Shown: one piece after another, positions 1 through 64,000 of the stretch
How positions within the stretch are numbered: the first letter of the stretch is position 1
Layout: each line of letters begins with the position of its first letter
Origin: an uncultured Spirochaetaceae bacterium
Lineage (GTDB): Bacteria > Spirochaetota > Spirochaetia > SZUA-6 > Fen-1364
DNA length: 64,000 bases
Direction of reading: 5' to 3'
NCBI GenBank assembly: GCA_964353885.1
Contig: CAYGXO010000063.1
Span: 14,389-78,388, forward strand
Made by a program: the position numbers and the translations under genes
The notes under the pieces: generated by a model
What the model was told of the DNA's origin: nothing
Seen by the model: only the letters and a program-made list of their open reading frames with translations
The model's database searches: none

Positions 1-2090
1 GCCAGACCGATGTAGTCCACGACCAGCCCACCGGGTTTGTCACGAAACACTCGGTTCACTCGGGCTATGGCTTGCATAAGACCGTGGCCGCGCATCGGCT
101 TATCTACGTACATCGTATGGAGACTCGGCGCATCGAAACCGGTCAGCCACATATCTCTCACGATGACGATTCTAAAAGGGTCCTTCGGATCGCGAAACTT
201 CTTTGCAAGAGCCTCTCTCCGGGGCTTATTCCTGATGTGATCCTGCCATTCAAGCGGGTCAGAAGCAGAACCTGTCATCACGACCTTGATCCCGCCCTGC
301 TCGTCAGATGCGTGATTCCACTGTGGCCTAAGGGCTGTGATCTCCTTGAACAACTCTACGCAGATACGACGACTCATGCACACGACCATGGCCTTGCCGT
401 CCATGGCCGCATTTCGTTCTTCGTAGTGGTTCACGAGGTCTCTAGCGATCAGCTTCAACCGATTCTCCGCACCCACTAGAGCTTCCAGTCTGGACCACTG
501 ACTCTTCAACTTCTCCTTCCGGTCAACCTCTTCTCCCTCCGTTACCTCCTCAAACTGAGGATCGATACGAGGTCGCTCGGATGGTTTCAGCTCCAACTTG
601 GCAAGGCGTCCCTCGTAATAGATTGGCACAGTGGCTCCATCCACTACCGCCTTCTGTATGTCATAGATTGAGATGTAGTCCCCGAACACAGCCCGTGTGT
701 TCGCATCAACCCGTTCGATTGGTGTTCCGGTGAACCCGATGAAAGAGGCGTTGGGCAGTGCATCATGCATGTGCCTCGCGAAGCCATCGATGAAGTCGTA
801 CTGGCTGCGGTGAGCCTCGTCAGCGATCACCACTATGTTCCTGCGGTCCGACAGCGCCGGATGTTGATCGCCGCTCTCCTCTGGGAGGAACTTCTGGATG
901 GTGGTGAATATAACCCCACCGCCACCCACGTGCAGACACTTTCTGAGGTCTGCTCGGTTCGCCGCTTGAACTGGTTCTTGGCGCAGTACGTCATGACATC
1001 GTGCAAACGTGCCGAACAACTGGTCGTCTAGATCGTTCCTATCTGTGAGAACGACGATGGTTGGATTCTCCATCGCGGGGTGTAGGATCACCTTCCCCGC
1101 ATAGAAGACCATGGTCAGGCTCTTGCCCGAGCCCTGTGTGTGCCAGACTACCCCCACTCGTCGATCCCCGACATCGCCTCCTGAGCGCCCTGTTTGTCTT
1201 CGGCGATCTGTAGTCGATGGTCTTGTGGCCCGGAGGGTCTCCTCCACGGCTGTGTTCACGGCGTGGAACTGGTGGTATCCCGCCATCTTCTTTGAGAGCG
1301 TACCACCTCCCAAATCCTCGAAGACGATGAAGTGCCGAATCAGGTCCAACAACCTTCGCTTGTCGAACACTCCTTCGATGACAACATGAAGCTCAGGCAG
1401 TTCCGGTCCGACGTCTTCCTGTCCCGTGATCGTTCGCCACGGTTTGAACCACTCTTTCCCCGCGCCGAGCGTGCCGATTCGCGCCTGTACCCCATCTGAC
1501 GCGACCAGCGCAACGTTGTATGTGAACAGTGAAGGAATCTGCGCCTGATAGGTCTGGAGTTGCTGGTACGCCGTCCAGATCGTAGCGTTCTCGTCAGCCG
1601 GGTTCTTCAGCTCTATGACCACAAGGGGCAGCCCGTTGACGAACAGGACAATGTCGGGGCGTCGTTCGATCTTGTTCTCAACGACAGTGAATTGATTGAT
1701 GGCCACCCAGTCGTTGTTCTCCACGTTTTCAAAGTCGATCATTCTCGCTTGCATTCCTGCGATAGAGCCGTCCCTCCGGCGATACTCGACTGTCACACCA
1801 TCAACGATCATTCGGTAGACGGCACGGTTGCGCTCTGCCAAAGATGGCGCATCACTGTGCATTATTCTGCGGCAAGCATCTTCCAACGCATCGGGGGAGA
1901 GATCGGGATTGAGACGCGCGAGTGACCGACGAAAGCGGCCTTCTAACACCACGTCGTGGTAGTTCGGGTCGCTTCGCTCCGCTTCGGCCATGCCAGCTGC
2001 GATGTTCGGGCCGTTGAGGACGGCGTAGCCAAGGCCAGTCAACCAAGCGAGGGCAGCTTCTTCGACAACGGATTCAGTGAAAGCGGGCAT
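1..2090 (-). CDS. hsdR: Type I restriction enzyme R subunit (C-terminus runs off left edge of window)
   Basis: Absent from the ORF track because it is open at the edge. Manual translation from ATG at 2090 gives [30 protein letters not shown]... Helicase motif [14 protein letters not shown] (about 1100-1140) and DEAH box [13 protein letters not shown] (about 815-850) lie on the minus strand. It starts 4 nt after the preceding operon gene. Confidence 0.85.
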
Positions 2091-2094
2091 GGAC

Positions 2095-3081
2095 CTATTC
2101 CGCGGCTTCCAGTTTCAGGTTCTTCACGATTGGCGCAAATACCCGATGTATGGTCTCCAAGCGTTGCCTGAGCCATTCAAACTGCTGGGGCCACAAGGAT
2201 TCATTCAGAAAGTCGGTGTCTTCCCGCGTGTACAGTCGGCACGTCGCCTTGTTCTCTGGATTGTGCCAAGTCAGCCCAAAGCCCAGCGCCTTCTCAATTA
2301 TTTCTTTCTGTTTCTCTAGAGCCGAAAACTCCTGCTTTGCGTTTGGCCCATCCATGTACAGATCAACACGTATCTCCGGACCCTTGACACCGGTCTCGGA
2401 GTTCCATAGTGAAACGACCGAAGCAAGATGCACACCTGAGCGCCCCAGTGCATGGTTAGTCCAGTGTTGTGGCGATGGCTTCTGGCATCGTACGAAGCTA
2501 CCCTTGGCCTCCATGTACTGCTTGTATGCTGTCCAGAACCTGAACTGGAGTTGTTTGTGAGCCGAAACTTCACCGCTTCCAACCGCCGCCTGTTGAACTG
2601 TTCGTGACCAGTCGTTTGGCTGGCTGATAATATTGAACTTCGGTGCAATCGGAGAATCGCCGATCCGCCATAGCTCGACCTCCAACCCGAACAGATTGAT
2701 CTTCTCATCAGTTCGCTCGTTCAGCCAATCAAGAGTTGCCCGGTGCTCTTCAGTGAACCGCTCTGCAATCCAGACAATGGTGACCGCATTCAGTCCGGCC
2801 GCATAGGTGAGCAACTGACCGAGATGGGTGTGGTCGGTGCGTTCAAGTTGGTTCTCGATCAAGACCCAGTTGTCAGTGACCGTGTCTTTGCACAGAATAT
2901 CCGCTCGGAATGGACCTACATCCTTCTCCTGTGATTCCAGTTCCATTTCGATACCTATTGCTTCACCCAGAAGTTTTAGATTGTCCTCCTGCGCGAGCCA
3001 TGGTGTAAAGTCGGCAGATTCAGACGACCACGCTTCCCTCAATTCAACCTTCTGCAACCGGCCAAGAGGTTTTACACTCAT
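2095..3081 (-). CDS. PD-(D/E)XK-like N-terminal domain plus DUF4268-like C-terminal domain protein, embedded between hsdS and hsdR
   Basis: 328-aa ORF. The N-terminus has ...DILCKD...[20 protein letters not shown], resembling a restriction-endonuclease-fold core. The C-terminal half resembles DUF4268 proteins as I recall them. It is tightly packed in the R-M operon. Confidence 0.55.
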
Positions 3082-3108
3082 GGTTCACTCCATTCTCTGT
3101 ATCCTCGC

Positions 3109-4443
3109 CTACACGGACCGTTGTGCGTCCTTCACCCGCAGCTCGCCGTTGATGAGCTTAGGCAGTAACGTGTCCCGCAGAGCGACGAGGGTGCGGGATT
3201 CGCGCCTACACATCAACGTTCGATGTAGTAATGGCGATGTGACCTCCTCAAATGCATCCACAATCGACTTTGGTGGATGGACTGCCGCGAGGCTGAGGAT
3301 GGTATCGACGCATGCGCGTTGGTGGCTATTCGAAGTCCCCGTAGCAAGTGCCTCGATCTGCCGCCGGAAGGTCGGAGAACGCGCAAGGCAATACACATAG
3401 GACTTCCCGAAAGACGAATGGGGGCGGAGTACGAGAAACTCAGTTGAGCAGACTGCCCGGTCAGTCGCGTCAACATCGACAAGCCAGACACGCTCGATCT
3501 CCGGATTGAGCTTTGACAGTAGAATAGCTCCGGGTGGTACGCGTGACTTCAGGCTCTTGATGCTCTGGCCGAACTCAATCTTCGGCCACTGACCGTCGTC
3601 AAACGCCGGGATACTGAAGTGGCGATACAAAACGTCTGGCGATGCGAGTGGGTTCTCTGGATCACGAAGCGGCTCTACAATATCGCTGAAACACCCCATC
3701 TTCCATCCCCTCGGTATCTCGCCCAACGCGCAGTCCTCAAAGTCGTCAGGGAAGAGGTCGATGAGGATTTTAGGGAGGCCGGGGTCGTGGCCTTCGGCCT
3801 TGGCACGTACCGGATCGAAGTCCACGAACCACGACTTGAAGAGTGCCCGCGCTATCGCCTCTAGCGTCTCGTTCATCCGCCGGTTTAGTTCGATCTTGTC
3901 GTCCAGCGTGCCGAGGATGTGGGCGATGGCACGTTGCTCTGACATGGCCGGCAGAGGAATCCGTTGGCTCTCGGCGAACTTGGTGTACTGGAAGCGTGCC
4001 ACTCCGGTGTGCTGAACTTGATGCTCATCCATTCGACCGCTGCTATATAGATGCTGCAAGTACCAGTAGACGTAGCGCGGATCAGCCATTCTGCGATCAA
4101 CGCGAAGAAACCTTGCAAAACTGGCACAGGTTGCTGGAAGGTCAAGTGAGTTGAGGAGCCTGTTGGTGATCAGCAAGCTACGGCCGGTTGGACGGTCGCG
4201 GCTCCCGCCGGCTGTTTCAAGCAAGATGTCATCAGGCTCTAGAGTACGCCGACTGATTGTGGACGAAGCGAGATAGCGGATGGGGACTGACGAAGTATCT
4301 CCAACGCGTACCGCTGGGAAATCGGCCCCTCGAATCACGCGATAAGGTACGAAGCCGGTGGTTGAGGATTCTCTCCCCCAGTCTCCATCTTTCGTAGTAA
4401 CGAGGAGATCTTGGAGCCGTGGCGATGCCGCGTCACTCGCCAT
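3109..4443 (-). CDS. hsdS: Type I R-M specificity subunit
   Basis: 444 aa with two-TRD architecture and conserved central and C-terminal helices ([32 protein letters not shown]; [14 protein letters not shown]). It overlaps the hsdM stop by 11 nt. Confidence 0.8.
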
Positions 4444-6004
4444 ACCCCAACTCCTTCAGGTTGACGGCGATGTTGGCGTCCAACTTCGCGGCCTCTGCTT
4501 GCTGCTGCCTAAGGGTGGTGGCTATCCGCTTCATCTTCTCTTCGAACGGCTCCTCATCCTCCTCGGCTGCCTCTGCCCCCACATACCGACCGGGTGTGAG
4601 TACATATCCATGCTTCCTGATGTCATCCAACCTCACTGATGCACAGAAGCCGGGAACGTCTTCGTACTTCACTTTGACGCTCTTGTCACCGCGCCATGCA
4701 TGATAGACACCAGCAACCTTCGCGGTGTCTTCATCGGTCAACTCTCGATGGACCCGATCTATCATCGTCCCCATCTTCCGGGCGTCTATGAACAGAACCT
4801 CTTCGCGTCGGTCACGGAAACGTCCATTCTTCTTATCCCTTGCCAAGAACCAGAGGCAGACCGGTATCTGGGTGGAGTAGAAGAGTTGCCCCGGCAGCGC
4901 CACCATACAATCTACGAGGTCGGCTTCGATGATGTTCTTCTTGATCTCCCCTTCACCGGATTGGCTGGCGGACATAGAGCCATTAGCCAACACGAATCCC
5001 GCGATCCCTGTCGGAGCCAGATGATAGATGAAGTGCTGGACCCAAGCGAAGTTCGCATTCCCCGCGGGAGGTATCCCATACTTCCACCGTTTGTCGTCCT
5101 TCAACTGCTCTCCCCGCCAATCGCTGTCGTTGAACGGCGGGTTCGCCAACACGAAGTCGGCCTTCAGGTCGGGGTGCTGATCGTTGTGGAAGCTGTCACC
5201 ATGGGCGATCTGTGCATCGATTCCCCGGATGGCGAGGTTCATCTTCGATAGACGCCACGTTGTGTAGTTTGACTCCTGCCCGTAGATGGCGATGTCCCCG
5301 ATCCGGCCGCTGTGAGCCTCGATGAACTTCTCACTACTCACAAACATTCCGCCTGATCCGCAGCAGGGGTCGAACACTCGGCCCTTGTAGGGCGCGAGCA
5401 TCTCGACTAGGACCCGAACCACCCGAGAGGGTGTGTAGAACTGGCCGCCCTTCTTGCCCTCCGCACCGGCGAACTGGGCAAGGAAGTACTCATAGACGCG
5501 TCCGAGGATGTCCTTCGCTCGGTCCGCCGGACTCCCGAGTCCGATGTCACTGACGAGGTTAATGAGTTGGCCGAGTCGTATCTTGTCTAGTCCCGGACGG
5601 CCATATTCCCTCGGGAGTACGCCCTTGAGGGTGGGATTGTCACGCTCGATGGCTGTCATCGCGTCATCGACGAACTTCCCGACCGTCGGCTGGGGTGCGT
5701 TGGCCTTGAGGAGCGACCACCGGGCTTCCTTCGGTACCCAGAAGATGTTTACGGCCTTGTACTCGTCCGGGTCCTCAGGGTCCGCTCCATCAGCCTTCGC
5801 AGCTAGGAGCTGCGCGTGCTGTGCTTCGAAGGCATCAGATATGTACTTCAGGAAGATGAGTCCAAGCACGACGTGCTTGTACTCGGCAGCGTCCATGTTG
5901 TTCCGTAGAGCGTCAGCGGCTGCCCACAGCTTGGCCTCGAAGCCCAGGTTAGCGGTAGTGTCTTTCGGTTTACCCTTTGCCATCGTGGTACTCCACTTTG
6001 TCAT
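4433..6004 (-). CDS. hsdM: Type I R-M N6-adenine DNA methyltransferase subunit
   Basis: 523 aa. N-terminal HsdM_N-like region [34 protein letters not shown], AdoMet motif [11 protein letters not shown] and catalytic LANPPFN. An alternative start, MAKGKPK, lies at 5983. Confidence 0.9.
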
Positions 6005-6168
6005 TCAGTGAGGTGATGATCTGGGATGATACTCATTCTACCTATACTTCGCAATCTGCAGGTTCTTGGGGCTCCGGTCGCTTCTGTATTTCCAACCCCG
6101 TGCCTCCACTTCACCTCCTTACCAACATCTTACTCCCTGCCTTCTCCATAGCCATGTTGAAACTCTTC

Positions 6169-6369
6169 TCACCTCGTTTTCTCCACACATTGGAGGTAAT
6201 CCTCATCCGAAAGCCTCGTGTGGTCGTGGAATTGCCTGGTCACAGTGATGTTCTTATGACCGAAGTCGCTCGCGTCTCCATCGAGGTGGCGTTTCGCGAT
6301 TACGCTCTTGATCGAGGCTCTGTTCCGGTCCCCCTTCCTTTTTCGGAGGGCCCCATGCGGTATCTTGGG
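6169..6369 (-). pseudogene. Possible tyrosine-recombinase C-terminal remnant
   Basis: Manual minus-strand translation gives PKIPHGALRKRKGDRNRASIKSVIAKRHLDGDASDFGHKNITVTRQFHDHTRLSDEDYLQCVEKTR*. It has an HxLRK-like box and a GHxx..T..(Y->F)xH-like box. There is no start codon, an upstream in-frame stop, and a possible frameshifted continuation (LTGPTKRPWEV). Confidence 0.35.
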
Positions 6370-6745
6370 TCACCAATCCCGGCTCTCTCGCCAACCTCCC
6401 ACGGCCTCTTGGTGGGACCCGTTAGATATCAGGCCTTACGCGAGGTCCGGATCTGAGCCAGCGCATAACCACCACGCACACCTACCGTGAACCCATCGTG
6501 AACCTTGCCTCCCGACCGTCAGGGGGATTCGGTCCGCGCCGGTGCTCTGAAATGGCAAGGAAGCTCTCAGTGGAGCCAGCACCGCGACTTTCGGTTGGAA
6601 AGCGTGAAAATGGGGGTACAGGGCGAGGGGCCGACGCGTTGTAGGGCCTCCAGGCGTGTCTAGTGCGGGTTTCGTGGTTTTGAGGCCCTGGGAGCCTTCG
6701 CTGGCGGGCCGTGGCGCGATTCTGTTTTCCGATCTTCCGGTCCCG

Positions 6746-7723
6746 TCAGCCTTCCAGCCCCAGGGACCGGAGATAGGTTTCCGTGACGGCGACCGTGGCG
6801 TGCCCGAGGGCTTTCTCCACCTGGTAGACGTCGTGCGTGGCCTCGTAGAGACGCACGGCGAAGGCATGGCGCACGTCGTGGACGGAGTAGCGGGCCTGTA
6901 GCTTGCCTGCCCCGTGCAGCTTGATGGCCAACCGGCGGAAGCGGTCCGCAATCGCTGCCGCCGAGAGGCCAGCAAAGGGTGAGCGTAGGGGAAGCCCGGC
7001 CCGCGTGATCGCCTCCCTGGCCTCCTCGGGGACTTTTCCGCTCTGCTCTTTGCCCTTCGTTGTGGAGCTCCACCGACCCCCCGTGATCGAAAGGCCGGGC
7101 AGGGCGCCCACTCGGAGACCCCCCTGGCCCATCATGACGATGGCCGCCCGCAGCCCTGGCTCGGCCTCGGCCTCGAGGATCCTGACTTCCGCCTCAGACG
7201 GCACCGCCAGTGTGCGCCGCGCCTTCATGACTGGCCGTGAGCGTGTCCCGCGGAAGGGGTTTCGCAGCTCTGTGTGCCGCCTCTCCAACCAAGTCCAGAA
7301 CGATGAGGCCGCCGCCACTCGAAGCTGCACGGTCGCCGGTGATCCACCCGCTGCTTTCTCGCTCTCGATGAAGTCATCCGCGGGGGCAGGGGTGAGCTCC
7401 ATGGGGGGTATCCCCTCTTTCGAGCACCATGCCTCGAGGCGCTCGAGGGCCGTGCGGTAGGAGCGCAGGGTGTGTCGGGAACCGGTCCTACTTGCCCGCT
7501 GGAGGAAGCGATCACGCTCGGCTTGGTAGTCGATGCGGGCCAGGTCCGCCTCGTGGCGCAGGTCGTCCTTGAGACTCTCGGCCACAACCACGCGGGCGAG
7601 CTTCTCCAGCTCCGCAGGCTCAAGGTCGGCAAGCTTGGGTGAGTCCTGGGCGATGCGCCTGGCCACGCTTTTAACCAGGGCCTCCCCCTTCACAGTTGCC
7701 CCCCGCGTCAGAGTTCCTGCCAT
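6746..7723 (-). CDS. Tyrosine recombinase / phage-type integrase (XerC/D-like)
   Basis: 325 aa. SAM-like N-domain (LRSYRTALERLEAWC), catalytic region GGLRVGAL...HDVRHAFAVRL...LGHATVAVTETYL, and RBS GGAAGGAGG 7 nt upstream. Confidence 0.85.
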   Translation of the reverse strand: MAGTLTRGATVKGEALVKSVARRIAQDSPKLADLEPAELEKLARVVVAESLKDDLRHEADLARIDYQAERDRFLQRASRTGSRHTLRSYRTALERLEAWCSKEGIPPMELTPAPADDFIESEKAAGGSPATVQLRVAAASSFWTWLERRHTELRNPFRGTRSRPVMKARRTLAVPSEAEVRILEAEAEPGLRAAIVMMGQGGLRVGALPGLSITGGRWSSTTKGKEQSGKVPEEAREAITRAGLPLRSPFAGLSAAAIADRFRRLAIKLHGAGKLQARYSVHDVRHAFAVRLYEATHDVYQVEKALGHATVAVTETYLRSLGLEG

Positions 7724-7767
7724 GACCCGCCTCCTTCCCGGACTTGTTTCCCGGTCCGTTTCCCATG

Positions 7768-7802
7768 AGCGTGATAATATAAGATTATCACGCTAGAGTC
7801 AA
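7768..7802 (-). promoter_or_regulatory. Sigma70-like promoter with overlapping perfect palindromic operator upstream of the integrase
   Basis: Minus strand reads TTGACT-17 nt-TATTAT. The 11-bp perfect inverted repeat AGCGTGATAAT/ATTATCACGCT (7768-7778 / 7784-7794) covers the spacer and the -10. It sits in an AT-rich patch within GC-rich DNA. Confidence 0.5.
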
Positions 7803-7844
7803 GAGAATGCGGCAGCCAAAAGAGAGGGGAAAGGGGGACTCGGG

Positions 7845-8360
7845 TTAGTATCCCGTTATGTTCTCACTTATCAGGTATGAATCCATGATTACCTCGCGGC
7901 GATACAAACCTGCGGTGATAAGCAAAGTATATGCTACGCCAGTATTGGGATCTACAGAATAGTATCCACCAAAAGCCTCCGACCCTTGGCCGTCGTAGTT
8001 ATTTTCGTTATTGAAGGCTCCATCTTGGTAGCCCTGAGGAGCCGTGGCGATCAACGAAAGGCCAACGGCTGAGAGAGAGCTGGTGACATATTGATTAGTG
8101 ACTTCGTTCCTAATCTTGAATACCATTGGGAAGGGCATGCCACCACCTCCGTAGGTTTGTCCACTACCGCTGAGGTACTCAAGCTTATAGGTTGTGGAAT
8201 CGGCAGCCGTTGCTGCCGGTTCCATAGCAGCTTCCACAGCAGCCTTGAGCGCGGTTAGTACTGATATGTCCGGGCAGCCCCAGAGAACAAGTAGGAGTCC
8301 CGTGAGGAGAGTCGAGCCAAGAATCGCCAACCATGCGCCTTTTCTATTCACTCCTCCCAT
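7845..8360 (-). CDS. Putative lipoprotein, unknown function
   Basis: 171 aa. Signal peptide with lipobox LLLVLWGC. It overlaps the stop of the upstream gene by 13 nt. Low GC relative to the core. Confidence 0.6.
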   Translation of the reverse strand: MGGVNRKGAWLAILGSTLLTGLLLVLWGCPDISVLTALKAAVEAAMEPAATAADSTTYKLEYLSGSGQTYGGGGMPFPMVFKIRNEVTNQYVTSSLSAVGLSLIATAPQGYQDGAFNNENNYDGQGSEAFGGYYSVDPNTGVAYTLLITAGLYRREVIMDSYLISENITGY

Positions 8361-10567
8361 ACCACAGTCCCCCCCACCCCGCTGACCTCCGCGGAGCGCG
8401 TGGCTTCCTCACCTTTCAGGTCCAGGTAAGCATAATGCAGGGCGAGATCTGGATCCCGCGCTTTCAACTCTGCGTAGACCTTCTTGACTCGGAAGTAGTC
8501 CTGGAGGTCATGACTGGCCCTCGCGACTGCCAGAAGCACCCGCGGGTTCTCGGGGTCCTTGGCATATGAACGGTTGTAGTAATCCAAGGCCTTTTCCTTT
8601 TGGTCGTTCAGGTAGAGAATATGGCCTGTGTTTAGAAGAGCCGGAACGTACTCTTCTTTGGCAAGAAGCTTCTCGAACTCTTTTTGCGCCCGATCGTACT
8701 GTCCGTATCGAGCATAGAGAACCCCTAGCTCATTGGTCGGTTCTCGAGGATCCTGCGCCTTCGTAATCTGACTCTCAAGCTCTGCAACTCTGGGGAGAAT
8801 CTCTTGGCCGACAAACTTGCCCACCTCTTCTTGATACGCGCTTACGATCTTCTCAGAGGGAGGAAGCTGTACCGTCACTTCGGCTCCCGGCAGCCCAACC
8901 GGCGCGTACAGTTGCCATGCCTCACGGAGGGGATACAGAAGGGCCTGGTTGCGGGAGAGATTCTCCCTCCACTCCTTAGCCCCATCCTGCCATGCCTGCA
9001 AGAACCCTGCGCTTTCAGTCACCTCCACAGGTATCCAGCTCATATCAGGGCGGATGATTAAATCATCGGCCCGGGAGAAGGTCTTTCGTGCCTCCTCGGG
9101 ACTCACCCCTGTGGAGAAGGCGATGAAGATGTGCCCTGGGATCGTGATGAACGCCGTTTCAATCCCCGCCGACTCCAATAGCGCTGAATAGAGAACGGAG
9201 AAATCGCTGCACTTCCCTCCCCTATATTGAAGGGTTTGTCGCGGAAACTGGATGTAGTCCGCTACCTGCTTATTTGCCGTAAAGGTGGGAATGGGATCCT
9301 GCGAATAGGTCAACCCAAAGAGCTGAAGGGCTTCAAAAAACGCGATTGCAGTGAGCAAATTGGGATTGACCTCGCCTTGGACTTTTCCCTTCACCATGCT
9401 GATCACGTTTTTCGAAAAGGCAAGCACCGTGGGGTCCTTGGTGGTCACAAAGGCTGCTGCTCTTCGATTATCTGCCCAAGTGGTTGCGTTCCTGTCCATG
9501 ATGGGGACGCTCTGCACCAGGCTCTGGTGCTGTACCTGCCCGTTGAGCGTGTACTCCACGTCTACTCTTGCCTGTGTTTTCGTTGTTTCCGTCGTCTGTA
9601 AAATGGTTGGGAGGAACAGGGCAAAGAGATCCACCGACTTTGACTGGCCAGGCCCAAGTGTCGAGGGAGCCGGACAGTTCTGCGGATCGGCCATGAATTC
9701 CTTAATCTGGAAGCTCACCTTGATGCCTGCGATGGATTGATCCGATGCGTTGTGCAGCAATAGCTTTCCCAGCGGATGGGTATCGTAGTAGGCGCGAAAC
9801 ACAGGATAGATATCCTCAAAGGACAGTTCTTTGAGCTCCAGGGAGGCTGCCGGCTTCTGTGGGGGCTGTTCTTCTGGAGACTGCTTATTCAAAGGCGGGG
9901 CCTTCACGGGAGGCGATTGTTGTTTTTTCACTGGGATCTTGGCACTGGAAGGAGCAACGTCATACGATAGACCGATTGAGACACCGAGGCCACCATACAG
10001 GCCAGAGTAGTAGAAGAAAGAAGCTCCAACGCAAACGTGCAAAGGGCTGGGCATAAGAATCAGGCCGGCCTCCAACGAGACAAATGAGTTGCCCCCTGAA
10101 GTGGATAAATCACTAAGGAAGCTGTAGAAGTATCCCCCGGAAATACCACCGGTTGCGGATAACCATGGCGTGAGATCGTATCTCAAGCCGCTACCCAGCG
10201 ACACTGAAGTCACTGAGACGGACAGAGGGATCATGATAGCCTTTAGGTAGTCGTAGCCCAATCCGCCAGACACGAAAATCAGGGGTAGGAAGGGTAACCG
10301 GTACTCCGCTTTAAACCGTATTGACCCTCCTGCGCCGAATAGCGCACTACTCTCGCCCTGAGGGACATTAAGTCCAGGAGCTATATGCAGCGATAAAAGA
10401 GGCGGAGTTTTGGCCGGGATTGTAGCCTGGGCAAGAAGCAAAGTGGGCGTGGCAAGGAGCAATACTACTAATAGTGATCTATTCTTGATGGGCTCACCTC
10501 CCCCACCCGAGTCCTTGGACAATTGCATTATATCACGAGCGCGAAGGCAGGGAAAAGGAAAAATCAT
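8348..10567 (-). CDS. Secreted multidomain protein: Gly/Ser-rich beta-barrel-like N-region, transglutaminase-like cysteine protease core, C-terminal TPR repeats
   Basis: 739 aa. Signal peptide LLVVLLLATPTLLLAQA. Transglutaminase-like core GGKCSDFSVLYSALLESAGIETAFITIPGHIFIAF...WIPVEVT. TPR-like C-terminus (YARYGQYDRAQKEFEKLL, GHILYLNDQKEKALDYYNRSY, ASHDLQDYFRVKKVYAELK). Confidence 0.7.
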   Translation of the reverse strand: MIFPFPCLRARDIMQLSKDSGGGGEPIKNRSLLVVLLLATPTLLLAQATIPAKTPPLLSLHIAPGLNVPQGESSALFGAGGSIRFKAEYRLPFLPLIFVSGGLGYDYLKAIMIPLSVSVTSVSLGSGLRYDLTPWLSATGGISGGYFYSFLSDLSTSGGNSFVSLEAGLILMPSPLHVCVGASFFYYSGLYGGLGVSIGLSYDVAPSSAKIPVKKQQSPPVKAPPLNKQSPEEQPPQKPAASLELKELSFEDIYPVFRAYYDTHPLGKLLLHNASDQSIAGIKVSFQIKEFMADPQNCPAPSTLGPGQSKSVDLFALFLPTILQTTETTKTQARVDVEYTLNGQVQHQSLVQSVPIMDRNATTWADNRRAAAFVTTKDPTVLAFSKNVISMVKGKVQGEVNPNLLTAIAFFEALQLFGLTYSQDPIPTFTANKQVADYIQFPRQTLQYRGGKCSDFSVLYSALLESAGIETAFITIPGHIFIAFSTGVSPEEARKTFSRADDLIIRPDMSWIPVEVTESAGFLQAWQDGAKEWRENLSRNQALLYPLREAWQLYAPVGLPGAEVTVQLPPSEKIVSAYQEEVGKFVGQEILPRVAELESQITKAQDPREPTNELGVLYARYGQYDRAQKEFEKLLAKEEYVPALLNTGHILYLNDQKEKALDYYNRSYAKDPENPRVLLAVARASHDLQDYFRVKKVYAELKARDPDLALHYAYLDLKGEEATRSAEVSGVGGTVVWEE

Positions 10568-11111
10568 CGATGTGCGTGCAGAGTAATTACCACTCTGTAT
10601 CTCGCAAGGAGATCGCGCAAGCTGATGTTCGCTATTTCAGGTTGAAAGTAGGACACAATCCACCATGGAAGGCACGGAGGGTGGATTGCTTCCCACAATT
10701 CATGGGGCCCCTTCTGGCTTTGGGCTTTCTGGACGCTCGTGGCGGGCCTACAACGCATTTTCTGGGGTGCTGCCGTGTGTCATTTCATGGGGGCCCTTGG
10801 GTGGCATTGTCCTGGCTCGCAAGCTTCTGCGAGGCGGGAGAGAATCGTTCACCGCCCACCCGAACTACGCCGCCACGCGATCCTGGGTGGCCTTTTCAAG
10901 GGCTCAGAGACGGTGTAGCATCGGTGCAGGCCGGGACCAGTATCCCCGGGATTTAAAAAGTGGCCGAACCCCGCGGTAGCTCCGGAGCTCGTCCCGGCTA
11001 TTTATCTCTCAGCCTGCTCCCCTGATCATGTAACTGCTGTCCCGCCTGCCCAACCGCGTTTCGGTGTTTCTCGCTCGTTTCCTGCCTGTTTTACTGGGCT
11101 GCACTGTCCCG

Positions 11112-11882
11112 CTACCAGGATTCAAGAGCTCCAATTGCCTGCCTGGCATCCTCGAGATTTGCCTCTCGTTCGTAGCCATTCCTGCCCTGAATCCGATAGA
11201 GCCAACAGCATGCCGAAGCCAGACAGAGACGGAGACGGTCCTCGGGGGAATCTCCTAAGCTATCCTCGAAGACTTTCCAGAGCGCACTGAACGTCGGCCA
11301 GGTCGAGCGCATGAGATCGTGCTTGTCCGCTCTTCTCAGCTTCTCGATATGCGGATAGAGAATCGCCCCCGCGTCCATGACTGCTCGAGCCTTCCCTGCA
11401 CTTGGAAAGGCAGTGAGATGCCTCTGCTTGTGTCTTTCAAGTGCTGAGCGGCTCAGTTCGTAGTTGCCCGACACGGTGCGAACCGGGATGCCCAAGGTGA
11501 GCAGGCCATCGATCAACGCCCTGCTCTCATGCCGGCAGACCGAACATTGGACGCGCTCCTCTTTCACTATCGCAACCTTCGCGGGAGCAGGATGCTCTAC
11601 CTCGATCTTCTCCTGACTGTCTGTTTTCATCGCAGCATCGAGCTCCATGAAAAGCCTTCGCATTCCGCCATAGCTTCCGACCGGTCGCCCGTTCACATTC
11701 CCGCTCTCTCCCGGGCCCCATGGAGACTGGAGATTGCGCCGGCTATTGGGATGGTTCCCGCGCCCTTGATGATGCTCGTTCACCGCAATCCCCATCGAGG
11801 AGCTGTGTTCAATTCCTGTCCAACCAGAAAAGCGCAAGGGCCTCGGCAGATCCCCTTGCCGCGCATGGTGGTCCTGTAGCAC
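11112..11882 (-). CDS. Hypothetical protein with CxxC plus HTH-like segment (regulator or small-terminase-like)
   Basis: Contains VQCSVCRHESRALIDGLLTLGIPVRTVSGNYELSRSALERHKQRH. The N-terminal ~70 aa of the maximal ORF look non-coding; the likely true start is one of the Met codons at 11630-11663. Confidence 0.45.
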   Translation of the reverse strand: MLQDHHARQGDLPRPLRFSGWTGIEHSSSMGIAVNEHHQGRGNHPNSRRNLQSPWGPGESGNVNGRPVGSYGGMRRLFMELDAAMKTDSQEKIEVEHPAPAKVAIVKEERVQCSVCRHESRALIDGLLTLGIPVRTVSGNYELSRSALERHKQRHLTAFPSAGKARAVMDAGAILYPHIEKLRRADKHDLMRSTWPTFSALWKVFEDSLGDSPEDRLRLCLASACCWLYRIQGRNGYEREANLEDARQAIGALESW

Positions 11883-11916
11883 ATCGGTGCAGGCTTTACC
11901 ATTGGGGGGAAGGCGG

Positions 11917-12486
11917 TCAGCCCCGCGTCCGCTTCAAGTGCTGACTCTCGCGTACGTTCTGCCGTGCCAGCGCATTGAGTGCCCGGCGGACCGTCGTTTC
12001 GTCCGTGCCCATGCCGGAGGCCATGCGACGAATAATCCCTCGAAACCGTCCGCTCTCCTGGCATGATGCATAAGTGAGCCTGTAGCCCTCACGGCTCCCG
12101 AAGTACCGGCCACCGGGTGGGAGGTAGAGCTTCCCTACTCTGCGTGGGGGTACACCATCCTGACGGGCGAGCGGGCAAAGAAACCAATAGCGGCGTCCCC
12201 CGTAGTTCGGTCGCGTCGTTTGAAGACGGATTATAAAGTCGATGGGCTCCCCCTCCGCGGTGTAGAAAAGGCGAAGCCAGGCTGCGTCCGGGTCCTGTAG
12301 ATTCGATTCGTAGCTGATAGACACGCTTTCCATCCAGCTTGACTCGAAGGCAAATCGGATCGAGCCTGACGTCCGCTGCCCAGGAACAAGCGCCCGAATC
12401 CTGAAAAGGTTCGAGATTGACAGCACGAGGCCATCCTCTACCACGTACCGTTTGGTTCCTTGCCAACCGCTGCCAAAGCCACCCAT
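11917..12486 (-). CDS. Hypothetical protein (GGFGSGW... N-terminus, degenerate Zn-ribbon-like RRYWFLCP...LYLPPGGRYFGSREGYRLTYASCQES)
   Basis: 189-aa ORF collinear with the island genes. No function recognised. Confidence 0.5.
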   Translation of the reverse strand: MGGFGSGWQGTKRYVVEDGLVLSISNLFRIRALVPGQRTSGSIRFAFESSWMESVSISYESNLQDPDAAWLRLFYTAEGEPIDFIIRLQTTRPNYGGRRYWFLCPLARQDGVPPRRVGKLYLPPGGRYFGSREGYRLTYASCQESGRFRGIIRRMASGMGTDETTVRRALNALARQNVRESQHLKRTRG

Positions 12487-12590
12487 AACTGCCTTTCGAT
12501 TTCTCCTAAATCATTAAGGAGTGTCACGCTATCATTATGTCGCGGAGACCTCGTAGAACGGCCTGTGCGAAAGCCTGACTTACACTCGGT

Positions 12591-12938
12591 TCACACATCG
12601 CCGTATTCCTTCCTGTGCCTCTGCTCCGTTGCCGGGCCTACCGTAGAGCGTCCCCGCGGCCGTCTCCTGCCGTCCTCCACAAGCTGAAGCGCCTGGGCCC
12701 GGATTTCTTTCGACCATCTGGCATGGCACCGCGAGCAGCGCCAATCGACTGCAAGCGGGTCCAGGTAATCGTCATGATGTGCCCCGACAGGCACGCGCCT
12801 GCCGCAGTGGGGACACCGGTCCGGCCGCGCCAGTTGCCCGGTCCTAACGGCGTATTTCACCGCCGCGTGCGCCCTGGTGCGCAGTTTCAGAAGCGCAGCA
12901 ACCGTACAGGCAGAAGCGTCGAGGGTCGTGCTACTCAT
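12591..12938 (-). CDS. Small Zn-ribbon / HNH-like protein
   Basis: CPHCGRRVPVGAHHDDYLDPLAVDWRCSRCHARW. It overlaps the primase-helicase stop by 8 nt. It resembles the 22580-22906 product of element 2. Confidence 0.55.
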   Translation of the reverse strand: MSSTTLDASACTVAALLKLRTRAHAAVKYAVRTGQLARPDRCPHCGRRVPVGAHHDDYLDPLAVDWRCSRCHARWSKEIRAQALQLVEDGRRRPRGRSTVGPATEQRHRKEYGDV

Positions 12939-14547
12939 GGGCAGCCTCGAATCGCTTTGTTATGCTGTCGAAGGTGAGCAGGATGGACCCGCCCGTCCCC
13001 AAGGCACGGTTCTTGTCCACGAGGACAACCTCGTTCACGAAATCGAGGTTCGCCTGCCGCTTGCGGTCCGCATCCTCGATGCGCCGGTACAGGATGACGT
13101 TGTCCGAGAGGTTGCGTATCCATGCCGAGCCCTCGAGGTCCGAGTGATCGACCTGGACTCCCTTCTCCTTGCCAGGCTTCCGAAGGTGATGGACCAGGTG
13201 AACATGGACGTCGGCGTCCTTTGCGAATTGTGAGAGAACTGCCGTGGTTTCCTTCTGCCGCAACCAATGGTCATCACGGGCGATTTCGAGACACCCGAGC
13301 GAGTCGATGATGAAGAACTGCGCTCCGTAGCGCCGGGCCACGTACCGCATGAGGTCAAGGAGTTTCTCCACGGCCACCTTCCCATGAAGGTCGAGCAGGA
13401 CCAGCTCGTCGGCGTAGCACTGGACAAAGTCGGCGCGGTTCATTCCTGACTGCTGGACCATCGTCCAGACCACCGACGAAAGTTTCTGTTCCAAGTTGCA
13501 CACACAAACCCGCTTGAACCTTCGCAGCGCCCCCGTTGCCTCCTGCATGGTGGCAGTGCTCTTGCCTGCGTAGGACTCCCCGCCGTGGACGGTTAGTTCG
13601 CCCAGCCGCCAGCCGCCGAGCTTCTCTGTCAGTCCCGGGATCTCGCACGACATCCCGGGGTCCGGGGCTTCTACCGTTGCGAAGTCGATGTCCCGCAGGA
13701 GCTTTATCTCCTCGGGCCCCAGCGCTCGCGCCTTCTCGATGCACCGCTTCACCGTCTCTGCCGGGATGCCCTTCATGAGACAATAGTTCATGTCCTTCTC
13801 AGGAAACTCGACACGCGAAAGGTTCCAATCCCACCCGAGCCGCTTCTCGATCGCCTTGACCCCGTCCTCTCCCGCAGGATCGCCGTCCAGTGCAAGGTCG
13901 ATCGCCTTGAACCGCTTCAAGAAGTCCCATTCCGTGGTGATCCACTGCGTGTTGCTCGCACCGCCAGGGACCGATACCGCCACGATGCCATATTCCCATG
14001 CCGCCAGAGCGTCAAGCTCGCCCTCTACGATCAGGAGCCGCTCGGCATCCGCAGGAACCATGTCCCGCCCGTAGAGCACCGGTTCGCAGCTCGGCTCCTG
14101 CGAGAAAGTCTTGGGCAGCCGCCTGTACTTCAACGCAACGCACGTCCCGGCCTTGAAGTACGGAAAGGCGATCCGCCCATCCTCCACTTGCCGCACCTTG
14201 AACCTGTCGAGCGTCCCTTGCGTGATCTTCCGCCCTGCGAACCAGGCAGCGGCTACAGCATCGAGGGAGTGCGCTTTGACGTCAGGCTTCCGGTACACCT
14301 TCACGGGTGTCTTCACAAAAATCTGCTCAGGCTCGTCCCCGAGCTCCTTCTGGAGCTGGTATAGGTTTCCGCTCTTCCCGCAACGGTTCCGGTGGAAACA
14401 CTGCCAGGCTCCCGAGTCCAGGTTGATCGAGAACTTCCGCTCCGTGTCTTGGCATAGCGGGCAGTTCATCGTCACCTCGCTGCCGGTGATGCGGTACGTG
14501 AATCCCTTCCCGTCGAGGTACTCTCTGACACCTGCTGTCGTAGTCAA
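12931..14547 (-). CDS. Bifunctional primase-helicase (T7 gp4 / Twinkle-like: Zn finger, TOPRIM, DnaB-type ATPase)
   Basis: 538 aa. Zn motif CPLCQDTERKFSINLDSGAWQCFHRNRCGKSG, TOPRIM LLIVEGELDALAAWEYG, Walker A HGGESYAGKSTA, and FIIDSLG / HLVHHLRK helicase motifs. Confidence 0.85.
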   Translation of the reverse strand: MTTTAGVREYLDGKGFTYRITGSEVTMNCPLCQDTERKFSINLDSGAWQCFHRNRCGKSGNLYQLQKELGDEPEQIFVKTPVKVYRKPDVKAHSLDAVAAAWFAGRKITQGTLDRFKVRQVEDGRIAFPYFKAGTCVALKYRRLPKTFSQEPSCEPVLYGRDMVPADAERLLIVEGELDALAAWEYGIVAVSVPGGASNTQWITTEWDFLKRFKAIDLALDGDPAGEDGVKAIEKRLGWDWNLSRVEFPEKDMNYCLMKGIPAETVKRCIEKARALGPEEIKLLRDIDFATVEAPDPGMSCEIPGLTEKLGGWRLGELTVHGGESYAGKSTATMQEATGALRRFKRVCVCNLEQKLSSVVWTMVQQSGMNRADFVQCYADELVLLDLHGKVAVEKLLDLMRYVARRYGAQFFIIDSLGCLEIARDDHWLRQKETTAVLSQFAKDADVHVHLVHHLRKPGKEKGVQVDHSDLEGSAWIRNLSDNVILYRRIEDADRKRQANLDFVNEVVLVDKNRALGTGGSILLTFDSITKRFEAAHE

Positions 14548-15347
14548 CCTGCCCTCCCGAATAACTGCGCGCCGATCTCATCCGGCGTCTGCGGCTTGCT
14601 GTCTTTCTTCTGCGCGAAGTCCCGCCATGGCTCAGCCGGCCCGAGGAAGGTGGCGGGATGCTTGATGAACCGCTCTTCGGTTCCCCTCAACCGGCAATCG
14701 GCCCCATATGCTATCGCTGCCGAGCGGAGTTCAGCCTCGCTTGCCCCCTTCTTGATCGTGGCCCGCCACTTGGCGAGAGCCGCTTTCTTTTCTTTCTGCC
14801 GGGGATAGACCTTCCAAAAAGACTCGAAGCCCGGGGGATTTTCCTCTGCCGAAGGTTTCTTCCTGGCAGACGCAGGAGCCGAAGGCGACAATGAATTCTT
14901 ACTCTTATCCTCTATGCCTCTAAGACTCTTAGTCTCTGGTGGACATGAATTGGACTTCGCTTGGACATTGTCCAACTGCCCCTTTGGTGCTCGTTCAAGC
15001 CGCTTGTACGCCGCCCAGCGGGTCTCCGACCCTACCAGCTCTTTCGCCGATTCAATCCAGATCGTCTTGTCTTCCAGAATCGAGACCATGCCGAGCTTCA
15101 CGAAAATCTGCATCGCACTGCGCAGAATGTCGATGTCCGCGTGCAGCACGTCCGCGAGGAGCTTGTCGTTATAGGGGATCTCGGGCCGGAAGCGCAGCCG
15201 GCCGACCGGGTCGGCTTGAATCGCCCTCGTGAGCATCTTCAGCCAGACCACAAGATAGCTGCCGCCGTTCTCCATGCCCTCGATGGCGCGGACTTCCTGG
15301 CTGTCGAAAAAGCGGTCGCTCAGCTTCAACCAGAAGTAGCGACTCAT
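14544..15347 (-). CDS. Phage replisome-organizer N-terminal domain protein
   Basis: MSRYFWLKLSDRFFDSQEVRAIEGMENGGSYLVVWLKMLTRAI matches the replisome-organizer N-domain pattern as I recall it. ATGA-type overlap with the downstream primase-helicase. Confidence 0.7.
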   Translation of the reverse strand: MSRYFWLKLSDRFFDSQEVRAIEGMENGGSYLVVWLKMLTRAIQADPVGRLRFRPEIPYNDKLLADVLHADIDILRSAMQIFVKLGMVSILEDKTIWIESAKELVGSETRWAAYKRLERAPKGQLDNVQAKSNSCPPETKSLRGIEDKSKNSLSPSAPASARKKPSAEENPPGFESFWKVYPRQKEKKAALAKWRATIKKGASEAELRSAAIAYGADCRLRGTEERFIKHPATFLGPAEPWRDFAQKKDSKPQTPDEIGAQLFGRAG

Positions 15348-15526
15348 TCATACCTCTTTGTCAGACCGACGAGCTTGCGCACAGTAACGCCACGGCGCTC
15401 AGCCTCAAGCAGGATCTCAGCTTGCCAAGCGAGCAATCTCCCCCGCTCTTGCCGACGGACAGTCCGTTCCAACTCGGCGTTGTCGCGACGATCGCGCATG
15501 TCCTGTGCCCGGCTTAGAAGACCCAT
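15344..15526 (-). CDS. Small hypothetical protein (60 aa, Arg/Glu-rich)
   Basis: Sits between xis and the replisome organizer and overlaps the latter by 4 nt. Confidence 0.35.
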   Translation of the reverse strand: MGLLSRAQDMRDRRDNAELERTVRRQERGRLLAWQAEILLEAERRGVTVRKLVGLTKRYE

Positions 15527-15535
15527 GGTCCGCCC

Positions 15536-15727
15536 TCAGCGAGAAGCGACGCCGGCGGGCTCGACAGAATTGGACTCGATCCACGCTTGAATTCTGTCTT
15601 CGCTAAAAAGAAGGCGCCCGCCCAATTTCACGAAGGGGATCTCGCGCCGGCAGACCTTCGTATATAGCGTTTTTGGCGTGAGGCGCGTAATCCCAGAAGC
15701 TTCAGAAATTGTCAGTAATCTTGTCAC
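15536..15727 (-). CDS. Excisionase-family HTH DNA-binding protein (AlpA/Xis-like)
   Basis: LTISEASGITRLTPKTLYTKVCRREIPFVKLGGRLLFSEDRIQAWI. GTG start at 15727 with SD GGAGGG. Confidence 0.75.
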   Translation of the reverse strand: MTRLLTISEASGITRLTPKTLYTKVCRREIPFVKLGGRLLFSEDRIQAWIESNSVEPAGVASR

Positions 15728-15728
15728 T

Positions 15729-15774
15729 GTTCCCTCCCTCTTGCTGCATTCACTTGCATCTTACAGGAGGGAAC
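15729..15774 (-). promoter_or_regulatory. Hairpin pairing an upstream anti-SD with the xis Shine-Dalgarno
   Basis: 9-bp perfect inverted repeat GTTCCCTCC / GGAGGGAAC (15729-15737 and 15766-15774) with a 28-nt loop. The promoter-distal arm on the minus-strand RNA is the SD of the GTG at 15727. Confidence 0.35.
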
Positions 15775-15809
15775 TTACGACTCCGTGTTACGGGCCGTAT
15801 GTCGGGGGC

Positions 15810-16709
15810 TTAATGCAATTCCACTCTCAATTTACCGGTAATCTTGGCTAGGGCCGTTCGATCACGCAGTGTAGCTGCCCTATGGTCGTTGTGAATCTGG
15901 TCGCGTCGGGTAAGACTGCCCCTAAGGTAAAAGTGTGCTTCCCAAAATAGTCCGATGTCATTGGTGAGGGTAAGCAATCGTGCCTCGTGCAGTTCATTGA
16001 AGCACCCGAAGAGCCATTTGTATGCGGCTATCGAACGCTGCCAGTCTATCTTCGGGCCGGTGCATTCTCTCGCAGGGTCAAAGAAATGCCCCTCGAAGAT
16101 CTCCTTCCACTGCTCTACGCTGTGCCTTGTCGTGAATCCATCAGGTTCGTGCAGACATATCAGCAAGTGGTGGAAGACCTTCTCCTTTCTTGAGGGCCAC
16201 TCTTCCTGAAGAAGAATCTTGGATGACGGAGTTTCGCACTTGGCGGGTCTGACATTCACCGACTGCGTTTGAAGCAAGTCAACGTCGGCCTGGAAGTGTA
16301 CGGCGAGATCCCTGTTCAGTGCTTTCGAGTCGATGCTTCCCCACGGAGAGAGGTAGGTGTGCTGCACGCTTCCGTCACCTTCGTCCTCTTTTCCAACGGT
16401 CTCATGGACCAGCCAAGGGAACATGTCGCCTCCAAGTTCGGCGTCCGTTCTTCCCCGGATGACAAACATCCCTTGCTGCGCATCATGTAACCATCGACGT
16501 GCAATCGACAGCCTTTCTCGGTCGCTTGCCGCTGCCTGCTTTGCCTTGTCGTATTTATCCAGAATCGCGTCTATCGGTCGCATGGTCGCACCTCCTGCAC
16601 GGTGATCCTGCGACAAAGAAACCAGGGAAGCCGTGCAGGTCGCGGCTTGTCGGATGCCCCCTATCCCTGGTTCGATCATTGCATTGTTATCCCCCACGGC
16701 CTTCCTCAT
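15810..16709 (-). CDS. Orphan 299-aa protein, ATGA-coupled to the integrase; function unknown
   Basis: Its start overlaps the integrase stop (ATGA at 16706-16709). I recognise no motif. It looks visibly less GC-rich than its neighbours. Confidence 0.6.
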   Translation of the reverse strand: MRKAVGDNNAMIEPGIGGIRQAATCTASLVSLSQDHRAGGATMRPIDAILDKYDKAKQAAASDRERLSIARRWLHDAQQGMFVIRGRTDAELGGDMFPWLVHETVGKEDEGDGSVQHTYLSPWGSIDSKALNRDLAVHFQADVDLLQTQSVNVRPAKCETPSSKILLQEEWPSRKEKVFHHLLICLHEPDGFTTRHSVEQWKEIFEGHFFDPARECTGPKIDWQRSIAAYKWLFGCFNELHEARLLTLTNDIGLFWEAHFYLRGSLTRRDQIHNDHRAATLRDRTALAKITGKLRVELH

Positions 16710-17881
16710 CCGATCATCTTCTCTTGGACCGCGAGCACGTCCTTGTAGTCGCCGATACTGAAGTGCGTGTAGTTCTCGAGCATCTCCTGTGTGCGGTGCC
16801 CGGTGAGCTTTTGCAGCTTCACGTCGGCAACCTTTCCGCGAAGGAAGGAATTGAAGAAGTGCCTCCAGCCATGAAACGAGATGTTCCGGCGCATACGCTC
16901 CTCGGGGGAAACCCCGATCTCCTCCAGGGCAGTGTAGAGGTGATCGAGGATGTAATTCTGCGAGAGCGGCCGATCGCGAGCCTCGCCCCAGAAGATTAGG
17001 TCCTCGGGGTCCTGGTAGGGTGAGAGCTGCATGAGCTCACATAAGCGGAGTTGTGTTTTCGAGGGAAGCGGAATCACCCTCTTGGACCCGCGCTTCGGCT
17101 CCTTCAGTCCAAAACGTGTCCAGCCGTGCTCCACTTGGACGTAGCCGTTGAAAACGAAGCGGTTCTGTAGTGCCTGACACTCGCCGAGGCGCATTCCCGT
17201 CGAGGCAGCCAAGAGATTGATTGTGTACTGCCGGCGATCCCCATCCCAAACCTTCTTGATCGTGCGGAGGTTGAAGAGCTTCCGAACCTCCCCGGGAGCG
17301 AGGAAAGAGCGTTCGCGTGGGCGCTCCTCAAGCGGCTCGACGGTGCGCGTGGGATCCACGGCGAGCCTGCCGAGGCGGACGCTCTCAGAGAAGATGATCT
17401 TCAGGCAGGCGAGGATCTGGTTGACGGTGGTCGGGCACAACGGCCCGCCCCGGTGCGATTCCTTCTCGGACAGGTCCATAACGAGCTGCTCGATCGTCTC
17501 TGTCGTGATTTCGGAAATGCGGAGCTCCCCGAGGGCTGGCATGATGTGATTGTCGAGGTAGCCCCGGCAGATCTCCACGTACGTCCGCCCGATGGTTCGC
17601 CCCCGGGCGAGTCGCCGCAGCACGTAGGGGCATTCGCCCCACTTCCACCAACTCGCGGTGTAGTCCTCGAAGAGCGGATCGCTGCCTCGCTGCAACGTCC
17701 CCGCCTTCAGCCGCTCCTTGAGCCAGGTCTCAGCAGCAGAGCTCGAGGTCTGCCCCGTGCTGCGCGCCGTGGTCCGGCGCGTGCCATTCCACAGACGGTA
17801 GTACCAGACGAAGACAGGCTTGCCGTTCTTTCTCTGCTTGGTCTTTCGGCGGAAGAGCTGGAAATCATCACGTTGACGCAT
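16706..17881 (-). CDS. Tyrosine integrase (tRNA-Pro-associated)
   Basis: GMRLGECQAL...HGWRHFFNSFL...LTGHRTQEMLENYTHF. The ORF track extends to 17971, but ATG at 17881 (MRQRDDFQLFRRKTK...) has SD GGGAGGGGG. Confidence 0.85.
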   Translation of the reverse strand: MRQRDDFQLFRRKTKQRKNGKPVFVWYYRLWNGTRRTTARSTGQTSSSAAETWLKERLKAGTLQRGSDPLFEDYTASWWKWGECPYVLRRLARGRTIGRTYVEICRGYLDNHIMPALGELRISEITTETIEQLVMDLSEKESHRGGPLCPTTVNQILACLKIIFSESVRLGRLAVDPTRTVEPLEERPRERSFLAPGEVRKLFNLRTIKKVWDGDRRQYTINLLAASTGMRLGECQALQNRFVFNGYVQVEHGWTRFGLKEPKRGSKRVIPLPSKTQLRLCELMQLSPYQDPEDLIFWGEARDRPLSQNYILDHLYTALEEIGVSPEERMRRNISFHGWRHFFNSFLRGKVADVKLQKLTGHRTQEMLENYTHFSIGDYKDVLAVQEKMIG

Positions 17882-18001
17882 AGATACCCCCTCCCTGAGA
17901 AAAGCACCTGGAGAGGGAAGCCAGGTCACACAACAGGTCACACGGGCTGCTGCCGAGAATCGGCAGATCACGGAAATGCCCTGTTTTGCTGGCTTTTCTT
18001 G

Positions 18002-18074
18002 TCGGGCTGGGCGGGTTTGAACCGCCGGCCTTTCGGTCCCGAACCGAACGCGCTACCAACTGCGCTACAGCCCG
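18002..18074 (-). tRNA. tRNA-Pro (anticodon CGG)
   Basis: Manual cloverleaf: CGGGCTG TA GCGC AGTTGGTA GCGC G TTCGG TTCGGGA CCGAA AGGCC GGCGG TTCAAAC CCGCC CAGCCCG A. All stems are Watson-Crick. CCA is not encoded. Confidence 0.9.
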
Positions 18075-18085
18075 TGGGCGACGGC

Positions 18086-18112
18086 CCTCCGCGTCGCGAA
18101 GCGACGCGGAGG
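18086..18112. other. 12-bp perfect inverted repeat between the tRNA-Asp att remnant and tRNA-Pro
   Basis: CCTCCGCGTCGC gaa GCGACGCGGAGG. No U-run follows. Possibly a processing or structural element of the ancestral tRNA-Asp/tRNA-Pro spacer. Confidence 0.4.
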
Positions 18113-18147
18113 CGAGAGCCCCGTAGGAGGAACTCAGGAACTACCGG

Positions 18148-18181
18148 AAAAAAAGAGCGGGAGCGACGGGACTTGAACCCG
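18148..18181. repeat. Distal att repeat of element 2 (copy of the tRNA-Asp 3' end plus trailer)
   Basis: aaaaaaagagcgggagcgacgggacttgaacccg is identical to 26948-26981. The flanking sequence has no matching tRNA 5' half. Confidence 0.85.
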
Positions 18182-18343
18182 AGCGGAAACCCTGCCACGG
18201 GTTGCCGTCTCATGCCATCCGCCCGCCATTCCCTTACTCGGCAAAGACCTGCGGTTTCCCTCCCTGCCAAGTGTTGCCAAGACTTGCCCAGGAATGTACG
18301 GCATTTTCAGAATATTGTCAACAGTGCTGGCTACCGGGCATTG

Positions 18344-18366
18344 AAAAACCCCCCAGGGCGGGGGGC
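18344..18366 (-). terminator. Rho-independent terminator after the last gene of element 2
   Basis: The minus strand reads G CCCCCC GCCCT GGGGGG TTTTT, about 20 nt after the stop at 18385. Confidence 0.7.
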
Positions 18367-18384
18367 TTGTACCAGGCAGGCCGG

Positions 18385-18798
18385 TCAGTCGGGCAGCTTG
18401 ACGCCGAAGGCATCGGCGCCGCCCTTCGGTCCTCCACGCTTCCTGCACAGCCACGCCGGCTCGGGGAGCTCGCACGTCGGCGCGTGCTGCTCCTCGCTCG
18501 CCATCTTCAGGAGCGCATCGAAGCTCTCGACGCCGATCGGGACGCCGGCGGCGATCTCGCGCATCTCCTGCGCCAGGATCTGCACCGCTTCGATGCTGCA
18601 GGCGTAGGCCGTGCTCGCCTTGCACTCTGCCTCCTCGCATCGCGCCGCGGCCGCGCGCGCCCTGTAGCTAGCCTCTTCTGCCTGCATGACCGCCCAGGTT
18701 GCATCGTCGAGCGCCCGCTTGGCGCGCTTGCGGAACTCCTTGGGGGACAGCTGGACGGTGACGGCCTTGCGGCCAAGATGGAAATGAAGAAAAGACAT
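18385..18798 (-). CDS. Hypothetical 137-aa helical, Cys-containing protein
   Basis: ORF collinear with the upstream RHH gene. No motif recognised. Confidence 0.5.
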   Translation of the reverse strand: MSFLHFHLGRKAVTVQLSPKEFRKRAKRALDDATWAVMQAEEASYRARAAAARCEEAECKASTAYACSIEAVQILAQEMREIAAGVPIGVESFDALLKMASEEQHAPTCELPEPAWLCRKRGGPKGGADAFGVKLPD

Positions 18799-18897
18799 GG
18801 TGCACCTCCCGTATTCGGTGCCGTCCGTGAAATGAGTACCGGGGAAACCGCCACGGTCGCGGCTTTCGGTGATCAGCCTATCCCCGGCAAGCCTATG

Positions 18898-19116
18898 CTA
18901 CTTCGGCTTGCCTTTCCTTTCAACCTCCTTTCGCCTCGTGCTGAGTTGTTTCTGATTCACCGGCCAGTCGCGAGAGTCCGTTGTCTTCCATGCTGATACG
19001 GCTTTCTCGCAAGCCACTGTCACTACATCTTTCAATGTGCCGCCTCCCCAGGCTGCGTACATCTTCAATCTGCGGAAAAGTTCATCGTCGAACCCCTCAA
19101 TGACAAGTCGCGCCAT
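18898..19116 (-). CDS. Ribbon-helix-helix (Arc/CopG-like) small protein
   Basis: MARLVIEGFDDELFRRLKMYAAWGGGTLKDVV is an RHH-type N-terminus. ATG at 19116 has SD GGAGGG. The track ORF extends to 19221. Confidence 0.55.
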   Translation of the reverse strand: MARLVIEGFDDELFRRLKMYAAWGGGTLKDVVTVACEKAVSAWKTTDSRDWPVNQKQLSTRRKEVERKGKPK

Positions 19117-19265
19117 TTGGATACCCTCCGATAGTGACAATATCGCATAGATCGAAGGTACTGTCAAGGGGTATTTCGGGGTCGACCAATGACACGGCAG
19201 GGCTCCCGCGGATCGCACCACGGCCCGCCAGCGTCACAGATTTTGGAGATTCGACGAGAAGGGGG

Positions 19266-19766
19266 TCAGGGAGCCGAGAGGAGCGCCTCCATCGGGTCGA
19301 CCTCGGGGGGCTTCGGAGGCTTCAGGTCGATGCGGTTTCGCGAGCTCAGAGTGAGACCGAACTCCACGGCATACTGCCGATAGACCGCCCAGGCCGACCG
19401 CATCACGGTCCACTCGGCCATCAGCCGGGGCGGACGGTCCTTGAGATAGGCCGCCAAGGTGCGGCGCCGCCCGCGGGGGCGGTAGATCGCGGCTCGGGCC
19501 TCCTCCGACATCTCGTAGGCCGAGCAAAGGATCTCGAGGGCAGGAAGATCGACGACCGAGAGCGAGGCGTGTTCCACGAGCTCCGCCGCGAGCCTGCCCC
19601 AGAGCTCCCGCCCGATCTTGCCGAGGCTCTTCGGGGCGGCGGGGACCGTCTCGACTTTCGTAGGCTCCGGCTCGTCCTCGGGATTGCGGTCGTGACGAAA
19701 GGTGCCGCGAATTATCTTTGACTGCCGAGGCACGCGCCTGCCGCTCATCCTAGTGCCCATTGCCAC
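19266..19766 (-). CDS. Phage terminase small subunit, P27 family
   Basis: N-terminal RGTFRHDRNP..., LWGRLAAEL, LEILCSAYEMSEEA and C-terminal AVEFGLTLSSRNRI match the P27 TerS pattern as I recall it. Confidence 0.8.
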   Translation of the reverse strand: MAMGTRMSGRRVPRQSKIIRGTFRHDRNPEDEPEPTKVETVPAAPKSLGKIGRELWGRLAAELVEHASLSVVDLPALEILCSAYEMSEEARAAIYRPRGRRRTLAAYLKDRPPRLMAEWTVMRSAWAVYRQYAVEFGLTLSSRNRIDLKPPKPPEVDPMEALLSAP

Positions 19767-19870
19767 TCCATTTTTCGAGTTTCATTCCTGACATCGCTCA
19801 TGCGAAGGTGACCCTCGCGGTCTATGCTCAGACCACCTCGATTTTGCCGGCCCCTTCCCTCGCCGGCCTC

Positions 19871-19909
19871 AAAAGTGCCCGGGGCGCATCGGAACCCGAG
19901 ACCCCGGGC
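19871..19909 (-). terminator. Candidate intrinsic terminator downstream of the 154-aa gene
   Basis: 8-bp GC stem GCCCGGGG/CCCCGGGC with a 17-nt loop, followed on the minus strand by ACUUUU. Confidence 0.4.
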
Positions 19910-19958
19910 ATGGAACCGTGAAACGAACCAGGCGCGTAGACGCATCGCGCCCGAATCC

Positions 19959-20423
19959 CTATGCGAGTGCGCTCACAGTGGGCGATCCTGCATAGCGAGC
20001 GCCCGAGAGAAGCACGACCACCGCGCCCAGTTGTGCGCCGGCTGATGTCAATTTGCAGCACATGAACGGATGGTCGGCGCGCAGCTCTGCGGCGTCCACC
20101 GATATCAGGTACATGGTGTCGGCCACGGTCGCGGATTCGCTGTTGAATGTCGCCGCATCCGTCTGCCGATCAAGCACGTCGCCGTTCGCATCAATCTCTT
20201 TGTAGAACTTGAAGGTGAGCGCGTGTTCTCCAGCGCCAGCCGCGTCCGTGCTCTCGAAGACGGTGACCGCACTCACGTTCACCGCGGCGCCCAAGGTGAC
20301 GAGGATGTCGGCGTGTGAGTAGTTTTTCATGCTCCAGTAGTCTGATGTTTTCCCGCCCGCGAGACTGATGGGCGCCAGGGCGTTGATCCAGTGGCCCTGC
20401 TCAGCTGATGCAAAACCTTTCAT
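19959..20423 (-). CDS. Hypothetical 154-aa protein immediately downstream of the capsid gene (possible head accessory/decoration protein)
   Basis: SD GGAG 9 nt upstream. Position and beta-rich composition only; no motif recognised. Confidence 0.45.
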   Translation of the reverse strand: MKGFASAEQGHWINALAPISLAGGKTSDYWSMKNYSHADILVTLGAAVNVSAVTVFESTDAAGAGEHALTFKFYKEIDANGDVLDRQTDAATFNSESATVADTMYLISVDAAELRADHPFMCCKLTSAGAQLGAVVVLLSGARYAGSPTVSALA

Positions 20424-20477
20424 TTTGATGCTCCAGAAAATAGGGGGAGAGTCGCCCCTCCCCCGCTAGTTGTGAAA

Positions 20478-21878
20478 CTAAGTCCTTGCCTCGAGCGTCA
20501 CGAACGGAGAAACCGTCCCTCCGTGTTCAAGGGTGATCGCCGCATCGAGCAGCGGCTGCCCGTCAACGCGAACCTTGCACCTCATGTCCACCTGGTCGGT
20601 GAGCCACGCGACAGCGTTGCTCTTCTCGAGGGTGAAGTCCTGGCGCAAGGCAATCGCGTACTGCGAGAGGTCGCAGAACATGATGTCGCCCTTGTCGCCG
20701 AGGAGCTGCGCGTGCTCGCTGAAGACCACGGGGCGGGTGAGAATCTTGAAGACCCCGCCGCTCTCGGTCATCACGGGCACGGGCGTCGAGGCCACACCGC
20801 CAATCTGCGAGAGGGAAAGGAGCTCGGGGACCGCGCTCGGGTTGACGATCCACACCGAGCCGGTCGGGTTGGAGCTCCTGCCGAACATGTCGCACAGGTT
20901 GCGGTACTCGATCGTATCCGCGTCCTGGCCGGCAGTCTTGTCAACCGTGATCAGAGCGGGGCTGGACATGATGCCAAGCGGTTTGCCCGCACCGTCGCCG
21001 TTCAAGAACGCCGCGTCCAGGTACCAGCCCAACGCGCGCGAGAGCATCGTGCCCAGCATGTTCACCCCGCCGTTGAGATCGTCGCTCAGCTCGGAGCTCG
21101 TGCGGAGGTACGTGATCAACTTGTTGACGGTGAGAGTCACCATCTTCAGCTTCGGGTCGGCCGGCGTTCCCGTTCCGCCTTCCGCGAGCCAGGTGCCGGT
21201 GATCCCTCCGTAGACGGTCGAGGTGTGCGTGCCGTTGTCCCAGGCGGGAATCGAGAGGCGATCGCTCCTCGGTCCCACGGGGAACACACGAGCGCGCGGC
21301 ATGACCACCATCTGTTCGAGCGCGTTGTCGAGCACCTCAGCGACCTTGGTCTCGCCGATGAAAAATCCTCCGCCGGATGGGACACTCTCGCCCATGGCGC
21401 GCCGCTCACCTTTGTCGAATATCGCGCGGAGCCGCGGGTCTCGCGATTCCACCGCGCGCTGCAGGGAGCGGAAGTCGGCGAAGTCGTCAGCCGCGGGAGG
21501 TCCGAAGAGGTCAGCTGCCCGACACTTCCCGGGGATGCCTCCGCGCTGCTCGCCGGCTGCGGTGTTGTAGCCCCCGCCGTCCACGTTCATGCGCGCGCCC
21601 TCGGGAGTGCCGGCCTTCGCGCGGATTCCGTCGATCGCCTTTTTCATCGCCTTGATCGAGCCGATGCTCTGCATCACCTGGTCGTTCTCGTTCGGGGTGA
21701 AGTCGCGATTCTCGGCGATCGCGGCCTTCTGCATCGCATCGATCTTCCCGTCGAGCGCGCGGATCTCGCTCTGCAGCTTCTCGATTTCGGGGAGGTCCTG
21801 CGCGCCCTTGATAAAGGTCCCGCCCTGCGAGCGCTCCTCTTGCACCGCCCGTGCGGCGGTTTCTGTTTTCGTACCCAT
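20478..21878 (-). CDS. HK97-family major capsid protein with coiled-coil N-terminal (delta/scaffold-like) region
   Basis: The track ORF is 601 aa, but ATG at 21878 (MGTKTETAARAV...) has SD GGAGAA. Body motifs: SVPSGGGFFIGE, RLSIPAWDNG, TLTVNKLITYLRTSSELSDD, AFLNGDGAGKPLGI. Confidence 0.85.
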   Translation of the reverse strand: MGTKTETAARAVQEERSQGGTFIKGAQDLPEIEKLQSEIRALDGKIDAMQKAAIAENRDFTPNENDQVMQSIGSIKAMKKAIDGIRAKAGTPEGARMNVDGGGYNTAAGEQRGGIPGKCRAADLFGPPAADDFADFRSLQRAVESRDPRLRAIFDKGERRAMGESVPSGGGFFIGETKVAEVLDNALEQMVVMPRARVFPVGPRSDRLSIPAWDNGTHTSTVYGGITGTWLAEGGTGTPADPKLKMVTLTVNKLITYLRTSSELSDDLNGGVNMLGTMLSRALGWYLDAAFLNGDGAGKPLGIMSSPALITVDKTAGQDADTIEYRNLCDMFGRSSNPTGSVWIVNPSAVPELLSLSQIGGVASTPVPVMTESGGVFKILTRPVVFSEHAQLLGDKGDIMFCDLSQYAIALRQDFTLEKSNAVAWLTDQVDMRCKVRVDGQPLLDAAITLEHGGTVSPFVTLEART

Positions 21879-22206
21879 GTCGTTCTCCAATTCTTCCGAT
21901 TTTCCGTCTCGCCTCGAAGTGGTAGCTCGGCAGTCGTGTCGGCAGGTGCCGCCGGGTCGCCGCCCGTTCTCGAAAGCGCCACGCGCGCGGCCGCGTTCAT
22001 CCCGTGAACCCGGAGGGTCGCAGTGCGCGCACGGTAACACAAGCCAGCTATGCTGGCGTCGATTCCAAAAACGGGGCAGGAAGTCGGGGTGGATAAAGCC
22101 CCGACCTCGTTGACCTGCCCCTCGGCCAACCGCGCCGGAAAGGAAAGCGACGCGGAAAGCTTCACCATTGTTCCCAGCCGTTCTCGAGGCTCTCGATATC
22201 GAGCCC

Positions 22207-22455
22207 CTAGTCTTTGGCGCCCTGGAGCGAGCTCGCGATCGCCGTGGTGGAGTGCCGCTCCTTGCGCCCGAATAGCATCTCAAGGCCGAGCGGCGACCAG
22301 CCAGGCGGCCACACGCGGGCCGCGGGGGGCGGGACTACGACAGGGATCGTGAGGATCCCGCCCGTGGAGGGCGCCACCTGCGCGCTCGACGGCGAGCTCG
22401 CCTGCGGATAGCGTCTCCCGCCCTGCTTGTTCCAGTGGAGAATGGTCGCGGTCAT
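22207..22455 (-). CDS. Small hypothetical ORF (82 aa)
   Basis: Its start overlaps the stop of the upstream micro-ORF (ATGA). Pro/Ser-rich; the coding status is uncertain. Confidence 0.3.
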   Translation of the reverse strand: MTATILHWNKQGGRRYPQASSPSSAQVAPSTGGILTIPVVVPPPAARVWPPGWSPLGLEMLFGRKERHSTTAIASSLQGAKD

Positions 22456-22583
22456 GGGGTGGGCTCCTCGGGGGGGAGGGCTGCGAGCATCAGCTCGATC
22501 AATTGCGCGATCTCATCTCGGTCGCGCTCCGAGAGGGCCACATCATCGTCGAACACGATATCATATCCAGGTGATACTATCAA
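22452..22583 (-). CDS. Possible 43-aa acidic micro-ORF (TTG start)
   Basis: TTG at 22583 overlaps the HNH-like gene stop (TTGA). Product: (M)IVSPGYDIVFDDDVALSERDRDEIAQLIELMLAALPPEEPTP. Confidence 0.25.
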   Translation of the reverse strand: MIVSPGYDIVFDDDVALSERDRDEIAQLIELMLAALPPEEPTP

Positions 22584-22906
22584 GGTGATACCTTCCCTTC
22601 CCCGTGCGTCACCTGTGCGGCCTGGTAGGTGTGGATCTCGCACCGCACCACGGGAACCCGCATCGCGAGCAGCTCCTCGCCCAGCGAGTAGGTCTGATGG
22701 CACAGGCCGCACAGGACGGTGAGGTCCTCGGGCAGCTCCTCGCCCAGGCGCTCGTAGCTTCGATGGTGGACCTCCAGCGGCACCCCTTCCCGCGGGCACA
22801 GCGCGCAGCGCCCGCCAGCTCGCGCGATCGCGGCGGCCCGGGTCTCGAGCCAGTGCGGGGAGGCGAGGTACTCGGCGTAGCTCATGTAGTCAAGGACCCT
22901 GGTCAT
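22580..22906 (-). CDS. HNH-like / Zn-ribbon phage protein
   Basis: SPHWLETRAAAIARAGGRCALCPREGVPLEVHHRSYERLGEELPEDLTVLCGLCHQ. TGATG junction with the upstream ATPase gene. Confidence 0.6.
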   Translation of the reverse strand: MTRVLDYMSYAEYLASPHWLETRAAAIARAGGRCALCPREGVPLEVHHRSYERLGEELPEDLTVLCGLCHQTYSLGEELLAMRVPVVRCEIHTYQAAQVTHGEGKVSP

Positions 22907-24144
22907 CAGAATATCTCCTCTGGGCGCTCGGGGGGCGGGGAGGCTGTCCCCTTTGCTGTCCCCTTTGCTGTCCCCTTTGCGTCCCCTTTGTCCCCATCGC
23001 CCTTCCCCTCCGTGTCGCGTTTGTCCCCCCTTTCTTTAGAAAGGGGACAATGCGACAGCGGGGAGGGGACAAGGGAGACGAAACCGCGGTCGAGGGTCAC
23101 GTGACCCTGTCCGACGAGGCTTGCCGAGACCTTGTAGAAGGTCTGCCGTATCATTCCGCGTTCCAGGCACGCCCTTCGCCAATCCTCTTGTGTGACTCGC
23201 GCGGCGTCCGGGTCCCTTCCGTCAGCCTCGATGTTCGCCCGGTAGCTGTCCAGTAGGGTCGCAAGAGCCTGTTGGGCCACCTGCTGCCACTTGCCGTGCC
23301 CGGCCTTCCCGGGCGTCTTCCGCGGCTCGTAGTCGGCAGGGACGAGCACCGCCGAGGTGATCGGTTCGCCCTCGTCGGTGCGGCCGATCTCTACCTGCTT
23401 CAGGCGGAAGGCTCGGGGCTCCGCGGGGACGCTGTCTTTGCTTTTCGTGCACTCCACACGGATCGTGCCGTCGGGGTCCACGTCCAGCCTATACTCCGTG
23501 TCCAGCGCGCCCTTCCAGGAGGAATGACCGCGAGAGCGTTCCTTTGCCGCGTGGCCGGGGTGATGGAGTACCAGCGCCGTACAGTGAAACCGCGCTCTCA
23601 GGCGGTCAACTCCCTTGATGAAAGCGCCCATGTCCGGGGCGCTGTTTTCGTCACCCGCTAGGCATCGAGCAAGCGTGTCAAGGACAAGGAGAGCGGGATC
23701 CCCATGCTCCTCGGCGAGCTCTTCGATCGACCTGATCACCTGATCAACAAGGTCCTCGTCGTTCATAGGGGCGGCGACGAGACTCACGAAAAGCGGCAGG
23801 TCCTCCAGCTTTATCGAGTGCTCCAGGCACCAGGCCAAGAGACGGCGCTTGAATCCGCGCTGCCCCTCCCCGACGATGAAGAAGACGGCCTGCCCTAGGG
23901 CGGCAGTCTTGCAGGCGATGTCGACCGCGAGGAATGTCTTCCCTGAGCCCGACTCACCGAACAGGGAAGCTAACGTGTCGCGCTCGAGCCAGCGGTCGGG
24001 GTCGATGTGCTCGGGATTTGTCGTCTCCAGGTCCGAGGCACGAATGAAGCGAAAGCCATAGGGCTTGCCGTTGCCCCCCTGGGCGGTGCTCAACTTCTCG
24101 CCGGCAATGCCGACGAGGGCGGCAGCTCGCTCTGTCTTATCCAT
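22906..24144 (-). CDS. RepA-like / AAA_25-type RecA-fold ATPase with C-terminal winged-helix-like domain (replication initiator-helicase candidate)
   Basis: Walker A GESGSGKTF, LLVLDTLARCLAGDENSAPDMGAF and ALVLHHPGHAAKERSRGHSSWKGALDTEY. The C-terminal tail KGDAKGTAKGTAKGTA is encoded by the iteron DNA. Confidence 0.75.
   Translation of the reverse strand: MDKTERAAALVGIAGEKLSTAQGGNGKPYGFRFIRASDLETTNPEHIDPDRWLERDTLASLFGESGSGKTFLAVDIACKTAALGQAVFFIVGEGQRGFKRRLLAWCLEHSIKLEDLPLFVSLVAAPMNDEDLVDQVIRSIEELAEEHGDPALLVLDTLARCLAGDENSAPDMGAFIKGVDRLRARFHCTALVLHHPGHAAKERSRGHSSWKGALDTEYRLDVDPDGTIRVECTKSKDSVPAEPRAFRLKQVEIGRTDEGEPITSAVLVPADYEPRKTPGKAGHGKWQQVAQQALATLLDSYRANIEADGRDPDAARVTQEDWRRACLERGMIRQTFYKVSASLVGQGHVTLDRGFVSLVPSPLSHCPLSKERGDKRDTEGKGDGDKGDAKGTAKGTAKGTASPPPERPEEIF
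22946..23072. repeat. Iteron-like array (candidate replication origin) in and just inside the 3' end of the RepA-like gene
   Basis: GTCCCCTTTG occurs 4 times at 11-12 bp spacing (22946, 22958, 22970, 22981). TTGTCCCC occurs at 22988 and 23021. A 9-bp inverted repeat CCCCTTTCT/AGAAAGGGG spans 23027-23046. Inverted GGGGACAA copies lie at 23043 and 23065. Confidence 0.6.
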
Positions 24145-24511
24145 GAGCTGCCTCCTTCCCCATCCGGCCTAGCAGTTGTAGAAGGCGGTGCTGGACCTGC
24201 CAGCGGGTCTCGCGCTCGCCCGTCTCCTCCCGAACGAGCCACAGCGCCGCCATCAGCTCGCTGTCGTCGCTGAGTGATTCGGCGATATATTCGAGGGTGA
24301 AGATAACCTCGACGGCCGGCTTCTCGATGAGACCGTGGTCGAGGTAGCAAAGGTCGGCTGCAGCGAAGTACTGCAGGTAGTCGATGAAAACAGCCAGGCG
24401 TTCGCGGAGGGGACGCTCGCGCCTGTAGTAGGCTTCCCACTCAGGGAGAGTCCGCGGGCGATCCCATTCTTCGAGCACCTTGTTGCGGGGTAGATCGGGG
24501 ACGGGCCTCAT
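24137..24511 (-). CDS. Hypothetical 124-aa protein
   Basis: ATGA overlap with xis upstream and an 8-nt overlap with the ATPase gene downstream. Confidence 0.5.
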   Translation of the reverse strand: MRPVPDLPRNKVLEEWDRPRTLPEWEAYYRRERPLRERLAVFIDYLQYFAAADLCYLDHGLIEKPAVEVIFTLEYIAESLSDDSELMAALWLVREETGERETRWQVQHRLLQLLGRMGKEAAHG

Positions 24512-24738
24512 CGCCGCACCTTCGCCCGGATGTGGGGCGGCGCCTGGCGCACGGGTGAGCCGGTCGTGTCGGTACGAGCTGCTACGAATGCTTCGAGGGA
24601 ATTGCGGGGGACAAGGACGCGGCCGCCGAGTCGGGCTACGGCGATTTCACCGCTGCGGATCCATCGGTGGAGAGTCCGCTCGCCGATTGAAAGGGCGATC
24701 GCGGCCTCGGAGATCGAGAAGCAGATACGTTCGGGCAT
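24508..24738 (-). CDS. Excisionase-family HTH DNA-binding protein
   Basis: FSISEAAIALSIGERTLHRWIRSGEIAVARLGGRVLVPRNSLEAFV. Confidence 0.75.
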   Translation of the reverse strand: MPERICFSISEAAIALSIGERTLHRWIRSGEIAVARLGGRVLVPRNSLEAFVAARTDTTGSPVRQAPPHIRAKVRR

Positions 24739-24916
24739 CGAGCCCCTCGCTTACGGGCCAGGCATCCCGTTTGTCCTCCTCCTGTGTTTCCTATGGATCG
24801 AGAAGCCTCTGCCTCGGCCACTCCCAGCCTCGGATTCGCCAGGTCATGCTTTGACGACTCTCGCATTCCAAGGACCCCATCCGCGCCGTCGCCTGAAGCG
24901 CGGAGGGGACCCACTG

Positions 24917-25618
24917 CTAGTTGCTTCCTACTCGCATTCGCCCGGCCACGACCGGGATCCTTGTCGCCTCGGCGTACTCAGAGAAGGCCACGCGGGCCTT
25001 CGTTTTGTCCCCGGCGGCCAGGGCCTTCTTCACCTGCTCCGCCTTCGCGATGACGCGATTCCAAACGTCCTGCAGCGGGAGGAACTCGACGGCGGCCATC
25101 AAGGTTTCTTGCAGGCTCCCGCCCCATGAGCGGCAGAGCTCGGCGAGACGATCGGTGTCGCTCGCGCCGAGCAGCTCCTCGATCACCCTCTTCGCTTCCG
25201 CCTCGCGCTCCTCATCGCTCTGCGCGAAGTCTATGCCGTCCAGGGTCCTCGGCAGCGCAGCCAGGTCCGCCATCGTCACGGTGTCCTTCGCGGGGGCATA
25301 TTCTGCCAAGGCCTTGTACACAGTGTCGAAGGTCGACGCGTCAATTTTGCCATCAGAGCGCAGTTTGCCGAACAGGGACGCCAGCCGCGTCATCGTCGCA
25401 TCCCGCCGCTGTACCATCGCCGAGACAGCACCGATTGCGAGCTGAGCGCGGAGGCGAGCCCGCTCTTCTTTCGTGCGCTGTATTTTTGTGGGAAACGCCA
25501 CGATCGCGGACGCGATGATCTCATTGACCGACATGCCGAAACTCGACGCGAGAATTCTGACATGCTCGCGGACTTCCGGCGTGAGAGAAAGTCCCAGGTT
25601 TTCTTTTCTTTCTTTCAT
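24917..25618 (-). CDS. RHH-like N-terminal domain protein (233 aa), candidate element regulator
   Basis: LGLSLTPEVREHVRILASSFGMSVNEIIASAIV is RHH-like. It lies next to int and has its own near-consensus promoter. Confidence 0.5.
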   Translation of the reverse strand: MKERKENLGLSLTPEVREHVRILASSFGMSVNEIIASAIVAFPTKIQRTKEERARLRAQLAIGAVSAMVQRRDATMTRLASLFGKLRSDGKIDASTFDTVYKALAEYAPAKDTVTMADLAALPRTLDGIDFAQSDEEREAEAKRVIEELLGASDTDRLAELCRSWGGSLQETLMAAVEFLPLQDVWNRVIAKAEQVKKALAAGDKTKARVAFSEYAEATRIPVVAGRMRVGSN

Positions 25619-25628
25619 AGCAGGTAGG

Positions 25629-25657
25629 AATATATCAGAGAAATATTATTAAGTCAA
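25629..25657 (-). promoter_or_regulatory. Near-consensus sigma70 promoter giving a (near-)leaderless transcript of the 233-aa gene
   Basis: Minus strand reads TTGACT-17 nt-TATATT, then only 10 nt (cctacctgct) before ATG at 25618, with no SD. The spacer is AT-rich. Confidence 0.55.
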
Positions 25658-25674
25658 GCCCCTCCGGAAAGATT

Positions 25675-26865
25675 TTATTTGGTAGCTTTCTGTATCCCCG
25701 CGGCGAGCTCCTCTTGGATCGCGGCCACGTCTTTGAAGTCCTCGGCCCGCCACGCGCTGTAGTGTTCTGTCATCTCCTCAGAGTCGTGGCGCGTGATCTC
25801 TCGCACCTTCTCCCCTGTGACACCGCGCCCGCGAAGCGTCGTATTCAGCCAGTAACGCCAGCCATGGAAGGTGACATTTCGACGCGCTCGCTCCTCCTCT
25901 GTGATCCCGATCTCCGCGATGGCAGCCTTCAAAGCATCGTTGACGCGGGAGGCCTCGCAAGGCTTTCGTCCCCGGTTGTAGGAGAAGATGTAGCCGTCCC
26001 AGGTGCACCATGCGTCGATAGTGCGAAAGACGAATCCAGGAATCGGAACATCATCGACGCGCTTTGTCTTCGTCGGCCCTTTGCCGTAGCGGCGCCCCCA
26101 GGACCCGCCGACGTGGATATGATCGGGGAAAAGATCCCCGCGCGTCAGGGCGAGGACTTCCCCCAGCCTGCAGGCCGTGAAGGCCGAGAGAAGACTCGCA
26201 CAGTAGTACAGCATGTTGCCGGCCCAAACAGTGGCCACGGTTGCGGGATTGAGAAGGGCCCGGGCCTCTTCCGTGGACAAGATCCCTTTCCGCCTCGAAT
26301 TCGGCTTGAATGCTTCGACACGGTCCCAGGGATTGCGCTCGATCTTGCCCAGGCGCTCGGCCTCGGCGAGCATGATGCGTTCGACGCTCACCTTGTTCAG
26401 GATGCTTTTGTCCGAGAGGCCCTGCTCCTCCAGGCTGGTGAGGAGGTCCTCACAGTCGCCCGTGGTGATGCGATCGAGCGGCTTCGCGCCATGCGCCGGG
26501 AGGATGTACGTGTGAAGATCCCGCAGCGCATCGTCAGCATAGCGCTGAGAGACCGCGGGCTTGGCTTTGTCGCGGCGCAGTCGACGGTGAATGTACTTGC
26601 ACTCATCCCAGACCCACCACTTCTCAGACTCCGCCCACTCGCGGAGCGTGGGGATGCGCCCGCGCTCGATGATCGCGGCTGGAATGAGCTTCCCGTCCTT
26701 CAGGAGCTTGTTGCAGTGCTTCTCGGCTTTCGTCTTCAGGGTGCACCCGGTGCTGCAGCCCGGGGTGCGCCTGCCGTCCTCGGTGTACGTGCGGTAGTAC
26801 CAGACCATGCGGCCATCGCGGAGCTGGCGCCTGTAGAGTGTGAAGTCCTTTTTGATTCTGCCCAT
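25675..26865 (-). CDS. Tyrosine integrase (tRNA-Asp-associated)
   Basis: ACRLGEVLAL...HGWRYWLNTTL...ITRHDSEEMTEHYSAW. ATG at 26865 (MGRIKKDFTLYRR...) has SD GGGAGGG; the track start is 26898. The N-terminus is paralogous to the element 1 integrase. Confidence 0.85.
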   Translation of the reverse strand: MGRIKKDFTLYRRQLRDGRMVWYYRTYTEDGRRTPGCSTGCTLKTKAEKHCNKLLKDGKLIPAAIIERGRIPTLREWAESEKWWVWDECKYIHRRLRRDKAKPAVSQRYADDALRDLHTYILPAHGAKPLDRITTGDCEDLLTSLEEQGLSDKSILNKVSVERIMLAEAERLGKIERNPWDRVEAFKPNSRRKGILSTEEARALLNPATVATVWAGNMLYYCASLLSAFTACRLGEVLALTRGDLFPDHIHVGGSWGRRYGKGPTKTKRVDDVPIPGFVFRTIDAWCTWDGYIFSYNRGRKPCEASRVNDALKAAIAEIGITEEERARRNVTFHGWRYWLNTTLRGRGVTGEKVREITRHDSEEMTEHYSAWRAEDFKDVAAIQEELAAGIQKATK

Positions 26866-26947
26866 GGATCCCTCCCGGAGACCGAATAGAGTGTACACTA
26901 TTGGCTACCGGGAGGGAAGTAGCTCAGAAAAGCCCGCAAAACACGGC

Positions 26948-26981
26948 AAAAAAAGAGCGGGAGCGACGGGACTTGAACCCG
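26948..26981. repeat. Proximal att repeat of element 2 (3' 24 nt of tRNA-Asp plus 10 nt of trailer)
   Basis: Identical to 18148-18181. Confidence 0.85.
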
Positions 26982-27031
26982 CGGCCTCCGGCTTGACAGG
27001 CCAGCGCGATAACCAGCTTCGCCACGCCCCC
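26958..27031 (-). tRNA. tRNA-Asp (anticodon GUC)
   Basis: Manual cloverleaf: GGGGGCG TG GCGA AGCTGGTTA TCGC G CTGGC CTGTCAA GCCGG AGGCC GCGGG TTCAAGT CCCGT CGCTCCC G. It is followed by CTCTTTTTTT. Confidence 0.9.
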
Positions 27032-27091
27032 GTTGCTGTGGAATGTACCAGCCGAGCCGCGAAGTGTCAAGGGGACACGATGCGCGTCTCC

Positions 27092-27120
27092 GTTGACATT
27101 TCCCGCGCCGGATGCTACGG
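27092..27120 (+). promoter_or_regulatory. Candidate promoter of the ppiD-like gene
   Basis: TTGACA-17 nt-TACGGT, about 40 nt upstream of ATG at 27159. Confidence 0.35.
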
Positions 27121-27158
27121 TGGCGAGTCGAAATCAACCACCCGGACAGGAAAAGGCA

Positions 27159-28700
27159 ATGGCGTCACGAGAATTGAGAAGAGCGAAAGCGAAAAAGGGA
27201 GAAGCCGTCTCCGAGACCATAGAGAAGAAGAAGGAAGCCCATCCCCTTCTGTACGTGTTCAGCATCATCCTCCTCATCGTCGTCGTGGTCACCTTTGTCG
27301 GCTCGCCTGTCGCCGGAACCCTGAGCGGCGGCGGGTCGATCATCTTCGGCTCGTACGAGGGCCGGGACATCGCATACTTCCCCGGCAACTACTTCGCACA
27401 GCAGCGGGATCGGATCGCCGCCCAGGTCCGCGACACCGCCGACCCGAACCAGGATCTCGCCGTCCTGACGCAGTGGGTCTGGGCCCAGGCATACAGGCAG
27501 ACCGCAGTCCACATCGCCGTTCTGATCCAGGCGGAAAAGGCGGGACTGCACATCTCCGAGGACGCCGTCGACAAGGCCCTCATCGCGTACCCCGCCTACC
27601 AGGAGGGGGGAAAGTTCAGCGAGGAGCGCTACAACAAGACCCAAAACTCCGAAAAAGCCGCGATCCGCAAGCTCGTGCGCGAGGAAGCCATGAGCAACCA
27701 GCACCGCATGGACTTGTTCCTCGGCCTGAACGGCGGAGCCAAGGAAAAGGAGTTCGTTGCGGCGATGGCAAAGCCCGAGCGGAGCCTCACCTTCGTCTCA
27801 TTCCCCTACTCCGGCTACCCCGCCGAAGAGATACGGAAGTTCGGCGAGGCGAATGCCGCGTTATTCCGCAAGGTGAAGGTGAGCAGGATCCTGGTGAAGT
27901 CCGGCGAAAAAGAGGCCAAGGAGATCCGTAAAAAGATCTCAGAAAAGGCGAGCAGCTTCGAGGAGCTGGCGAAGACCCACTCGAAGGACGGCTACGCCGA
28001 CAACGGCGGGGACATGGGCTTTCGGTACGCCTACGACCTCGAGGCGGACTTCGACAAGAAGGAGCTCGCCCAGGAGGTGTTCGCGCTGCGTGCGGGGGAC
28101 GTGAGCGAGGTGCTCAAGGGCAGCTTCGGCTGGCTGATCTTCCGCTGCGACGCGGAAGCCGTCGACGCGGACTTCTCCGATGCCGCCGTCCTGGACACAG
28201 TCAAGGCCTACCTCGGGACCTACGAGAAGGGCAAGATCGAGGACTACTTCGTGGCCAAGGCCGAATCGCTCGCGCGTCGGGCCGGCGAGGCAGGATTGGC
28301 CGCCGCGGCCAAGGCGGCGGGGGTCTCCACGGTCGCGACGGATTTCTTCCCGATCAACCTCCAGAGCGTCTTCTCCTTCACCCCGCTCAAAGCAATCCCC
28401 GATTCGGCAACCCCGGCGAACGCGGTCAATAGCGAGGATTTCTTCCTCCGCGCCTTCTCACTCGGCAAAGGACAGGTCTCGGCGCCGATCGTGCTGGACG
28501 ACCAGGTCATGGTTCTGAGCCTTCTCGAAGAGCGCCAGCTGCCCGAGGCCACAGCCGCTGTCCTCGGCTCCTGGCTGGACTACGCCGCCTACCAGGACAT
28601 GGATACCTACCTGCAGGCTCAGATCATGGATCCCGGAAAGCTGAAGGACAATTTCGCGGAGTCCTTCTCGAAGCTGTACGGGCTGCCGAAAAAGGGATAG
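27159..28700 (+). CDS. Membrane-anchored PpiD/SurA-like chaperone with parvulin (PpiC-type) PPIase domain
   Basis: Start reassigned to MASRELRRAK... It has an N-terminal TM helix LLYVFSIILLIVVVVTFVG and a parvulin region VSRILVKSGEKEAKEIRKKI...GGDMGF...GWLIFRCD. Confidence 0.75.
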   Translation: MASRELRRAKAKKGEAVSETIEKKKEAHPLLYVFSIILLIVVVVTFVGSPVAGTLSGGGSIIFGSYEGRDIAYFPGNYFAQQRDRIAAQVRDTADPNQDLAVLTQWVWAQAYRQTAVHIAVLIQAEKAGLHISEDAVDKALIAYPAYQEGGKFSEERYNKTQNSEKAAIRKLVREEAMSNQHRMDLFLGLNGGAKEKEFVAAMAKPERSLTFVSFPYSGYPAEEIRKFGEANAALFRKVKVSRILVKSGEKEAKEIRKKISEKASSFEELAKTHSKDGYADNGGDMGFRYAYDLEADFDKKELAQEVFALRAGDVSEVLKGSFGWLIFRCDAEAVDADFSDAAVLDTVKAYLGTYEKGKIEDYFVAKAESLARRAGEAGLAAAAKAAGVSTVATDFFPINLQSVFSFTPLKAIPDSATPANAVNSEDFFLRAFSLGKGQVSAPIVLDDQVMVLSLLEERQLPEATAAVLGSWLDYAAYQDMDTYLQAQIMDPGKLKDNFAESFSKLYGLPKKG

Positions 28701-30353
28701 ATGTCAGGCGAGGAACCCCTCCTCGTTCATTCGGACAAGGGCGCCACGGTCCTGTACAAGGGGATCGCTCTCTACCCGGCCGAGAATCCGCTAGGCGCCG
28801 CGCGCGCCAAGGCATGCGCGGCCCAGCTCGCTCCCCGCTCTCTCGTCTATGTTCCCTCCGTCGGCCTGGGTCACGGCATGGCCGAACTGCTCGCTCGCCT
28901 GCCGGAAAGCTCTGCCGTGCTCTGCGTCGAGACCGACCCGAGGATCCTCGCCCTCGCCTCGGCCCAGGGACTGCCGCGCGACGAGAGGCTGATCGTCCTT
29001 GGAACTTCTGATGCCGAGCAAATTGCGCGGGTGGTCCGGTCCCTCGGGCTCTCCCGTTTCCGCAGGGTCGTCGAGGTTCCCTTGAGCGCGGGCTACCGTC
29101 TTGACCCGGGGGGCTACGGAGGGGTGCGCACGCTGCTCGAGAGCCTCGTGCGCGCCTATTGGCAGGACGCCATGACCCTCATCGCCATGGGAAGCCTTTG
29201 GATGCGGAACCTCTTCGAGAATCTGGCCGTGCTGCCCGGCTCCCGCGATTTTTCCTGTCTCGCCACGGATGCCCCCGTCGTCGTGGCGGGGGCGGGTCCT
29301 TCCCTCGAGGCGGGCTTGCCTGTACTGCGGGAGGCTCGCGATGGATTCGTCCTGGTGGCCGCCGATACGGCCCTCCCCCGGCTCATGGCTGAATCCCTCC
29401 GCCCCGACATCGTCGTCGCACTCGAAAGCCAGGTCATGAACATCCAGGATTTCCTCACCGCGCGCGATCCCGGGATCCTCCTCGCGTGCGAGCTCACCGC
29501 GCACCCCTCCACAGCGCGGCTTTTTCCCGAGAATCGCTTTTTCTTTTCCTCTCGGTTCGCTCCGCTCGCGCTCTTCAGGCGGCTCGAGCAAGCGGGAATC
29601 CTCCCCTGCCCTTTCCCCGCGCTGGGATCTGTCGGCGTAGCAGCGGCGTACGCCGCCCTTCGGCTCACGGCGGGCGAGGTGTTCCTGATCGGCCTCGATT
29701 TCAGCTTCCCCGGTTCCCGCACCCATGCTCGGGGAACCCCGCGCCACATCGCCGCTCTCCTCGCCGCCTCCCGCACGCACGGAGTCGCGCAGGATTCCGT
29801 CCGCGCGCTGGCCTCCCGTCCCTCGATCCGAGAGCGGGGCAAGGATGGAGCGCAGGTCGCGACCGATTCGGTCCTGCGCTCCTACCGCGACGGCCTTCGA
29901 ATGGAAGCGGCGGGTGAAGCGAGCCGGATATGGGACCTCGGGCGGACAGGACTGGACCTGGGGATCGGAAGAATCAGCGAGGATGAGTTCGTCCGGCGCG
30001 TCCACGACGCTTCAGGCGTCCACGACCCAGGGCGGCTCGAAGCGCGGGAAGGTCCGATCTTCTCGTTGCGCGCGCTGGAAAGGTTCCTGCGCGGCGAGCA
30101 GGAGCTGCTCGGTCGGGCTTTCGAAAGGATCACGGGGCTGCTCGCCAGCCCAGGCCCGGCGGCGGAGATCGCGCTGCGCGGGGACGATGCCGCTCTGGTG
30201 GCCGACATCGACTACGCGTACGTGCATTTCCCGGATCAACCGAACCTCCCCAACCCGTCGCGAAGCTTCCTCGCGCGAACGCGGGTCGCGGCGTCGTACT
30301 ACAGGCAGCGGATCGAGAACCTGGAGCGCGGAATCAGTCGTCAGAGGTCTTGA
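28701..30353 (+). CDS. DUF115 / MptE-like (motility-accessory-factor-type) protein
   Basis: VVVAGAGPSLEAGLPVLREARDGFVLVAADTALPRLMAESLRPDIVVALESQ matches the DUF115 core as I recall it. Confidence 0.6.
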   Translation: MSGEEPLLVHSDKGATVLYKGIALYPAENPLGAARAKACAAQLAPRSLVYVPSVGLGHGMAELLARLPESSAVLCVETDPRILALASAQGLPRDERLIVLGTSDAEQIARVVRSLGLSRFRRVVEVPLSAGYRLDPGGYGGVRTLLESLVRAYWQDAMTLIAMGSLWMRNLFENLAVLPGSRDFSCLATDAPVVVAGAGPSLEAGLPVLREARDGFVLVAADTALPRLMAESLRPDIVVALESQVMNIQDFLTARDPGILLACELTAHPSTARLFPENRFFFSSRFAPLALFRRLEQAGILPCPFPALGSVGVAAAYAALRLTAGEVFLIGLDFSFPGSRTHARGTPRHIAALLAASRTHGVAQDSVRALASRPSIRERGKDGAQVATDSVLRSYRDGLRMEAAGEASRIWDLGRTGLDLGIGRISEDEFVRRVHDASGVHDPGRLEAREGPIFSLRALERFLRGEQELLGRAFERITGLLASPGPAAEIALRGDDAALVADIDYAYVHFPDQPNLPNPSRSFLARTRVAASYYRQRIENLERGISRQRS

Positions 30354-32193
30354 GCACGGCGAGGAAGGCGGATTGGGGCAGCTCGACCTCGCCCACCATC
30401 TTCATCCTCTTCTTGCCCTCTTTCTGTTTCTCCAGCAGCTTGCGCTTCCTCGAGATATCCCCGCCATAGCACTTGGCCGTGACGTCCTTGCGGAAAGCGT
30501 TGACGGTCTCGCGCGCGATGATCTGGCTGCCGATGGTGCCCTGGATCGCGATCTTGAACTGCTGGCGCGGGATCTCGTCGCGCAGCCTCTCGCAGACCCT
30601 GCGCGCGGTCTGGTAGGCGTTGCCGCGGAACACGAGCTGCGAGAGGGCGTCCACCATTTTGCCGTTGATGAGGATGTCCAACCTGACGAGCTGCGTGTCA
30701 CGGAAGCCGATGAGCTGATAGTCGAAGGAAGCATAGCCTCGGCTCACCGACTTCAACCTGTCGTAGAAGTCGAAGACGACTTCGCCAAGAGGCATCTCGA
30801 AGATCAGCTCCACCCTCTTCTCGTCCAGGTAGGTCATGCTCTTCTGCACCCCGCGCTTCTCGAGGCAGAGTGCGATGATGCTTCCCAGGTACTGGGATGG
30901 GGTAATCATCGAGGCGGAGATGTAGGGCTCCTCGGCCCCCTGGATCTGCGAGGGGTCGGGAAAGTTCACCGGGTTGTCGATCAGGACAACCTTGCCGCCA
31001 TTGAGCGAGACCCTGTACTGGACGGAGGGGGCCGTGAACACGATGGACATTTCGAACTCGCGCTCCAGCCGCTCCTGCACGATCTCCAGGTGCAGCAGAC
31101 CGAGAAAACCGCAGCGGAAGCCGTAGCCCAGCGCCACGGAGGAATCCTTCTCGTACATAAGTGAGGCGTCGTTGAGCTTCAGCTTCGCCATCGCCTGCAC
31201 GAGCTCCTCGTAGTCGTTGGCGTCCACGGGGTAGATCGAGGAGAAAACGACGGGTTTCACCTCACGGAATCCCGCAAGGGGCTCGGCGCAGGGCCGCTCG
31301 TCGTCGGTCACCGTATCCCCCACCCGGGTATCCGCCACGGTTTTGATCCCCGCGATGAGGTATCCGACCTCGCCGGGACCCAGCGAGGGCCTGGGGACAA
31401 GCGCGAGACGGAAAATCCCCGTCTCCTCGACCTTGTACGCGGAGCCGTTCCAGTGGAACCGGATGGTCTGTCCCCCTCGGAGAGTGCCGGTGTACACCCG
31501 CACGTGGACGACGACGCCGCGGAACGTGTCGTAGTGCGAGTCGAAGATCAGCGCCTTCAGCGGCTCCTCGGGATCTCCCGTCGGCGGAGGCACGCGCTCT
31601 ACAATGGCCTCGCACAGCTCATCGACGCCCGTCCCGAGCTTTCCCGACACCAGCAGCGCTCCTTCGGCATCCAGCCCGAGGTCGTGGGATATCTGCTTCT
31701 TCACGCCCACGATGTCGGCGCTGGGCAGGTCGATCTTATTGATCACAGGGATGATCTCCAGATCGTGCTCGATGGCCATGTACATGTTCGCCAGGGTCTG
31801 CGCTTCCACGCCCTGGCTCGCGTCAATGAGCAGGACGGCGCCCTCGCAGGCGGAGATTGAGCGGGAGACTTCGTACGAGAAGTCCACGTGCCCCGGGGTG
31901 TCGACCAGGTTCAGGATGTAATCCTCCCCGCTGCGCGACCTGTAGGGGATGGCGACGGCCTGGCTCTTGATCGTGATGCCCCGCTCGCGCTCGATGTCCA
32001 TGTTGTCCAGGATCTGGTCGTGGAAGTCCCTGTCGGAGACCAGCCGGGCGCGCTGGATGAACCTGTCGGCGAGGGTAGATTTGCCGTGGTCGATATGGGC
32101 AATGATGCAGAAATTGCGGATCTGTCGAGTGTTCAACGAAGGCGCAGTATAGCGGATGAGGCCGCCTGTTTCAATCCGGCGCCGAAGGCGCAT
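30334..32193 (-). CDS. lepA: Elongation factor 4
   Basis: IRNFCIIAHIDHGKSTLADR, NLVDTPGHVDF, NKIDLPSA and C-terminal LepA_C (GGDISRKRKLLEKQKEGKKRMK). The true start may be the TTG near 32136. Confidence 0.95.
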   Translation of the reverse strand: MRLRRRIETGGLIRYTAPSLNTRQIRNFCIIAHIDHGKSTLADRFIQRARLVSDRDFHDQILDNMDIERERGITIKSQAVAIPYRSRSGEDYILNLVDTPGHVDFSYEVSRSISACEGAVLLIDASQGVEAQTLANMYMAIEHDLEIIPVINKIDLPSADIVGVKKQISHDLGLDAEGALLVSGKLGTGVDELCEAIVERVPPPTGDPEEPLKALIFDSHYDTFRGVVVHVRVYTGTLRGGQTIRFHWNGSAYKVEETGIFRLALVPRPSLGPGEVGYLIAGIKTVADTRVGDTVTDDERPCAEPLAGFREVKPVVFSSIYPVDANDYEELVQAMAKLKLNDASLMYEKDSSVALGYGFRCGFLGLLHLEIVQERLEREFEMSIVFTAPSVQYRVSLNGGKVVLIDNPVNFPDPSQIQGAEEPYISASMITPSQYLGSIIALCLEKRGVQKSMTYLDEKRVELIFEMPLGEVVFDFYDRLKSVSRGYASFDYQLIGFRDTQLVRLDILINGKMVDALSQLVFRGNAYQTARRVCERLRDEIPRQQFKIAIQGTIGSQIIARETVNAFRKDVTAKCYGGDISRKRKLLEKQKEGKKRMKMVGEVELPQSAFLAVLKTSDD

Positions 32194-32283
32194 TTCCTAC
32201 GACCCGTCGACCCGGCCCTCGCGCGGTGCCCTTGCGCGGAGCGATATTGACACGGCGGAGGACCGGGCATAGGCTCCAGGGCA

Positions 32284-33177
32284 GTGGATGACCAACAGAA
32301 GGAGCGGGTTCTCATCGTCGACGACCAGGATGCGTTGCGGGCGATGCTCGTGCGCATGGTCGAGCGCGCCGGCTTCGAGCCCATCGAGGCGAAGGACGGC
32401 GAAGAGGCCATCGAGCTTTTCAGGACGTTTGCCCCGATCGTCGTCGTCTCAGACATCATGATGCCGAAGGTGGACGGCCTCGTCCTCCTCGAGCGTATCA
32501 AGAGAATCGACCGCAGCGCAGCCGTCATACTGATGACGGGACTGGGCAATGAGGAGGTGCTCCTCCAGGCCCTCCGCGGCGGGGCGACGAACTTCTTCAA
32601 GAAACCGTTCAACGTGAGCGAGCTGATCCAGGAGATCCGCGCGGTGGCCGAATACCGCCGCGAGGCCGCACGGGTGACGTTCTCCACGCCGTTTCTCGAA
32701 GAGGAGACCAAACGGTTTCGGATCCCCACCGGCGAGGACCGCTACCTGCCGCTCATCAACCAGGTCACCCTCCAGCTCCCCAGCATCCTTCCCGAAGAGG
32801 AGATCCTGAACCTCAAGATCGGGATCGAGGAGATGATCGTCAACGCCGTCGAGCACGGCAACCTCGGCATCACCTTCGCGGAGAAGGCCGCGGCGATAGA
32901 GGCGGGGACTTTGCGGGAGCTCCTCGCCGAGCGCCTCCGAGGCGAGGGCGCCGCGAGGGTCGTCACCATCGCCTCCCGGCTCACTCGGGAGCGCTTCGAG
33001 ATCACGATCAGCGACGAGGGGGCGGGTTTTGACTGGCGGGCGCTGCCCGGCGTGGAGGCGGAGAACCTTCTCGCGTACAGCGGACGAGGGATCTTCCTCA
33101 CGAAGATCTACTTCGACGAGCTGCGCTACAACGAGCGGGGCAACGAGGTCACCCTCGTCAAGCAGCGCATGATCTAG
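32284..33177 (+). CDS. Response-regulator receiver domain fused to an RsbW/SpoIIAB-like HATPase domain
   Basis: REC: VLIVDDQDALR...VVVSDIMMPKVDG...ILMTG...FFKKPF. C-terminus: IEEMIVNAVEHGNLGI...ISDEGAGFDW...GRGIFL. GTG start. Confidence 0.75.
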   Translation: MDDQQKERVLIVDDQDALRAMLVRMVERAGFEPIEAKDGEEAIELFRTFAPIVVVSDIMMPKVDGLVLLERIKRIDRSAAVILMTGLGNEEVLLQALRGGATNFFKKPFNVSELIQEIRAVAEYRREAARVTFSTPFLEEETKRFRIPTGEDRYLPLINQVTLQLPSILPEEEILNLKIGIEEMIVNAVEHGNLGITFAEKAAAIEAGTLRELLAERLRGEGAARVVTIASRLTRERFEITISDEGAGFDWRALPGVEAENLLAYSGRGIFLTKIYFDELRYNERGNEVTLVKQRMI

Positions 33178-34958
33178 AGAAAGTTGTCCGTCTCGAGGTA
33201 CGAGGCGATCTGCACGACGCTCTCGATGAAGCCCGATTTTCGCTTCTTGACGTACAGCTGGAGCACGGCGTAGCCCTTCTCGTTGTCCACCTTCCAGTCC
33301 TGGATCGTGAGCGGGTCGTTCTCGGACAAACCCGCCTCATCGGCGATCGATCCGCGGGTCACCCTTTTCACGACAAAGGAGTTGCGCCGCAGCGCTCCCT
33401 TCGTCCTCTCGAGCTGCATGCCGAACAGGGGGTACAGCACATTGTCGCGCGTGTCCTTTGTCAGCGCCGTCTCGATGGGACTCTGCGGGCGCTCGACCAG
33501 GCAGAGAATGGCTTCCGTGACTGCCGCCCCCCTGCGGAAGCCGACGCGGATGAGCGACGGGGGGGAGAAGGAAAGGATCGCCTCCTGCGCGTCGCGCAGG
33601 GTCGCGTACTGCGCCCCGTTCATCGTCACAAGGACATCGCCGGAAGCGAGACCTGCACGGGCCGCGGGCGAGCCCGGAAGAGTGTACAGGACCTCCAATC
33701 CCTTCTCGGTCTCCGCCAGCGCCGCACCCAGCCACGGGTGGACCGCTTTCCCTCCCCGGAACAGCAGCGGGAGCGCCTTCTCGATCCAGAGGTAGGGAAC
33801 GGCGAAGTTGATGCCCTCGAACTGCTCCAGGCCGGCGAACGCGATCCCGATCAAGCCGCCCTTTTCGCTGAGCAGCGGCCCGCCGCTGTTGCCGGGGTTG
33901 AGCGGCACGTCGACCTGCATGGCATCCCCCATCTGGAGGAAGCGGCGTCCGGTCGCCGAGACGATGCCCGAGGTGATGGTCTTCTCAAGGCCTCCGGGCG
34001 AGCCGATCGCGAAGACGCGGTCGCCGGGGTTCGCGCGCTCGTCGGCGCTTCCTCCGAAGGCGTATCTCGCCGTGGTCTCCGCCTTGAGCAGGGCAAGGTC
34101 GAATACCGTGTCGTACCCGACCACCTTCGCCGGGATCTTCTCGCCCGTCGTCTCGTTGAACCGGACGAACAGGCGCGAGTAGCCCTCATAGGTCGGGTCG
34201 ACCTCGCTCTTGATCACGTGGTAGTTGGTCAGGAGATACCCGCGGGGATCGATGAAAAAGCCGCTGCCGATCACTCGGTCGGGGTACCCCACTCCCTTCT
34301 CGATGCGAATGCCTCTGTTCACCCAGATCGTCACGGTCCCTTCGAGCATCTGAGAGAATGGCGGGGCCTCCTCCGCGAGCGCAGGCAGCTGCGGCACGGC
34401 GAACCCTCGCTCCCGCATCCGTTCGGCGAGGGAACGGGCGATCGGCCGATTGCCGAGCGCTGAAGCCTTCTCGAGCGCCGCCGACAGGTCAGCCTCCGTC
34501 GGCTCGCCGATCGCGATGCCCCGCTGCCGGGCGAGGAGGGCGAGCAGCGTCTCTCCCGCGGCGTCGAACGATTCCGCCTGCGCATCGAGGAGGGCTTTCT
34601 CCGTCCAGCTCGCGGTGAGGTCGGTCCGTGCCAGAGCGGAGGCGGAGCGCAGGTAGCGCATCGCATCGTCCCACCCCTTCTCGGTCACGGCCTTCTGGAA
34701 TGCGGCCGAGAAGGCCTCGCTCGCTTGCCCCTCGATGCCCTCCAATTCGCCCAACGGGAGGCCCGCGGGCGCCTCCCTGCGCAGAAGGGAGATCTCCTGG
34801 AAACCCTGCAGGACGGACCCCGAGGAGATCAGGTCCCTCACCTCTTTCAGCCGCGCGTCGGCGAGCGAAGGCGCTGCCGAAGGGGACCACCCGCCGCTCG
34901 CACAGGAAAACGACGCGAAGGACAGGGCCGCAAGCGCGAGCAGGCGCAGAGGTTTCAT
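33174..34958 (-). CDS. htrA: HtrA/DegP-family serine protease with PDZ domains (lipoprotein signal)
   Basis: Start reassigned to MKPLRLLALAALSFASFSCASG (lipobox). Catalytic triad contexts: LLTNYHVI, DLALLK, GNSGGPL. Confidence 0.85.
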   Translation of the reverse strand: MKPLRLLALAALSFASFSCASGGWSPSAAPSLADARLKEVRDLISSGSVLQGFQEISLLRREAPAGLPLGELEGIEGQASEAFSAAFQKAVTEKGWDDAMRYLRSASALARTDLTASWTEKALLDAQAESFDAAGETLLALLARQRGIAIGEPTEADLSAALEKASALGNRPIARSLAERMRERGFAVPQLPALAEEAPPFSQMLEGTVTIWVNRGIRIEKGVGYPDRVIGSGFFIDPRGYLLTNYHVIKSEVDPTYEGYSRLFVRFNETTGEKIPAKVVGYDTVFDLALLKAETTARYAFGGSADERANPGDRVFAIGSPGGLEKTITSGIVSATGRRFLQMGDAMQVDVPLNPGNSGGPLLSEKGGLIGIAFAGLEQFEGINFAVPYLWIEKALPLLFRGGKAVHPWLGAALAETEKGLEVLYTLPGSPAARAGLASGDVLVTMNGAQYATLRDAQEAILSFSPPSLIRVGFRRGAAVTEAILCLVERPQSPIETALTKDTRDNVLYPLFGMQLERTKGALRRNSFVVKRVTRGSIADEAGLSENDPLTIQDWKVDNEKGYAVLQLYVKKRKSGFIESVVQIASYLETDNFL

Positions 34959-36916
34959 TTCAGCTCCTCGGCATAGATGGCGCCCGCGTAGCGGAAAACG
35001 AGGTAGCGCTTCCCCCCGAGCGAGTGAAGGCCATCCGGCGTCGCGTCGTCCAGTCCGGCTCCCTGGGCTGGGGATCCGATCCACGTCAGGCCCCGCTCGG
35101 GCGCCGCGCCCACCGGCACTGGCCTTCCCGATCGGCGGACCTCGACGATCCGCCCAGCGCGGAAGACCACGGTCAGGTCGAACACCCCGTCGAGCGATGT
35201 GCAGAACTCCCGGATCTCCGCGCCGCCGGGACCCTCGGAGGCGCGGCTGTCGTCCTTCCCGTCCTCGTTGTAGTCCCAGAGCCGCACGGGCGAGACGCCG
35301 AAAACCTCGGTATAATCGGCGACGCCGCTGCCGTCCGTGTCCACGGCGCTCTTCCAGAGCTTCCCGTTCCGATAGACTTCCGTCGCCTCGAAGATGCCGT
35401 CGCCGGTGAGGTCGCGGGCGCCTCGCGCAGGGGAGCCGTTCTCGTACCAGACCCTGTGATCGAGCCGGCCGTCCCCGTCCAGGTCCTCCTCCACGAACGT
35501 CGTCGCCCCCTTCACGCTGTCAATGCGGCGCACGAGCGCTCCGCCGTCGACCGAGCGCTCCTCCACGCGCCAAGCCGCTTCGGCGAGCCGCTCACGGGTC
35601 GGCAGCGTCGGACGCAGGAGGGGGCGCGGCACCATTCCAGGGGTTGCGGGAGCCCCCGCGCGCCCGGCATCCAGGAACGGCGCGGCGAGGGTGTACGGGA
35701 CGAGCAGCAAAGTGCGGGCGAGCCCTGCCGAGTTTTCGCTCACGGAGTCGAGCGCGGGATAGCGGCTGTATCGGTACATGAGCGGCGAGCCGGCGTCGAG
35801 CTCGACGCTGAGAGCGGCGGGTGAACCCCGCTGGAAGTCAGCCGCGAGCTCGGGCACGCCGTCCTGGTCGCGGTCTCGCACCCACCGCGTCACGGTCCCG
35901 TCAGAAAGTTCCCACCTCTCCTCGTAGAAGCCATCGCCGTCGCCATCGAGATCGCGGAAACCCGAATACCGGGCAAGCGCCCCGGCGAGGCTCGCCGAGA
36001 GATCCTTCCTCCCCGCGGTCGCCCGCGAGGCCCTCATCGCGATATCGACGCTTGCGAGCCCGCCGCGCTCGACAACGAGGGCGAGGTATCTGCCGGCGTC
36101 CTTGGGCTTCGCCTCCAGGGCGAGCAGAGGCGCAAGAGGATCGGCTCCCCCCTTCGACAGGTAGAGCTCGACGGCTCGGAGGCGCAGAGCGATCTTTGTT
36201 TCTAGCTCAGCGGCGCGCAGGAGCAGCGCGAGGCTGTCGGGCATCTCCTTCAGCGCCGTGGCGACCACTGTCTTTGCGGCGGCGGCCTTTTCCGCCTTGT
36301 CGAGGGAGCGGGAGAGAAGGAGGGGGAACTGCTCGACCCCTGGGAAGCGGAGAACGCCGTCGGCGAATGCCCGCTGCGCAAGCGCGGCTGCCCCCTGTTT
36401 TTCCCGCAAGCGGGCGAGCAGAAGAAGGGAACTGTACTCCTCGGTCTTCTCCCGCGACAGCCTCTCGATGAGGGGCTGGGCTTCCGCAAGCGCGCTTGTG
36501 CGGAGCAGGACTTCGGCGAGCGCAAGGTCGGCCTCTCCTGGATCCGTCCGCCTCCAGCTCGCGGATGCGACGGCCCTGCTCAGGTCCCCCCGGACTGCGC
36601 GGGTCCTCGCCCGGTCGCCGGCATCGACTCTCGCCCGCATGTACAGCGCCTCCGAGTATTCGGGTGCGAGGGCGAGCGCCGTCTCGGTCAGGCTCCGTGC
36701 GCTCTCGCTGCTCCCGGCTTCGAGCGCACGGCGAGCCTCCGCGAGATACGCATCAGCCTGCGTTGAGGCTGCATCGGAAGTTTGTGCGAAAACCGGCGCA
36801 GCCGCCAGCAGGCCAGCCATGACGATGGCCGCGGCATGCCGGAGGCGTCGTTGGAAGCTCACCTTTCCTAGTATAGGAAACGAGCGGGTCGGGTGCCAAT
36901 GCGCCGGGTTAGGCAT
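34955..36916 (-). CDS. Secreted protein with N-terminal TPR-like helices and six DxDxDG calcium-binding-type repeats
   Basis: Signal peptide ...LLAAAPVFAQ. Repeats: DLDGDGDGF, DRDQDGVPE, DLDGDGRLD, DLTGDGIFE, DTDGSGVAD, DYNEDGKDD. ATGA overlap with the htrA start. Confidence 0.6.
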   Translation of the reverse strand: MPNPAHWHPTRSFPILGKVSFQRRLRHAAAIVMAGLLAAAPVFAQTSDAASTQADAYLAEARRALEAGSSESARSLTETALALAPEYSEALYMRARVDAGDRARTRAVRGDLSRAVASASWRRTDPGEADLALAEVLLRTSALAEAQPLIERLSREKTEEYSSLLLLARLREKQGAAALAQRAFADGVLRFPGVEQFPLLLSRSLDKAEKAAAAKTVVATALKEMPDSLALLLRAAELETKIALRLRAVELYLSKGGADPLAPLLALEAKPKDAGRYLALVVERGGLASVDIAMRASRATAGRKDLSASLAGALARYSGFRDLDGDGDGFYEERWELSDGTVTRWVRDRDQDGVPELAADFQRGSPAALSVELDAGSPLMYRYSRYPALDSVSENSAGLARTLLLVPYTLAAPFLDAGRAGAPATPGMVPRPLLRPTLPTRERLAEAAWRVEERSVDGGALVRRIDSVKGATTFVEEDLDGDGRLDHRVWYENGSPARGARDLTGDGIFEATEVYRNGKLWKSAVDTDGSGVADYTEVFGVSPVRLWDYNEDGKDDSRASEGPGGAEIREFCTSLDGVFDLTVVFRAGRIVEVRRSGRPVPVGAAPERGLTWIGSPAQGAGLDDATPDGLHSLGGKRYLVFRYAGAIYAEELK

Positions 36917-38780
36917 CCCGCTTGCGGGGCTCGAGGCCGATGAGAGCCCTGATCTCGTCGTCGTCCATGTTCTCCTTGGTGATGAGCGTCTCGGAGAGCA
37001 GGAGAAGCTTGTCCTTCTGCTCTGTGAGGATGCGCATCGCTTCGGCGAGAGCCGCCTCGACGATCTTCTTGATCTCAGTGTCGATGGACCGTGCCGTCTC
37101 CTCGGAGTAGTCCTTATGACGCGCGATCTCCTTGCCGAGGAAGATCGGCTCCTCCTTCTGACCGTACGCGACGGGTCCGAGAGGTTCGCTCATCCCCCAC
37201 TCGCACACCATTTTCCGCGCGATTTCCGTGGCCTGTTCGAGGTCGTTCGCCGCACCCGTCGTCGTTTCATGGTAGACGAGCTTCTCCGCGGCATAGCCGC
37301 CCATGGCGATCGTGATCCTGTCCAGCAGCCAGCCCTTGTTGCGGGAATACGCATCGTCCTCGGGCAGCGAAAAAGCGATGCCCAGGGCTCGACCGTGGGG
37401 GATGATCGTGATCTTGTGGAGCGGATCAGCGTTTTTCAGGAAGTAGTGCAGCAGGCCGTGGCCGGCCTCGTGGCAGGCCACCATCTTTTTCTCCTTCGGA
37501 GGGATGATCTTCGACTTGCGGGCGACTCCCATGAGCGTCTTGTCCCGCGCCTCCTCGAAATCGGCCATGTCCACCTTGTCTTTGCTCGTGCGCCCTGCGA
37601 AAAGGGCCGCCTCGTTCACGAGATTGGCGAGATCGGCTCCCGAGGAGCCCGGCGTCGCCCGGGCGAGCCGGGAGAGGTCGACATCGTCGGAGAGGGGGAG
37701 CTTGCGCGCGTGCAGCCGCAGGATGAGCTCCCGCTCCCTGATATCCGGCATGTCCACGACGACCTGCCTGTCGAAGCGGCCGGGACGCAGGAGGGCGGGA
37801 TCGAGGACGTCGGGCCTGTTGGTGGCCGCGAGGATGATGACCCCGTCCTTGGTGTCGAACCCGTCCATCTCGACCAGCATCTGGTTGAGGGTCTGCTCCC
37901 GCTCGTCGTGGCCGCCGCCGTAGCCGGCCCCGCGGGTGCGGCCGACGGCGTCCAGCTCATCGATGAAGAGGATGCACGGCGCATGGCGACGGCCCTGCTC
38001 GAAGAGGTCTCGCACCCTGCTCGCCCCTACACCGACGAACATCTCGACGAAATCCGAACCGGACATATGGAAGAAGGCGACGTTCGCCTCGCCCGCGATG
38101 GCCTTCGCGAGGAGCGTTTTGCCGGTTCCCGGCATGCCGACGAGGAGCACGCCCTTCGGGATCTTCGCTCCCAGCCGCGAGAACTTCTGCGGGCTCTTCA
38201 GGAACTCGACGACCTCCTGCAGCTCGTACTTCGCCTCTTCCTGGCCAGCGACGTCTGTGAACGTGATGCGCCTGCTCGAATCGAGATAGCGCTTGGCCTT
38301 GCTCTTGCCGAACGAGAAGGCCTTGTTGCCGTTGCCCTGGACCTGGCGGAACATGAACCAGATGAAGAAGAATCCTATGACCCATGGAAGGAATTCGATG
38401 ATCACACGCAGCGGCGAGACGGCCTTGGCCCCGCCCGAGACGTTCACGCCCTTCTCGCGCAGGCTCTTCATCAGGTCGGGGTCGGGGTACGGGATCGTGG
38501 TCTTGAAGCTTGTGGCCTCCCCGGACTTGTTCCTGATCCTCCCCTGGATCTCGTACTGGTCGACGATCGTGACCGTGTCGATCATGCCCTCGGTGAGGTA
38601 GTTCTGGAACGCCGAGTAGGGCAGGTCCTGCGCCAGACCGCGGTTGTTGGACACGAAGAACACGATGAAGAATCCGAACACGACGAGGAGCATGATCAGC
38701 GCGATGCGATTGTTGAAATTGAACCGGGGAACCCGCGGCTCTTTGCCCTTGTCGTCGCGATTCTCAGAATTGTTGCTCAC
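36909..38780 (-). CDS. ftsH: ATP-dependent zinc metalloprotease FtsH
   Basis: [36 protein letters not shown]. Confidence 0.95.
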
Positions 38781-40260
38781 TCGTCCCTTCCCTGTCCTTC
38801 CGGGTGCGGATCTCGAGCACGGCCTCGCCGCGCCGCGGCGCCGCCGTCGCCTTCCGCGCCAGCGTCCGGTAGCCCAGGGCCCGACCGAGCACCGCCAGCA
38901 CGCCGCTCCTGTCCGCGAGGATCGGCACCTTCCACCGGTCCCCCTCGGGGACCCTCCAATCCGTCAACACAGCTTTCAGGGTCTTCGTCCCCTGCTCGAG
39001 AACGAGACGGTCTCCCTTTCGCCTCGATCGCAGAACAAGGGGGGGAACAATCTCGCGTTCGAGTATCGACGCGTCGGTGTCCGGAGAACAGCCGTCCTCC
39101 TCCGCGTTCACCGCCCGGCGGGTGATCCGCACGAGTAGCCCCGTTGGTCGGATCCGCAGATCGCAGCTGCCGGTACCGTTTGCTTCCATAAGATAACTAC
39201 TTTTTCCCCCCCTGACAATATCGGCTTCCCAGACCAGACGGCCGCCGCGAACCCCGAGACGCACCCCGTGGCCCCTCACAATCGTCGCGGATCCCGCGGG
39301 AGGGTGGTCCCGCCCCAGAGCGGGCAGCAGAAAGCGGTAGGGCAGCCTCCGCGGAGACGACGATCCGCGCAGGGCATCCGAGAGTCTGAGGAGCGAGAAG
39401 GAGCGCACGGCGGAAGGGAGTGAGAAGAAAAGATCGACTGGAATCGAGAAACCCTTCGCCGTCCGTTTCCAGGGAATCGCCCTCGCATGCTCCCGCAGCA
39501 TGTCCGTGACGAGAGCGCTCTTGCGGGCGAGCGCCAGCAGCCCGGTTTTGAACCCGGGGAATCGCTCGGAGAGAAGGGGGATGAGCAGCCCGCGGATGCG
39601 GTTCCTGAGCATCGCGGGGTCGACGTTCGTGAGGTCCGTCCGGTGGCTCAGAGAGCGCGAATGGAGGTACGAGAGGACGTCGGAACGAGTGAGGGACAGC
39701 AAGGGTCGAACGATCGGCCCCCTGCGCAGGGGAATTCCCCGCAGGCCGGCCGCGTCGGATCCCTGCAGGACCCGCATGAGGATCGTCTCGACGCAGTCGT
39801 CCTGCGTGTGCCCCAGGGCGATGGTCCGGACGCCAAGGCCCTCCGCGCGGACGGCGAGCTCGCGCAGGCGCGCCTCGCGCGCGACCTCTTCGAGGCTCCG
39901 TTTCGAGGCACGGGCCCGGCGGGCGCATTCCCCTTCGGGGATCCGCGCGACATCGAGGGGGACATCGAACGAGGCGCACAGATCCCGCACGAAAGAGATG
40001 TCCGCCTCGATCTGGGCGCGCTCTCTGATGCCGTGATCGACGATGCACGCGCGCAGGGCGAGCCGACGAGCGACGCGAAGCTCGACGAGCGCGGCCAGGA
40101 GGGCTGTCGAATCCGGCCCGCCCGATACACCGACCAGGAGCGTCGAGCCGTCGGGCACGCCCGCGGCCGTGAGGGCCGCATCGACGGCGCGCACGACGCC
40201 CTGGCGCCCTCGGCGCTCCTGGCGCCTTTCAATCGGTCGGTTCCTTCCTGTTGTGCTCAT
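38764..40260 (-). CDS. tilS: tRNA(Ile)-lysidine synthase
   Basis: PP-loop LVGVSGGPDSTALL. LALGHTQDDCVETILMRVLQGS. Classic tilS-ftsH adjacency. Confidence 0.85.
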   Translation of the reverse strand: MSTTGRNRPIERRQERRGRQGVVRAVDAALTAAGVPDGSTLLVGVSGGPDSTALLAALVELRVARRLALRACIVDHGIRERAQIEADISFVRDLCASFDVPLDVARIPEGECARRARASKRSLEEVAREARLRELAVRAEGLGVRTIALGHTQDDCVETILMRVLQGSDAAGLRGIPLRRGPIVRPLLSLTRSDVLSYLHSRSLSHRTDLTNVDPAMLRNRIRGLLIPLLSERFPGFKTGLLALARKSALVTDMLREHARAIPWKRTAKGFSIPVDLFFSLPSAVRSFSLLRLSDALRGSSSPRRLPYRFLLPALGRDHPPAGSATIVRGHGVRLGVRGGRLVWEADIVRGGKSSYLMEANGTGSCDLRIRPTGLLVRITRRAVNAEEDGCSPDTDASILEREIVPPLVLRSRRKGDRLVLEQGTKTLKAVLTDWRVPEGDRWKVPILADRSGVLAVLGRALGYRTLARKATAAPRRGEAVLEIRTRKDREGTSEQQF

Positions 40261-40801
40261 TCATGACCCTGGCTGGTCCGTCGGAAAGAAGGAGGAAGAC
40301 CGCCTCGACCGCCTTCTCGACGCCTCGATGAAACTCAACTTCCTCTCCCACGGGCGGCCTCGACAGCACGTACGGGACGACCTGCCCCTTGTGCGCCGGC
40401 CTCCCGATGCCGATGGCGAGGCGCATGAAATCCTGGGTCCCCAGCGTCTGGATGATCGATTCCAGGCCCTTCTGCCCGCCCGAGGAGCCTCTGAGTCGGA
40501 GCCTGCAGCTGCCGGGAGCGAGGTCGAGGGAATCGCACACCACGAGCATGTCCGAGACTGTGTGCTCGGTCTCGCGCAGGACCTCGCGAACGACGCGGCC
40601 GGAGTTGTTCATGAACGTGAGAGGCTTGACGAGGTGAAAGCTGCGCCCGACCCGGGAACCTTTGCCGATGAGGTACGCGTGGAACAGCTTCTTTCGAAAC
40701 GAGACGCCCGCGCGCTCGGCAAGCGCATCCGCCGCCATGAAGCCCGCATTGTGACGCGTCTGCGCGTACCTCTCGCCTGGGTTCCCGAGCCCGAATACCA
40801 C
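40229..40801 (-). CDS. pth: Peptidyl-tRNA hydrolase
   Basis: MVFGLGNPGERYAQTRHNAGF...GGQKGLESI. Confidence 0.9.
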   Translation of the reverse strand: MVFGLGNPGERYAQTRHNAGFMAADALAERAGVSFRKKLFHAYLIGKGSRVGRSFHLVKPLTFMNNSGRVVREVLRETEHTVSDMLVVCDSLDLAPGSCRLRLRGSSGGQKGLESIIQTLGTQDFMRLAIGIGRPAHKGQVVPYVLSRPPVGEEVEFHRGVEKAVEAVFLLLSDGPARVMNEHNRKEPTD

Positions 40802-40813
40802 GAGGGACAGGAA

Positions 40814-41470
40814 CTACTCCTCTTTCTCCTCTTCGCCCTCTTCGGTCTTCTCGCCCTCCACGGCGGCCTCGCCTTCTGCGGGCACCTCACCCTCCACGAC
40901 GGCAGGAGCGACCTCCTCCTCGGCCTTGCGGTGAGCAACGAGACAGACGACCTGGTCGAGCGACTGCATCGAGCGCACGCCCTCGGGCAAGCTCATGTCC
41001 TTCACGTGCAGGGCGCGGTCGAGAGCGAGCTCGGAGATGTCCAGCGCCAGCTCCTCGGGCATATCTTTCGGAAGACACTCGACTTCCAGCTCACGCAGGA
41101 GGACCTCGAGGATCCCGCCCTCCTTCACGCCGACGGGGTTCCCGGTGAGACGGATGGGGACGCGCGTGCGCAGGGCCTTGCCCTTCTCGAACTCATAGAA
41201 ATCGATATGGAGGATCTCGCCGGTCAGGTTGTCCTTCTGGTAGTCCTTCACGAGGACCTCGTGGGTGCCCTCGGGCATCAGCAGCTGGACGACCGTATTC
41301 TCGGTGATCCTCTTGAACGCGCCTCGAAACTCGCGGGCGTCAACGGTGATCGCGGTTGACTCGGTGTGGCCGTAGATGACGGCGGGTATCTTGCCGGTGC
41401 GGCGCAGGCGGCCGGCCATCCCCTTCTTCCTTCCCTCGCGGGCCTGCACGTTCAAGATCTTGGGTTCCAT
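40814..41470 (-). CDS. rplY: 50S ribosomal protein L25 (Ctc form)
   Basis: RRTGKIPAVIYG...DNLTGEILHIDFYE, with an acidic C-terminal tail. Confidence 0.9.
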   Translation of the reverse strand: MEPKILNVQAREGRKKGMAGRLRRTGKIPAVIYGHTESTAITVDAREFRGAFKRITENTVVQLLMPEGTHEVLVKDYQKDNLTGEILHIDFYEFEKGKALRTRVPIRLTGNPVGVKEGGILEVLLRELEVECLPKDMPEELALDISELALDRALHVKDMSLPEGVRSMQSLDQVVCLVAHRKAEEEVAPAVVEGEVPAEGEAAVEGEKTEEGEEEKEE

Positions 41471-41520
41471 TCAGTGACTCCTTCGATAAAAGCTGTCTCT
41501 CGTGAGGACGCTCTTGACTC

Positions 41521-41593
41521 CTGGGACGGCAGGATTCGAACCTGCGAAATGCCGGATCCAAATTCCGGTGGCTTACCGCTTGCCGACGTCCCA
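41521..41593 (-). tRNA. tRNA-Gln (anticodon UUG)
   Basis: TGGGACGTCGGCAAGCGGTAAGCCACCGGAATTTGGATCCGGCATTTCGCAGGTTCGAATCCTGCCGTCCCAG. It has a U1-A72 acceptor and closely parallels E. coli tRNA-Gln as I recall it. Confidence 0.9.
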
Positions 41594-41612
41594 AAGAACT
41601 CCCGGCCGCGGT

Positions 41613-41903
41613 CTACTCCGCCGCGCTGCGGTCGGGCATCTGCGAATCCTCCGTGTTCCTGTCGAACTCCTCGAGAATGCGCGCCTGGATCTTCCTGCGG
41701 AAGTCTGGATTGATGGGGTGCGCGATGTCCTTGAACTCCCCATCCCGCGTTTTCCTGCTCGGCATCGCGACGAACCGCCCGAACTGGCCATTGATGATCT
41801 TGAGATTGTGGACGACGAAACAATCGTCGAAGGTCACTGTGACGTACGCTCTGAGCTTGTTGTCAGATTCGACCTTCTTGATGCGAATATCCGTTATCTC
41901 CAT
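41613..41903 (-). CDS. spoVG: Septation protein SpoVG
   Basis: Start reassigned to MEITDIRIKKVESDNKLRAYVTVTFDDCFVVHNLKIINGQFGRFVAMPSRK. Confidence 0.9.
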   Translation of the reverse strand: MEITDIRIKKVESDNKLRAYVTVTFDDCFVVHNLKIINGQFGRFVAMPSRKTRDGEFKDIAHPINPDFRRKIQARILEEFDRNTEDSQMPDRSAAE

Positions 41904-41940
41904 GGGTGGCCTCCCATTGGCGAATCCGCATCGGTCTATT

Positions 41941-42888
41941 TTACCACACGGCGGGCAGAGAGGCAAGTGGGAGGAGAACGACGGCGCGCGCCCCGGCAGG
42001 CAGCCCCGCTCGGCCTCGCTTTCCGAGCGAGCGGACCGCTGCCTGCGCCCCGTCCCGATCGTGGAAGATTCCGATCACCGTCGAGCCGCTTCCCGTCAAG
42101 CGCGCGGCGACGGCTCCTTCCTCGAGAAGACGGTCTCGGAGAACGGCGATCGACGGGTGCCGGGCGAAGACCGGCTCGTCGAAGGAGTTCGAGAACCGCC
42201 AGCCCGTCACGGGGGACTCGGCGTACATCAGGATGAGCTCCTCGCGGGACATCCCGCGCCCCGGCCGCGGTTCCTCCGAGGCGCTGGAGGCGCCATCCGG
42301 GCCGGCGCCGGAGGCGCCCTTTGATTGCTCGTCTTTCCACTTGAAGGCAAGCGCCGTGTCGACGGCAACGGGGGGAAACAGCGCGACGATCGCGAAATCC
42401 GTCCTCGGCTGAACGGCGAGGACCCTCTCCCCCCTGCCTTCCACGACCGCCGCGGCGGTCCCGAGAAAGAAGGGAACATCGCTGCCGAGCGCGGCAGCCA
42501 TGACGCGCAATCGTTCGATCGGCAGCTCGCGGTCGAAGAGGACCTGAAGCCCGCGGAGCGCGGCCGCCGCGTCGCTGGAGCCCCCGCCCAGGCCTCCGCC
42601 GGCCGGGATTCGCTTCTCGACCGCCGCCTCGACGCCTCCGGTCAGACCGGTAGCGGATCTGAAAAGCTCCACCGCCTTCGCGATGAGGTTCTGGCGCGCT
42701 GGGATTTCGAACGCTCCCTTGATGCGGATCGAGCCGTCGGGGCCGCGCGCGCTGAGGCGCACGGTGTCAGCGAGGGATACGGCCTGGAACAGCGAGAGCA
42801 GGTCGTGGTACCCATCCTGCCGCTTTGCCAGGATCTCGAGATGCAGGTTCACCTTTGCCGGAGCCGTGACGCGGAGCTCTCGTCCCAT
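41941..42888 (-). CDS. ispE: 4-diphosphocytidyl-2-C-methyl-D-erythritol kinase
   Basis: APAKVNLHLEI...KRIPAGGGLGGGSSDAAA. Confidence 0.9.
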   Translation of the reverse strand: MGRELRVTAPAKVNLHLEILAKRQDGYHDLLSLFQAVSLADTVRLSARGPDGSIRIKGAFEIPARQNLIAKAVELFRSATGLTGGVEAAVEKRIPAGGGLGGGSSDAAAALRGLQVLFDRELPIERLRVMAAALGSDVPFFLGTAAAVVEGRGERVLAVQPRTDFAIVALFPPVAVDTALAFKWKDEQSKGASGAGPDGASSASEEPRPGRGMSREELILMYAESPVTGWRFSNSFDEPVFARHPSIAVLRDRLLEEGAVAARLTGSGSTVIGIFHDRDGAQAAVRSLGKRGRAGLPAGARAVVLLPLASLPAVW

Positions 42889-42979
42889 ACAGGGCGGGAT
42901 GGTAGCGGAGCCCCCCCGCGGGTGTCAAATAGGGGTCGCTGCCCTCCGCGCGCTTGCGGCGCGAATCGGAAAATACTAG

Positions 42980-43009
42980 TTGACAATTTCGAATTTCTGG
43001 TCGTAGATT
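42980..43009 (+). promoter_or_regulatory. Near-consensus promoter of the acidic-protein gene
   Basis: TTGACA-18 nt-TAGATT, then a 42-nt leader with SD GAGGTGA before ATG at 43052. Confidence 0.55.
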
Positions 43010-43051
43010 CAGCTAGAAGCACGGCTTCAAAGATCGCACGCGAGGTGAACT

Positions 43052-43411
43052 ATGGTGGAGGACATCAGAAGTACTCTCTCTGATTTCGGCGACGGATTGC
43101 TCTACTCGTTCGGCAAGGGGAAAGGAAAGAGCGAAGGGGAGACCCCCGGGGAGGAGGGAGAGGAGAACCTCGACGAGGAGTTTGACGATTACGAGGATGA
43201 CCTCGAGGAAGACTACGACGAAGAGGACATCAGCGAGGACGAAGAGGAAGAGGAGTTCGAAGAGGACACCGACGAAGACTTCGAGGACGAAGAGGAAGAA
43301 GAGGAGGAGTTGGAGGAAGAGGACGATGAGGAGCTCGACGAGGAGGACTTCCTCGACGAGGACGAATACGACATTGACGAAGACCTCGATTACGAAGATT
43401 TCGACGAGTAG
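43052..43411 (+). CDS. Hyper-acidic 119-aa protein (about 30-aa ordinary N-terminus followed by an almost pure D/E tract)
   Basis: It has its own promoter and SD. It is the only plus-strand gene in a 16-kb minus-strand block. Its 3' end overlaps the rsfS 3' end by 22 nt (convergent). Confidence 0.6.
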   Translation: MVEDIRSTLSDFGDGLLYSFGKGKGKSEGETPGEEGEENLDEEFDDYEDDLEEDYDEEDISEDEEEEEFEEDTDEDFEDEEEEEEELEEEDDEELDEEDFLDEDEYDIDEDLDYEDFDE

Positions 43412-43743
43412 GGAACCCGCTCGGCCCTGAACCACAGCCGCTCCAGATCGTAGAACTCCCGCTGCTCCCGCTCCATCAGGTGCACGACGAAATCACCGCA
43501 GTCCACCAGGAGCCAGCCCGACTCCTCCGCCTTCTTGTGTCTGTTCAAGGGATGGACGCCGCTCTCGCGCAGCAGGTGGAACAGCTCCCGCGCGAGACCC
43601 GCGAGGTGTGCGGAGCTGCGCGCCGTGGAGATGACGAAGTAGTCGGCGACCGATGAGACCCCCGCGATGTCGAGGACCACGGTGTCTTCGCCCTTGTGGG
43701 CGTCGACGCAACGGGCCGCCTCGAGCGCCGCTTCCCTACTCAC
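43390..43743 (-). CDS. rsfS: Ribosomal silencing factor RsfS (Iojap)
   Basis: KGEDTVVLDIAGVSSVADYFVISTARS...WLLVDCGDFVVHLM...REFYDLERLW. Confidence 0.85.
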   Translation of the reverse strand: MSREAALEAARCVDAHKGEDTVVLDIAGVSSVADYFVISTARSSAHLAGLARELFHLLRESGVHPLNRHKKAEESGWLLVDCGDFVVHLMEREQREFYDLERLWFRAERVPYSSKSS

Positions 43744-44924
43744 TTGCAGTACCTGCCATCGAAATCCTTCCCTAGAATGACGGTCACGTCCACGGCCTGA
43801 TCACCCTGCGGATCAAGCTGCGTTGCGACCCTCGTGCAGCGGATGAGCTCGGCGACGCGGCGGGCATCCTCGATCCTGCCCTTGCGGTCGTAGACCACGG
43901 TGGACTGGTACTGGTCGTTGTCCGCGTTGTTCGGGGCGAGGACCTCCATGTCGTAGCTCTGGAACACCTCGCGGGCTCGGTTGGCGAGCCCCGGCGTCGA
44001 GGTGCCGTTCAGGACCTGCACGGTGACGGTGAGATCCTCCGCGGGAATGAACTCGTTGCTCGCGTTGGCGGCGACCGCCTGCCGCACCGCCTCCAGGAGC
44101 AGCTCACCGTCCTGGTGCGGGAACAGCAGATCGCGTCCATCGACGGTGCGCGTGGCCCCCAGGACGCGGGCTTGGATGACGCGCTCTGAATCGTACCTGG
44201 CCAGCTCCGCGATCAGGGCGGCGAGAGCGCGCGGCGGGATGTTCGTCCGCACGAACGCGCGCACGAGGCGGAAGGGGCCGCGCTGGGCAAGCAGCTGCTT
44301 TTCCTCGCCCAGGGACTTCAGAAGCGACTGGACGAACTTTTGCTGCCTCCCGATCCTGTCGACCTCCGTCTCGAGAGGATCCTCATAGGAAAGGAAGTCG
44401 ACCGTCTTGTCTCCGTCCAGGGTCACGCTGCCCGACGGCAGAAGGATCCGACGTCCTTCCCGAGTAATGTCGACGGGATTGGGGATGAACAGGTCCAGGC
44501 CCCCGACCAGATCCACGAGTTTCACCGCGTCGGTCAGGGCGATGTCGAGGACGCAGTGGAGAGGCACTCCGAGAAGCCCCTCGATCGTCTTCTGCAGCGC
44601 CGCGGGGCTGCCCCGGCGGTACAGAGCGTCGATCCCGTCAACCTTGCGCAACCCCTCGATCACTCCCCCGAGATTCGCCGGCACGTAGTAGAGGGTGCCC
44701 TTGCGCGTCTCGGGATTGTAGAGAAAGATCTCGAAAAACAGGGCCTTTTCGCCTTCCGAGAGGATGATCAGAGTGTTGACCGGCTGCTTCTTTTTCAGCG
44801 CGTCGGTGATCCTGTCCACCCGAAGCTGCAACAACAACAAGACGGCGGTCGCCGCGATGACAAGGACGATCAAGACGAGGAGGATGACGCTCCTGTCCGC
44901 CTTCCTGCTTCTCCTCTCAAGCAT
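43740..44924 (-). CDS. LytR/CpsA/Psr-family protein with LytR_C domain
   Basis: Start reassigned to MLERRSRKADRSVILLVLIVLVIAATAV (TM anchor). C-terminal VTVQVLNGTSTPGLANRAREVF...TVVYD is LytR_C-like. Confidence 0.6.
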   Translation of the reverse strand: MLERRSRKADRSVILLVLIVLVIAATAVLLLLQLRVDRITDALKKKQPVNTLIILSEGEKALFFEIFLYNPETRKGTLYYVPANLGGVIEGLRKVDGIDALYRRGSPAALQKTIEGLLGVPLHCVLDIALTDAVKLVDLVGGLDLFIPNPVDITREGRRILLPSGSVTLDGDKTVDFLSYEDPLETEVDRIGRQQKFVQSLLKSLGEEKQLLAQRGPFRLVRAFVRTNIPPRALAALIAELARYDSERVIQARVLGATRTVDGRDLLFPHQDGELLLEAVRQAVAANASNEFIPAEDLTVTVQVLNGTSTPGLANRAREVFQSYDMEVLAPNNADNDQYQSTVVYDRKGRIEDARRVAELIRCTRVATQLDPQGDQAVDVTVILGKDFDGRYCK

Positions 44925-45492
44925 TCGGCTTGAGCTCCTGATACAGCGCCAGCGAGTCCGGCGCGAGGGGCGCGGAGGCGGCTCGCACGTAGTGCATTTT
45001 CCGCTCCAGGACGGCGAGCACCATCTCGTCCAGCCCCAGCCCGGACGTCCTGCGGCGGAACTCGGGCGAGACGAAGTCGCGCGTCGGCTCGAGGAAATCG
45101 GCGACGAAGAGGATCCGCGAGAGCATGCCCATTCCCCCACGCCCGGTGACGTGGTCCCGCACGGCCTGCATGACCTCGGGATCCGTGTAGCCCGCGAGCC
45201 GCTCGATGAGGAACGCCGACGCGCGGCCGTGGAGAAGCAGAGGATTCGCCTGCTCGAGCGCGGAGATCCCCTGTCCGTCGGCCTGGCACAGCCCAGCCAT
45301 CTCGGAGAGATCCTTCTCACGGGCGAGGTCGTGCGCGATCCCCGCGATGTACCCCCTGTCCTCGTCCACGCGGAACCTCCCACACAGCTCGCAGGCGAGC
45401 CGCGCAACCTCGCGGGAGTGCGCGATGCGGGGACGGGAGAGGCTCGCCTCGACGAGGGCCGCGATCCTCGAGCGCCACACCGTGTTATCCAT
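44917..45492 (-). CDS. yqeK: HD-domain protein YqeK (bis(5'-nucleosyl)-tetraphosphatase-like)
   Basis: Start reassigned to MDNTVWRSRI... Motifs: HSREVARLA...GIAHDLAR. Conserved nadD-yqeK-rsfS neighbourhood. Confidence 0.75.
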   Translation of the reverse strand: MDNTVWRSRIAALVEASLSRPRIAHSREVARLACELCGRFRVDEDRGYIAGIAHDLAREKDLSEMAGLCQADGQGISALEQANPLLLHGRASAFLIERLAGYTDPEVMQAVRDHVTGRGGMGMLSRILFVADFLEPTRDFVSPEFRRRTSGLGLDEMVLAVLERKMHYVRAASAPLAPDSLALYQELKPNA

Positions 45493-46054
45493 ACAGAGCG
45501 TTCGCCTCGATATAGTCGGCGACCTCGTCCGGCAGGAGGAAACGGATCGTGAGCCCCGCGGCGGCGCGTTGGCGGATGTCCGAGGAGGAAAGAGGGAGGA
45601 GGAAATTGTCCAGCATCCGGTGGGGATACGGAAAGTCAACCGACGCCCCGGGGGTCCGCCGCGCGAGGATGAGGTCGGCCTCCCGCGAGAGCGCCTCGGC
45701 CTCTTTCCACGTGTGGAAGCCGGCCGCGAGGTCGTTTCCGATGAGGAAGCCGGGCTTACCCTCGATGCGGTGACGAGGCACGAGCTCGCGCACGGTCTCG
45801 ATCGAGTAGGAGGGCCCGCCCCGCTCGATCTCGCACGCATCGACGATGAACCGCGCTCGTCCCCGCACCGCCCTCTGCAGCATCTCCAGGCGATGGGAGG
45901 GGGCGAGAATCGGCGCAATGTCCTTGTGGACGGGGTGGAAGGCCGGCGCGAGAATGACGGCGTCGTAGCAGAAGCGGCTCCTCGCCTCCTCGGCGAGAAA
46001 GAGGTGTCCAAAGTGCACGGGATTGAATGTGCCCCCGAGGATGAGCGCCTTCAC
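45485..46054 (-). CDS. nadD: Nicotinate-nucleotide adenylyltransferase
   Basis: LGGTFNPVHFGHL...SSSDIR. Confidence 0.9.
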   Translation of the reverse strand: MKALILGGTFNPVHFGHLFLAEEARSRFCYDAVILAPAFHPVHKDIAPILAPSHRLEMLQRAVRGRARFIVDACEIERGGPSYSIETVRELVPRHRIEGKPGFLIGNDLAAGFHTWKEAEALSREADLILARRTPGASVDFPYPHRMLDNFLLPLSSSDIRQRAAAGLTIRFLLPDEVADYIEANALYG

Positions 46055-47040
46055 GCGGCGCGCCCCACGAGGCCGAGCAGCGTCCGCGCGAGCTCCTCGA
46101 CGCCCTCGCGCGAGAACGACGACACCCCCACCACACGGTCAGCGGGGTACGCGACCGCCAGGTCCCGCAGCCTCTCGCGCGCGCCCTCCAGGTCGAGCTT
46201 CGTTCCGACGAGGATGCGGGGCTTTCCGCGGAGGACCGGCGCGTAGCTGGCCAGCTCCCCGTCCAGCACCATCACGGCCGCCGCGCAGTCCTCCGTTCCG
46301 AGGTCGACGAGGAACAGCAGGGCCGCACAGCGCTCGATGTGGCGAAGGAACTGCAGGCCCAGTCCCCTGCCCTCCGAAGCCCCCTCGATGATGCCCGGGA
46401 TGTCCGCGATGACTATGTCCCGCTCCGAGATCCGCAGCAGCCCGAGGTTCGGCGTGCGCGTGGTGAATGGGTAGTCGGCGATGAGGGGACGGGCATTCGT
46501 GAGGGTTGCGAGGAGCGTGGACTTGCCCGCGTTGGGCAGGCCGACGAGCCCCGCGTCGGCGATGAGGTGAAGCTCGACGCCGAGCTCGCGGGTCTCCCCC
46601 GCGACGCCCTTCTGGGCATAGCGAGGCGCCTGGTTCGTCGAGGTGGCATAGTGGGAGTTGCCCTTGCCTCCGCGCCCGCCGCGCAGGAACACGAAGCGCA
46701 CGCCGTCCGCGGTCAGATCGGCGAGGAGCTCGCCGCTCTCGCGGTCGCGGACCAGGGTGCCGGGCGGAACGGCGATTTCAACGTCCTTCCCGTCCCTCCC
46801 GTGCATGCGCTGACCCGAGCCGCGAACTCCACCGCCCGCGCGGAAGACGCGCTTCAGCTTCAAATGAGAAAGGGTCTTCAGGTTCGACTTCACGATGAAC
46901 ACCACGTCGCCGCCCCTGCCGCCGTCCCCGCCGTCGGGCCCGCCCCGCGGCACGAACTTCTCGCGGCGGAAAGAAACGCAGCCATCGCCGCCGCTCCCCG
47001 ACGAGACGACGATCGTGGTCTCATCCACGAAGCCGTTCAC
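46051..47040 (-). CDS. obg: GTPase Obg
   Basis: FVDETTIVVSSGSGGDGCVSFRREKFVPRGGPDGGDGGRGGDV. G1 motif GLPNAGKST. GTG at 47040 is chosen as the start; the track ORF runs into rpmA. Confidence 0.9.
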   Translation of the reverse strand: MNGFVDETTIVVSSGSGGDGCVSFRREKFVPRGGPDGGDGGRGGDVVFIVKSNLKTLSHLKLKRVFRAGGGVRGSGQRMHGRDGKDVEIAVPPGTLVRDRESGELLADLTADGVRFVFLRGGRGGKGNSHYATSTNQAPRYAQKGVAGETRELGVELHLIADAGLVGLPNAGKSTLLATLTNARPLIADYPFTTRTPNLGLLRISERDIVIADIPGIIEGASEGRGLGLQFLRHIERCAALLFLVDLGTEDCAAAVMVLDGELASYAPVLRGKPRILVGTKLDLEGARERLRDLAVAYPADRVVGVSSFSREGVEELARTLLGLVGRAA

Positions 47041-47047
47041 GGGGAAG

Positions 47048-47305
47048 TCAGGCCAAAGCTCCGGGTTGGATGCCGACGAAGTTCCTCCCCCGCCTGGTCT
47101 GGAACACGACCTGGCCGTCGAGAAGGGCGAAGAGAGTGTCGTCACGGCCGCGGCCGACGTTCTCACCGGGGTGGAACTTCGTCCCCCTCTGGCGAACGAT
47201 GATCGTCCCCGCGCTCACCGCCTGCCCGGCGAAGCGCTTGATGCCCAGCCTCTTTGCCTGTGAGTCTCTTCCGTTCTTCGCAGCTCCGCCTTTTTTTCGT
47301 CCCAT
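47048..47305 (-). CDS. rpmA: 50S ribosomal protein L27
   Basis: [62 protein letters not shown]. Confidence 0.95.
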
Positions 47306-47663
47306 CGAAAAGCTCCCTTCCGCACCGAATGAATCCGGATCCGCGCCTGACCCTCAGGACGATCTGATCCGGATACTCCTTCTGAAGATCGCACAGGCCT
47401 CTCAGGAGAAACTCCCCCACCCCGCGCAGCCACGATCCGTCGAGGCCGGCCGAAGAGGGAATCGCGAACCGCATCCTGCCGGGCCGCGACGCGGACCCCT
47501 CCGCCGCTCCTTCGCGATGCAACAGCTTTCCCGCTGTCCGTAGGAGAATCGTCGCCGCGGCGCAGGCGACGTTCTGGCCGGCCGTCGCTCCCCCGACATG
47601 TCCTGATGCCCGCACGCCGTGCAAGAGCCCGTCCGGACGGAACCTCAGGACGATGCGAAGCAC
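47163..47663 (-). CDS. Ribosomal-processing cysteine protease Prp-like (DUF464). The ORF has no stop before rpmA and reads 140 nt into it out of frame.
   Basis: [37 protein letters not shown] carries the His/Cys dyad context. It sits between rplU and rpmA. The conserved part is about 47330-47663. Confidence 0.6.
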
Positions 47664-47669
47664 GGGGGG

Positions 47670-47987
47670 TCAACCGAGGCCGTTGAAACCTTCAACCTTG
47701 ATCGTCGAGTACTGCTGCCGATGGCCCTGCCGGCGGCGATAGTTCTTCTTCTTCTTGTACTTGCCGACAATAACCTTCTTGCCCTTGCCGTGATCCTCGA
47801 CGACCGCCCTGACCGCGACGCCGGGGACGTACGGGCTGCCGATCCGCACCGAGCCGCCGTCGGATATCATGAGAACCGACGGGAACTCGATCGCGCTTCC
47901 CTTCTCCTGCAGCACGTGATCTATGGTGAGGAGGCTTCCCTGCTCGACCCTGTACTGCTTGCCCAAAATGTCCACAAGAGCATACAT
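47670..47987 (-). CDS. rplU: 50S ribosomal protein L21
   Basis: MYALVDILGKQYRVEQGSLL...KKKKNYRRRQGHRQ. Confidence 0.95.
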   Translation of the reverse strand: MYALVDILGKQYRVEQGSLLTIDHVLQEKGSAIEFPSVLMISDGGSVRIGSPYVPGVAVRAVVEDHGKGKKVIVGKYKKKKNYRRRQGHRQQYSTIKVEGFNGLG

Positions 47988-48045
47988 ACCATGCTACCTC
48001 GAATAGAATCCTTCGACCTCCGGCGTGACGCCCGGGTCAGGACAT

Positions 48046-48075
48046 ACAGTACAAAAATTGGGAGGCAAAGGTCAA
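48046..48075 (-). promoter_or_regulatory. Candidate promoter of the rplU-prp-rpmA-obg operon
   Basis: Minus strand reads TTGACC-18 nt-TACTGT. The -10 is weak. Confidence 0.3.
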
Positions 48076-48121
48076 GGGGGGCGCAGCAGAGCTGACGCGA
48101 AGATTCGCGGCCGGCCGTCTC

Positions 48122-48577
48122 CTACTCGTCTTCGGGCGGGGCGAAGAGGATCTTCAACTCCTCGGCCGAGACCATGTGCTCATCCTCCTGGGGACCGGTG
48201 GCTTGTCCCGAGAGCAGGGCGCGTATCTCCGCGGCATCGCGCAGGTGGGCAGCCTGCATCTCCTGGATGCCATCGAGCCTGTCGAGGAGGTGCTGCGCGA
48301 AAGGGGAGCGTTTCTGGAGGATGTCGCCGAGAGCCTCGGCGAAGGCGCGCTTCAGCTTTTGGACTTCCTTCAGGTGCTCCTGCCGTCCCACGAACGTCGG
48401 GCTGGCCCTCAGGCCCGCGCATATCCTCCCGATGGTCGCGTCGAGATACGCGAGGTCCCCGACGATGCGCTCGCGGAAGAACTCGGGATCGATCTCGAGG
48501 CGCAGCATGTCGCGCAGGCAGCGGACTTGAAGCGCGAGGGAAAATATGTCGTCCTCGTAGTTGATGCGCCGCGTCAT
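48122..48577 (-). CDS. Hypothetical 151-aa helical protein
   Basis: Clean ORF with core-like composition. No motif recognised. Confidence 0.55.
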   Translation of the reverse strand: MTRRINYEDDIFSLALQVRCLRDMLRLEIDPEFFRERIVGDLAYLDATIGRICAGLRASPTFVGRQEHLKEVQKLKRAFAEALGDILQKRSPFAQHLLDRLDGIQEMQAAHLRDAAEIRALLSGQATGPQEDEHMVSAEELKILFAPPEDE

Positions 48578-48613
48578 GTGTCATTTCCATGATCGGCGCC
48601 CCGGACGGGTCAC

Positions 48614-48642
48614 TTGACAGAAGCCGCCGGGGTCGCTATCTT
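48614..48642 (+). promoter_or_regulatory. Promoter of the rpsF-ssb-rpsR operon
   Basis: TTGACA-17 nt-TATCTT. The 5' leader contains the nested hairpin AGCCCC..CCGGG tgcg CCCGG..GGGGCT (48658-48690), possibly an rpsF-leader-type element. Confidence 0.5.
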
Positions 48643-48719
48643 GGTTTTTCCCTCTTTAGCCCCCGCCGGGTGCGCCCGGGGAAAGGGGCTCATACGTCCA
48701 CAGGGAGGAAACGACAGGA

Positions 48720-49001
48720 ATGAAGACCTACGAAGCGGTCGTGATCTTTGCGAGCGACGCCGCCCCCTACCAGGAGGGGCGCGAGTTCCTCAAGAAGGAG
48801 TTCGAGGGCGCTGGGATCGCGGTGACCAAGGAAGAAGACATGGGCGACAGGCTCCTCGCCTACCCGGTGCGCAAGAACGACCGGGGACACTACATGCTCT
48901 ACACCATCCAGAGCGCGCCGGAGCCTCTCAAAGCGCTGAACAAGACTCTCAAGCTCAGACCCGAAATCCTCAAGTACCTATTCGTCAGAAAAGACGAGTA
49001 G
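48720..49001 (+). CDS. rpsF: 30S ribosomal protein S6
   Basis: MKTYEAVVIFASD...RLLAYPVRKNDRGHYMLY. Confidence 0.95.
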   Translation: MKTYEAVVIFASDAAPYQEGREFLKKEFEGAGIAVTKEEDMGDRLLAYPVRKNDRGHYMLYTIQSAPEPLKALNKTLKLRPEILKYLFVRKDE

Positions 49002-49024
49002 CGTTTCGCGCGGGGGAGGGCACG

Positions 49025-49480
49025 ATGGCAGACATCAACCACGTCGTTCTCGTAGGCAGGCTGACGCGCAATGCCGAGTTGAAGTACACGACAGGGGGCG
49101 GAGCGGTCAGCAAGTTCGGACTCGCGGTCAACCAGAGGCGGAAAAAGGACGAGCAGTGGGTCGAAGAGGCCCACTTCTTCGACGTCGTCGTCTGGGGAAA
49201 GACCGCGGAAGCGCTGAACCAGTACCTCGTGAAGGGCAAGCAGGTCGGCATCGAAGGCCAGCTCCGGCAGAGCAGGTGGGAGCAGGACGGCCAGGCGAGG
49301 AGCAGGGTCGAGATCTCGGCCACCAATGTGATGCTCCTCGGCAGTGGGAGCGGCGGCGGCCGCGCGGGTCCAGGCGCGGGTCCAGGCGCGGGTCCGACCC
49401 CAGAGTCCAAAGGCGCGCAGGAGTTTCCCGAGGGAGAGGCTCCTGCGGCTGACCATTTCGAAGACGACATTCCATTCTAG
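49025..49480 (+). CDS. ssb: Single-stranded DNA-binding protein
   Basis: [22 protein letters not shown]..., a Gly/Pro linker and the acidic tip FEDDIPF. Confidence 0.95.
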
Positions 49481-49497
49481 GAGAGAGGAAACCGAGC

Positions 49498-50022
49498 ATG
49501 TCAGATACACGGCAGGACAAACCCGAGAGCACAAGTAAAAGCGCCGATGCGAAGAGCGCCTCCGGCGCCGAACAGAGGCCCGCGGAGGCAGCTCCCGCGC
49601 AAAACGGGCGCCCGGCGCAACCCGATCGGCCCACGACGGTCGAACGTCCCCCCATGGGCGACAGGCCCCCGAGGACCGATCGGCCCGAAGGCGGTTACAG
49701 GTCCGAGGGTGGAGAGCGACGCGAAGGAGGCTATAGGTCGGAGGGCGGCTACAGGTCCGACCGAGGCGACCGCGGAGAGCGGGGCGGTTTCCAGGGCCGG
49801 GGCCGGCACAAGACGTTCTTCAAGCGGAAGGTCTGCAAGTTCTGCATCAAGAAAGCGACGATTGACTACAAGGACGCCGGCGGCCTGAAGCGCTTCACGA
49901 GCGAGCGGGGCAAGATCATGCCCCGGCGGATCACGGGCACCTGCGCGAAGCACCAGCGGGAGCTCGCAACGGCGATCAAACGGGCGCGCTGCCTCGCCCT
50001 CATGCCCTACGTCGGTCGGTAG
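49498..50022 (+). CDS. rpsR: 30S ribosomal protein S18 with a ~105-aa Arg/Gly/Glu/Pro-rich N-terminal extension
   Basis: Core [58 protein letters not shown]. The ATG at 49498 has SD AGGAGAGAGGAAA. Confidence 0.85.
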
Positions 50023-50055
50023 GCGGCGGAAAGGCCACTCTGTGGTCGGCCGGCG

Positions 50056-51090
50056 ATGCGGCAGGGAACAGCGGGCGGACGGCTTCTCGAGATCTTCCTC
50101 TTCGCACTCTCCTCTTTCATCCTGTACTACTTCGGGGTCGGGATTCTTTTCTTCCTGATCCCCCTGCAGGTGGTGGCGGCGAGGAGGGGCGCGCGGGGGC
50201 TGCTCGCGAGCGCGGGCGCTTTCCTGGTCATGGTCGCCTGCGTCAGGCTCGCGACGACGCTCCCCGGCGAGCCGATGCCCGGGACGGGGCTCCTTCTCGC
50301 AATCGAGCTGTTCGGCATTGCGGTGCTGCTTCTGGGCCTGCTCGCCGTGAATCTTCGGTGGCCGGGCGGCCTGCGGACCCTGCCGAAAGTTCTCGCTGCG
50401 GGAGCCGCGACGGGCCTGCTTGCCGTGCCGCTCGTCCTGCTTCTCGCAAGGAGCGCGGTGTTCACCGATGCCATGGAGGGGCTTTTCGCAGAGGTGTCGA
50501 GGATGATCGGGTCCCTGTTCGCGACGGCCGACGGAAAAGCCGCGTCGGCCCTCTCGTCGATCCTCGAGCCTGCGAAGCTCATGCAGGTCACGAAGGCCTG
50601 GTTCCTGCGCAGCTTCATCGCGGGATACATCGCGGTCCTCGGCTTCTCGTGGTGGGCGGGCAGCGCCTCGGCGGCGCGCTCCCTCGCACTCAGAGGCGGG
50701 CTGCTTCCTGCAACGGCACAGAGGCCAGCGCGTCTCTCGGAGTTCCGCCTGGAGGCCTTCTACCTATGGCCGTTGATCGCTTCCTGGGCTGGCATCGGTC
50801 TGGATCTGTGGTTCGGGCTCTCCTTCGCCTCGTACACCGTGTGGAACGCCGGTCTCGTGATGCTCTTCCTCTACGGCCTGCAGGGCGTGGCGATCCTGCG
50901 ATTCCTCTTCGAGAAGCACCGCCTGCCCCGGCTGCTGTGGTTCCTGCTCGTCGTCGGCCTGCTCGTCCTCGCCATATCGCCGCGCACGAACCTGTTCATC
51001 GTCATCGCAGTCCCCGTTTTCGGGATATCGGAGAACTGGATTCGGTACCGGGTCCGCGAGGTCCCGGGCGCCGATGAGCGAAAGGAGTAG
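50056..51090 (+). CDS. Polytopic membrane protein, DUF2232/YybS-like
   Basis: Multiple TM helices. Its position between rpsR and rplI is the same as yybS in Firmicutes. Confidence 0.55.
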   Translation: MRQGTAGGRLLEIFLFALSSFILYYFGVGILFFLIPLQVVAARRGARGLLASAGAFLVMVACVRLATTLPGEPMPGTGLLLAIELFGIAVLLLGLLAVNLRWPGGLRTLPKVLAAGAATGLLAVPLVLLLARSAVFTDAMEGLFAEVSRMIGSLFATADGKAASALSSILEPAKLMQVTKAWFLRSFIAGYIAVLGFSWWAGSASAARSLALRGGLLPATAQRPARLSEFRLEAFYLWPLIASWAGIGLDLWFGLSFASYTVWNAGLVMLFLYGLQGVAILRFLFEKHRLPRLLWFLLVVGLLVLAISPRTNLFIVIAVPVFGISENWIRYRVREVPGADERKE

Positions 51091-51096
51091 ACTCTC

Positions 51097-51561
51097 ATGA
51101 AGGTGATCCTCAATTCGGATGTCGTCGGTCTCGGGGAAGAGGGCGACATCAAGGAAGTGACCGACGGGTATGCCCGCAACTTCCTCCTGCCGAAAAAGCT
51201 AGCAGTCCCTCACACGCGCGAGAACCTCGCAGCGCTCCAGCACAGGATGGCGGCGATCCAGAAGCGCAGGGAGGAGAAGCGCCAGGAGGCGCTCGGCCTC
51301 AAGGAGCGCTTGGAGGCGGAGGAGATCAAGTTCTCCATGCCCGCCGGCGAGAACGGGAAGCTTTTCGGCTCGGTGAGCAGCGCGATGGTGGCGACCGAGC
51401 TGGAGAAGCGTGGCTACCAGATCGAGAAGAAGCGGGTCGAGATCCCCGACCACACCATCCGCACCGTCGGCAGCTTCAAGATCAAGGTGAAGCTCTACGA
51501 CAAGGAAGAGGCCACAGTGAAGCTCTCCATCGAGGGCGTCGCCCAGGGCGCAAAGGGGTAG
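51097..51561 (+). CDS. rplI: 50S ribosomal protein L9
   Basis: MKVILNSDVVGLGEEGDIKEVTDGYARNFLLPKKLA. Confidence 0.95.
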   Translation: MKVILNSDVVGLGEEGDIKEVTDGYARNFLLPKKLAVPHTRENLAALQHRMAAIQKRREEKRQEALGLKERLEAEEIKFSMPAGENGKLFGSVSSAMVATELEKRGYQIEKKRVEIPDHTIRTVGSFKIKVKLYDKEEATVKLSIEGVAQGAKG

Positions 51562-51596
51562 GCGCGGGGCAAGGCCCGCGCACGGCAAGCGCCGCG

Positions 51597-52916
51597 ATGT
51601 CCTCCGCGAATCTGCGCGACAGCGTCCCCTCCCACAACGACGAGGCAGAAGTCGCCTGCCTCGGAGCCGTCCTCATCGATCCGGAGGCCCTGCCGTCGAT
51701 CATCCACCTCGTGCGCCCCGAGGACTTCTACAAGGCGGCGCACCAGAGGATCTACGAGGCGGTGATCGGCCTGTTCGACAGGGGACAGTCGATCGATCTC
51801 ATCACGCTGACCGACGAGCTTCGCGCGCGCGGCTCGCTGGAGCAGTGCGGGGGGCTCGCCTCCATCTCCCGCCTCACCTCCGCCGTCCCCACGAGCGCGA
51901 ACGTCGAGTTCTACGCGAAGATCGTCCAGGCGGCGAGCATTCGCAGGAGCCTGAACAGGATCTCGCAGGAGATCATCGCACAGTCGCACGACGAGCAGTC
52001 CGAGATCCGCGTGATCCTGGAGGAGGCCGAGCGGAAGATCTTCGACATCTCCGATCGCCATCAGACAGGGACCTACCACCCCGCCAAGGAGATCGTCCGC
52101 CAGACCTTCGACGCGATCGAGAAGCACTACCACTCCAAGTCGGAGTACACGGGCATCCCATCGGGCTTCAAGGAGCTGGACCAGCTCACGATGGGATTCC
52201 AGAACTCCGAGTTCATCGTCATCGGCGCCCGCCCATCGGTCGGCAAGACCGCCTTCGCTCTCACAATTGCCTCGAACATCTCGATCAGAAACCGAGTGCC
52301 GGTGGGGTTCTTCACGCTGGAAATGTCCAGCATGGCGATCATGCAGCGAATGCTGAGCATGGAGGCGCGGCTGGACTCCCAGCGCATGCGTACGGGCATG
52401 CTGAGCCCCGCGGATTTCGGCAGGATCACCGAAGCCTGCGGGAGGCTGTACGAGGCGCCTCTCTTCATCAGCGACTCCCCCGATCTCAAGCTGCTCGACC
52501 TTCGGGCCCAGGCTCGCCGGATGAAGAGCCACCAGGACGTGAAGATCATCTTCATCGACTACATCACCCTCATCGGCTCCGAGAACAGGGACCTCCCCCG
52601 CCACGAGCAGATCGCGGAGGTCTCCCGATCGCTGAAGTCGCTCGCGCGCGAGCTTGCCATCCCCGTCATCGCCCTCTCGCAGGTGCGCCGCGAGACCGAG
52701 GGCAAGAAGCCTTCCCTCGCGGACCTGCGCGAAAGCGGTTCGATCGAGCAGGACGCCGACGTCGTGATCTTCCTGCACACGGAAGACCTGAAGTCGGAGG
52801 TCCGCGAGGTGAACATCGCCAAGCAGAGGAACGGCCCCGTCGGAGATTTCAAGCTCGCCTTCCTCGCCAAGTACACGAAGTTCGAGCCCCTCGAGCGGGG
52901 CTCGTCGATGGAGTGA
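51597..52916 (+). CDS. dnaB: Replicative DNA helicase
   Basis: PSHNDEAEVACLGAVLID, GARPSVGKTAFAL, IFIDYITLI, ALSQVRRE, SGSIEQDADVV. Confidence 0.95.
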   Translation: MSSANLRDSVPSHNDEAEVACLGAVLIDPEALPSIIHLVRPEDFYKAAHQRIYEAVIGLFDRGQSIDLITLTDELRARGSLEQCGGLASISRLTSAVPTSANVEFYAKIVQAASIRRSLNRISQEIIAQSHDEQSEIRVILEEAERKIFDISDRHQTGTYHPAKEIVRQTFDAIEKHYHSKSEYTGIPSGFKELDQLTMGFQNSEFIVIGARPSVGKTAFALTIASNISIRNRVPVGFFTLEMSSMAIMQRMLSMEARLDSQRMRTGMLSPADFGRITEACGRLYEAPLFISDSPDLKLLDLRAQARRMKSHQDVKIIFIDYITLIGSENRDLPRHEQIAEVSRSLKSLARELAIPVIALSQVRRETEGKKPSLADLRESGSIEQDADVVIFLHTEDLKSEVREVNIAKQRNGPVGDFKLAFLAKYTKFEPLERGSSME

Positions 52917-52924
52917 AAGACACA

Positions 52925-53266
52925 ATGGCCCTGCGGGATCGATACGACTTCGAAAGCCTCGTGAACGTGGCGGAGAGCCTCGTCCTGCGCGAGCTCGAGA
53001 CTCAACTCGCCAGGCTAGGCGCCTTGGATGCGAGGGGAAGCGTCTCCGGCGCCGCAGCGAAAGGCGGTGCTGTGCCCTGCGCCTGTAGGGACTGCGTGCT
53101 GGACATGGCCGCATACGCGCTCAACAATGTCAAGCCGTCCTATCGCGTGTCGCTCATGGGAAGCTTCTCTGCAGGGTCATCCGAAGAGGCGGGCTACGCA
53201 AAGGAAATCTCCCGGGTCGTGCGGGAGGCGATCGAGAAGGTCCGGGGGAATCCATCGCACGACTAG
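52925..53266 (+). CDS. ComFB-family protein
   Basis: LVNVAESLVLRELE...CACRDCVLDMAAYALNNVKPSYRVS matches the ComFB pattern as I recall it. Start reassigned to ATG at 52925. Confidence 0.7.
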   Translation: MALRDRYDFESLVNVAESLVLRELETQLARLGALDARGSVSGAAAKGGAVPCACRDCVLDMAAYALNNVKPSYRVSLMGSFSAGSSEEAGYAKEISRVVREAIEKVRGNPSHD

Positions 53267-53280
53267 GTCGACGCCGCAGG

Positions 53281-53381
53281 CGCCCTTTCGGCATCCCTGC
53301 CTCGGGCGACCTCGCCCTCCCTGGCTAGGGTCGCCCTTTCGGCATCCCTGCCTCGGGCGACCTCGCCCTCCCTGGCTAGGG
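53281..53381. repeat. Two perfect tandem copies of a 50-nt palindrome-containing unit (period 51 bp)
   Basis: cgccctttcggcatccctgcctcgggcgacctcgccctccctggctaggg occurs at 53281-53330 and 53332-53381. Each unit contains GGGCGAcctCGCCC-type inverted repeats. Copy 2 contains the stop codon of the WD40 gene. Confidence 0.9.
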
Positions 53382-55661
53382 AATCCTGAAGGCATCTTTG
53401 TTGGGCGCGGGCGACCCGTCGATCGACACCTCCAAGTGCCGCGCTCCCCCGCTCGACACCGTAAACCTGCCGTCTGCCAGCAGGAAGCACCACTCCTCGT
53501 CCGTGAAAATCGAGATTTCCGCGAGATGGGAACCGCGCTCGTCCCATACCGAAACGGTCGAATCCCTGTTCAGGGAGAACAGAAGGCCGTCGCGCGCCCG
53601 GAGCGTCCGCGGCACCCGCGCGGTGTCGGGGAACCTCATGAGGGCGAGGGATCCCGTGTCCCAGACGCTGATCCGGCCCGAGCCCAGCGACGAGAACAGG
53701 AGCCCCGTCGAGGAGTCCAGGGCAAGGGTCGCGAACAGGTCCTCCTGGTCGACTCTATCGATAGGGATCTCATTCTCGAAACCGCGGCCCGAATGCCGCA
53801 GAAGGCTCGTGGAGCCGCCGGCGTCCAGGCCGAGGGAGTAGAGCGCCGCGACGGCCGGATCGAAGAGGATCTCGTACGTGAAGACCGCGCGCGTGGGGAT
53901 GGCGACAGTCTCTCCCGTCTCCATATCGATCCGCAGCAGCGAGCCCTCCGTGGCGATCGCGGCATTGCGCCCACCGGCCAGCTCGGCGCTTCCTGTCAAG
54001 GCGATCGTCAACATGCCCGGAAGCCGCGCCTCGTAGCGGGCCGCGCCCGTCGCCGGATCGGTGAGCCGAACCGTGCCGCTCTTCTCGAGGCTCAGGAGCG
54101 TGCCGGCGAGAGGGCTGCCCTCGGGCTGCACTTCGACCTCGAGCAACGGGCCGCGGCTCTCCCCCCCTCCTCCCCCCAGGAACGAACCCGAGGCAATCTC
54201 GAGCGTGACAGGGGCGCCTGAGGCTTCGCCCTTCGGCCAGACCTGTAGGCGATCGGGTGAAAGAAAGGAGAGCCCGACAGCCGCTTTGATTGGATTGGGG
54301 ACGGTGACGACGTCGATCATGGGCGTCGAGGCGACAACCGTGGTGGTGGGAGCGCTGGCGCCGGCAAGAAGACGAGAGCTGAACACCCAGATCCGCTCGC
54401 TCGTGGCGAGTGCGATGCGCCTCGTCGATACGGCTATGCCCGTGACGAAGGCGAGATCGTCGCCAGCGAGCAGAGTCCTTTCTCCCGCCGCAGACATTCC
54501 ATGGATCTCACCGCCGCGGCTTGCGACGAAAATGCCCTGGCCGCCGAAGCACGCGATGACAGGCGCCGAGGGGAAAGGCGGCGCATCGCTCCTACGGATC
54601 AGCGCCTCACCAGCCACGGTCCAGAGCGAAAGCGCCGCGGACGCCCCCGCCCCTGCAGCGAACGCGAGCTCGCCGCCGTCCGGGGAGATGTCGGCCGAGA
54701 GAGCGCCGGCCAATGGCGCGCGCGCGCGAACGGCGCCGGTGAGCAGATCGACGAGCACGGCCTCCGTGCCCGTGGACCCGGCCAGGTAGCGCCTGTCGCG
54801 CGAGATGCGGATCGTCCCGAGGTAGGGGATACTCGCGAGGTCCCTCACGAGGCTTCCCGATGCGAGGTCCCAATAGGCGATCCTCCCGGCGGGCTGGTAG
54901 GTCATGATGGTCTTCTCGCTGGGGCCGATCTCCGCGAAGGTCACGATGCCGAACCCCTCGGAGAGGAACGCGAACGGCGCAGCGCTTTCGGAGCTCACGA
55001 TCTTCAAGCCTTCCCAGCGCGGCTGCCCGTAGACGAGCCAGCTCCCGCCGCCGGAATACCGCAGGAAGAGCGGCGCTTCGGCGAGCTCGATGCGGAACCG
55101 CCGTTTCTCCTGCTCCCAGTCCCAGACGGAAATCGCGAAGGAACGAGCGCCGTCGGTCTCCAGGACAGCCACCCGAGGCCCCGACGGATCGATGGCGATC
55201 ATGGCCACGGGGAGGTGCGTCACCTGAAGCCTGTGGACCAGTGCGCCGCGCGCAGGGTCCCACACTCGCACGGTGCCGTCCTCACCCGCGCTGAAGAGCA
55301 GCTTCCTCTCCTCGTCGTATTCGAGAGCGAGGACCTCTCCCCTGTGGCCGGTGTTGACAAGGGTCTTCACGACGGCCGGAAGATCCGCGCGGGAATTGGC
55401 GGAGATATCCGTGGCTGCCGTCCCGGAGGCCCCCGAGGGAGTCCCCGCGGGAGCCCCCGAGGGAGTCCCCGCGGGAGCCCCCGAGGGAGCCCCCGAGGGA
55501 GCCCCCGAGGGAGCCCCCGAGGGAGCCCCCGAGGACTTGCCAGCCGGTGTCGCTTTCTGAGCCTCGCCGACGCCCGAGGCGAACGAAACGCCCAGCGACG
55601 GAAGGGAAGCCAGGACAAGGACGAGCAGCAGTCGAGCGGGGAGTCCGGCGGGCCGGATCAT
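53376..55661 (-). CDS. Secreted WD40/beta-propeller repeat protein (761 aa) with N-terminal (G/A)(A/T)PS repeat linker
   Basis: Start reassigned to MIRPAGLPARLLLVLVLASLPSLG (ATGA overlap with the upstream gene). WD motif GHRGEVLALEYDEERKLLFSAGEDGTVRVWD. The track's 1208-aa ORF is a fusion artefact. Confidence 0.8.
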   Translation of the reverse strand: MIRPAGLPARLLLVLVLASLPSLGVSFASGVGEAQKATPAGKSSGAPSGAPSGAPSGAPSGAPAGTPSGAPAGTPSGASGTAATDISANSRADLPAVVKTLVNTGHRGEVLALEYDEERKLLFSAGEDGTVRVWDPARGALVHRLQVTHLPVAMIAIDPSGPRVAVLETDGARSFAISVWDWEQEKRRFRIELAEAPLFLRYSGGGSWLVYGQPRWEGLKIVSSESAAPFAFLSEGFGIVTFAEIGPSEKTIMTYQPAGRIAYWDLASGSLVRDLASIPYLGTIRISRDRRYLAGSTGTEAVLVDLLTGAVRARAPLAGALSADISPDGGELAFAAGAGASAALSLWTVAGEALIRRSDAPPFPSAPVIACFGGQGIFVASRGGEIHGMSAAGERTLLAGDDLAFVTGIAVSTRRIALATSERIWVFSSRLLAGASAPTTTVVASTPMIDVVTVPNPIKAAVGLSFLSPDRLQVWPKGEASGAPVTLEIASGSFLGGGGGESRGPLLEVEVQPEGSPLAGTLLSLEKSGTVRLTDPATGAARYEARLPGMLTIALTGSAELAGGRNAAIATEGSLLRIDMETGETVAIPTRAVFTYEILFDPAVAALYSLGLDAGGSTSLLRHSGRGFENEIPIDRVDQEDLFATLALDSSTGLLFSSLGSGRISVWDTGSLALMRFPDTARVPRTLRARDGLLFSLNRDSTVSVWDERGSHLAEISIFTDEEWCFLLADGRFTVSSGGARHLEVSIDGSPAPNKDAFRIP
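55426..55533. repeat. 12-bp-period tandem repeat inside the WD40 gene
   Basis: About nine GAGCCCCCGAGG / GAGTCCCCGCGG units encode GAPSGAPSGAPSGAPSGAPAGTPSGAPAGTPSG. Confidence 0.8.
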
Positions 55662-56299
55662 GCCCCTGGCTCCGCCTTGCGAATGGAAACATACGGAGGA
55701 TCGCAGAAGAGGCTGAAGGGCTCCTCCGAGAGCCTCGAGTCGAGATCGATCTCGATCTTGCGGTAGATTTCCCGGGAGAGCCGCGCGACGCCGATCTGCC
55801 CCTCGGCGAGCCCCTGGATGTGGAAGACCATCCTGTCGCTCTCGTCGCCTCGGTACAGGAACGTCACGTCGCGGTCCTCCCCCGCCCCTCCCGCGGCTCC
55901 CGTCAGGAGGTAGAACTTCATGATCTCGATGACCCGATCGTCCAGCCCCAATCCGAAAACGAGCACCTTCTCGACGAGCTCGGGTATGCCGATGGCGATC
56001 CTCGCGTGCCCCTCCACCCCTGGCCGCTTGCCCCTCATGCAAGCCACGCGCTCGGCCTCGGGCACGAGGAATATCCCGCGACCGCCGGACGCGCCGGGGA
56101 TCTCGCGCGCGACCGAGACGAGGCAGGGGAACTCGGGGGTCAGGCGCTTCCCGCAGGCGGGACAATCGGCCGCCATGAACCCTCCCTGGACGATGAGCTG
56201 CTCGACGCCCTCGTCGGCGGCGAGGTCCACGGTATCGGGCAGCTCCGCCTCGAATGTCTTCTCGCAGAAACAGGCTATCCTGCGCGTGACCAGGTGCAT
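55658..56299 (-). CDS. Hypothetical protein with split Zn-ribbon-like Cys pairs (CFC...CPAC), CpXC-like
   Basis: 213 aa. It starts 3 nt after rseP and has an ATGA junction with the WD40 gene. Confidence 0.45.
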   Translation of the reverse strand: MHLVTRRIACFCEKTFEAELPDTVDLAADEGVEQLIVQGGFMAADCPACGKRLTPEFPCLVSVAREIPGASGGRGIFLVPEAERVACMRGKRPGVEGHARIAIGIPELVEKVLVFGLGLDDRVIEIMKFYLLTGAAGGAGEDRDVTFLYRGDESDRMVFHIQGLAEGQIGVARLSREIYRKIEIDLDSRLSEEPFSLFCDPPYVSIRKAEPGA

Positions 56300-56302
56300 G
56301 TC

Positions 56303-57730
56303 CTACCGCCCCATGAAGAACAGGATATCGCTGAAAGTGATGAAAAGGCTCAGGATGATCAAGAGCGAGAACCCCACGAGCTGCAGGCGCCAGATCATTC
56401 GGGAGCGCACCGGCTTGCCGCGGACGAGCTCCACGGCGAACAGCGCGATCTGTCCCCCGTCCATCGCCGGAATCGGAAGTAGATTCATGAGGAACAGTGT
56501 GACGCTGAGGAAGGAGAGAAATCGGAAGAATGACACGACCCCGATGCCGATGCCGAGCTGAAACCCGCTGGTGGCCGCGCTGCCGATGTAGTAGGTGATC
56601 CGCAGAGGTCCGGCCACTGCATTGCGCAGGCTGATGCCGCGGAAGAGCAGTCCGATGCCCTTCACCGTAAGGGATATAGTGCTCGCCGTCTCCTCGAGGC
56701 TCCTCCGAAAGGCTCCGCCGAGGCCCATACGCGGGGAGCGGTAGGAGCGGGAGAGGAAATCGATGCCGAGGTTCGCGGCGCCTTTCGGGTCGTAGCTCAG
56801 AACGAGCGGAACCGTATGCTCGACGCCCTCTCGCTCGTAGCTCAGCACGAGCTTCCCCGGCTTCGACGCGAGCGCCTGGAGGAGATCGATTACGTTGCGC
56901 GTCTCCCTCCCTGCCGCCGCAAGAATCCTGTCGCCGGAGCGCAGCCCGGCCAGCGCGGCCGCGCTGCCCGGCGCGACGGTCTGGATGAGGGGATCTGTCC
57001 ACGCATAGATGCCAACCCTGCCGGCTCCTGAGCTTTTGTCGAGCGCCGGGGTCAGGGCGAGCGTCAGCGTCTCAACCTTCCCCGGCGCCTCTACGGATTC
57101 CCGCTCGACGGTGAATAGGAGGTGGCTTCCCGACGAGACGGTCACCTTTTCCAATATGTCCTGGAATTTCTCTACCGGCCTGCCGTCGATGGCCACGACC
57201 CTGTCTCCCGTGCGCAGGCCGGCGACCGTCGCGGGCGGAGGCTCGGAAAATCGATCAAGGGTGTAGTCCGTGGCGACGGCGATCCGATTGTCCGCGGAGT
57301 AGACGCGGAAGCCGACCCACCAGATCGCAGTGAATACCAGGACCGCAAAGAGCAGGTTGAAGAAAGGCCCGAACATCGCGATGGCGATGCGCCTCCAGGG
57401 TGAGGCGGCAAGGAACGATCCCTTCTCGGGCGGCTGCCTAGCGCCAGAAGCGCCCTCGGCGCCAGAAGCGCCCTCGGCGCCGGCAGCGCCTTCACCGCCG
57501 GCCAGCCCGGGCGCGATCTCGCCCTTCATTTTGCAGTAGCCGCCGATCGGGAACCAGGAGATCTGGTAGGACGTCCCTCCCCGCGTGAAGCCGACAAGCT
57601 TCGCCCCCCAACCGAGCGAAAACACCTCGACGTGGACACCGACGAGCCTGGCGGCCACGAAATGGCCCAGCTCGTGGATGAAGACCATGAGCCCAAGCCC
57701 CACGACGCCGAGCAGGATCGTCAGGATCAC
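56303..57730 (-). CDS. rseP: RIP metalloprotease RseP (site-2 protease, M50) with PDZ domains
   Basis: FIHELGHFVAA...PDZ LRTGDRVVAIDG / LRSGDRILAAAG...LNLLPIPAMDGG. Confidence 0.9.
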   Translation of the reverse strand: MILTILLGVVGLGLMVFIHELGHFVAARLVGVHVEVFSLGWGAKLVGFTRGGTSYQISWFPIGGYCKMKGEIAPGLAGGEGAAGAEGASGAEGASGARQPPEKGSFLAASPWRRIAIAMFGPFFNLLFAVLVFTAIWWVGFRVYSADNRIAVATDYTLDRFSEPPPATVAGLRTGDRVVAIDGRPVEKFQDILEKVTVSSGSHLLFTVERESVEAPGKVETLTLALTPALDKSSGAGRVGIYAWTDPLIQTVAPGSAAALAGLRSGDRILAAAGRETRNVIDLLQALASKPGKLVLSYEREGVEHTVPLVLSYDPKGAANLGIDFLSRSYRSPRMGLGGAFRRSLEETASTISLTVKGIGLLFRGISLRNAVAGPLRITYYIGSAATSGFQLGIGIGVVSFFRFLSFLSVTLFLMNLLPIPAMDGGQIALFAVELVRGKPVRSRMIWRLQLVGFSLLIILSLFITFSDILFFMGR

Positions 57731-58875
57731 AATGCCCTCTCCTTCATCCGCTCGGTCGCCCGGCGGCGCGCCTCCGCGTCGATCGCGAGCACGCCCTCCA
57801 CCGACGAGGGTTCACTCCCGTCAATGGCCTCCAGCACGTCCTCCACCACAGCCGAGATCGCCGTAAAGGGGATCGCATCCTCCATGAAGGCAGCCACGGC
57901 CACCTCGTTCGACGCGTTGTACACGATGGGATGCGCGGCCGAGAGGTCGGCGGCCTGGTAGGCGAGATCGAGCATCCGGTACTTCACCGGATCGACGGGC
58001 AGGAACGTCAGGCCTTTGCCGATCAGATCGAGCGAGGACACATCGTTGGCCCTTACAGCGGGAAACGTGAGCGCGTTCTGGATCGGGATGCGCATATCCG
58101 GCGTGCTGAGCTCGGCGTGGAGTGTCCCGTCGACCGTGCGAACGAGGGAGTGCACGAGGCTCTGGGGATGGATGAGAACGCGGATGCGGGCAAGCGCGAT
58201 CCCGAAAAGTCGGTGCGCCTCGATCACCTCGAGGCCCTTGTTGGCCATAGTGGCGGAATCAACCGTGATCTTGGCGCCCATCTTCCACGTCGGGTGCCGC
58301 AGGGCGTCGGCGAAGCGCACCCGCGAGAGCTCGGCGAAGGGCAGGTCGCGGAAGGCGCCGCCGGAGGCGGTGAGGATAAGCTCGGAGACCTCATCTGCGG
58401 CCTGGCACTGGAGCATGCTGAACAGGGCGGCGTGCTCGGAGTCGACGGGCAGAACGTTGCGCCCCTGTGCGATGGCTTCACGCTGGACCAGGACGCCCGC
58501 CATAACAAGGGACTCCTTGTTCGCCAGTGCCAGGTCTTTGCCCGAACGGAGCGCCGCGAGGGATGGCAATAAACCCGAGGCGCCCGCGATGCCGTTCACG
58601 ACAACATCGGCGTCGGTCTCTTCGACCAGGCGGAGCAGCCCCTCGCTTCCCCTATAGATCCGAAGCCCGGGCTGGCCTTCGACAACGAAATCGCGCCCAT
58701 CGTCCACAACCGCCGCGGCCTCGGGGTGGAACTCGGTCGCCTGCTCGGCGAGGCGCACCCGACGCTTCTTGCATGTGAGGGCGACAACGCTGAAGGAATC
58801 CCTCAGCGACCTCGCTACCGCGAGTGTGCTCTCACCGATCGAGCCCGTGCTGCCAAGGACGATGAGCCGTTTCAT
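57727..58875 (-). CDS. dxr: 1-deoxy-D-xylulose 5-phosphate reductoisomerase
   Basis: VLGSTGSIGESTL...LANKESLV...PVDSEH...HPTWKMG. Confidence 0.95.
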   Translation of the reverse strand: MKRLIVLGSTGSIGESTLAVARSLRDSFSVVALTCKKRRVRLAEQATEFHPEAAAVVDDGRDFVVEGQPGLRIYRGSEGLLRLVEETDADVVVNGIAGASGLLPSLAALRSGKDLALANKESLVMAGVLVQREAIAQGRNVLPVDSEHAALFSMLQCQAADEVSELILTASGGAFRDLPFAELSRVRFADALRHPTWKMGAKITVDSATMANKGLEVIEAHRLFGIALARIRVLIHPQSLVHSLVRTVDGTLHAELSTPDMRIPIQNALTFPAVRANDVSSLDLIGKGLTFLPVDPVKYRMLDLAYQAADLSAAHPIVYNASNEVAVAAFMEDAIPFTAISAVVEDVLEAIDGSEPSSVEGVLAIDAEARRRATERMKERAL

Positions 58876-58884
58876 TGCGCGGTC

Positions 58885-59736
58885 CTACCGACCGACCAGG
58901 AGCAGGAAGCCGTAGAGAAGGGGGGCGGCGAGCACCATCGAGTCCACGGAATCCAGAATCCCTCCCCGGCCCGGGATGACCACGCCTGAGTCCTTGACGC
59001 CCGCCGAGCGTTTCAGCCCGCTCTCGATCAGGTCTCCGAGGATGACGGCGATTCCGACGACGGACGAGAGCGCGATTTCGGCGCCGACGCTCAGCCCGAG
59101 AAAACCCGGGGCAAAGAGGCGGAACCCGAAGACGACGATGAACGAGCCGCCGATGCCCGCGGCAAAGCCGACCGCGCTCTTCTGAGGGCTCACCGGAAGG
59201 TGGAGGCAGGTCGAGCGGCCCCACAGGCTCCCCGCGAAGTACGCCGCCATGTCGTTGCCGAACACGACGCAGAGGAAGAAGAGGATGGTCAGCGATGGAT
59301 CGGGAAGCCCGCTCAGGCGCACGATGTAGGCAAGGGAGAGGCCGGGGTACAGCAGGACGAACACCGAGGAGGCGGTGAAAGAAAGCAGCGCCGGCAGGCT
59401 TCGGTTGGTCTGGAACAGGATCGATCGCACGAGGAGGATGGCGAACGCGGCGACGGGCCACAGCCCCTGCGCGGACTGCGGAATGATCCTCATGGTCTCC
59501 AGGTAGGCGGCGACGGGAAGCGTCCCCGCGAGAATAGGAGCGAGCCACCTGGCCGTGCGGATCCTCTTCGTCCGAAACAGGCCCTCCGCCTCGAAGGCGC
59601 CGATGACGGTCACGGCAACCACGATCGCGTTGAACGCGAGGTGTCCGAGCTGGGGCAACAGAAAGATCAGCGCACCGAACAAGGGGAACGCCACCGCCAC
59701 GAGAAGGATGCGGATGAGAAAATGCTTCCAGTTCAC
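58885..59736 (-). CDS. cdsA: Phosphatidate cytidylyltransferase
   Basis: C-terminal KRSAGVKDSGVVIPGRGGILDSVDS. GTG at 59736 overlaps the uppS stop (GTGA); the track start is 59817. Confidence 0.85.
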   Translation of the reverse strand: MNWKHFLIRILLVAVAFPLFGALIFLLPQLGHLAFNAIVVAVTVIGAFEAEGLFRTKRIRTARWLAPILAGTLPVAAYLETMRIIPQSAQGLWPVAAFAILLVRSILFQTNRSLPALLSFTASSVFVLLYPGLSLAYIVRLSGLPDPSLTILFFLCVVFGNDMAAYFAGSLWGRSTCLHLPVSPQKSAVGFAAGIGGSFIVVFGFRLFAPGFLGLSVGAEIALSSVVGIAVILGDLIESGLKRSAGVKDSGVVIPGRGGILDSVDSMVLAAPLLYGFLLLVGR

Positions 59737-60443
59737 TCTGCGCCGCCGAATCTCCGCGACCGCCCGCAGTAGTCGACGAGCGCGTCGACGAGGTCTTGCC
59801 TGTCCCAGTCGGGCCACAGCTTCGCACTGAAGTATATCTCCGCGTACGCGGATTCCCAGAGCAGGAAGTTGCTCAGCCTTTTCTCGTTGCCCGTTCGGAT
59901 CACCAGGTCCGGATCGGGCATCTCAGGCCTGTCGAGGTGGGCTCGGAACGATTCCTCCGTCAGCGAAGAGACCGAACCGCTCGCCAGCGCACGGTGCACC
60001 CCCCGCAGGATCTCGTCGCGGCCGCCATAGTTGATTGAAAGGTTGAGCGTAAGGCCGCCGAAGCCTTCGGTGTCACGCGAGATCGCGTCGATATCGCGGA
60101 CGATTTCGGGAGGCAGCCGGGCGAGGTCGCCGCTGTGCACGATCCGGATCCCGTTCTGTTTGTAGAACCCATACTCACGGCGAAGGTACGAACGGACGAG
60201 GAACATGAGATAGGACACCTCGTCGGCCGCCCGCGACCAGTTCTCCGTGGAGAACACGTACAGGCTGAGGAAGTCCAGGCCCAGTTCGGCGGCCGCGGTG
60301 ACGACCCGCTTGGCCGCCTTCATGCCCTCGAGGTGGCCTTCGGACCGGGGCCGCCCCCGCTGCGTCGCCCACCTGCCGTTGCCGTCCATGATGATGCCGA
60401 CGTGTCGCGGGAGCCTCTCCGTGTCGAGAGTTGGCGCGCTCAC
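59733..60443 (-). CDS. uppS: Isoprenyl transferase (undecaprenyl diphosphate synthase)
   Basis: HVGIIMDGNGRWA...FSTENWSR...IRTGNEKRLSNFLLWESAYAE. Confidence 0.95.
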   Translation of the reverse strand: MSAPTLDTERLPRHVGIIMDGNGRWATQRGRPRSEGHLEGMKAAKRVVTAAAELGLDFLSLYVFSTENWSRAADEVSYLMFLVRSYLRREYGFYKQNGIRIVHSGDLARLPPEIVRDIDAISRDTEGFGGLTLNLSINYGGRDEILRGVHRALASGSVSSLTEESFRAHLDRPEMPDPDLVIRTGNEKRLSNFLLWESAYAEIYFSAKLWPDWDRQDLVDALVDYCGRSRRFGGAE

Positions 60444-61000
60444 ACCTCGAGAATTTCCTTTTCCTTGGACTCGAGGACCTTGTTGATCTCCTCGATGTAC
60501 TTGTCGGTGAGCTTCTGGATCTCGTCGGTGGCCTTCTTCGCCTCGTCCTCGCTCAGCTCCGCGTCGGTCTTTGCCTTCTTGATCTCCTCGTTGGCATCAC
60601 GGCGGGCGGCGCGCACCGCCACGCGGGATTGCTCGGCGGTGTTCTTCGTGACCTTCACGAGATCTTTCCGCCGCTCTTCGGTGAGCGGCGGGATGTTGAT
60701 CCGGATGACCTTCCCGTCGTTGTTCGGGTTGACGGAAAGCTCCGACTTCTGGATCGCCTTCTCGATCTCCGTGAGCACGGAGCGGTCCCAGGGCTGGATG
60801 ATCACGAGGCGCGCCTCGGGGATCGAGATGGTCGCCACCTGATTGAGCGGCACCTTCTGGCCGTAGTACTCGACGCGGATCTTCTCGAACAGCGCCTGGG
60901 ACGCCCTGCTGCCGCGGAGAGTCTTGAACTCATCCTGCAGGGACTGGATGGCTTTCTTCATCCTGTCCTCGGCCTGGCCCCTGATTTTCTCTCTGGTCAT
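60440..61000 (-). CDS. frr: Ribosome recycling factor
   Basis: LRGSRASQALFEKIRVEYYG...PPLTEERRKDLVK. Confidence 0.95.
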   Translation of the reverse strand: MTREKIRGQAEDRMKKAIQSLQDEFKTLRGSRASQALFEKIRVEYYGQKVPLNQVATISIPEARLVIIQPWDRSVLTEIEKAIQKSELSVNPNNDGKVIRINIPPLTEERRKDLVKVTKNTAEQSRVAVRAARRDANEEIKKAKTDAELSEDEAKKATDEIQKLTDKYIEEINKVLESKEKEILEV

Positions 61001-61014
61001 ACCCCGCTCCTCCT

Positions 61015-61854
61015 TCAGGAACGATCGTCGCCCAGTTTCATGTACACGTAGTCGATGGCCTCGATCTTCGCGCCCGTTTCCTTTCCAAGGTCCTCGAGGA
61101 CCTTCGCGACCTTGCGCTTGTCGTCCTTGACGAAGGGCTGCTCGAGGAAGCAGACCTCGGAGAGCATCTTGTTCACCTTGCCCTTCGCGATGCCGGCACG
61201 GACATTCGCGGGCTTGTCCATGGCCTCCACCTGCTTGGCGAAGATCTCCTCCTGCTCCTTGAGGAACGCGGGGGTGACCTTCTCCTTCGAGAAGAACAGG
61301 GGCGCGAAGGCGGCGATGTGCAGAGCGCAGTCGAAAAGGGTCGCCTTCACCTTCGGATCGTCCTTCGCCTTCTCGCCCACGCGGAAGCGGGCCATGACGC
61401 CGATCCTGTTCTCGTGCACGTAGTCGACCAGCACCTCATCGGAGGGGACATCCACGACGACGATGCGGCGCAGCTCCATGTTCTCCTTGATCGTGCCGAC
61501 CGTCTGCTTCACCATGACATCCATGGCAGGGGTCTTCTCCGTCAGCCCCTGGTCGGCCACCAGCCCAACCAGCGCCTCCCCGAGCTCGAGGAACAGCGAG
61601 TTGCTCGCGACGAAGTCCGTTTCGCAGGTCAGCTCGAGCAGGATGCCCTTGCCGGGGAGGACTTTTGAAAAGATCTTCCCCTGATTGGTGACGCGCCCGC
61701 TTTTCTTGACAGCGGCGGCGAGCCCCTGTTCCTTGAGAAGGCGCTCGGCCTTGGTGAAATCGCCCTCGGCCTTCACCAGGGCGTTCTTGCAGTCCAGCAT
61801 GCCGGCTCCGGTCTTCTCCCGGAGCAGCTTGACGTCAGTTGCCTGTATTTCCAT
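61015..61854 (-). CDS. tsf: Elongation factor Ts
   Basis: VKLLREKTGAGMLDCKNALVKAEGDFTKA. Confidence 0.95.
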   Translation of the reverse strand: MEIQATDVKLLREKTGAGMLDCKNALVKAEGDFTKAERLLKEQGLAAAVKKSGRVTNQGKIFSKVLPGKGILLELTCETDFVASNSLFLELGEALVGLVADQGLTEKTPAMDVMVKQTVGTIKENMELRRIVVVDVPSDEVLVDYVHENRIGVMARFRVGEKAKDDPKVKATLFDCALHIAAFAPLFFSKEKVTPAFLKEQEEIFAKQVEAMDKPANVRAGIAKGKVNKMLSEVCFLEQPFVKDDKRKVAKVLEDLGKETGAKIEAIDYVYMKLGDDRS

Positions 61855-61866
61855 GGGTCTTCCCTC

Positions 61867-62835
61867 TCATTCCTTGTAGAGCTTGTCTTCGTCGATCTCG
61901 GGCTCTTCGGGGGAAGACGTCTCTTCCTTCTTGCCGGCCTCGTCGGGGTTGTAGTTGGAGTAGTCCTTGTCGGTGAAACCAGTGGCTGCCTCCTCGGCGG
62001 CGGCGGCGGCGCCGAGGGCCGCGGCGACCGCTACCTTCTCGACCTCCTCCTGGTCGTACTTGGACTGGGAGGCGAACTCGCCCTTGTCGATCGCCTCGGC
62101 AAACTCCTCCTCGCCCTTCTCCTCCACCAGGGTCTCGACGACCTCCAGGCCCACCTCGTTCTCGGCCTCGATGACGGCGTTCGCGATGATCTGGGCGAAA
62201 AGGTTGATGGCGCGGATCGCGTCGTCGTTGCCGGGGATGGGATACGTGATCCCCTCGGGATTGCAGTTGGTGTCGACCACGGCCACGATAGGCACGCCGA
62301 CCCGGCGCGCCTCGAGGACGGCGATGTCCTCCTTGCGCGTGTCGATGATGAAGACCACCCCGGGCAGCTCCTTCATCTCCTTGATGCCGCCGAGGTTCTT
62401 CTCGAGCTGGGTCCGCTCCTTCAGCAGCCGGGCGATTTCCTTCTTCGTCAGGTTCTCGAAGGTGCCGTCGACCTCCATCTTCTCCAGCTTCTTCAGGCGC
62501 AGGAGCGACTTCTTGATCGTCGCGAAGTTGGTGAGCATGCCGCCCAGCCAGCGGTTGTTCACGTAGAACATGTTGCAGCGCTTCGCCTCGCGCTCTACGG
62601 TCTGCTGGGCCTGCTTCTTCGTGCCGACGAAGAGCACTGACTTGCCCGCGAGCACGGTCTTCCGCACCGCCTCGTAGGCGTCCTTGATCGCCACGATGGT
62701 CTTCTGCAGGTCGATGATGTGGATCCCATTGCGCTCTGCGAAGATGTACTTCTTCATTCGCGGATCCCACCTCTTGGTCTGGTGCCCGAAATGGACCCCA
62801 GATTCCAAGAGATTCTTCATTGTGACAACAGCCAA
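61867..62835 (-). CDS. rpsB: 30S ribosomal protein S2 (with acidic C-terminal extension)
   Basis: (M)[29 protein letters not shown] at 62835 lies 6 nt after SD AAGGAGGA; the track start at 63048 is upstream junk. Confidence 0.9.
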
Positions 62836-62903
62836 AATTGTCCTCCTTCCCCCTCTACTTGGCTTATACACCACGGCACCACGGCCGGGTGAGATAGAAA
62901 GGG

Positions 62904-63485
62904 TCAAAAATGGTATTCGTGCCCCTTCAAGATGCCATAAAACGCCTCTAGAGGCAAGCCTACGACGTTGCTGTAGGAGCCCTTGATCCATTCGACGAAA
63001 AACGCCCCCCTCTCCTGAATCCGATAAGCCCCTGCCACCCCCGCCCATTCCCCGGTCTCGAGGTAGTATCGAAGCTCCTCGGGGGCCATGTCCCGAAACT
63101 TGACCTCCGTGCTTACCGTTTCGAAGACGATCGGCCTTCCCCTCTCCACGAGCATAGCGATGCCGGACCAGACCCTGTGGACCTTCCCCGAGAGCGAAAG
63201 GAGCATCGACTCGGCCTCTTCGGGCCCTGAGGGCTTGCCCAGAACCCTGCCGTCGATCTCCACGATCGTGTCGACGCCGAGGATCCAGCGGGGGGACACG
63301 GACTTGAACTTTTCGAGTACGGCCTCCACCTTGAGACGGGCGATGCCTGTCACGATGTCGGCAATCGTGGAGCCGGCAGGATACTCCTCGATGATGTCCG
63401 GCGAAATAACCTTGTGCGGGATCTTCACCCGAGTGAGGAGATCCCGTCTCCGCGGCGACCCCGAAGCGAGAATGATTGTCTCCAT
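62904..63485 (-). CDS. maf: Maf-like nucleoside-triphosphate pyrophosphatase
   Basis: [14 protein letters not shown]...GAYRIQERG...[14 protein letters not shown]. Confidence 0.9.
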
Positions 63486-63492
63486 GCCAACC

Positions 63493-63729
63493 TCACAGGA
63501 AGCGGAAGATGAGAAATCCTCCCAGAAGCCCCAGGAACGTGCCCGGGTTCACGAGAAAGTGCAGCGCGATCACATGCAGGTCGAAACCGATGGGGCCGAC
63601 GCTTAGGTCGATCCGGAGCCCCAAGCCGGCGGCAATGCGTTCGAAAAGCTCCCAGGAAAGGCCTCCGACCAGGGCGCCAAGTGCTCCAAGGACGAGGAAC
63701 GATGAGACCGTTTTGCCGTTTAGTTTCAT
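63493..63729 (-). CDS. Small membrane protein, DUF4321-like
   Basis: 78 aa with two TM helices. GPIGFDLHVIALHFLVNPGTFLGLLGG matches the DUF4321 pattern as I recall it. Confidence 0.65.
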   Translation of the reverse strand: MKLNGKTVSSFLVLGALGALVGGLSWELFERIAAGLGLRIDLSVGPIGFDLHVIALHFLVNPGTFLGLLGGFLIFRFL

Positions 63730-64000
63730 ACTAATCCCATTTGGCCCAAAAGATAGGATTTGAGGTCGCAGTTCGATGTGGGTGCGCCCTTGAAGGCTCC
63801 GGAAGCCTCGCGGTTGCTCCAGAGCCCGAGGACTGCCTGGATCCAGGGAGTCGGAGAAAGCGGCGAGAGGTGGTGCCCTCCGGCCTTTTCCGCGTCCAGC
63901 GCGGGGCGCCCGCGACGCGGTGGACGGCCGGTAAAATACCGGTCCCCAAGAGGGTAGAAGAACGCGAGGTAGGGCGCATCAGACCCTCCCTCGATCATCC
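63726..64000 (-). CDS. 3' end of an unidentified gene continuing past the right edge
   Basis: Open frame to the window edge, with an ATGA-type overlap with the DUF4321 gene. No motif recognised. Confidence 0.3.
   Translation of the reverse strand, partial: MIEGGSDAPYLAFFYPLGDRYFTGRPPRRGRPALDAEKAGGHHLSPLSPTPWIQAVLGLWSNREASGAFKGAPTSNCDLKSYLLGQMGLV

Follow-up and report, generated by a model that had tools for sequence, protein, structure and literature searches.

Does a compact chromosomal segment that encodes a capsid protein and a small terminase, with no portal, large terminase (TerL) or prohead protease beside them, represent a functional mobile element or the residue of a phage? The question is raised by 8.8 kb of DNA bounded by tRNA-derived repeats, within the 64-kb stretch analysed here (the window), for which an earlier note had proposed a helper-dependent satellite. 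We consider it probable, from the sequence and its relatives, that the segment is an intact PICI-type phage satellite, integrated in the 3′ end of a tRNA-Asp gene and dependent on a helper phage. This reading rests on a clean insertion, on the intactness of the element and on an architecture that recurs in at least 10 other islands; the comparative evidence supports the earlier proposal well.

A clean insertion at a tRNA-Asp gene

The bounding repeat is a perfect 34-mer, made up of the tRNA-Asp 3′ end plus trailer, that is present in exactly two copies, at 18148..18181 (attL) and 26948..26981 (attR), with none expected in shuffles. The pair brackets 8,800 bp, as first reported, and the similarity stretches to 39 nt at 95% identity. 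attR coincides with the 3′ end of an intact tRNA-Asp(GUC) gene on the minus strand, the integration target, placed at 26957..27031 by ARAGORN and at 26958–27031 by Rfam (66 bits); the right copy therefore comprises 24–25 nt of tRNA 3′ end and 9–10 nt of trailer. attL is an exact repeat without the tRNA body. Neither program predicts a tRNA there; a tRNA-Pro(cgg) gene lies at 18001–18074.

The unoccupied tRNA-Asp/tRNA-Pro locus that the earlier note had suggested looking for was found in related metagenome contigs (JGI). In 12 of the 14 that hold the exact core, tRNA-Pro adjoins tRNA-Asp with a single core copy. The right flank is syntenic in related contigs, with LepA at 78–82% nucleotide identity. 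In two contigs, L176 and L188, this att site is occupied by a decayed relative, whose integrase remnant is 70% identical to the island integrase at the DNA level. These comparisons show a clean insertion that is missing from related genomes. All ORFs of the island are intact and its coding density is 83%. A type I restriction–modification island adjoins it.

A satellite-like gene set with its own capsid protein

All of the genes lie on the minus strand. Nearest the tRNA is a tyrosine integrase (25675..26898; PF00589, 2.5e-7; phrog_1, 9.2e-38), whose true start is probably the ATG at 26865 rather than the GTG at 26898. Next comes a 233-aa ORF without family assignment (24917..25618), a possible regulator with a promoter-like site nearby (25629–25657); relatives with the integrase at that island end carry an ORF of 165–250 aa in the same position. 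A 76-aa excisionase or AlpA-type HTH protein follows (24508..24738; PF12728 HTH_17, 1.9e-12; phrog_66; TIGR01764, 41.2 bits against a cutoff of 28.8), and the equivalent position in a related locus, L003, holds PF05930 Phage_AlpA. A 124-aa ORF (24137..24511) has no family in Pfam, PHROGs, NCBIfam or PADLOC. The putative replicative helicase is an AAA_25 (RepA/DnaB-like) ATPase (22906..24144; PF13481, 2.8e-32; phrog_2850, 1e-47; phrog_906, 3e-32) with no primase domain, and its closest relatives are island genes, from L156 (43%) and L089 (41%). The 12-nt tandem repeats at the 3′ end of its gene (22943–23028) are possible iterons; no origin and no cos or pac site was identified in the island. 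A 108-aa HNH endonuclease (22580..22906) matches PF01844 only weakly (0.0034) and 11 PHROG HNH families, the best at 2.3e-9. It is followed by an 82-aa ORF (22207..22455) of no family, also called as a gene on L001 and L002, and by a 328-nt non-coding gap (21879..22206) with a palindrome at 22187–22208 (inverted repeat I6). Speculatively, the gap could hold a late promoter or packaging site.

The gene 3′ of this gap encodes an HK97-family major capsid protein (MCP) of 466 aa (20478..21878; PF05065, 4.1e-35; phrog_10, 1.5e-38; TIGR01554, 156.6 bits against a cutoff of 27.5). Its start codon is the ATG at 21878, which agrees with a gene predicted independently on a Logan contig. The N-terminus is helical and delta-domain-like; the AF2 model of the protein failed (pLDDT 39.5) and was confident only for an N-terminal helical hairpin, residues 29–88. 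Directly 3′ of the MCP gene, beyond a terminator-like hairpin found by consensus scan only (20443..20464, minus strand), lies the gene for p154, a 154-aa β-jelly-roll protein (19959..20423; AF2 pLDDT 86). Its best fold match is an uncharacterized Caudovirales protein (TM 0.88), and it belongs to phrog_28483, of unknown function. Across 166 related phage and island loci, a p154 homologue was present in 130 and lay directly downstream of the MCP in 111. This conserved partnership suggests a putative capsid accessory or decoration protein. Since p154 itself belongs to the head module, the earlier description went too far in denying the element any other virion parts. The p154 sequence is 60–63% identical to its counterparts in phages L167 and L170, although the MCPs of these phages are only 29–32% identical to that of the island; such discordant histories would be unexpected for a simple decorator of that MCP.

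The packaging gene encodes a P27 small terminase (TerS; 19266..19766; PF05119, 3.8e-14; phrog_83, 6.9e-25; TIGR01558, 47.8 bits against a cutoff of 45.6), and its best relatives among the loci examined are again from L167 and L170 (32–33% identity). Beyond it are a possible 72-aa ORF (18898..19116) with no Pfam or NCBIfam family, preceded by a promoter-like site (19139–19167) and not called on L001, and, last before attL, a 137-aa Ala/Glu-rich helical ORF (18385..18798) that is called as a gene on the Logan contig L001, lacks a Pfam, PHROG or PADLOC family and is followed by a terminator-like hairpin (18350–18365). The initial assignments of int, xis, AAA_25, HNH, HK97 MCP and P27 TerS are borne out by Pfam, PHROGs and NCBIfam, with HNH weak in Pfam; the RHH label given to the 233-aa and approximately 72-aa ORFs had no family support for either.

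No portal, TerL or prohead protease was detected in the island with Pfam, PHROGs or NCBIfam HMMs, in agreement with the initial reading. Clade-specific HMMs detected these genes in 108 phage loci but none in the window, and tblastn returned nothing significant, not even fragments. Tail genes are also missing, and PADLOC gave zero matches on the island.

Related islands and known satellites

At least 10 other islands carrying the closest MCP relatives are flanked by tRNAs, spanning several phyla and many different tRNAs. In ten, bounding tRNA-derived repeats of 25–66 bp define lengths of 8,044–10,380 bp, and none of these ten has matches to the head module (portal, TerL, protease). Ranked by MCP score, the top 21 loci comprise only islands and contigs whose length is insufficient for classification, with no phage-like locus among them. 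A tree of 164 MCPs, 105 of them from phage-like loci, places the island in an island-enriched clade with moderate support (NJ bootstrap 51–56%); six island MCPs sit outside it, and a nested subclade holds compact TerL–MCP–portal(–int) elements (L009, L010 and L039). A full-length MCP carrying its own scaffolding-like N-terminal domain is conserved in many islands and phyla. A tape-measure-like ORF is present as well in two relatives of the island, L007 and L091, and an 8.5-kb relative in IMG/VR was assembled with a 134-bp terminal repeat.

The earlier note could not match an MCP-plus-TerS set to a described satellite family, but Gram-negative PICIs such as EcCICFT073 and PmCI172 (SatelliteFinder ‘type A’) share the layout, and Ccm of SaPIbov5 is a solved case of a satellite-encoded MCP homologue. 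The SatelliteFinder PICI model has five core components: integrase, regulator, pri-rep, capsid morphogenesis and TerS. Like the island, the type A elements occupy one strand over approximately 9–11 kb, integrate site-specifically, lack portal, TerL, protease, tail and lysis genes, and follow the order integrase, AlpA/excisionase-type HTH, replicase, capsid homologue, head-accessory gene. EcCICFT073 encodes int, AlpA, a primase, an MCP homologue, a head-decoration protein and small downstream ORFs. The components are nevertheless non-orthologous: the island has an HK97 gp5-type MCP (PF05065) where EcCICFT073 has a lambda gpE-type (PF03864), the jelly-roll p154 in place of a gpD-type decoration protein (PF02924), and an AAA_25 helicase rather than a D5-type primase, with hhalign probabilities below 1% for both the MCP and the accessory pair. 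After the accessory gene comes TerS in the island, against small unannotated ORFs in EcCICFT073; for packaging, the island has a P27 TerS plus HNH. Its host is an uncultured high-GC bacterium, whereas more than 99.9% of the PICIs found by SatelliteFinder are from Proteobacteria or Firmicutes.

SaPIbov5, a Firmicutes element with Stl-type regulation, resembles the island in encoding an HK97-fold capsid homologue without its own portal or protease; it differs in carrying the cos site of its helpers, which are cos-packaging phages, and in lacking TerS. Its Ccm co-assembles with helper proteins into satellite-sized capsids, where it is confined to the pentamers; the T=4 shell takes the place of a prolate helper head. 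The EPIPs of Mycolicibacterium (2025 preprint) also combine TerS and MCP with an incomplete virion module in approximately 11 kb, but have a serine integrase, scaffolding protein, head–tail adaptor, stopper and tape-measure protein, none of which the island has. P4, PLE, PICMI and VEIME elements are likewise small, integrative and helper-dependent and share int, an AlpA-type regulator and a replicase, with TerS in some cases, yet an MCP gene is found in none of them. P4 relies on Sid and Psu; according to published descriptions, VEIMEs have no major capsid genes and PICMIs no capsid-remodelling genes, and both package concatemers.

A proposed life cycle and its alternatives

In the satellite model, a helper phage would switch on the single-strand operon, probably via the AlpA/Xis-type protein and the 233-aa protein. 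Int and Xis would excise the element, and the AAA_25 helicase would replicate it, possibly from the candidate iterons. The satellite MCP, with its own delta-like scaffolding domain, would build a shell on the helper portal, either by itself or co-assembled with helper MCP in the manner of Ccm, with p154 as a capsid accessory protein in the particle and maturation by a helper ClpP-type protease. We prefer a shell sized for about 9–10 kb. The P27 TerS, aided by the HNH nuclease, would bring helper TerL to satellite DNA, and helper tails would complete the particle. The helper is likely to be an HK97-like phage with HNH, P27 TerS, TerL, portal, ClpP protease, MCP and p154, since the island p154 and TerS are closest to the L167/L170 lineage, though the MCP is not. 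The search for a helper prophage urged by the earlier note came back empty: none lies in the window, and none could be tied to the source samples.

The capsid genes could instead leave capsid size unchanged, with the satellite packaged as a multimer of approximately 4–5 copies in full-size helper capsids and MCP and p154 serving interference or another role. EcCICFT073, with the same layout, was reported to be packaged in this way with lambda: its DNA was recovered only at phage size, in full-size lambda capsids, so a capsid homologue is no proof of small capsids. Interference persisted when its capsid or decoration gene (c1499 or c1500) was deleted, and the tight 8.0–10.4 kb range would also suit an element whose length divides evenly into a helper genome of approximately 40 kb. 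We regard this as unlikely, if worth serious weight, given that PmCI172 and SaPIbov5, both with MCP homologues, make small capsids, and that many islands retain the scaffolding-like domain. A chiefly anti-phage island, rarely or never transduced, in which MCP, p154, TerS and HNH act as decoy subunits, seems more doubtful still. Capsid and TerS homologues carried by satellites are known to act as interference factors, no helper was identified in the window or source samples and a restriction–modification island lies next door; against this stand intact int and xis, perfect att repeats, a dedicated replicase, the absence of PADLOC matches, the spread of the family over many tRNAs within a narrow size range and the terminal-repeat contig from a viral collection.

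Decay of a prophage that kept int, MCP and TerS by chance is very improbable. The incomplete structural set and the degraded relative that occupies this site in L176 and L188 would suit it, but the reduced set and the same size recur without portal, TerL or protease in at least 10 independent repeat-bounded islands from different phyla, and the intact ORFs, coding density, perfect repeats and lack of even fragmentary head genes also argue against it. It is hardly credible that the island is a cfPICI, making complete heads and stealing only tails. cfPICIs share an HK97-type MCP, TerS and HNH with it, as well as int, alpA and pri-rep at the left end, and the compact elements nested in its MCP clade point the same way; their defining TerL, portal, protease and head–tail adaptor/connector, however, were searched for and are absent, and the ORFs without assignment (approximately 1.7 kb in total) are too small for that set.

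We therefore favour the helper-dependent PICI-type satellite. The island represents a new lineage, but its gene layout has been described before, in PICI satellites of E. coli and Pasteurella, and the many tRNA sites and narrow size range of its family indicate frequent horizontal movement under a packaging constraint.

Insertion site of the 8.8-kb island and its neighbour

The window contains exactly two copies of the 34-mer AAAAAAAGAGCGGGAGCGACGGGACTTGAACCCG, one at 18148-18181 (attL) and one at 26948-26981 (attR), where shuffled sequence gives an expectation of zero, which bears out the earlier note's description of a perfect repeat flanking 8.8 kb; with two mismatches allowed, the repeat spans 39 nt. 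ARAGORN and Rfam agree on an intact tRNA-Asp(GUC) on the minus strand at 26957/8-27031, so the right copy consists of the last 24-25 nt of this tRNA and 9-10 nt of trailer, as had been proposed. At the left copy neither program finds a tRNA, again as described, and the idea that this copy belongs to a second tRNA was rejected. A tRNA-Pro(CGG) lies at 18001-18074, 73 bp to the left of the left copy, and the Rfam scan yielded nothing beyond three tRNAs. Between the repeats, every credible gene lies on the minus strand, and the genes together cover 83% of 8,834 bp.

JGI metagenome contigs were scanned for the exact 34-bp core, and 14 were recovered. In 12 of these, a tRNA-Pro adjoins a tRNA-Asp at a distance of 20-140 bp with one copy of the core, and synteny with the window holds over the right flank from 26948 onwards (LepA 78-82% identical at the nucleotide level). 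This single-core locus is the unoccupied attB, and the empty tRNA-Asp/tRNA-Pro site that the earlier note suggested seeking in relatives is therefore present in most of the core-bearing contigs. Related locus L188 has two copies of the 34-bp core, 3,593 bp apart, with only N-terminal integrase fragments between them. The decayed element in L188 and in a second locus, L176, is reduced to two such fragments (122 and 97 aa) whose DNA is approximately 70% identical to that of the window's integrase, indicating that a related element once used the tRNA-Asp site and decayed there. L001, a 4,821-bp Logan contig from run ERR4334727, is identical to the window and stops within the attL core at about 18152. 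As the 34-bp repeat alone would break assembly at this point, the contig end is uninformative on excision.

A second integrative island occupies window positions 1-18074, directly left of the 8.8-kb element and beside the tRNA-Pro. It encodes a tyrosine integrase (16706-17971), a Phage_rep_org_N protein (14544-15347), a Toprim/DnaB primase-helicase (12931-14547), a XerC-like recombinase (6746-7723) and type I restriction-modification HsdM and HsdS (3109-6004), along with a 739-aa TPR protein and DUF4268. Its GC content is 0.53-0.60 vs 0.63-0.68 elsewhere in the window, and no left boundary was found inside the window. At the same tRNA-Pro, contig L181 has an integrase 67% identical to that of the second island.

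Gene content and the missing virion genes

Gene families in the 8.8-kb island were assigned with three HMM libraries (Pfam, PHROGs and NCBIfam), which were in agreement. The island encodes a tyrosine integrase (PF00589; phrog_1, 9e-38), a 76-aa HTH_17/excisionase-family protein (HTH_17, 1.9e-12; TIGR01764, above cutoff), an AAA_25 ATPase (2.8e-32) and a small HNH nuclease (weak in Pfam, 2e-9 in PHROGs). The 76-aa protein has a weak match with MerR (0.0019) and none with PF05930 (AlpA), the family to which the gene at the same position in related locus L003 belongs. The AAA_25 protein aligns to the C-terminal, helicase part of PHROG primase/helicase families, the primase domain being absent. 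At the 3' end of its gene, 12-nt tandem repeats (GCTGTCCCCTTT and variants; 22943-23028) encode a low-complexity (GTAK)n tail and may be candidate replication-origin iterons. Five small ORFs in the island are without assignment: those of 233, 124, 137, 82 and approximately 72 aa match no family, PADLOC included, and the RHH labels previously given to the 233-aa and approximately 72-aa ORFs were not borne out.

[quoted passage not shown] The MCP gene is preceded by a 328-nt non-coding gap (21879-22206) with a palindrome at 22187-22208, which could hold a late promoter or packaging site; as the gap stays open in the MCP reading frame, it gives rise to a spurious 601-aa ORF. Among cultured phages the best MCP match is with Streptomyces phage Dagobah (35% identity over 68% of the query), where a 156-aa ORF annotated as hypothetical lies two genes downstream of the MCP. 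The AF2 model of the MCP, built on 11 sequences, could not be used (pLDDT 39.5). Searched by sequence against the PDB, MCP profile A2 yielded only a weak match (E 2e-5), with the capsid protein of the Rhodobacter capsulatus gene transfer agent (RcGTA; 6TB9, 6TBA). A gene transfer agent or an encapsulin was rejected as a reading, as the island has no cargo and no head-tail cluster and the protein family is Phage_capsid rather than encapsulin.

No island ORF matched portal, large terminase (TerL) or prohead protease families in Pfam, PHROGs or NCBIfam. Custom HMMs for these three proteins, built from related phage loci and confirmed in identity with Pfam, find TerL in 31, portal in 95 and protease in 72 of the related phage loci, and have zero matches anywhere in the 64-kb window. 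A tblastn search with 75 seed proteins gave nothing significant, the top match (E 0.009) lying outside the element. The claim that the repeats enclose no portal, TerL or protease is thus upheld by all of these searches. Nor did Pfam, PHROGs or tblastn reveal genes or fragments of tail, lysis, portal or TerL functions in the 8.8-kb element. A functional or decayed prophage was rejected given the length of 8.8 kb and the lack of any virion or lysis module, complete or remnant.

A 154-aa ORF (p154; 19959-20423) has to be counted with the head genes. An iterated search found a homologue in 130 of 166 related loci, in 111 of them directly downstream of the MCP, and these loci include complete phages with the gene order TerS, TerL, portal, ClpP protease, MCP, p154. 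The AF2 model of p154 is a beta-jelly roll (pLDDT 86) whose top fold match, in BFVD, is an uncharacterised Caudovirales protein (TM 0.88), the BFVD matches being uncharacterised phage proteins; PDB folds gave generic jelly rolls only (TNF-like lectins, ephrin-receptor ligand-binding domains and YomS) at low TM scores. Sequence searches of the PDB yielded no match for p154 or TerS, and tblastn of p154 against cultured phages was likewise negative. In PHROGs the family is phrog_28483, which has no assigned function. Position and predicted fold point to a putative capsid accessory or decoration protein. The earlier view that the MCP and TerS are the only virion parts is therefore correct for portal, TerL and protease but overlooks p154, which belongs to the head module.

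A recurrent island family with a mosaic head module

The closest relatives of the MCP, at 36-51% identity with the N-terminal domain aligned too, are located in small islands comprising an integrase, a ~200-aa ORF, HTH_17/AlpA, AAA_25 or a primase-helicase, small ORFs, a short P27 TerS, the MCP and often p154. We classed 108 loci as phage-like and 27 as islands, the latter count following hand correction of L101, L009 and L010 and including the second L125 copy and the window. Every one of the top 21 loci by MCP score is an island or a contig too short to classify, and a single 34-tip clade of a neighbour-joining tree holds 21 of the 27 island MCPs, with a bootstrap of only 51-56%. Direct repeats of tRNA origin, 25-66 bp long, enclose ten islands; each sits at a different tRNA gene, and the ten genes represent nine amino-acid specificities. 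The ten islands measure 9,982, 9,549, 9,679, 9,546, 9,837, 9,929, 8,044, 9,914, 10,380 and 8,741 bp (8,800 bp in the window), and TerL, portal and protease were unmatched in all ten. The MAGs carry host labels such as Desulfobacterota, Nitrospirota, Acidobacteriota, Chloroflexota, Bacteroidota and Spirochaetota. By these sequence comparisons, the island is a member of a recurrent family and not a one-off remnant.

L007, an 8.5-kb relative in IMG/VR, has a 134-bp terminal repeat and no integrase. In L091 (11062-13086) and L007 (3029-4591), a tape-measure-like ORF directly follows the MCP or p154 within the island repeats; both match PhageMin_Tail and that of L091 also Tape_meas_lam_C, an arrangement that recalls EPIP satellites. 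In the Bryobacterales MAG locus L125 (4543-21206), two MCP/TerS/AAA_25 islands lie back to back flanking one tRNA-Val, each with an integrase. Four compact elements (L009, L010, L039 and L106) have the unusual order TerL, MCP, portal and are nested in the island-enriched MCP clade; L009 and L010, IMG/VR contigs of ~9-11 kb, also carry an integrase. These four may be relatives or ancestors resembling capsid-forming PICIs (cfPICIs).

The head genes of the island do not share one history. Its p154 is 60-63% identical to those of two true phages, L167 and L170, with a gene set of HNH, P27 TerS, TerL, portal, ClpP, MCP and p154 followed by tail genes (Phage_tube_2, HCP), and these phages likewise provide the best matches for TerS (32-33%). 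Their MCPs, on the other hand, are only 29-32% identical to that of the window, while the p154 proteins of the islands with the closest MCPs are only ~24% identical to the window's p154. These discordant identities indicate that the MCP tracks a satellite lineage and the adjacent p154-TerS pair a phage lineage, a pattern that would be unexpected if p154 merely decorated its own MCP. On sequence grounds, the helper is most likely to be a phage of the L167 and L170 lineage. The 64-kb window contains no phage of this kind, and the close p154 homologues trace to other samples, none to the source samples ERR4334727 and ERR4334728.

Relation to known satellites

The SatelliteFinder definition of a PICI comprises an integrase, a regulator, a primase-replicase, capsid morphogenesis and TerS as its core and disallows genes for tail, holin, portal and connector; the regulation module is an alpA, merR or stl homologue and the primase-replicase adjoins the origin (Fillol-Salom 2018, SatelliteFinder). 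Compared by description, the architecture of the island appears to fit. It has a site-specific integrase (PF00589, phrog_1) with a specific att site (the 34-bp core and 12 empty-site contigs), a small terminase (PF05119, TIGR01558) and, for capsid morphogenesis, the HK97-family MCP homologue and p154, while tail, holin, portal and head-tail connector or adaptor genes appear absent by Pfam, PHROGs, NCBIfam, the portal HMM and tblastn. The MCP and p154 resemble c1499/c1500 of the Gram-negative PICI EcCICFT073 and the MCP homologue of PmCI172 in function, by analogy and not orthology. EcCICFT073, from E. coli CFT073, is ~10.7 kb on one strand and encodes, in this order, int, AlpA, small ORFs, a D5-type primase, SSB, PerC, an MCP (Phage_cap_E), a gpD-type decoration protein and small ORFs. 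The MCP and p154 profiles are unrelated to its proteins (hhalign probability <1%), so that, as judged from these profiles, the island is an analogous build of HK97/P27-type parts. A structural precedent for a satellite-encoded capsid-protein homologue is Ccm of SaPIbov5, which occupies the pentamer positions in satellite capsids of T=4.

Other satellite types share particular features with the island and were rejected on their gene content. cfPICIs likewise encode capsid genes but require TerL, portal, protease and adaptors; TerL is absent by Pfam, PHROGs, the clade-specific HMM and tblastn, and portal, prohead protease and head-tail adaptor or connector are also unmatched. A P4-like satellite would be expected to carry the Psu-Delta-Sid operon and the alpha primase, neither of which is matched in PHROGs or Pfam. 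EPIPs use a serine integrase and carry a tape-measure protein and a head-tail adaptor and stopper, whereas the integrase here is a tyrosine recombinase and no tape-measure or adaptor match was found. VEIMEs are stated to be without capsid genes, and VEIMEs and PICMIs, which rely on concatemer packaging, have no capsid or capsid-remodelling gene; the island encodes a full-length MCP.

The island is real and intact, and is probably a mobile satellite of the PICI type. The satellite reading of the earlier note is supported by the insertion evidence and the recurrent islands, but its view that no described satellite family matches does not survive, given the fit to the PICI layout. The novelty lies instead in the lineage: its parts are of the HK97/P27 type, its hosts are uncultured, and its size class, shared across phyla, is a narrow 8.0-10.4 kb. 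We consider it possible, if rather unlikely, that this is an uncatalogued multi-phylum satellite lineage, locked to 8.0-10.4 kb, that makes half its own capsid. An HK97 MCP of the satellite lineage, which brings its own scaffolding domain, would assemble a dedicated small shell on a stolen portal, and a ClpP-type protease, also stolen, would mature this shell, while p154 and TerS would be swapped in from the lineage of the current helper. If true, such a lineage would represent a stable intermediate form, with classical PICIs on one side and cfPICIs on the other.

The island family reveals no new principle. PICI-type satellites catalogued so far come nearly all from cultured Proteobacteria and Firmicutes (SatelliteFinder), and our data suggest that uncultured Desulfobacterota, Acidobacteriota, Nitrospirota, Chloroflexota, Bacteroidota and Spirochaetota also commonly carry satellites that encode their own capsid-protein homologue. 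The narrow size range of 8.0-10.4 kb makes the family well suited to comparisons of how capsid size is set by a satellite MCP, and the mosaic of MCP vs p154/TerS offers a sequence-only route to predicting the helpers of uncultured satellites.
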